Shown here in pieces: positions 1-20,000 of a stretch of DNA of 20,000 nt. Within the stretch, counting starts at the first letter, position 1. Each line of letters opens with the position of its first letter. This DNA is from an uncultured virus (IMG/VR IMGVR_UViG_3300037343_000250). Its lineage: Duplodnaviria; Heunggongvirae; Uroviricota; Caudoviricetes. The stretch is taken from the IMG/VR virus record IMGVR_UViG_3300037343_000250, positions 51,520-71,519 of that record, one strand, 5' to 3'. Both the position numbers and the translations under genes were made by a program. Below the pieces are notes generated by a model. The model was not told the origin of the DNA. It saw only the letters and a program-made list of their open reading frames with translations, and made no database searches.

Positions 1-1
1 T

Positions 2-220
2 ATCGGCAAGGGCAGTGATATGCATTCGCAAATAGAGTTTGAAAGAAAATGGTCTATCAAACTAATGAATGATGTATATCAGGGGTTTCTATCAAAAGAT
101 GAAATCCAAAAACTTATAGACGGTAGTGATATATGGATGGATGGCGATGAAGTTGTCAAGCGTCTTGAAGCAAAAAACAAGAAAGATAAACCAAAGTCCA
201 AGAAAAAATCAGAAGAATAA
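2..220 (+). CDS. C-terminal part of a phage ClpP-like protease (5' truncated by window edge)
   Basis: The frame is open from position 2 (IGKGSDMHSQIEFERKWS...FLSKDEIQKLIDGSDIWMDGDEVVKRL). This resembles, from recall, the C-terminus of phage ClpP/crotonase-fold proteases; basic tail. Confidence 0.55.
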   Translation: MGKGSDMHSQIEFERKWSIKLMNDVYQGFLSKDEIQKLIDGSDIWMDGDEVVKRLEAKNKKDKPKSKKKSEE

Positions 221-222
221 AC

Positions 223-294
223 TACAATTTTGATATGTTGTTTGTGTTAGTAGAATTAAATTCCAACCTAGCACAAACAACAACAAAAGATGTA
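223..294 (+). other. Long imperfect intergenic stem-loop
   Basis: TGTTGTTTGTGTTAG (236-250) pairs with CTAGCACAAACAACA (268-282) with one U.G pair. Extendable by TTTTG/CAAAA (228-232/284-288) and TACA/TGTA (223-226/291-294). Confidence 0.75.
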
Positions 295-303
295 TATCCC
301 CTA

Positions 304-332
304 TTGACAAGCCTCCCAAATTATCATATAAC
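304..332 (+). promoter_or_regulatory. sigma70-type promoter
   Basis: TTGACA-N17-TATAAC; SD AAGGAG 345-350 before ATG 357. Confidence 0.8.
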
Positions 333-356
333 ATAGATAAAGAAAAGGAGATATCA

Positions 357-611
357 ATGCGTATCACTGCTGAAAATATGACTTCTATCGCAATCGGAAC
401 CAAAGTTGTTATGATCTGGGGTGCATACTACCCAACAGAAGAAGGTCTCGTAGTTGATTACAAAATTATGCCACCTTCAAAATTCTTTCCGGCCAAATAT
501 ATGGTTGTTGTAGAAGGTGATAATGGCCGAATCCATGACACAACAGAATTTGTAAGTTCTGGAGTCGGAATTTATCTCGAAAGTGTTTATATGCAACCCA
601 GAAGCTACTAA
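357..611 (+). CDS. hypothetical phage protein (84 aa)
   Basis: ORF with promoter and strong SD. Confidence 0.8.
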   Translation: MRITAENMTSIAIGTKVVMIWGAYYPTEEGLVVDYKIMPPSKFFPAKYMVVVEGDNGRIHDTTEFVSSGVGIYLESVYMQPRSY

Positions 612-621
612 GGAAAACAAA

Positions 622-945
622 ATGGCCGAAAATGATTTGATTGTAGGTATAAATCCACTAGTAATTTCTTCTATTGGCTATATTAGAGGTCATAGAAGCG
701 GAAAGCACCCTAGAAAATTGAGGTTGCTGGGAAATAAGAATCCAATACGAAAGTTTTTTGGTTTTTACGAACAGTCAATTTTTGATATGTGGTGGCATCC
801 TTCTATAAAAATTCATGGTTCTGATGGCAGCACAATCGCAAGTATTTCATGTAAGAGTAATGAACAAGCAAAAATTCGTTCAAAAGAACTTAATAAAAAG
901 CTCGATGATTATGTCTTTTCTTTAAAGCAAAATAATACAAATTAA
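622..945 (+). CDS. hypothetical protein (107 aa)
   Basis: SD AAGGA 610-614 supports ATG 622 rather than 583. Confidence 0.7.
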   Translation: MAENDLIVGINPLVISSIGYIRGHRSGKHPRKLRLLGNKNPIRKFFGFYEQSIFDMWWHPSIKIHGSDGSTIASISCKSNEQAKIRSKELNKKLDDYVFSLKQNNTN

Positions 946-1004
946 GAGTTGACACGCCATAAAATTTAGCACATCATTATAATGAAATAACAAGGATAAT
1001 AAAA

Positions 1005-1178
1005 ATGAAATGTTTTTTTGCTGATAATATAATCATCAATATGAATACAATTTGTGCTCTTGATATCAAAAATGGTATTGTCACAATGATTGGTGGACAT
1101 ACTGTGGCCCTGACTATCAGAGAAACAAAAAATCTTGTTGATGTTCTGACAGAAGTGCATCGTAGAGAATGCATTTAA
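1005..1178 (+). CDS. small hypothetical protein (57 aa), weak LytTR/FlbD-like pattern
   Basis: Translated by hand: MKCFFADNIIINMNTICALDIKNGIVTMIGGHTVALTIRETKNLVDVLTEVHRRECI*. SD AAGGA upstream; below the ORF-track length cutoff. Confidence 0.65.
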   Translation: MKCFFADNIIINMNTICALDIKNGIVTMIGGHTVALTIRETKNLVDVLTEVHRRECI

Positions 1179-1209
1179 AATTGACTGGTGTGTGTAAGGA
1201 GAATTTAAA

Positions 1210-1752
1210 ATGACAAACCCAATTTGCACCGTGATGGTTGGTATGCCCGCGATGGGGAAGTCTACACAAGTTGATCTATTGAAAAAAATAGACCCAGATA
1301 TTTTTGTATACAGTACAGATAACTTCATCGAAGAAGCTGCCCTGCAATTCAATCTTACTTATGATGAAGCGTTCGAAGCAAATATTAAAAATGCAACTTC
1401 GTCAATGAACGCACTTCTTGATATTGCTGCGCAAAACAAACAAAATGTTATCTGGGACCAAACAAATTTAGGACTTGCCAAACGCAAAAAAATCATAAAT
1501 CGTATGAAACAGGCGAATTATGATATTCACTGTCATTGCATTGTTCCACCAGAAGTCAAAGACGTTGACAATTTACATGCTTGGAAATCTCGCCTATTAA
1601 ATCGGATTGGCAAAACTATCCCCATTAACATATTGACAAGCATGTATAATTCTTATATTATTCCATCTATTGATGAAGGGTTTGATATGATTACTTTTGT
1701 CGATATGAATGGAACATTATTGTCTACAAATCATATCGAGTTGCCTTTATGA
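1210..1752 (+). CDS. P-loop kinase (AAA_33 / polynucleotide-kinase-like)
   Basis: Walker A GMPAMGKST, STD motif, VIWDQTNL (D-x-T-N), R..R..K.IP lid; SD AAGGAG. Confidence 0.85.
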   Translation: MTNPICTVMVGMPAMGKSTQVDLLKKIDPDIFVYSTDNFIEEAALQFNLTYDEAFEANIKNATSSMNALLDIAAQNKQNVIWDQTNLGLAKRKKIINRMKQANYDIHCHCIVPPEVKDVDNLHAWKSRLLNRIGKTIPINILTSMYNSYIIPSIDEGFDMITFVDMNGTLLSTNHIELPL

Positions 1753-2069
1753 TGTACAATCCTGATAATTGGGTTGTTGTATATTTTAAAACCGAAAATC
1801 CACACTATAGGGTGGTAGCTGGATGGAGTGGTGGATACACAACAGGCAATAGTTGGAAAATGAGCTCTGGGATTGTTGGTGTTACAATAAACGAAGATAA
1901 GTTTACCTTTACTGGTTACAGTGGTTCTACATACTTATGCCACAAAGACTCATACTGTTTTCGATTGAATAATGCACACGTTTGGGATATGCTTGTAAAA
2001 AAACATGGCGATAATGTAGAAATTGTAGATGAATTTGTTGATTGGAAAAACATGGATTGGATTATATAA
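1749..2069 (+). CDS. conserved phage hypothetical protein (paralog of 9108-9473)
   Basis: ATGA overlap with the kinase; motif DNWV..PHYRV..G.SGGY..G.SW.M.SGI. Confidence 0.8.
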   Translation: MMYNPDNWVVVYFKTENPHYRVVAGWSGGYTTGNSWKMSSGIVGVTINEDKFTFTGYSGSTYLCHKDSYCFRLNNAHVWDMLVKKHGDNVEIVDEFVDWKNMDWII

Positions 2070-2095
2070 TGTGGAGTAAAATACAAAATTAGTGC

Positions 2096-2124
2096 TTGCG
2101 CGGTACTACCATAAATGCTATAAC
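2096..2124 (+). promoter_or_regulatory. sigma70-type promoter, extended -10
   Basis: TTGCGC-N17-TATAAC with TG at 2116-2117; SD AGGAG 2144-2148. Confidence 0.65.
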
Positions 2125-2154
2125 TAACACACAGGTAAAACACAGGAGACGAAA

Positions 2155-2454
2155 GTGGGACGCATTATTACTCCAACCTACCGCGCCGAATACAGAGACC
2201 AAGCTGGATGGCATGTGATTGCGTGGAATGTCCGAGGCGGCGTCAACAGCACGGCGAACGGTGCACCGACTGATAAAAACGCAGAGATCATGCGCCGCAA
2301 TCTGAACGCCAGCTTTGAGCAGAACGGCTGTAACTATCACGCGTCGGTTGCAGCAGGATACCTCATCCATGTTAGTCAGGTTCGCCTAATCCATCAAGCA
2401 ACAGGCCAACAAGTTGCCAATATCGCCGCGCCCATGTTCGAAATTTTTAACTAG
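2155..2454 (+). CDS. hypothetical protein (99 aa), GC-rich relative to flanks
   Basis: GTG start with SD AGGAG; 2221-2280 is 36/60 G+C by hand count. Confidence 0.75.
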   Translation: MGRIITPTYRAEYRDQAGWHVIAWNVRGGVNSTANGAPTDKNAEIMRRNLNASFEQNGCNYHASVAAGYLIHVSQVRLIHQATGQQVANIAAPMFEIFN

Positions 2455-2481
2455 TTATATGTGAAATACATGTTGACTTAC
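2445..2481 (+). repeat. 37-bp direct repeat, copy 1
   Basis: TTTTAACTAGTTATATGTGAAATACATGTTGACTTAC, 36/37 identical to 3367-3403. Confidence 0.95.
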
Positions 2482-2488
2482 TGGATGG

Positions 2489-2510
2489 AAAAAAGAAACC
2501 CCTTGGGGGT
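2489..2510 (-). terminator. short GC hairpin with U-tract on the minus strand (possible terminator)
   Basis: Minus strand reads ACCCC-CAA-GGGGT-TTCTTTTTT. Confidence 0.45.
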
Positions 2511-2600
2511 GTAGACTTTCATTAGAAGAAGAAGAGTGGTATTGTGATGATTGTCCTGTACAAGAACAATGCCCAGCTCAAAAACATTGGAGTAAATAAT

Positions 2601-3386
2601 ATGAAAAATGATCTATTTGGTGATCGTATGAAAGAGTACGAAAAGGTATATACATCAGCAAGAATTTCACAACCAGACATCTTATGTGTTAGGATAGATG
2701 GAAAGCGATTTAGTAAGTTCACCAAAGGTTTTATCAAACCCTTTGACATTAATCTTAATAGGGTTATGGTAGATACAACTATGCAAATTGCAACAGAAAC
2801 AAATGCAAAATTTGCGTATACACAGTCAGATGAGATCACTTTGATCTACTCAATGGATAACCCAGAAGCAGAATATATTTTTGGCGGCAAAGTATCTAAA
2901 ATAAACTCTATACTTGCATCTATGACTACTGCATATTTTAACGCAGAAATACTAAAAGTTGCCCCTACACAAATGGCAGGCAATGGCTATGCATTCTTTG
3001 ATTGTAGATCCTTTGCGGTCCCATCTTTAATCGAAGCTTCTAATGTAATTTTGTGGCGTGTTCAAGATGCAAAGAAAAATAGTATCTCATCGCTGTTCAG
3101 ATGGACAGCGGGGCATAAAAAAATGCAAAATTTATCTGGAAAGGATATGATTAGAGTTTTGGAGAAAGATTTTACTGTTGTATGGGATAATTTGCCCAAT
3201 GCTCAAAAATACGGGACATACATCAAACCTGTGTCCCATGATATCTGTATAACACCCAAAAAACTATATAATGGCACGAATAAAATCCAAACTGTCAAAA
3301 GAAAAAAATACGAAGAAATTGATTTGGGGTATTTCGGTGGGTATTCACTCGAAGAAAGAGTAGAACTTTTAACTAGTCATATGTGA
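2601..3386 (+). CDS. thg1: tRNA(His) guanylyltransferase Thg1-like protein (3'-5' polymerase)
   Basis: Motifs GDRMKEYE, VRIDGKRFSKFT, YTQSDEITL, FGGKVSKINS, FDCR. SD GGAG 2589-2592 favours ATG 2601. Confidence 0.92.
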   Translation: MKNDLFGDRMKEYEKVYTSARISQPDILCVRIDGKRFSKFTKGFIKPFDINLNRVMVDTTMQIATETNAKFAYTQSDEITLIYSMDNPEAEYIFGGKVSKINSILASMTTAYFNAEILKVAPTQMAGNGYAFFDCRSFAVPSLIEASNVILWRVQDAKKNSISSLFRWTAGHKKMQNLSGKDMIRVLEKDFTVVWDNLPNAQKYGTYIKPVSHDICITPKKLYNGTNKIQTVKRKKYEEIDLGYFGGYSLEERVELLTSHM

Positions 3387-3403
3387 AATACATGTTGACT
3401 TAC
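3367..3403 (+). repeat. 37-bp direct repeat, copy 2
   Basis: TTTTAACTAGTCATATGTGAAATACATGTTGACTTAC; contains the Thg1 stop codon and a -35 box. Confidence 0.95.
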
Positions 3404-3423
3404 ACCCATTTTAGATATATAAA
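3395..3423 (+). promoter_or_regulatory. sigma70-type promoter
   Basis: TTGACT-N17-TATAAA; SD AAGGA before ATG 3455. Confidence 0.65.
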
Positions 3424-3454
3424 GTAATTCTAATGACAAATAAAGGAACACACC

Positions 3455-3628
3455 ATGAAACTAACTTTTGGAATACTGCTTATCGTTTTTGTTGCGGTTA
3501 TGCCGCTTGTATTGATCTGGGCAGTTAATACCCTATTCCCAGTTGCTGCTATCCCGTTCGTATTTGAGACTTGGTTGGCCGCGCTTGTAATCGGCGGCAT
3601 GTTTAGTAAAAACACGGCTGGTAAATAA
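3455..3628 (+). CDS. small membrane protein (57 aa, about 2 TM segments)
   Basis: Translated by hand: MKLTFGILLIVFVAVMPLVLIWAVNTLFPVAAIPFVFETWLAALVIGGMFSKNTAGK*. Has SD and promoter. Confidence 0.8.
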   Translation: MKLTFGILLIVFVAVMPLVLIWAVNTLFPVAAIPFVFETWLAALVIGGMFSKNTAGK

Positions 3629-3632
3629 CAGG

Positions 3633-3674
3633 CTGACACTGCCCTATTGTGATGCTATTGTTAAACAGTAGGGC
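3633..3674 (+). promoter_or_regulatory. sigma70-type promoter with -10 inside a hairpin loop
   Basis: CTGACA-N17-TATTGT with TG extension; arms GCCCTATTGT 3641-3650 / ACAGTAGGGC 3665-3674. Confidence 0.65.
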
Positions 3675-3700
3675 GAAAACATATCAAAGGAAAACACGCT

Positions 3701-3817
3701 ATGACATACTTTCTGATTATACTTATTACACCTATTATTGCACTTGCAGTAGGTTATTTTTATGGACACGACAATACCGAGCCAGTTTTTGACTTGCAAA
3801 ATGAGAAAGATATCTGA
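3701..3817 (+). CDS. small single-TM protein (38 aa)
   Basis: MTYFLIILITPIIALAVGYFYGHDNTEPVFDLQNEKDI*; SD AAGGA; stop is 1 nt before the next ATG. Confidence 0.65.
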   Translation: MTYFLIILITPIIALAVGYFYGHDNTEPVFDLQNEKDI

Positions 3818-3818
3818 C

Positions 3819-3959
3819 ATGTTTAATTTTTTACTTTTGTTGTTTGTCGTTTTTAGTATTGGCATGGCGGCTTTCACTTTTTCAAAATGTGGTTCGCGTA
3901 CATTGATGCTAGGAAATGGCGGTGCTTATGCAGCATTTAGTGGTATGTGCGACAATTAA
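3819..3959 (+). CDS. small membrane protein (46 aa)
   Basis: MFNFLLLLFVVFSIGMAAFTFSKCG...; TGA-C-ATG coupling to the upstream ORF. Confidence 0.6.
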   Translation: MFNFLLLLFVVFSIGMAAFTFSKCGSRTLMLGNGGAYAAFSGMCDN

Positions 3960-3973
3960 AACTAAATTGGTGC

Positions 3974-4008
3974 TTGACAGGATACGGATTAATTGATAAT
4001 CTGTATTC
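3974..4008 (+). promoter_or_regulatory. sigma70-type promoter overlapped by a 12-bp hairpin
   Basis: TTGACA-N17-TAATCT with TG extension; arms GGATACGGATTA 3980-3991 / TAATCTGTATTC 3997-4008. Confidence 0.7.
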
Positions 4009-4035
4009 ATAAGGTAACACAAAAAGGAACGAAAC

Positions 4036-4377
4036 ATGTCTTACATCTCAAAAGAAATGAAGTCTGTCCGTATGCCAAACATCAAAGCCGTACTGAAAAA
4101 GTATGACATGAAAGGTACTGTTTCTATACCTAACAATTCTAAGATAGTCGTTACACTTACTTCAGGTAAGGTTAATATTGGCGAAAATGTAAATGTTTAC
4201 AACATTGATTATAACTTTAAAGGTGTTGCAAAAGACTTTTTGAACGAACTTGTTGCCGCAATGAAAGGCAGCGATTGGTATGATAATTCCGAAGTCAATA
4301 GCGATTACTTTGATGTCGCATTTTATTACGGTATTGATGTAGGTAGGTGGCCTAAGAAATTCGTACTTACAGAGTAA
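4036..4377 (+). CDS. conserved phage hypothetical protein (113 aa)
   Basis: SD AAGGA. The C-terminal WYDNS....DYFDVA.Y..I.VG.W motif is recalled from a widespread phage early-protein family. Confidence 0.8.
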   Translation: MSYISKEMKSVRMPNIKAVLKKYDMKGTVSIPNNSKIVVTLTSGKVNIGENVNVYNIDYNFKGVAKDFLNELVAAMKGSDWYDNSEVNSDYFDVAFYYGIDVGRWPKKFVLTE

Positions 4378-4405
4378 TTTTAACATGAAATTAATGAGGG
4401 CTTGA

Positions 4406-6403
4406 ATGTCAAACTTCCTAACGTTTTCTAAACTGGTGCGCAAACAATTTGATATGATGTCAAAAGGCGAGCTATTTACCACAGATATTGATACAGATGT
4501 TCTTTGGAATGCTTATCTAGGAGCATTTCCACAAGGTACTGATCCTATTTTTAAAGAGCGCACAGAACATGATTGTAACTGCTGCAAACAATTTATTGCC
4601 AATATTGCAAATGCAGTATCTATTAAAGATGGTGTAATGACAACAGTTTGGGATGCCGCTATTGTAGATGCACCTCATCCATATGACGTAGTATCTGCGA
4701 CAATGGCAGAAATTGTTCGGTCAAGCAATGTGAAAAATATTTTTCGCAAATCCGAAGCACGTTATGGTCAAGAAGTAAGCTACCAACAAATTGAGAATAA
4801 TGATGTGAAACAGTGGCATCATTTTGAAGCAGAACTAAAATGCAAATTTGTTTCTGCTGAAGGCCCAACTCTCATGTCAGTCGCAAAATCAAATGTGCAT
4901 GTTTTTCAGCGTGGGTTAGACGAGCTAAGTATGTCTGCAATTGATTCTGTATTGGATCTTATCAAATCTAACAGCATCTATCGTGGGCAAGAGTTTCAAT
5001 CCATCATGGAACAGTTTAAACATTTTAAAGAGCAGTACGGAAAGCTTAATTCAGACCAATCTAAAAATTCATATGTATGGGAACACTTTTCTAATTTTGC
5101 ATCCCGTCTTCGCAACACTGTAATTGGTTCGCTGGTTCAAGATTTGACAGAAGGCGTTGATTTAGAACAGGCTGTGCGGATGTACGAGTCGAAAGTGGCA
5201 CCTGACACTTATAAGCGTACTACATCACTTATCACGCCAAATATGATCAAAGAAGCAATGAAAACTGTTGATGATTTGGGCATTGGTGAAAGCCTAAAGC
5301 GTCGTTTTGCGAATCTATCTGATATCAGCGTAAACGATGTTTTGTTTGTAGATACGAAGGCTCGTGATCAGATGAAAGATGGCGGGATTGCGGATCTTCT
5401 AATGAAAGAAGTAAAACCACAGAAAAAAGCTACACAACATAAAATTGAAATTGGCATTTCAGAATTTATCAACACTGTAATTCCACGTTCCGAATCTATG
5501 GAATTGCTGTTGAAAAATGAATTGTCGGAAAATCTTATGAGTTTGACAGCACCTATCAATGAAGATGCACAAAACATTTTTAAATGGGATAACAACCTAT
5601 CTTGGTCATATAATGGTAATGTTGCTGATTCTATCAAAGAAAAGGTGAAGCGCGCGGGGGGTAATGTAGATGCTCAGATGCGCGTAAGCCTGAATTGGTT
5701 TAATACAGATGATTTGGATATCTATGTAACTGAACCAAATGGCAATCGCATTTATTTTAGTAACAAATCAAATAAGCTTGATGTTGATATGAATGTCAGT
5801 AATCCTGTTTGTGATGCGGTGGAGAACGTTCGGTGGTTGACTACGCCTAGTGATGGGTGTTATAGTGTTATGGTCAATAATTTTACCAAACGGGAATCTA
5901 TTGATGTGGGATTCAATCTTGAAGTAGAATCACATGGTAAGATTTATGAGTTTTCTTATCCTAAAGGGGTACAAGGTAATGTAAAATCTATCGAGATTTA
6001 TGTTAAGAATGGTGAAATTGTTTCAATTGATAAGCATTCCGGCATCCAAGAAAATTCTGCGTGCAGAGAAATTTGGAATTTGAAAACAGAAACATTCGTA
6101 AAAGTCAATACTATTGCTACCAGCCCAAACTATATGGATGAAAATGGTTCGGGGAATAAGCACTGGTTTTTTGTGCTTGATGATTGTATCAATCCAGATG
6201 AGACAAGAGGATTCTACAACGAACAATTGCGCACCGACCTAACAAAACATCGCAAAGTGTTTGAAATCCTTGCAGACAAACTAAAATGCGAGTATACTAC
6301 AAAGCAGATGAGCGGCGTCGGTTTTTCTTCTACCAAAAAGAATTCTGTTGTTGTTCATGCTAAAGGCGAAAAACTTAATCAACTCTATAAAATAAACTTT
6401 TGA
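4406..6403 (+). CDS. large conserved phage protein (665 aa) with HDCxCC motif and YfaP/DUF2135-like domain
   Basis: EHDCNCCKQF near the N-terminus; RVSLNWFNTDDLDIYVTEPNG...LDVD...AVENV resembles YfaP-like domains. Confidence 0.8.
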   Translation: MSNFLTFSKLVRKQFDMMSKGELFTTDIDTDVLWNAYLGAFPQGTDPIFKERTEHDCNCCKQFIANIANAVSIKDGVMTTVWDAAIVDAPHPYDVVSATMAEIVRSSNVKNIFRKSEARYGQEVSYQQIENNDVKQWHHFEAELKCKFVSAEGPTLMSVAKSNVHVFQRGLDELSMSAIDSVLDLIKSNSIYRGQEFQSIMEQFKHFKEQYGKLNSDQSKNSYVWEHFSNFASRLRNTVIGSLVQDLTEGVDLEQAVRMYESKVAPDTYKRTTSLITPNMIKEAMKTVDDLGIGESLKRRFANLSDISVNDVLFVDTKARDQMKDGGIADLLMKEVKPQKKATQHKIEIGISEFINTVIPRSESMELLLKNELSENLMSLTAPINEDAQNIFKWDNNLSWSYNGNVADSIKEKVKRAGGNVDAQMRVSLNWFNTDDLDIYVTEPNGNRIYFSNKSNKLDVDMNVSNPVCDAVENVRWLTTPSDGCYSVMVNNFTKRESIDVGFNLEVESHGKIYEFSYPKGVQGNVKSIEIYVKNGEIVSIDKHSGIQENSACREIWNLKTETFVKVNTIATSPNYMDENGSGNKHWFFVLDDCINPDETRGFYNEQLRTDLTKHRKVFEILADKLKCEYTTKQMSGVGFSSTKKNSVVVHAKGEKLNQLYKINF

Positions 6404-6414
6404 AGGGAAATAAT

Positions 6415-6813
6415 ATGAATATTTTTGAAAATGCTACACGTCGTAAATTCGGGTTCACTTCAGTTGTGGGGGTTCTTACTGTGACAGAATTGTGGGATTT
6501 GCCGCTTACATCTGCGCGCGGCGCAAACTTAAATGATGTTGCAAAGGCTATCAATCGTGATTTGAAAATGCAAGAAGAAGATACTTTTGTCTCAACTTCT
6601 GTAAACACCAAACGTGCAGTAGACGAACAGAAGCTCGAATTGGTCAAATATATCATTGCTGTAAAGCAACAAGAAAACGCCCAACGTATTGAATCTGCCG
6701 AAAAAGCAAAACGTAAAGAGCAATTGCTTACACTTTTGGCAAAAAGGAAAGATCAAATTCTGGAAAATAAGACACTGGAAGAAATTCAGGCAGAATTGGC
6801 TACATTGGACTGA
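6415..6813 (+). CDS. conserved phage coiled-coil protein (132 aa), neighbour of the 665-aa gene
   Basis: MNIFE.ATR.K..F....G.LTV.ELWDLPLTS motif; charged helical C-terminus; SD GAAGGGA. Confidence 0.8.
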   Translation: MNIFENATRRKFGFTSVVGVLTVTELWDLPLTSARGANLNDVAKAINRDLKMQEEDTFVSTSVNTKRAVDEQKLELVKYIIAVKQQENAQRIESAEKAKRKEQLLTLLAKRKDQILENKTLEEIQAELATLD

Positions 6814-6818
6814 TTATA

Positions 6819-6843
6819 GGGGCAGACTAAATTAGTCTGCCCC
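6819..6843 (+). terminator. GC-rich perfect hairpin without U-tract (terminator or stabilising stem)
   Basis: GGGGCAGACTAA-A-TTAGTCTGCCCC, just after the stop at 6813. Confidence 0.6.
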
Positions 6844-6871
6844 ACCACCAACCGCAACAAAGGACATAATT

Positions 6872-7147
6872 ATGGAAAAGAAAAAAATTAGCATTGTAAT
6901 TTCCGGTGCTACTGGGGCCGGAAAATCCACAGTTGCCGCCTATATTATGAAGGCATTTAGTGATGCTAAAGTAGAAGTCAAATTTCTAGACGAAGATCTT
7001 TCTTCTATCGAGCACAAAAATCTATTTGCCGAGCAAAGTAGACTAGAAGCAGTACTTTCCAATGTTGCTATATCACTAGAGACAAAACAGTTAAAACTAA
7101 TTGGCTGTGTTAGAGGGTTCTGCATTGCCAAGGATGTAATTGAATGA
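6872..7147 (+). CDS. small P-loop protein (91 aa)
   Basis: IVISGATGAGKST Walker A; SD AAGGA. Confidence 0.7.
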   Translation: MEKKKISIVISGATGAGKSTVAAYIMKAFSDAKVEVKFLDEDLSSIEHKNLFAEQSRLEAVLSNVAISLETKQLKLIGCVRGFCIAKDVIE

Positions 7148-7302
7148 ATGAACATCATAGTAAATTATTATTATTTTTGCTGGCAGCAGAAAACAATGAT
7201 CCCACTATGCGTTTTGGGGTCTATACTATCCATGAAGCTATCAATAGTCTTGCATCAATACTCGAAACCACTCCAGACAAATTACGAAAATCGTTAGAAT
7301 AA
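7144..7302 (+). CDS. small hypothetical protein (52 aa)
   Basis: ATGA overlap; MNEHHSKLLLFLLAAENNDPTMRFGVYTIHEAINSLASILETTPDKLRKSLE*. Confidence 0.6.
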   Translation: MNEHHSKLLLFLLAAENNDPTMRFGVYTIHEAINSLASILETTPDKLRKSLE

Positions 7303-7325
7303 AATTTTATTAGTTATCAAAGCTA

Positions 7326-7363
7326 TTGACAGTGCAGTAAAAATAGTATAATTTTTTATTGTA
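7326..7363 (+). promoter_or_regulatory. sigma70-type promoter with TATAAT in a hairpin loop
   Basis: TTGACA 7326, then TATAAT 7347-7352 (N15) or TAATTT (N17); arms TGCAGTAAAAA 7333-7343 / TTTTTATTGTA 7353-7363. Confidence 0.65.
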
Positions 7364-7390
7364 ACCAAAGTAAACAGAAAGAGACTTAAA

Positions 7391-7558
7391 ATGAATGCTG
7401 ATGAATTATCTGAGCTACTTAGCGAAAACTTCGCGTTGGATGTGGAAGTAATCCAAGGTTTTAATTGTAACGAAATACGGGTGCGTATTCGTAATATAAA
7501 CACGGGACGTGATGTTCTAACAACCTCTGCTTATTTGCCAGACCCCGAACACCAATAG
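7391..7558 (+). CDS. small hypothetical protein (55 aa)
   Basis: MNADELSELLSENFALDVEVIQGFNCNEIRVRIRNINTGRDVLTTSAYLPDPEHQ*; lies downstream of a promoter. Confidence 0.65.
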   Translation: MNADELSELLSENFALDVEVIQGFNCNEIRVRIRNINTGRDVLTTSAYLPDPEHQ

Positions 7559-7601
7559 TAGAAGTGACACAGTTAATACATTAAAATAGATAGGAAAAAT
7601 A

Positions 7602-8069
7602 ATGGTTGAAGTAATTACAATTACAAAGTTCAAGTCAAAAAATGGATTGACATACGAAACGCATGATCTTGCAAAAAAAGCAGATGATGAATATGCTTTT
7701 AGCATGTGTGATATGGGCGCTACAGAGGTCAAAAATTACGAAAAAGAATTTGATATGTATATGAAACGGTTGACATCTTTGGTAGAAACTAACAGGACTT
7801 CTTTTCCTATGTTCTGGAGACTTATAGGAAAACACACTTCCGAAAACTTTATGGCAAATAGCTATGACCAAATAGAAGAAATTGGTATGGCCATGTTTAG
7901 TACGAATTATCAGTATTATATCTCTGATGATGAAAAAACAAGAAGCATAGCAAAAAATATTATGGACAATTCAAACAAGAAAGCAGCGTATGCTTTCGTA
8001 TGGGAACGCTCCAACAAAGGCTACGAATACGAAGATGTAGAAAAATTTACTGTCACAACTTTTGGCTGA
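7602..8069 (+). CDS. hypothetical protein (155 aa)
   Basis: ORF with SD AGGA. Confidence 0.8.
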   Translation: MVEVITITKFKSKNGLTYETHDLAKKADDEYAFSMCDMGATEVKNYEKEFDMYMKRLTSLVETNRTSFPMFWRLIGKHTSENFMANSYDQIEEIGMAMFSTNYQYYISDDEKTRSIAKNIMDNSNKKAAYAFVWERSNKGYEYEDVEKFTVTTFG

Positions 8070-8103
8070 TGAAAATTATTAACAGAAAAAGACACTTTAT
8101 GTA

Positions 8104-8132
8104 TTGACTAACCATTCAATCTGTCGTATACC
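8104..8132 (+). promoter_or_regulatory. sigma70-type promoter
   Basis: TTGACT-N17-TATACC. Confidence 0.5.
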
Positions 8133-8161
8133 TATTATGTAGAAAATAGTAAGGATTTAAA

Positions 8162-8362
8162 ATGACAGGTGCTGAAAAATTAATTGCTTCTTTTTACTCG
8201 AAACCCGTTACTTTTTGTACCTCATCCGATGGATTTCGTGCGGTAGAAGTTTTTAATGTACACACATTTAGTTATGAAGTGCATGAAGTCCTTGTTTTGG
8301 CAGCGGAAATTATGAAATATAAGCGCATGATGAACCGCTTGCGCAACAAAAGAAACAAATAA
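8162..8362 (+). CDS. hypothetical protein (66 aa)
   Basis: SD AAGGA; basic C-terminus. Confidence 0.65.
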   Translation: MTGAEKLIASFYSKPVTFCTSSDGFRAVEVFNVHTFSYEVHEVLVLAAEIMKYKRMMNRLRNKRNK

Positions 8363-8408
8363 TATTTTTATGTTGGCATGAAACCAGTATAAGATTTGGT
8401 GAGGCAAA

Positions 8409-9071
8409 ATGAGTAAAACAAGATATATAGGCGATGTACACGGCTACGTTCGCGAACTGCAATTGGTCCTGAACAATCTTCCTCAGGAAGTCACTTCTGT
8501 CGTTCAAGTTGGTGATATGGGCGTGGGGTTTGAAAAAAGCAAATATTGGCACACAAATCTTGATAATATGATGGTTCGCAAAAATGCAAAATTCATTCGA
8601 GGAAATCATGACTCGCCTAATGAATGTAAGAAGATGAAATCGTGGATTCCAGATTCTACAGTTATTAATGATGTAATGTATATGGGCGGTGCTTGGTCGA
8701 TTGATCACCATTGGAGGACTATGGGTATTGACATGTGGGAGGATGAAGAACTCTCTTATGCTGATCTAAACATTGCTATCAATATGTTTGAACTTGCACA
8801 GCCAAGAGTAATGGTTACGCACGATTGTCCTGCAGAGATCGCTCTCGAACTGTTTATCAAAACAGGGAACAGTTTAGGAGGTAAAAACCAATCCAAAACT
8901 AGGACCGCATCGGCACTACAGGCCATGTTTGAAGTCCACCAGCCCGATTTGCACATTTTTGGTCATTGGCACACTGATGTTGATAAAGTTGTAAATGGGA
9001 CAAGATTTATTTGTCTTGGTGAACTCAGCTATTGTGATGTTGATGATGATACTCTTGAAGTTGCATGGTAA
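8409..9071 (+). CDS. calcineurin-like metallophosphoesterase
   Basis: GDVHG, GDMG, RGNHD, THDCP and FGHWH motifs; SD GAGG. Confidence 0.92.
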   Translation: MSKTRYIGDVHGYVRELQLVLNNLPQEVTSVVQVGDMGVGFEKSKYWHTNLDNMMVRKNAKFIRGNHDSPNECKKMKSWIPDSTVINDVMYMGGAWSIDHHWRTMGIDMWEDEELSYADLNIAINMFELAQPRVMVTHDCPAEIALELFIKTGNSLGGKNQSKTRTASALQAMFEVHQPDLHIFGHWHTDVDKVVNGTRFICLGELSYCDVDDDTLEVAW

Positions 9072-9107
9072 AAATAATATAATCACTTTGAAATTAAGGA
9101 ACATTTC

Positions 9108-9473
9108 ATGAAAAATTATAAAGTTGACAATTGGGTTATTATAAAATTTAATGGTGTGGAACCACACTATAGAGTTCTCAGTGGAAAATCAGGTGGCTAC
9201 CTTGATGGTAGCAGTTGGTGCATGGAAAGCGGCATCATAAGTGTTAAAAGTAGAACTGACCATTATGTGAGTCTAGGCGAAAAGATAGAAATCTTTTTGT
9301 ATGAATTTTTCAGCACAAGTGGTTCTTGTTACACTTGCAACAAAGAATCTTACGGTATCAAAATGAACAACGCATATGTTTGGGACAAGCTAAAAAAAAT
9401 CCATGGGGATGAAGTCGAATTGATGAACGAAGATACAGATTGGCTGGACATTGATTGGCTGATCAAAGTATAG
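9108..9473 (+). CDS. conserved phage hypothetical protein (paralog of 1749-2069)
   Basis: DNWV..PHYRV..G.SGGY..G.SW.M.SGI...GS.Y.C.K.SY....NNA.VWD.L.K.HGD.VE, shared with 1749-2069. Confidence 0.85.
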   Translation: MKNYKVDNWVIIKFNGVEPHYRVLSGKSGGYLDGSSWCMESGIISVKSRTDHYVSLGEKIEIFLYEFFSTSGSCYTCNKESYGIKMNNAYVWDKLKKIHGDEVELMNEDTDWLDIDWLIKV

Positions 9474-9601
9474 TATTATAAATTTCAGTACTATAGTTGT
9501 TGGATTATAATCCAAGAACATTTTCAACAGTGTTTTCTAAATTAGCGATTGTTGCGTTGATTGCATTGTGGCCTATCACCTATAAAAGAACGTAATATCT
9601 A

Positions 9602-9658
9602 TTGACTTTGATCTACTGAAAAAGTATAGTTGACGCAACACTTCGATTAGCTTATAAC
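9602..9658 (+). promoter_or_regulatory. two tandem sigma70-type promoters
   Basis: TTGACT(9602)-N17-TATAGT(9625-9630) and TTGACG(9630)-N17-TATAAC(9653-9658). Confidence 0.75.
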
Positions 9659-9675
9659 AATAAAAGGTCTGTGAA

Positions 9676-9876
9676 ATGAAAGTTTATATTTACCTACATG
9701 ACTGGCATGTTGATTATGATATGCACGGTACTAATATCGTCTGGGTGTCAGATGAACTACATCTACCAACTTATAATTCTATAATTCAATGCTGTCACCG
9801 AGTGGAGTTCTGGGAAGACGGGATCAAACAATGGACTAAGGAACAAGTCGGAAAAATGTCACCAAATTGGATCTGA
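9676..9876 (+). CDS. hypothetical protein (66 aa)
   Basis: Follows the tandem promoters; SD AAGGT. Confidence 0.7.
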   Translation: MKVYIYLHDWHVDYDMHGTNIVWVSDELHLPTYNSIIQCCHRVEFWEDGIKQWTKEQVGKMSPNWI

Positions 9877-9919
9877 TAAACATCTTTTGGCTAATTTTTA
9901 TATGTGTATCGGAAAGCGC

Positions 9920-10093
9920 ATGGAATTTAAAAACTACAAACCAAAGCATTACTCTGGAATGCCAGAAGAATTAAAGTCTTATGATGAAGTGGAAGTTGTA
10001 TTTTCGGATTCGGATGAGTCTTGGATTGACATTGCTTGTAACTTTGGGTGGAATAAATGTGATATTGTGAAATATAGAAAAGTGACAAAATGA
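9920..10093 (+). CDS. hypothetical protein (start uncertain, 9887-9920)
   Basis: ORF ending ...FGW...DIVKYRKV; ATGA coupling to the next gene. Confidence 0.6.
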   Translation: MEFKNYKPKHYSGMPEELKSYDEVEVVFSDSDESWIDIACNFGWNKCDIVKYRKVTK

Positions 10094-10341
10094 TAATAGA
10101 TATAGAAACGATATTGTCGAATCAAAGAGGTTATAGCAAAGATATTATCTTTGGAACTTTTGACGAATTTATGATAATTGATGAAACAGATTGGCTTTCT
10201 GAAAACATATCATTCATTGAACCTAAAGTTAAAGACTGGGAATCGCGCATTCCAGATAGTAATCCATTTAATAGATCAATATCAAACCCGTCCGAAAAGA
10301 CACGCGCAAAACTTCGCTCAAAAAGAAAGAATAAGAAATGA
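10090..10341 (+). CDS. hypothetical protein (83 aa, basic tail)
   Basis: ATGA overlaps at both ends. Confidence 0.7.
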   Translation: MIIDIETILSNQRGYSKDIIFGTFDEFMIIDETDWLSENISFIEPKVKDWESRIPDSNPFNRSISNPSEKTRAKLRSKRKNKK

Positions 10342-10571
10342 AAGATGCTTCGGAAAAATTTCATATTGAATTTGTGAAACTAGTAGAAAATAAACCCAAT
10401 ATAACCAGACAAGATTTCTTGGAACGTGTTCCTATGATCGGTGAAGAAGTATTGACTAACACAGATGGCTCGCAGGAAAATTTTAACGGAAAAGTGACTA
10501 AAATCAGAACAGTTGTGGTGGATATGTTTTGCTATCATGTGGTCACATTGTCGGTAGAAAATGTAAGCTAA
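10338..10571 (+). CDS. hypothetical protein (77 aa)
   Basis: ATGA overlap with the upstream gene. Confidence 0.7.
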   Translation: MKDASEKFHIEFVKLVENKPNITRQDFLERVPMIGEEVLTNTDGSQENFNGKVTKIRTVVVDMFCYHVVTLSVENVS

Positions 10572-10604
10572 AAATATTGAATTTATCAAAGAAGGAAATT
10601 AGTA

Positions 10605-10868
10605 ATGGGATATTCACGCATTAGCCAAACCGCTAAAGACTTCTGGCCTGTCAATACGCCTACCGAATTGTATCTATATTTTCCTGATGGTTATGTCATC
10701 AGTGAAATTTTAAATATGGCTAAAGATCACTTTGGCGATGATTCTGATATCAATAATATCGAAATTAGCGCAGAATATATCCACACATCTGATATTAACT
10801 ATGATCAATACGTTTCGTGTGACTATACAAACTTTATCGTATTGAAGAAAAAAGCACAAACTAATTAG
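10605..10868 (+). CDS. conserved phage hypothetical protein (87 aa)
   Basis: SD AAGGA; FWP.NT..ELY...I.AEYIHT..I.YD.Y...DYTNFIV pattern. Confidence 0.8.
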   Translation: MGYSRISQTAKDFWPVNTPTELYLYFPDGYVISEILNMAKDHFGDDSDINNIEISAEYIHTSDINYDQYVSCDYTNFIVLKKKAQTN

Positions 10869-10886
10869 GTGTGAGCCGAAAAAATA

Positions 10887-10915
10887 TTGTCTATCGCCAT
10901 AGAATATGTTATATT
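10887..10915 (+). promoter_or_regulatory. sigma70-type promoter, extended -10
   Basis: TTGTCT-N17-TATATT with TG. Confidence 0.6.
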
Positions 10916-10940
10916 GATACTTGAAAATGAAAGAAACCAA

Positions 10941-11162
10941 ATGAAACTAATTGCCATAGCATTACTGTCGTCCTTGATCTTGGCTGGGTGCAACGAAGAA
11001 GGCAATGATTATACTAAATCATTCACATCAGTTTGTCTTTCAGACGTTCAATACTGGTACAGGAATTCCTCGCATAAAGGATTTCTTGCAGTAAGAATTG
11101 ATTCCGAGACATTGCAGCCAATGCGCTGTATTCAGCATCAAAATTCCTATGAAGCTAATTGA
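10941..11162 (+). CDS. lipoprotein (73 aa)
   Basis: MKLIAIALLSSLILAG-C signal peptide with LAGC lipobox when started at ATG 10941. Confidence 0.8.
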   Translation: MKLIAIALLSSLILAGCNEEGNDYTKSFTSVCLSDVQYWYRNSSHKGFLAVRIDSETLQPMRCIQHQNSYEAN

Positions 11163-11355
11163 TAAACTCATGGATATAGATGCCATGCTGTATGGTAAAG
11201 GCGGAACAAACTTTATCAATATTCGCATTGTGATGGATGATATTGATGATCTAGTTTTGGAAAAAAACAGCAATGCAATTAAATTTGCAGATAGTATGGA
11301 ATTACTACATTCAGTATTAAAGAAAGTAACGGAAATAAAATCTGATAATAGGTAA
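11149..11355 (+). CDS. hypothetical protein (68 aa)
   Basis: ATG 11149 overlaps the end of the lipoprotein gene. Confidence 0.6.
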   Translation: MKLIDKLMDIDAMLYGKGGTNFINIRIVMDDIDDLVLEKNSNAIKFADSMELLHSVLKKVTEIKSDNR

Positions 11356-11374
11356 ATTTAAATAAGAGAATTAG

Positions 11375-12289
11375 ATGGGCTGTTGGAATGGAACTTGTGG
11401 ACTTACTAACTTACCAATTCACGATGGCGAGAAGATGTATGTATTTCCTGTATTAGAAAACGACTTGAGTAGCTATCGCAGTCATTGCTACAGTAGTGCA
11501 TTATACAAACCTATGCTTACACCATTCGTTTCTGTGTATAATGACTACGGCGCGGGCGAAGAATCTTCTGGCATTGCGCTAGACATTATTATGGAAAGCA
11601 TTCAAGAAAATCTAGTGGAACTCGAAATTGGCAAAAACACCTATCACGACATTGCTGTTAAAAAAGAAGGATTTACAGTAGATACATTCTTTGAAGCAGC
11701 ACACGAGGATCGGCTTTTTGTGCAAGGATATGGTAAAAAGTCAGCGGTGTATTTTACAATGGTACGCAAAGATGTAGTTGATAATATGTTTAATTCGTGG
11801 ACATTTGATATGTATATGGGCGAGGGCAAGGCGGGCAATCCTTCCGACAGCTACGAACGTAATGTAACATATGCAAAACAGAGAGAATATATCCCTGAAT
11901 TTATTGATACGATCAAATGTACCATAGAAGATGCCGATGATGAAATTTCAAAATATTTAGTAGCAAGTTCAATTAGGAATATTTCAAATAAAATACCTAT
12001 GCTAAAATATCTATGCTATTCGTTTGATAGTAGCGAACACTGGCGTCTCACTCAAATTGAACATAAACTTGTCGAATTTATTACCAAAGGTCTTATTAAT
12101 GATGCAATCGAGTTGGCAAGAATCCAACTGTTAGGAACAATGGTAAATAGAATGATGGGAAATACACGAAAAATATGGCTTCCGGTTATGCATCAAGGAA
12201 GTCAGAGTCAAAGTTACGATACATACAAGTATCTGAATGAATTAACTAGTGAAGTTATTGCGGAACGAGAAAGACTGTACGAGGAATAA
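11375..12289 (+). CDS. conserved phage hypothetical protein (304 aa)
   Basis: Long ORF; MGCWNGTCGLTNLPI N-terminus and YNDYG motif. Confidence 0.85.
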   Translation: MGCWNGTCGLTNLPIHDGEKMYVFPVLENDLSSYRSHCYSSALYKPMLTPFVSVYNDYGAGEESSGIALDIIMESIQENLVELEIGKNTYHDIAVKKEGFTVDTFFEAAHEDRLFVQGYGKKSAVYFTMVRKDVVDNMFNSWTFDMYMGEGKAGNPSDSYERNVTYAKQREYIPEFIDTIKCTIEDADDEISKYLVASSIRNISNKIPMLKYLCYSFDSSEHWRLTQIEHKLVEFITKGLINDAIELARIQLLGTMVNRMMGNTRKIWLPVMHQGSQSQSYDTYKYLNELTSEVIAERERLYEE

Positions 12290-12306
12290 ATGTGTTGACA
12301 TGTTGT

Positions 12307-12314
12307 TATAAATA
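12307..12314 (+). promoter_or_regulatory. T4-like late promoter consensus TATAAATA
   Basis: Exact TATAAATA in an intergenic gap; the upstream TTGACA (12295) has no matching -10 at N17. Confidence 0.4.
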
Positions 12315-12320
12315 GTAGTA

Positions 12321-12337
12321 GCAAAAGGAGTTTTTGC
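12321..12337 (+). promoter_or_regulatory. SD hairpin 1
   Basis: GCAAAAG-GAG-TTTTTGC before ATG 12341. Confidence 0.75.
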
Positions 12338-12340
12338 ATA

Positions 12341-12985
12341 ATGAATAATAAAATTTACGGGACGCTTCCTATTGACATGGGAAAAGTAGAATTGAACCCT
12401 GCTGAAATGATGTTTTGGATGTACTGCCCGATTAAAGCACCTAATATGACACAAACGAAAATTCCTGAAAATTTAATGCAGTATCAACCCTTAATTGCAC
12501 TGATCAAACAAGATCGAGGTAGTGAATGGAAATCCGATTATGTTTACATCACAGCAAAGACTTTGTATGTGACTCCTGAAAGTACAGGAAACAGAGCTGG
12601 GTGGCACAGTGATGGATATCTGACCAACGATATAAACTATATTTGGTCAGACACTAATCCAACAGTATTTTTTGACGACAGCAATTTACACGAATTTTCC
12701 CAAAACCACAATGACTCTATGCATGAAATGGCAGCACTATGTTCAAACCATGCAAAATATCAAGTTAGGTTTGAAAACAAACATCTGTTAAAGCTAGATC
12801 AGTATGTCCTACACAAAGTCGATACTAATATTCAAGCAGGAATGCGAACATTTGTTAAAATTAGTGTGTCTAAGAATATCTACGCACTAAAAGGAAATTC
12901 AATCAATCATAAACTTTGTATTGCCCAATATTATCAAAACAGGCAACTTGAAAGAAACTGCCCCACTGGTGCAAATAATATTTGA
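12341..12985 (+). CDS. putative 2OG-Fe(II) dioxygenase-like phage protein
   Basis: NRAGWHSDG (HxD), distal LH, and RTFVKIS, matching a jelly-roll HxD...H...R pattern. Confidence 0.65.
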   Translation: MNNKIYGTLPIDMGKVELNPAEMMFWMYCPIKAPNMTQTKIPENLMQYQPLIALIKQDRGSEWKSDYVYITAKTLYVTPESTGNRAGWHSDGYLTNDINYIWSDTNPTVFFDDSNLHEFSQNHNDSMHEMAALCSNHAKYQVRFENKHLLKLDQYVLHKVDTNIQAGMRTFVKISVSKNIYALKGNSINHKLCIAQYYQNRQLERNCPTGANNI

Positions 12986-13010
12986 CATCTTACTATTAAT
13001 TAACTATAAT
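12982..13010 (+). promoter_or_regulatory. consensus sigma70 promoter
   Basis: TTGACA-N17-TATAAT, exact consensus. Confidence 0.9.
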
Positions 13011-13015
13011 ATAAA

Positions 13016-13030
13016 GCTAAGGAGTTTAGC
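13016..13030 (+). promoter_or_regulatory. SD hairpin 2
   Basis: GCTAAG-GAG-TTTAGC before ATG 13033. Confidence 0.75.
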
Positions 13031-13032
13031 AA

Positions 13033-13395
13033 ATGAATACTATCTACAGAGTAGAAAATCCTCTAACCCAACAAGGCTTATGGTACAGAGAAGATGGGTC
13101 ATTTAATCCATTAATCAAAACACTTACAAATGCTATTGCGCGCGATTTTCCAATGGGGTTTGACCCTGCTTTTAAAGTGGACGGTCTTGATTGGATTAGT
13201 GGCTGTGATAACCTTACTGATATGCAAAATTGGTTTTCGGTGCAGGATCTTACAGAACTGCATACAAGAGGATATGATTTATTCAAATTTAAAGTTGAAA
13301 AATATCGAACTGTAAACGGACATGCAGTGTTTGCCAACGAACATGTATTGAGTAACACCAAACTTGATATGTCATTACTAAAGAAAATTTACTGA
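13033..13395 (+). CDS. hypothetical protein (120 aa) upstream of the NAD salvage genes
   Basis: Has promoter and SD; IYRVEN....GLWY N-terminus. Confidence 0.8.
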   Translation: MNTIYRVENPLTQQGLWYREDGSFNPLIKTLTNAIARDFPMGFDPAFKVDGLDWISGCDNLTDMQNWFSVQDLTELHTRGYDLFKFKVEKYRTVNGHAVFANEHVLSNTKLDMSLLKKIY

Positions 13396-13396
13396 A

Positions 13397-13413
13397 TTTA
13401 GAGGAGTTCTAAA
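13397..13413 (+). promoter_or_regulatory. SD hairpin 3
   Basis: TTTAGAG-GAG-TTCTAAA immediately before ATG 13414. Confidence 0.75.
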
Positions 13414-14448
13414 ATGATTAAACAATTTGATACACTGGTATTTTGTGGCCGATTTCAGCCATTTCATATTGGGCACCAGTCAGTTATTGACCAAGCATTA
13501 CTTAAAGCGCATGAAGTTGTGATCGTAATTGGTTCCAGCTTTCAAGCGCGTTCAACAAAAAATCCATTTACATTTTCCGAGCGGTCTGCTATGATTAGAG
13601 CAGTATACACACAAGATAATGTAAAGATAGTGGGTGTGATGGATTATCCATATGATGATAATGCTTGGGTAAGTGCGGTTCAAAGCGCGGTTGATGCTGT
13701 TAAGTTAGGGTCAAAAACTGGATTGGTAGGACACTCCAAAGACAGTAGCTCATATTACCTGAAAATCTTCCCGCAATGGAGCGATCATGTAGAAGTCGCA
13801 AACATGGGTAATATCAATGCAACTGATATCCGAAAAGCGATGTTTGAATTTGGTATATTTCGGGGAATTGCCGAATTTTATTCAGATACAATCCCAGAAG
13901 AAGTAAATTATGTAATAGATGATATTGTGCGCGAATGGTCGCATGAAAGCTGGGAATTGCTTGTGCAAGAATATGCTAAAATTAAAGCTTATAAGAATGC
14001 TTGGAAAGATGCACCCGATGTGCCACTGGTTTTTGTGACAACGGATGCTGTTATCACACAGGGCGGCTACGTGTTGCTTATCAAGCGTCGTAGGTTTCCA
14101 TTCAAGGATTGCTGGGCATTACCAGGTGGCTACTTGGCGAAGGGCGAAACGATTGTAGATAACATGATCAAAGAACTGCGCGAAGAAACCTGCGTAAAGA
14201 TTCCCGCAAAAGTGCTAAAAGGCTCTATCAAAGACGTTAAGATTTTTGATCATCCTGAACGCGATCCTCGTGGTCGCACTATCACCCATGGATTCCATGT
14301 GGATCTTGGGTTCCCTATTGAGGGCTTACCTAAAGTAAAAGGTGCTGATGACGCCAAAGAAGCTAAGTGGGTACTTTTGAGCAAAATTACCAGTGAAATG
14401 ATGGCGTTTGACCATTATGCAATCATTACATCTTTTATCAGGATTTGA
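13414..14448 (+). CDS. nadM: bifunctional NMN adenylyltransferase / Nudix ADP-ribose hydrolase
   Basis: GRFQPFHIGH (HxGH), KNPFTFSER, GHSKDSSSYYL, INATDIR; Nudix box GGYLAKGETIVDNMIKELREET; RDPRGRTIT, GADDA. Confidence 0.95.
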   Translation: MIKQFDTLVFCGRFQPFHIGHQSVIDQALLKAHEVVIVIGSSFQARSTKNPFTFSERSAMIRAVYTQDNVKIVGVMDYPYDDNAWVSAVQSAVDAVKLGSKTGLVGHSKDSSSYYLKIFPQWSDHVEVANMGNINATDIRKAMFEFGIFRGIAEFYSDTIPEEVNYVIDDIVREWSHESWELLVQEYAKIKAYKNAWKDAPDVPLVFVTTDAVITQGGYVLLIKRRRFPFKDCWALPGGYLAKGETIVDNMIKELREETCVKIPAKVLKGSIKDVKIFDHPERDPRGRTITHGFHVDLGFPIEGLPKVKGADDAKEAKWVLLSKITSEMMAFDHYAIITSFIRI

Positions 14449-14449
14449 T

Positions 14450-14575
14450 ATGACAATACCTACATGCAAACATTGGGCGATCATAACATACACAAGTGTA
14501 TTTGTGCCAAGAGACAAGCGTTCCCAGATATCTCTTGGGCACGGTTATTTCGAACACCGCGAAGAAAGTATTTGA
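14450..14575 (+). CDS. 41-aa ORF, possibly a truncated gene remnant
   Basis: MTIPTCKHWAIITYTSVFVPRDKRSQISLGHGYFEHREESI*; TGA-T-ATG junctions at both ends. Confidence 0.55.
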   Translation: MTIPTCKHWAIITYTSVFVPRDKRSQISLGHGYFEHREESI

Positions 14576-14576
14576 T

Positions 14577-14786
14577 ATGGCGCACAGATTGATTATTGAA
14601 GGCTTCAACACCAAAGCAGAGGCACAGGCGTTTGCTGATTGGTATGAAGGCGCTGGAGAGCAAGACGCTGCAAACTGGTTCGAGGCTCGAAAAGAAGAGG
14701 GCGTAATTGATGTTGATTGGATGGGAAATGTTGGTACTGTCCAAGAAGATGGAAACGATCTTATCATGACGGTGAAGCCACAATGA
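14577..14786 (+). CDS. hypothetical protein (69 aa)
   Basis: MAHRLIIEGFNTKAEAQAFADWYEGAGEQ; ATG coupled to the upstream stop. Confidence 0.75.
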   Translation: MAHRLIIEGFNTKAEAQAFADWYEGAGEQDAANWFEARKEEGVIDVDWMGNVGTVQEDGNDLIMTVKPQ

Positions 14787-15061
14787 ATATGACCTTAGTT
14801 TTGGCAGGAATAATCTTGTGGTTTGGCATTAGTTCAGCATATTTCTTATGCAACATGGGCAAGAAAAATATGAAAGAGCCTTGGTATATTTGGATATTTC
14901 TGCCGCCTGTAATTATTTCATTGCTAATATTCTTGGTACTGCCATTTTCTTTTGGATATTTTTTAGAATGGGTTTTTGAGAGTAGACTTCGTTCGCATAC
15001 AAGTGTTGTAAAAGGTGTTATTGGGAACATCAGAGACTTTATGCAGGGCTTTCTAAAATAA
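14783..15061 (+). CDS. membrane protein (92 aa, 2 TM segments)
   Basis: ATGA overlap; two hydrophobic stretches. Confidence 0.7.
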   Translation: MNMTLVLAGIILWFGISSAYFLCNMGKKNMKEPWYIWIFLPPVIISLLIFLVLPFSFGYFLEWVFESRLRSHTSVVKGVIGNIRDFMQGFLK

Positions 15062-15064
15062 TAG

Positions 15065-15093
15065 TTGACATTTGATGATATAAAATATATAGT
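15065..15093 (+). promoter_or_regulatory. sigma70-type promoter
   Basis: TTGACA-N17-TATAGT. Confidence 0.8.
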
Positions 15094-15134
15094 ATAATCT
15101 ATTACAAAATAACATAAATAAAGACGTTATAACA

Positions 15135-15151
15135 TCATAAGGAGTTTATGA
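15135..15151 (+). promoter_or_regulatory. SD hairpin 4
   Basis: TCATAAG-GAG-TTTATGA before ATG 15154. Confidence 0.75.
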
Positions 15152-15153
15152 AA

Positions 15154-16608
15154 ATGACCAATGTACTATCTCTACTAACTGCAATTATCCGAACTGATAG
15201 CTATAAATTGAGCCAGTTCTTGCAGTATCCTCCAGATACTACCCGTATCAGTTCATATATCGAATCTCGCGGCGGTGAAGAAAAAAGTGTTTTCTTCGGC
15301 TTGCAAGCATTTATCAAGCAGTATATGCTCACGCCAATCACACAAAAAGATATCAATATGGCGGAAAAGCTTGTGCTTGCACACGGGTTGCCATTCAATC
15401 GTGAGGGTTGGGAAATTATTGTCAACGAATATGACGGTATGCTACCACTTCAAATTGAAGCAGTGCCCGAAGGTACTGTTATGGAAACACGAAATGTACA
15501 GGTTCAAGTTGTCAACACTGATCCTCGACTGTTTTGGTTGACCTCTTATATCGAAACTGCGATCTTGCGCGGTATTTGGTATCCTTCTACCGTCGCGACA
15601 AAAAGCCGTAAACTGAAAAAGATTATTGCGGCTGGATTGCATAAAACAAGCGATATTCCAGTAAATGATCAAATTCAGTTCAAATTGCACGACTTTGGTG
15701 CAAGAGGCGCTAGTAGCTCAGAATCTGCAATGCTTGGTGGCATGGCACACTTGACTAACTTTATGGGCACTGATACAGTAGAAGCACTTGTGGGTGCAAT
15801 GGAATACTATAATTCAGAAGTAGTGCCTGGGTTTAGTATCCCCGCTAGTGAGCATAGTACAATTTGTGGGTGGGGAGGACCAGAAGGCGAAGTTGTTGCA
15901 TTTGAAAATATGATAGTCAAATTTGCTGGGGAAGGCAAGATTTACGCTTGTGTAAGCGACAGTTATGATATCTATGCCGCGTGTCGAGAGTTGTGGGGTG
16001 GTGTTCTGAAAGATAAAGTAATTTCATCAGGTGGAACTTTGGTAGTTCGTCCTGACTCTGGCGATCCAATGACAGTACCAATCGAAGTATTGAATATTCT
16101 TGCCGAAAAGTTTGGCTTTGCGGTAAACAGCAAAGGATATAAAGTTTTGCCTTCTTATATTCGTGTAATTCAAGGCGATGGCCTCAATGAAGAAACCCTT
16201 CCTATCCTGATTAAAAACGTGATAGATGCTGGGTTTTCACTTGACAATATAGCATTTGGTATGGGTGGCGGATTGCTACAAGCTTGGAATAGAGACACAC
16301 TTAAGTATGCAATGAAAGCAAGTGCTCGTGAGGATACCAATGGTATTTGGCATAATGTATTCAAAGACCCAATTTCAGACAAAGGCAAGACTTCTAAGAA
16401 AGGTCTTTTGGGGCTTGTGTATGACTGTGGTGTGGGTAGCTGTAGTTATAAAACAGTACCTAAGAATGTTGCAACAGAAAAAGGAAACCTGCTTCGTACA
16501 GTGTATCGCAATGGTGCTCTCTTAATTGAAGATACATTTGATGAAGTTAGAGCTCGGGCCGAACTAAAAGTTGAAGAGTATTCACCTCAGATTGTAGAAA
16601 GATATTAA
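15154..16608 (+). CDS. nadV: nicotinamide phosphoribosyltransferase (NAMPT)
   Basis: TDSYK, YIESRGG, LHDFGARG, IPASEHS, VSDSYD, RPDSGDP, FGMGGGL motifs. SD spacing favours ATG 15154 over 15148. Confidence 0.95.
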   Translation: MTNVLSLLTAIIRTDSYKLSQFLQYPPDTTRISSYIESRGGEEKSVFFGLQAFIKQYMLTPITQKDINMAEKLVLAHGLPFNREGWEIIVNEYDGMLPLQIEAVPEGTVMETRNVQVQVVNTDPRLFWLTSYIETAILRGIWYPSTVATKSRKLKKIIAAGLHKTSDIPVNDQIQFKLHDFGARGASSSESAMLGGMAHLTNFMGTDTVEALVGAMEYYNSEVVPGFSIPASEHSTICGWGGPEGEVVAFENMIVKFAGEGKIYACVSDSYDIYAACRELWGGVLKDKVISSGGTLVVRPDSGDPMTVPIEVLNILAEKFGFAVNSKGYKVLPSYIRVIQGDGLNEETLPILIKNVIDAGFSLDNIAFGMGGGLLQAWNRDTLKYAMKASAREDTNGIWHNVFKDPISDKGKTSKKGLLGLVYDCGVGSCSYKTVPKNVATEKGNLLRTVYRNGALLIEDTFDEVRARAELKVEEYSPQIVERY

Positions 16609-16616
16609 CATAAAGA

Positions 16617-16636
16617 GGGGCAGGGAAACTTGCCCC
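16617..16636 (+). terminator. GNRA-loop hairpin, probable terminator
   Basis: GGGGCAGG-GAAA-CTTGCCCC after the nadV stop, with a weak U-rich tail. Confidence 0.65.
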
Positions 16637-16663
16637 CATTCACTTTAAGTATTGGATAATAAA

Positions 16664-16819
16664 ATGGAAATTGATATGCGCTCAAAAGAATATGTTGAAT
16701 GGACTGCAAATGTTTGGAAACTAAATTCCAAACGAAACGAAATTTTACAAAGAGAAATCCGACGGCAGGAAGATTTAAATTGGGTAGCAGAGTTTAGTAG
16801 TCAAGATAATGATGTTTAA
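16664..16819 (+). CDS. small hypothetical protein (51 aa)
   Basis: MEIDMRSKEYVEWTANVWKLNSKRNEILQREIRRQEDLNWVAEFSSQDNDV*; GGA upstream. Confidence 0.55.
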   Translation: MEIDMRSKEYVEWTANVWKLNSKRNEILQREIRRQEDLNWVAEFSSQDNDV

Positions 16820-16822
16820 CTA

Positions 16823-16851
16823 TTGACAGCGATATATATCTAGTTTATGTT
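16823..16851 (+). promoter_or_regulatory. sigma70-type promoter
   Basis: TTGACA-N17-TATGTT. Confidence 0.7.
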
Positions 16852-16898
16852 TATCTTTATGGAAATGAACACACAAAGGAGGTATGAGGTTATATACT

Positions 16899-17171
16899 AT
16901 GAAAAAAGAAGAATTTGATGCGCTAGATAAAGAAATCCGAACACTAGTGACAGAAGGATATATTGATGGATTTGAAACAGCGATTATGGTGGTAAAATCA
17001 ATTGCCATGCGTGTTGGCGACAAAGAACTGGATGATAATTATAAGGCGGCACCTGATTTTGCTGTCAGTCTTTTGAATAATAACTTAGACATGTTGAAGC
17101 GTGATGAATTGATTATGTTGGGACGAGATGAATTGAATATGTTGAAGGGTGGCAATGATGATAAACTTTGA
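16899..17171 (+). CDS. hypothetical protein with C-terminal 8-aa repeats
   Basis: SD GAGG 16886-16889; repeats MLKRDELI / MLGRDELN / MLKG. Confidence 0.75.
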   Translation: MKKEEFDALDKEIRTLVTEGYIDGFETAIMVVKSIAMRVGDKELDDNYKAAPDFAVSLLNNNLDMLKRDELIMLGRDELNMLKGGNDDKL

Positions 17172-18018
17172 TGATGAGGAAAGCAATGCAGCCGATGCAA
17201 AACAAGATCAACTCGAACAAAATAGAAATTTCATGCTAAATCTTGATGAAAGTGAAAGCAATGCCGCCGATGCTATTCTTGAGCCAAAAGATTATTTTGC
17301 CGACTTAAAAAGCAAAATAACTGATGTTCAGTACGATCAGCTAGAACAGAATCGTGGGTTCATTGGCAAAGAAATCGAAAAGGCAAATCGTCTAGGCCAA
17401 AAGAATCTTACCCATAAAGCATCTTATATGTGGGAAATTCTCGAAAAAGAACTAATTTTACATGCTATGGGGCTTACTAAGTATGTGCATCGTCAAGATG
17501 TCATATTGCTTATTGACAAAGTGAAACCAAAAAACTCTGTAAAAATAGTTGAACTTGAAAATTATCCTCGGTCAATTCCAGACGCGAATATGGAAGACAT
17601 CATCAAAGCTCGTGAGCTTGGACTTTTTGATGTTTTACTTATTCTATATACAGACCTTACCGACGAAGAAGTAAACACGCCTGCGCAAAAGCAATTTGCT
17701 GCCAGAAACAAAGATCCCATTGTATTCGGCATGTTTATTAATGATAAGATCAATCTAAAACATGATCGTCTATACTTTATTACTGACTGGGAAGATGAGT
17801 TTTGTGAACTTACATTTACAAAGATGATTGACAAGATGTCTGAAATGGGGATTAAAAATCCCGAAAAAAATATAACCATAGATGAAAATCACATCAATTC
17901 TATCGTGGCAATGTCAAAACAAGAAGTTTCTGCGGTTAAACTAGAGGAAAACTTTGTAGTATCAACACCAGAGAAAAAGAAATTCTTCTCGAAGCTAAAG
18001 GCATATCTCTTTAAATGA
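17155..18018 (+). CDS. conserved phage hypothetical protein with duplicated N-terminus
   Basis: IVELENYPRSIP, DPIVFG and DRLYFITDWEDEFCELT motifs. Confidence 0.85.
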   Translation: MMINFDDEESNAADAKQDQLEQNRNFMLNLDESESNAADAILEPKDYFADLKSKITDVQYDQLEQNRGFIGKEIEKANRLGQKNLTHKASYMWEILEKELILHAMGLTKYVHRQDVILLIDKVKPKNSVKIVELENYPRSIPDANMEDIIKARELGLFDVLLILYTDLTDEEVNTPAQKQFAARNKDPIVFGMFINDKINLKHDRLYFITDWEDEFCELTFTKMIDKMSEMGIKNPEKNITIDENHINSIVAMSKQEVSAVKLEENFVVSTPEKKKFFSKLKAYLFK

Positions 18019-18461
18019 CTCCCGATAATGATAAAACTCTACGGTCAATCTTTTGCAAAGCCGTAGTTGGCTGGGATGAATGGGATGATCGTAGAGATTA
18101 TAGACGAAAATATGAAAGTAGCGAGTTCCACTTAGGTAATGGCGTCGGCAATAGTATTTTAAGAATCATGTCATACTACATCGAAGATACCTATGGAAAG
18201 AAAAATATACTGAAAGATAATGTTACAGATAGCGAAGAATATATGCATTTTCTATCTAAAATCATGCCAGAGTCTAAGCAAGGCCAAGAGTATGATTATA
18301 TGATGTCATTCGGGATGGCTAGAAATATAGACGGCACATTTTCCAATTGTGATTGTTGCGGAAAGGACTTGAATATTATAAATTCTTCAAAGTTTGCTAT
18401 GTGTGATGCTTGCTATGATGTCCATAGTGAAAAAATTATACCTAAAATAGATTTACGTTAG
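18015..18461 (+). CDS. hypothetical protein with C-terminal CxxC...CxxC Zn ribbon
   Basis: CDCCG...CDAC; overlaps the upstream stop codon. Confidence 0.75.
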   Translation: MTPDNDKTLRSIFCKAVVGWDEWDDRRDYRRKYESSEFHLGNGVGNSILRIMSYYIEDTYGKKNILKDNVTDSEEYMHFLSKIMPESKQGQEYDYMMSFGMARNIDGTFSNCDCCGKDLNIINSSKFAMCDACYDVHSEKIIPKIDLR

Positions 18462-18551
18462 GTAAATAAGCTTAAAATTTATCTGTCAAGAAAAATACAA
18501 TATACCTAAATATGTTAGTGCTGGTTGGCCCAAGCATATTGGAGGGAAATC

Positions 18552-19766
18552 ATGAATTACGAATCAGCACTTGATGTAGTATTAGACAGATTACGTTTGG
18601 AGTCGCGGTATAGGACTTTCATAGATATTGAACGTATAAGAGGTAGGTATCCTACTGCATTATGGCACAAACCAAATGGGGATAAAAAAGAAATTACCGT
18701 TTGGTGTGGTAATGACTATCTTGGTATGGGGCAGCACCCAATCATTATAGATGCAATGATTACGGCATTAGATGCTACCGGAGCGGGTTCTGGGGGCACA
18801 AGAAACATTTCTGGGACAACAGTATACCATACCAGTCTTGAAAAAGAATTGGCGGAATTACATGGAACAGAATCTGCTTTGGTTTTTACATCAGCCTATA
18901 ATGCCAATGATGCCACATTATCAACCCTGTCAAAAATCTTCCAAAATCTCATAATATATTCGGACGAGCTAAATCATGCTTCTATTATAGAAGGGGTGCG
19001 GCGCAATAATACCACAAAAAGAATTTTTCGCCATAACGATGTTCAACATCTGCGTGAGTTGTTGAACAATGACGAACCTTCATTACCAAAGTTAATTGTA
19101 TTTGAATCGATATATTCTATGGATGGTGATTTTGGGCCAATCAAAGAAATTTGTGATTTGGCTGAAGAGTTTAATGCACTCACATATATAGACGAGGTTC
19201 ACGCGGTTGGTATGTATGGGCCGCGTGGTGCAGGTGTTGCGGAACGCGATGGTGTTATGCATAAATTAGATATTATAAATGGTACATTAGCCAAAGCATA
19301 TGGAGTTGCTGGTGGTTATATCGCGGCAAGCTCAAGAATGTGTGATGCTATACGGTCATACGCCCCAGGTTTTATTTTCACATCTTCCATGCCACCATCA
19401 GTTGCCGCTGGTGCAACAGCGTCAGTTAATTATTTGAAAAATGCACAACATTTGCGGGACAAACAACAATTAAATGCAAAAATACTAAAAGATAGGTTTA
19501 AGGCGATAGGACTTCCTGTAATTGATTATGGTAGCCATATCGTACCAGTTCAAGTAGGTGATCCAATCAATTGCAAAATATTATCAGACATTCTACTCGA
19601 AAAATATGGGATATACGTTCAGCCAATTAATTTTCCTACAGTACCAAGAGGAACAGAAAGATTACGCTTTACACCTTCACCTTTGCATGATACAGAACAG
19701 ATAGATATATTGGTTAATGCCATGGAAGATCTATGGGCACATTATATCATAGGCGGAACTACTTGA
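18552..19766 (+). CDS. hemA: 5-aminolevulinate synthase (Shemin pathway)
   Basis: [70 protein letters not shown] (PLP lysine), [32 protein letters not shown] before ATG 18552. Confidence 0.95.
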
Positions 19767-19883
19767 TTCCACATATTTGAAATTGAAAAATTATTTTGCC
19801 AAAGCTGATTTTAAATATATGGAATTTAACAATAAAATTTATAAAAATCACTAGGTTACTTCATCTTCATCCCATTAACATTG

Positions 19884-19911
19884 ATTATACCAGGATTTTT
19901 ATATTTGTCAA
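19884..19911 (-). promoter_or_regulatory. leftward sigma70-type promoter
   Basis: Minus strand TTGACA (19911-19906)-N16-TATAAT (19889-19884). Confidence 0.55.
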
Positions 19912-19926
19912 GACATAAAATGCATG

Positions 19927-19955
19927 TTTACAAATATTATTTCTTGTGTTATGTT
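19927..19955 (+). promoter_or_regulatory. sigma70-type promoter, extended -10
   Basis: TTTACA-N17-TATGTT with TG. Confidence 0.55.
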
Positions 19956-19974
19956 TTCTAAAAGGAGTAATAAT

Positions 19975-20000
19975 ATGATAAACTTGATGCAAGGAGATTG
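19975..20000 (+). CDS. start of a gene running off the window (MINLMQGD...)
   Basis: SD AAGGAG 19962-19967, then ATG. Confidence 0.6.

Follow-up and report, generated by a model that had tools for sequence, protein, structure and literature searches.

Four short hairpins, each enclosing the Shine-Dalgarno (SD) sequence of a gene, are present in a 20,000-nt stretch of DNA (the window) from an uncultured Caudoviricetes virus. The hairpins are genuine and far beyond chance. All four represent one conserved cis element with covarying stems; in it the SD forms part of the loop and stem of a weak hairpin adjoining the start codon. We infer that the element acts as mRNA, as a translational operator. 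The best reading, to which we assign a probability of about 0.5 from sequence comparison, is that this operator would be bound by NadM-Nudix and provide NAD feedback on the phage anti-defence pathway NARP2.

Hairpins over Shine-Dalgarno sites in the window

The features of the region are as follows (P2 denotes the SD-bearing hairpin).
12295..12314, + strand: putative promoter-like sequence, from sequence only, with TTGACA at 12295 and TATAAATA at 12307, the latter presumably a T4-late-type promoter sequence
12321-12326/12332-12337, + strand: stem of P2 hairpin 1, 6 bp, GGAGU loop (SD), -4.5 kcal/mol
12341..12985, + strand: 214-aa protein, probable 2OG-Fe(II) oxygenase-like fold (phrog_1843; predicted fold)
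12982..13010, + strand: perfect sigma70-type promoter TTGACA-17-TATAAT (12/12), ending 5 nt upstream of hairpin 2
13016-13020/13026-13030, + strand: stem of P2 hairpin 2, 5 bp, GGAGU loop, -4.2 kcal/mol
13033..13395, + strand: 120-aa T4 Y00F-family protein (PF26820), weak ADP-ribosyltransferase (ART)-like fold
13397-13402/13408-13413, + strand: stem of P2 hairpin 3, 6 bp, GGAGU loop, -2.2 kcal/mol
13414..14448, + strand: NadM-Nudix (NMN adenylyltransferase/ADP-ribose pyrophosphatase), 2qjo match E 2.7e-75; PRK05379 models below cut-offs
15065..15093, + strand: sigma70-type promoter TTGACA-17-TATAGT (11/12 consensus)
15135-15140/15146-15151, + strand: stem of P2 hairpin 4, 6 bp, GGAGU loop, -2.9 kcal/mol
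15154..16608, + strand: NadV/Nampt nicotinamide phosphoribosyltransferase, PRK09198 585 bits (cut-off 405)

All four predicted hairpins were found at their expected positions, each enclosing GGAGT, and the ATG follows at 3, 2, 0 and 2 nt for hairpins 1 to 4, within the predicted 0 to 3 nt. The 71.5-kb contig contains 46 AGGAG sequences on both strands. Stems of six to seven pairs (including G.U) are seen at the four hairpin sites only; the remaining 42 have stems of three pairs or fewer, in agreement with the claim that other AGGAG sites lack the structure. Null tests were restricted to the 45 AGGAG sites with full flanks (hairpins, 4/45). Swapping of 3' flanks among these sites produced four hairpins in 0 of 20,000 trials (maximum three), and dinucleotide shuffles of the contig (n = 200) gave 0.11 hairpins per genome (maximum two). 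The observed four are far above the shuffled expectation. The left arm of every hairpin forms 5 to 6 bp with its own right arm, as compared with 1 to 3 bp with those of the other three. An invariant core of an A-U pair, a G.U pair and a GAG triloop had been proposed. The A-U closure stands, and the minimum-energy fold is a GGAGU pentaloop; the probability of a G.U pair closing a GAG triloop is 0.32-0.42 in the four window hairpins. At the fifth loop position of P2, 121 of 134 distinct relatives have U or C and 13 have A (the search pattern barred G there). Since this base is mostly U/C and sometimes A, the triloop is possible.

Hairpins 3 and 4 precede nadM-Nudix and nadV, phage homologues of the NARP2 pair (Nampt plus NadM-type Nmnat) with a putative anti-defence role. 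NadM-Nudix carries a basic segment after the Nudix box (about residues 256-275), also found in its solved homologue 2qjo, and has no helix-turn-helix domain. A weak match to NF050029 corresponds to the Nudix sensor domain common to NrtR. The nadV start is likely 15154; an alternative in-frame ATG at 15148 lies inside the stem of hairpin 4. The stem type of hairpin 1 is the one preceding nadM and pnuC in relatives, and that of hairpin 3 (before nadM-Nudix here) precedes nadV in relatives.

A conserved two-hairpin leader

The full leader consists of an upstream hairpin, P1 (loop mostly AHAGA), a linker, and the start-codon-adjacent P2, whose loop variants GGAGY, GGAUU and GGAAC contain the SD. 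P1 is present in most relatives, 23-34 nt away, and is gone from this phage; P2 alone is kept here and in sister lineages. The loop-to-loop spacing is 23-34 nt with a peak at 28 (76 selected leaders), and the linker is unconserved. Covariation was seen at 13 of 13 model pairs. The counts were made with the loops anchored by sequence only, on 177 distinct P1 and 134 distinct P2 leaders. P1 pair 2 is paired in 176/177 (shuffle mean 96, maximum 114) and P1 pair 3 in 163/177 (mean 75, maximum 93), P2 pair 3 in 122/134 (mean 63, maximum 76) and P2 pair 4 in 113/134 (mean 48, maximum 67), with all four Watson-Crick types represented in these pairs. In a model-aligned set of 137 leaders, composed of related sequences in an alignment fitted to the model, 87% of cells are paired versus 52% in shuffled and 36-45% in slid controls. 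The compensatory changes expected in orthologous leaders are present by both measures.

Some features of the pairing would suit an element read in DNA, as an inverted-repeat operator or by extrusion of a hairpin. Watson-Crick pairing predominates almost completely in the inner part of P2 (pairs 1-4: 497 Watson-Crick, 3 G.U and 8 A.C among 536 cells), and the strand asymmetry of G.U over A.C is modest (28:5 in P1 pairs 2-3; over A4, 66:46 in P1 and 26:18 in P2). A DNA-level role is nevertheless highly improbable. Copies within a single genome have wholly different arms, a divergence that a protein reading DNA sequence could not accommodate. The element invariably covers the SD on the sense strand, and in loci L224 and L227 it coexists with an adjacent NrtR gene.

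The leader is found upstream of nadM-Nudix and nadV separately in unrelated phages (T4-like, jumbo, Roseobacter and cyanophage) and also in alpha-, beta- and gammaproteobacteria, with pnuC and nadA as further targets. The original prediction of an RNA-level element over the SD that marks an NAD regulon is thus supported, and the regulon is broader than foreseen, including pnuC, nadA and bacteria. Of 20 pattern matches in which both stems form, 19 lie before nadM or nadV. Whole-genome scans detected the element at 2/176 SD-like starts in G006 (both nad genes), 3/184 in DSS3P8 (two of them nad genes) and 4/154 in G007 (nadM, nadV, pnuC and a CysRS-like gene). It also lies upstream of nadA-nadM in L300 and of nadM and an SPFH gene in L238. 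Loci L098-L137 (40/120) were left out of the pattern-scan analysis. The whole-genome rule missed the GAP161 nadM and nadV hairpins (U-A closure) and gave two unrelated matches among 151 starts; the element-calling rule miscalled at least one locus (L273). Genome-wide, the covariance models have low sensitivity: R1 missed G003, G007 and GAP161 and scored the P2-only window copies at E 1.1-9.9, and R2 matched 3/151 genomes, one of which (G134) was an inverted repeat without a gene behind.

Static tuning of initiation or mRNA stability, with no switch and with spread through leader duplication, fits the visible duplication and shuffling of leaders. The nadM of this phage bears the stem type of relatives' nadV, and the near-identical strain L517 has neither the oxygenase-like gene nor its hairpin. 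We regard static tuning as improbable, since it would leave unexplained the conserved P1 loop, the fixed spacing and the restriction to NAD genes among 150-180 starts per genome.

Rfam 15 covariance models, including NAD+-I and NAD+-II, gave no match in window positions 12000-15400 (E ≤ 10), in five phage loci (E ≤ 1) or in eight phage and bacterial loci (E ≤ 3). The element is not described in the literature searched. The main texts of PMC5737381, PMC11109978, PMC8632094 and PMC9503650 contain no such motif, although the supplements of PMC5737381 and PMC11109978 and automated RNA catalogues might list it. The control element is apparently previously undescribed.

Candidate binders of the leader

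The P2 stems have a median energy of -4.5 kcal/mol (166 stems), and the hairpins are too weak for repression by themselves. Thermal melting, offered earlier as an alternative, appears unlikely because the stems are at -2 to -4.5 kcal/mol. In the proposed mechanism, the unbound P2 hairpin would be weak enough for the ribosome to open, and an oligomeric protein would grip one or both loops, stabilise P2 and block 30S binding. The binder would most likely be NadM-Nudix itself, responding to its own level and probably also to occupancy of its two active sites by NAD, NMN or ADP-ribose. Ample NAD would turn down the salvage pathway (NARP2 in phages), and draining of NAD by host NADases would release it. 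A genome-encoded protein is favoured over a fixed metabolite because the P1 type is the same at nadM and nadV in 85 of 86 loci with both called, the P1 and P2 loops of phage BcepSauron are both tetraloops at nadM and nadV alike, and P2 appears to work alone in this lineage. We tentatively extend this reading as follows. NadM-Nudix (failing that, the RNA as a new riboswitch class) would sense NAD/ADP-ribose and repress translation of nadM, nadV, pnuC and nadA via paired pentaloop hairpins, a self-contained switch with which phages would restrict NAD reconstitution to times when host immune NADases fire. The literature searched contains no report of RNA binding by NadM-Nudix.

The main rival is a small riboswitch. 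The two conserved loops would jointly bind NAD, NMN, ADP-ribose or PRPP and lock the SD hairpin; ligand binding by tandem hairpins is known from guanidine-II riboswitches. The conserved loop sequences and their spacing are consistent with such a sensor, as is the occurrence across three proteobacterial classes and a cyanophage. The regulon covers salvage, uptake and de novo synthesis (nadV, nadM, pnuC, nadA), like the NAD riboswitch regulons in the available passages of PMC8632094. We nevertheless consider a riboswitch unlikely. P2-only lineages exist, and their 17-nt hairpin is probably too small for an aptamer; the linker is unconserved, and the loops change in concert by lineage. A sensor needing no protein would still function in NadM-less genomes, yet the element is missing at their nadV.

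The latter observation comes from a bacterial sample of 401 genomes of one class (one genome unscored for NadM). The element stands before both genes in 6/6 genomes with adjacent nadM-nadV and at 0/10 nadV genes of the nine NadM-less genomes; six NadVs of NadM-less genomes are 48-56% identical to the NadV of this phage, as close as element-positive ones. Complete nadV phages without NadM have the element in 0/5 cases, their NadVs being distant (27-32%). In a FastTree tree all occurrences of the element fall within a single NadM clade of 146 rows, and the 23-row outgroup has none. It appears to track one NadM-Nudix clade, a relation that is confounded by descent and has exceptions. Five NadM-only genomes and three with unlinked nadM/nadV in the 401-genome sample are without the element, so the presence of NadM is insufficient. 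Among NadM-positive phages, KVP40, Va3 and phiN3 show 3-bp stems only, and phiCbK and VspSw_1 none. The basic segment is present in 129/134 element-positive versus 6/35 element-negative NadMs; it is largely a clade trait, so the 129/134 count carries no independent weight. The segment is missing from DSS3P8 and RsoM2USA, which have the element, and is retained in L228, L447 and L287, where no element was called.

Repression by NadV (Nampt), a homodimeric phosphoribosyltransferase, could be envisaged by analogy with PyrR, a phosphoribosyltransferase-type repressor of pyr mRNA. A nadV gene lies within ~3.5 kb in 113/134 element-positive loci, and the element occurs in none of the five NadM-only genomes. 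In the sister contig L004 the nadV hairpin is kept and nadM is reduced to its last 39 codons in the locus; the nadV is 99% identical, so the nadM loss is recent or an assembly fault. The absence from all ten nadV genes of NadM-less bacteria, close homologues included, makes repression by NadV rather improbable, as does the presence of the element in G009 and G012, in which NAMPT_N was not detected. These two are MAGs and possibly incomplete. NAMPT_N was not found in the genomes of the element-bearing loci L300 and L238.

The original prediction named CsrA/RsmA, RegB and RegA. Action of such a general RNA-binding protein or nuclease on the hairpins now seems very improbable. GGA does sit in the hairpin loop, and ANGGA is found in 3/4 window sites and 96/137 aligned leaders; yet every AAGGA SD contains ANGGA, and its A and N fall in the stem, not the loop. 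The RsmA SELEX motif CANGGAYG, located in a hexaloop in the available part of 10.1101/2020.08.24.265819, occurs in 0/4 window sites and 0/137 aligned leaders. P2 has a pentaloop, the P1 loop is without GGA, and CsrA was not found in the element-positive G005 (positive control detected in 3/14; CsrA found in G001). The RegB consensus GGAGRAYARAA is absent at the four window sites. According to the accessible passages of PMC3014915, the RegB site is unstructured and structure shields from RegB, and the RegA operator is A+U-rich, includes the AUG and is without structure. Identity with the RegA operator was rejected, as the window sites are covarying hairpins. The regB and regA families were found in 0/5 records each, a search in which no positive control was detected and G000 is 35% complete.

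Known systems and the two additional genes

Bacterial NAD gene control known so far consists of DNA-binding repressors and two riboswitch classes; the element is an added conserved RNA layer in many proteobacteria and diverse large phages. The NrtR and NadR regulons comprise target genes of similar kinds. The Nudix sensor domain recurs in NrtR, and NadR is an NMN adenylyltransferase doubling as a repressor, but both act on DNA via a helix-turn-helix, absent from this NadM-Nudix. PyrR and aconitase/IRP are enzyme folds that bind leader hairpins of their own pathway according to ligand; similar behaviour is proposed here by analogy, with unrelated proteins and RNA. As in autogenous translational operators (T4 gp32, gp43 and RegA; ribosomal-protein leaders), a structured leader lies over the ribosome binding site (RBS) of the presumed binder and is repeated at co-regulated genes. 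In contrast to those, the presumed binder is an NAD enzyme and not a nucleic-acid-binding protein, and the element occurs in phages and bacteria and has no Rfam match. Like the NAD+-I (nadA) and NAD+-II (pnuC) riboswitches, the leader RNA hides the RBS of NAD genes, nadA and pnuC included, but it has two pentaloop hairpins and no internal-bulge/pseudoknot aptamer. A conserved, covarying, SD-overlapping structure in leaders of related genes, the mark of riboswitches and translational operators, is found here. The NAD+-II riboswitch is almost confined to Streptococcus in the available passages of PMC8632094, and those of PMC11109978 include a category of 'protein binding candidates'.

In the passages available of 10.1101/2024.02.11.579819, NARP2 (Nampt + Nmnat), to which the window gene pair is homologous, counters NAD-depleting defences, makes excess NAD at a PRPP cost and, as the KVP40 operon, is toxic in E. 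coli; regulation is not described in these passages. KVP40 natV has a 3-bp stem only, unlike the window hairpins. An operator bound by NadM-Nudix, if true, would explain the restraint of a costly NARP2 that, when unregulated, over-produces NAD and consumes PRPP (same passages), and would make the anti-defence module responsive to the very defence countered. The element is shorter than 55 nt, and for the candidate binder a homologue of solved structure is available (2qjo), so the question is directly testable.

A link of the two uncharacterised genes to the NAD module had also been claimed. It is only partly supported: the hairpin is shared, but it is lacking at those homologues that lie away from nad genes. 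Both genes may be passengers, which would have joined the regulon via an acquired copy of the promoter-plus-hairpin leader. The 214-aa protein gives TM 0.48-0.59 to PhyH/2OG-oxygenase clusters, under the naming bar of the tool. The model of the 120-aa ORF has a pLDDT of 88 (single-sequence fold, 42.5, unusable). Its scores against known structures are low (best Z 4.0, rmsd 3.5, 78 aligned; Foldseek E ≥ 0.28), and nearly all of the best 50 structural rows are ART-superfamily chains, as judged by titles. The hairpin also points to new candidate NAD-linked genes, such as that of the ART-like Y00F protein.

Hairpins over the SD sequences of the NAD genes

The window forms the end of a 71.5-kb virus contig (36% GC, completeness of ~35%) with T4-type core genes (gp32-like SSB, UvsX, helicase, primase, late-promoter regulator, nrdAB, td, and frd). 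The gene cluster runs in the order 214-aa oxygenase-like gene, 120-aa ORF, nadM-Nudix, two small ORFs, and nadV. Four hairpins over AGGAG Shine-Dalgarno (SD) sequences, as described in the original prediction, were confirmed in the sequence:

12321-12337, before the oxygenase-like gene
13016-13030, before the 120-aa ORF
13397-13413, before nadM-Nudix (NMN adenylyltransferase/ADP-ribose pyrophosphatase)
15135-15151, before nadV (nicotinamide phosphoribosyltransferase)

Long stems occur at only these four of the 46 AGGAG sequences in the contig. A flank-swap null reached four in 0/20,000 trials and shuffled genomes gave a mean of 0.11 hairpins each; the four hairpins are far beyond chance. Their fold energies are weak (-2.2 to -4.5 kcal/mol). 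The proposed G.U-closed GAG triloop has a probability of 0.3-0.4, and the minimum-energy form is a GGAGU pentaloop. On their own, with no binding partner, hairpins of this strength hardly delay initiation. A static effect on initiation with no switch is improbable.

The full form in relatives has an upstream hairpin P1 (loop AUAGA, ACAGA, or AGAGA), a variable linker, and P2 over the SD. The hairpin stands before nadV in 11 of the 14 IMG/VR relatives found with NadV, and a twelfth carries a GGAAU variant; most also carry it before nadM with differing stems. In a survey of 80 viral and 80 bacterial NadM loci, a P2 stem of at least 5 pairs was found before viral nadM (57/78), viral nadV (58/67), and bacterial nadM (45/80). 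Only 6/56 bacterial nadV genes passed because their P2 is usually bulged; a covariance model recovered many of the failing leaders. Bacterial carriers include Xanthomonas, Stenotrophomonas, Lysobacter, Caulobacter, Asticcacaulis, Marinobacter, Pseudoalteromonas, and Methyloversatilis. Named phage carriers include DSS3P8, RsoM2USA, RTH11, GAP161, Aeh1, CBB, and cyanophage B23. KVP40, Va3, and phiN3 have stems of 3 bp only, and no stem was found in the phiCbK and VspSw_1 leaders. Phage BcepSauron (L516, 943 and 2501) has a tetraloop variant (AAGA, AGGA) before both nadM and nadV, adjoining a divergent NadM.

With loops anchored by sequence alone, the inner pairs of P1 and P2 are conserved far beyond what column shuffles give, and all four Watson-Crick types are represented. 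Among 137 model-aligned matches, an alignment of related sequences that leans towards the model, 87% of cells are paired (against 52% after shuffling), and changes on both sides occur at every one of the 13 pairs, the compensatory pattern in orthologous leaders that the original prediction called for. The excess of G.U over A.C is modest overall and stands out only within inner P1 (28:5), so the RNA reading rests mainly on the position over the SD, the sense-strand orientation, and the free arm sequence. An element acting at the DNA level is very unlikely. This is a real, conserved element, and we put the probability that it functions as a cis-regulatory RNA at about 0.9.

Candidate regulators

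CsrA, RegB, and RegA, the factors named in the original prediction, do not fit, each by its own defining features; a general RNA-binding protein or nuclease of this kind is very unlikely. We examined 401 genomes of one class around a chosen centre (G001). The element precedes both genes in 6/6 genomes with adjacent nadM and nadV, and is absent before nadV in NadM-less genomes (0/10 genes, 9 genomes), in all 5 NadM-only genomes, and in all 3 with unlinked nadM and nadV. Five complete nadV phages without NadM also lack it. Two MAGs in which a NAMPT search found none carry the element; NadV as the binder is rather unlikely. In one isolate genome (L281) a variant is visible by eye and the covariance model gave no score. 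In a 169-row tree the element is confined to one NadM clade, which also has a basic segment after the Nudix box; shared descent confounds this association, and there are exceptions in both directions. Within a genome, the loops of the different copies vary together, the pattern expected if a protein co-evolves with them. The main rival is a small riboswitch, itself not likely. The distribution points to NadM-Nudix as the actor, and its autogenous repression through the element, a mechanism we infer, has about an even chance of being correct. PyrR, aconitase/IRP, NadR as a repressor, and guanidine-II serve as comparison systems.

The leaders gave no match in Rfam 15. The element is not described in the passages searched of PMC3014915, PMC9503650, PMC8632094 (including one supplement), 10.1101/2024.02.11.579819, and 10.1101/2020.08.24.265819, or in those of the main texts of PMC5737381 and PMC11109978. 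Within the literature and Rfam release searched, it appears undescribed.

Genes downstream of the element

An IMG/VR scan with a pattern built from these leaders and blind to the downstream gene (80/120 loci analysed) gave 86 matches. Twenty had both stems, and 19 of these precede nadM or nadV (some contigs counted twice). Whole-genome scans of SD-like starts found 2/176 positives in G006, 3/184 in DSS3P8, and 4/154 in G007: six nadM/nadV, one pnuC, one CysRS-like gene upstream of pnuC, and one that looks spurious. The GAP161 scan gave two unrelated hits and the rule missed its nad genes. The CysRS-like gene with the hairpin (L317 in G007, 15025-15954) encodes a 306-aa cysteinyl-tRNA synthetase catalytic domain. 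Elsewhere the element precedes pnuC (G008, L366, L370, L371) and nadA, the latter in one phage (L430) and one bacterium (L300). It is also found before an SPFH gene, a radical SAM gene, and several small ORFs adjoining nad genes. Two bacteria and a phage (L300 2587, L281 2500, L430 1182) have a compact nadA (~305 aa) linked to nadM-Nudix, so certain phages may encode de novo NAD synthesis under this element.

The predicted NAD link of the two uncharacterised genes held in part. In another phage lineage the oxygenase-like gene (67% identity) has the full two-hairpin element and there, too, lies before nadM; the element is absent (0/9) at more remote homologues that are not near nad genes. The 120-aa protein belongs to the T4 Y00F family. 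Its model (pLDDT 88) aligns weakly but consistently with ADP-ribosyltransferase folds (best Z 4.0), a plausible lead that may tie it to NAD; 0/6 distant homologues have the element. In the near-identical strain L517 (2930-3000) the oxygenase-like gene is missing, and its promoter runs directly into the next leader. The 214-aa gene behaves like a cassette flanked by repeated promoter-hairpin leaders, and both genes are probably gained and lost along with duplicated leaders. The sister contig L004 (4392-4508) keeps the hairpin before a 99% identical nadV; at this locus it lacks both genes and retains only the last 39 codons of nadM.

Other features of the phage

The phage encodes a 5-aminolevulinate synthase (18552-19766; TIGR01821, 651 bits, cut-off 339), which hints at an alphaproteobacterial host; this gene is also near nad genes in G007 and L424. 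A tRNA-His guanylyltransferase (Thg1) gene lies at 2544-3386, and the window has a putative T4-type late-promoter box. L001 (1530-9181) has 10 clustered tRNA genes, of which four are called as tRNA-Met. In L003 (5464-9183) and L002 (2618-4555), a homing endonuclease gene splits nrdA, possibly as an intron, and another follows the uvsX-like gene.

Follow-up and report, generated by a model that had tools for sequence, protein, structure and literature searches.

A gene at positions 18552-19766 of the window (the whole 20,000-nt stretch analyzed, corresponding to the terminal 20 kb of one 71,519-nt contig, G000, from a virus record estimated to be 35% complete) encodes a true, intact 5-aminolevulinate synthase (ALAS) and resides in a bona fide T4-like phage. 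The best explanation, to which we assign a probability of roughly 75%, is that this is an active viral ALAS, an auxiliary metabolic gene (AMG) whose donor was a Pseudorhodobacter-like bacterium and whose capture was independent of the published vAlaS clade, and that a sublineage lost both heme ligands of the enzyme and would thereby have escaped heme feedback.

Viral ALAS is a known class of AMG. According to the accessible portion of Wegner et al. 2024, Nat Commun (PMC11480375), valaS is found in myophages of aquatic habitats, by itself or together with hemO and pcyA/X, and a published vAlaS complements E. coli ST18. Viral alaS was also tracked in an estuary study (PMC13390420, accessible portion). 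With published, experimentally validated examples and relatives encoded by 512 IMG/VR stretches, the view in a preliminary description of this DNA that phage ALAS is rarely described did not hold. Like the valaS of Wegner et al., the query belongs to a T4-like myophage of an aquatic habitat with additional genes for a heme oxygenase and a bilin reductase, and its product lacks the feedback residues. The novelty lies in the separate acquisition of the gene and in a feedback site whose loss can be given a direction, the sister phages serving as natural controls.

An intact ALAS gene within a T4-like phage genome

The valaS/hemA frame is open on the plus strand from ATG 18552 to a stop at 19766 (404 aa). 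A Shine-Dalgarno-like GGAGG (18541..18545, plus strand) lies 6 nt 5' of this ATG, and because of its position we preferred ATG 18552 to an upstream TTG at 18525. The protein scored 651 bits against the ALAS equivalog model TIGR01821 of NCBIfam (cut-off 338.55), while scores against BioF (323 bits; cut-off 426), Kbl (317; cut-off 460) and SPT models all fell below their cut-offs. E. coli BioF also formed a long branch outside all ALAS sequences in the tree, and a BioF, Kbl or SPT identity was thus ruled out. The R. capsulatus ALAS 2BWN was the top PDB sequence match (E 4e-198). An AF2 model built from a 92-sequence alignment (pLDDT 92) matched 2BWN with a TM of 0.96 and an rmsd of 1.0 A, and all top Foldseek hits were ALAS.

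The columns K248, D214, R21, T83, N85, H142, H217 and R372 are all present in the query and invariant over 276 other aligned sequences; the last six, labeled from the R. capsulatus structure, we take to be further active-site residues. Lys248 (19293..19295, plus strand) is the PLP Schiff-base lysine and Asp214 (19191..19193, plus strand) the PLP-anchoring residue, in the numbering used in the accessible portion of PMC6154995. Of 171 columns that Rhodobacteraceae and the known viral clade both conserve, the query departs at only 5. These results bear out the earlier description of an intact ALAS, rather than BioF or Kbl, with its catalytic and PLP-binding motifs. Among GenBank phages, 19 records matched the query, all at 27-36% identity and, where annotated, as BioF or Kbl. 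PHROGs held no family for the protein.

The genomic surroundings are those of a T4-like phage. A PHROG scan of 72 proteins of the contig identified T4-type gp32, UvsX, helicase, primase, gp33, thymidylate synthase, NrdA/B, endolysin and spanin, and the contig also carries 10 tRNAs. A complete relative of 208 kb (G003) has homologues of 53 of the 111 called ORFs, and its genes include those for capsid, portal, sheath, terminase, gp13 and a late sigma factor. The capsid of G003 reaches no more than 65% identity with cultured phages, Sinorhizobium phiN3 being the top-listed one.

With 234 nt separating hemA from the end of the 35%-complete contig, we considered whether the assembly might be chimeric or the contig might terminate in host DNA. 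However, an 82,991-nt IMG/VR contig with 98% identity over hemA (hereafter the 98% strain) runs on into genes for Dda helicase, RNA ligase and DNA ligase, a 34-kb contig from a different run covers 16884-19930, and the third-position GC content (GC3) of hemA is phage-like. A further contig of 2,537 nt covers 17127-19663 with 4 differences. Independent assemblies thus placed phage genes on both sides of hemA with no cellular flank, and we regard the chance of a chimera as negligible. The viral setting that had been put forward as a point to check was confirmed in this way, the comparison with four other runs being made on assembled contigs rather than raw reads. Seven of the 19 listed sequencing runs, none of them an RNA run, contain at least half of the sequence words; all seven are labeled salt lake metagenome, and one is possibly the source run.

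The codon usage of hemA also resembles that of its phage neighbors. Its GC3 was 0.28. Fifty genes of the contig gave 0.302 +/- 0.030, and 77 bacterial hemA genes gave values of 0.59-0.94. Its log-likelihood per codon was -1.02 under phage usage versus -1.82 under bacterial hemA usage, a score within the phage gene range, though fourth from the bottom of 49.

A TAAATA motif (18507..18512, plus strand) lies 45 nt 5' of the hemA start. We take it to be the core of the T4-type late promoter consensus, although there is no full TATAAATA match. The same core occurs at a similar distance 5' of hemA in both sister phages, and hemA is probably expressed late from this element. Beyond the gene, a minus-strand element (19884..19911) matches the sigma-70 consensus at 12 of 12 positions with a 16-nt spacer and a TG, faces the 3' end of hemA and is kept in G001. 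It falls within an intergenic stretch that is repeated and recombining and in which contigs from several runs part ways, with loose ends and raised depth. This antisense-facing element could be a cassette-boundary promoter or exert antisense control.

Several other genes were noted. A tRNA-His guanylyltransferase (Thg1) gene at 2544-3386 of the window is absent from the 98% strain, which shows fast gene turnover there. An NAD salvage pair, also found in G003, comprises an NMN adenylyltransferase-NUDIX gene (13414-14448) and a nicotinamide phosphoribosyltransferase gene (15148-16608), presumably resembling the NARP2 type of phage NAD-rebuilding pathway. UvsX, helicase and NrdA are each split into separate ORFs (G000:C1:20618-23081, 23087-25052 and 41464-45183, respectively); the pieces of UvsX and those of NrdA are separated by a homing endonuclease gene, with intein-like ends. 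A 715-aa protein with an ADP-ribosyltransferase domain (G000:C1:14370-16517) is, we assume, T4 Alt-like.

A capture separate from the published viral clade

The nearest named relative of the query is Pseudorhodobacter antarcticus HemA (79% identity), in agreement with the Rhodobacteraceae origin first suggested from the N-terminus. We compared the best 80 of the 512 IMG/VR relatives: three were 75-98% identical to the query and 77 only 52-57%, with 75 of these 77 falling near the published vAlaS clade. In the trees, IMG/VR loci stood for that clade in place of the paper's own sequences, and three of these loci agree in id and length with entries of the contig list of PMC11480375.

In a 30-row LG+G4 tree, the query grouped with two sister-phage copies in a clade (100/96) that nested inside a Pseudorhodobacter group (99/95), itself inside Paracoccaceae (100/100). 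Forcing the query lineage together with the published-type clade was rejected (p-AU 5.4e-7). A 24-row mixture-model tree concurred (96/89), again rejecting a single viral clade (p-AU 4.3e-6); BioF and Streptomyces were excluded from both trees as long branches. A 66-row quick tree, in which BioF fell outside, gave the same picture. The phylogeny against host HemA proposed earlier thus placed the query within Pseudorhodobacter HemA under two models, although support for P. antarcticus as its exact sister is weak. On these trees, the query nests in Pseudorhodobacter HemA and outside the published vAlaS clade, and its gene is a separate capture that two related phages have as well.

Gene order offers a further comparison. 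Two orphan genes lie within 2 kb after hemA in G003 and directly after hemA in the 98% strain, within a block located elsewhere in the genome. This synteny is consistent with one capture. In the query contig, the slot that ALAS occupies in the sister phages holds no ALAS remnant. The lineage motifs WCGNDY and RTFIDIE had 0 occurrences in the 11 readable supplements of PMC11480375, where the control WCSNDY appeared 53 and 29 times. No report of a Rhodobacteraceae-derived phage ALAS was found in the literature searched, which did not cover most subscription papers, and the accessible portion of PMC13564367 contained nothing on phage ALAS.

Phages have captured ALAS at least twice. Another ALAS, on a 4.4-kb IMG/VR contig (L012:200-2754), is of a third phage type, lies directly upstream of the terminase large subunit gene and groups with HemA of the Sulfitobacter photosynthesis cluster, apart from both viral lineages. 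It is probably a further independent capture, on a short contig, and counting it would bring the number to three. The independent capture shows that phages have turned more than once to the committed step of tetrapyrrole synthesis. In a separate IMG/VR locus with 65% GC (L010), ALAS adjoins capsid, portal and integrase-like genes, an arrangement that looks like a prophage edge with host DNA.

We propose that the ancestor of a T4-like myophage group took hemA from a Pseudorhodobacter-like bacterium and would have retained it until its third positions matched those of the phage. The query remains close to Paracoccaceae/Rhodobacteraceae HemA (2BWN, P. antarcticus), with 72-79% identity, a fold TM of 0.96 and shared active-site columns. 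It differs in GC3, in the substitutions H340N and C398Y, in replacement of the tail NRAE.SA, in its phage context and in its TAAATA leader.

Loss of the heme-feedback ligands

In the accessible portion of Ikushiro et al. 2018 (PMC6154995), the heme site of Caulobacter crescentus ALAS was mapped to His340/Cys398, and mutants without one or the other ligand resisted heme, their kinetics being unaltered. Heme binding was also noted for R. capsulatus ALAS ("data not shown"), and the His/Cys motif is absent from most alphaproteobacterial ALAS (PMC6154995). In the query, codon 340 (19569..19571, plus strand) is Asn (AAT) where relatives have His (CAT/CAC), and codon 398 (19743..19745, plus strand) is Tyr (TAT) where relatives have Cys (TGT/TGC). 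Each change is a single AT-ward substitution. Because both axial ligands of the inhibitory heme are gone, the query ALAS is predicted to escape heme feedback. It would be a natural counterpart, recognized here at the level of sequence, of the heme-resistant Caulobacter H340A/C398A double mutant, which follows the same numbering (PMC6154995, accessible portion). Unlike the Ala residues of that mutant, the phage substitutions are Asn and Tyr or Arg.

His340 was retained in 191 and Cys398 in all 195 of the bacterial-type sequences, a set of 77 of 80 genome loci (three truncated loci dropped) and 118 protein hits, mostly unnamed and assumed to be cellular. Both sister-phage copies also retain the two ligands. 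All seven members of the query's 90% cluster, two of which are the query itself, carry Asn340, and none has Cys398.

The same seven members display four different tails. The preliminary description proposed that the divergent tail could alter regulation, and it was right insofar as the tail held the heme ligand Cys398. However, the polymorphic tail is itself no new regulatory element, and the second ligand, His340, had been missed. Divergence begins at codon 398, and codons stay in frame with sister phages and bacteria, so that a frameshift origin of the tail was rejected. In one member (L200), a deletion that fuses hemA to the inside of the next gene gives the tail QRKSRKTH. Such variability shows the tail sequence to be dispensable, and the event that counts is ligand loss. 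There was no support for a compensating Cys341/His397 heme site, as both residues are ancestral (Cys341 in 116 and His397 in 92 of the 119 nearest homologues).

Escape from heme feedback by viral ALAS was proposed in the accessible portion of PMC11480375, where many vAlaS are described as being without His342 and/or Cys400 (R. capsulatus numbering). His340 occurs in 0 of 75 published-type viral copies. With the site absent from most alphaproteobacterial ALAS (PMC6154995, accessible portion), its absence in the published clade could be inherited. In contrast, ligand loss in the query has a readable direction: the donor group and two sister phages keep the site and the query branch lost it, making the feedback-escape hypothesis directly testable. 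Even so, heme inhibition was mapped in Caulobacter, with "data not shown" for R. capsulatus (PMC6154995, accessible portion), and its carry-over to Pseudorhodobacter is by analogy.

The gene is evolving under constraint. Its dN/dS was 0.21 in the comparison with the 98% strain, based on only 12 synonymous and 9-10 nonsynonymous changes, and 0.11 for the pair of sister copies, both well below 1. Synonymous sites are saturated relative to the donors, while the protein is still 77-79% identical. These codon comparisons showed that hemA is under purifying selection and, together with its phage-like GC3, match the earlier portrayal of a long-retained, ameliorated AMG with AT-rich third positions like those of its neighbors. 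A decaying passenger under relaxed selection that has lost ALA production would account for the long query branch (0.28-0.33 versus 0.03 for the nearest cell) and for 26 departures among 255 columns that bacterial relatives conserve to at least 95%, including G18S and GG153-154NT. We find decay very improbable given the dN/dS values, the saturation of synonymous sites beside a conserved protein, the intact catalytic columns and a frame open in all seven cluster members.

Whether ligand loss was itself selected is a finer question, and the case for it is moderate at best on comparative grounds. An active, separately captured ALAS may instead have lost its ligands neutrally, through AT-biased drift at surface positions irrelevant in a short lytic cycle, and we put the odds of this near even. 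The query departs at 15 of 78 columns that Rhodobacteraceae conserve and the known viral clade does not. His340 is such a column, so its loss alone has a chance of about 19%; with one ligand gone, the second would be free to change. The composition shift (GARP from 0.34 to 0.26, FYMINK from 0.21 to 0.29) and the freely replaced tail fit drift as well. Conversely, an AT-rich cellular copy (L272; GC3 0.38) retains both ligands, and the uniform lack of His340 in the published viral clade, though possibly inherited from its donor, also speaks against drift. Neutral loss disputes only the adaptive reading and not the identity of the enzyme, which may be heme-insensitive without having been selected for it.

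Under convergent selected deregulation, this lineage would have acquired a heme-inhibited Pseudorhodobacter enzyme, and one branch would then have shed both ligands under selection, independently matching the feedback-free published vAlaS clade. We hold this only tentatively. If true, the related phages with His340/Cys398 would represent an earlier stage, giving a natural before/after pair for AMG tuning after capture. Several points weigh against our best explanation as a whole: the substitutions are single AT-ward steps, the query branch is long, its dN/dS ranks 9th highest of the 35 gene pairs with a value, and two sister phages keep both ligands, so retention of the gene does not need loss of the site.

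Proposed role in tetrapyrrole flux, bilin genes and probable host

On our preferred reading, an active viral ALAS freed from heme feedback, a sublineage lost His340 and Cys398 after capture. ALA would then be made during infection, probably from the late promoter, and taken onward by the host. Consistent with this, hemB (PF00490) was found in none of three contigs, one of them complete, so ALA would be carried on by host enzymes. A heme-insensitive ALAS may benefit the phage by sustaining tetrapyrrole flux for respiration and B12, or by feeding an HemO/PcyX route.

Genes for such a route lie on the same contig, outside the window: a heme oxygenase gene, hemO (C1:17694-18308), and a bilin reductase gene (C1:4505-5191). 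The reductase matches phage PcyX (EBK42635, PDB 5OWG) with an E-value of 2e-62 and keeps the PcyX-specific Asp55. Together, the two enzymes could drain heme to biliverdin, iron and bilin. Residues that we take to be Met67, His69 and Asp86 of PcyX also align. Unlike the cassette or "broken cassette" of Wegner et al., the three genes of the query are fully dispersed (12 and 52 kb apart), and the reductase gene, unlike that of the PcyX used for comparison, is not adjacent to hemO.

The main purpose of the ALAS might be to feed the phage's own HemO-to-PcyX route, yielding phycoerythrobilin and free iron, and not to serve host respiration. G000 shares all three genes with the complete relative G003, Asp55 is kept and a Dps/ferritin gene is present too. 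Yet the genes form no cassette, they move separately (identity between G000 and G003 is 93% for the reductase, 42% for hemO and 75% for ALAS) and no bilin-binding protein was identified. We consider this purpose unlikely.

A Rhodobacteraceae host is suggested by the ALAS donor. Window positions 1-18500, compared with 301 Cypionkella-family genomes, gave just two weak matches of 31-34 nt, neither in a CRISPR-like array. A phage porin-like protein matched none of 151 Cypionkella-family genomes in a search run without a positive control. The findings would point to ~200-kb T4-like phages that infect Rhodobacteraceae and form an uncultured group.

Two further observations concern the bilin genes. 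A secreted outer-membrane beta-barrel gene (G000:C1:16777-17373), for which only 22 homologues were found, lies directly upstream of hemO in both G000 and G003. The reductase genes (G000:C1:4505-5191 and G003:C1:189480-190166) lie among tRNA genes in both phages, and their 93% identity, compared with 45-67% for core genes, suggests that the PcyX-like reductase was exchanged recently between the G000 and G003 phages.
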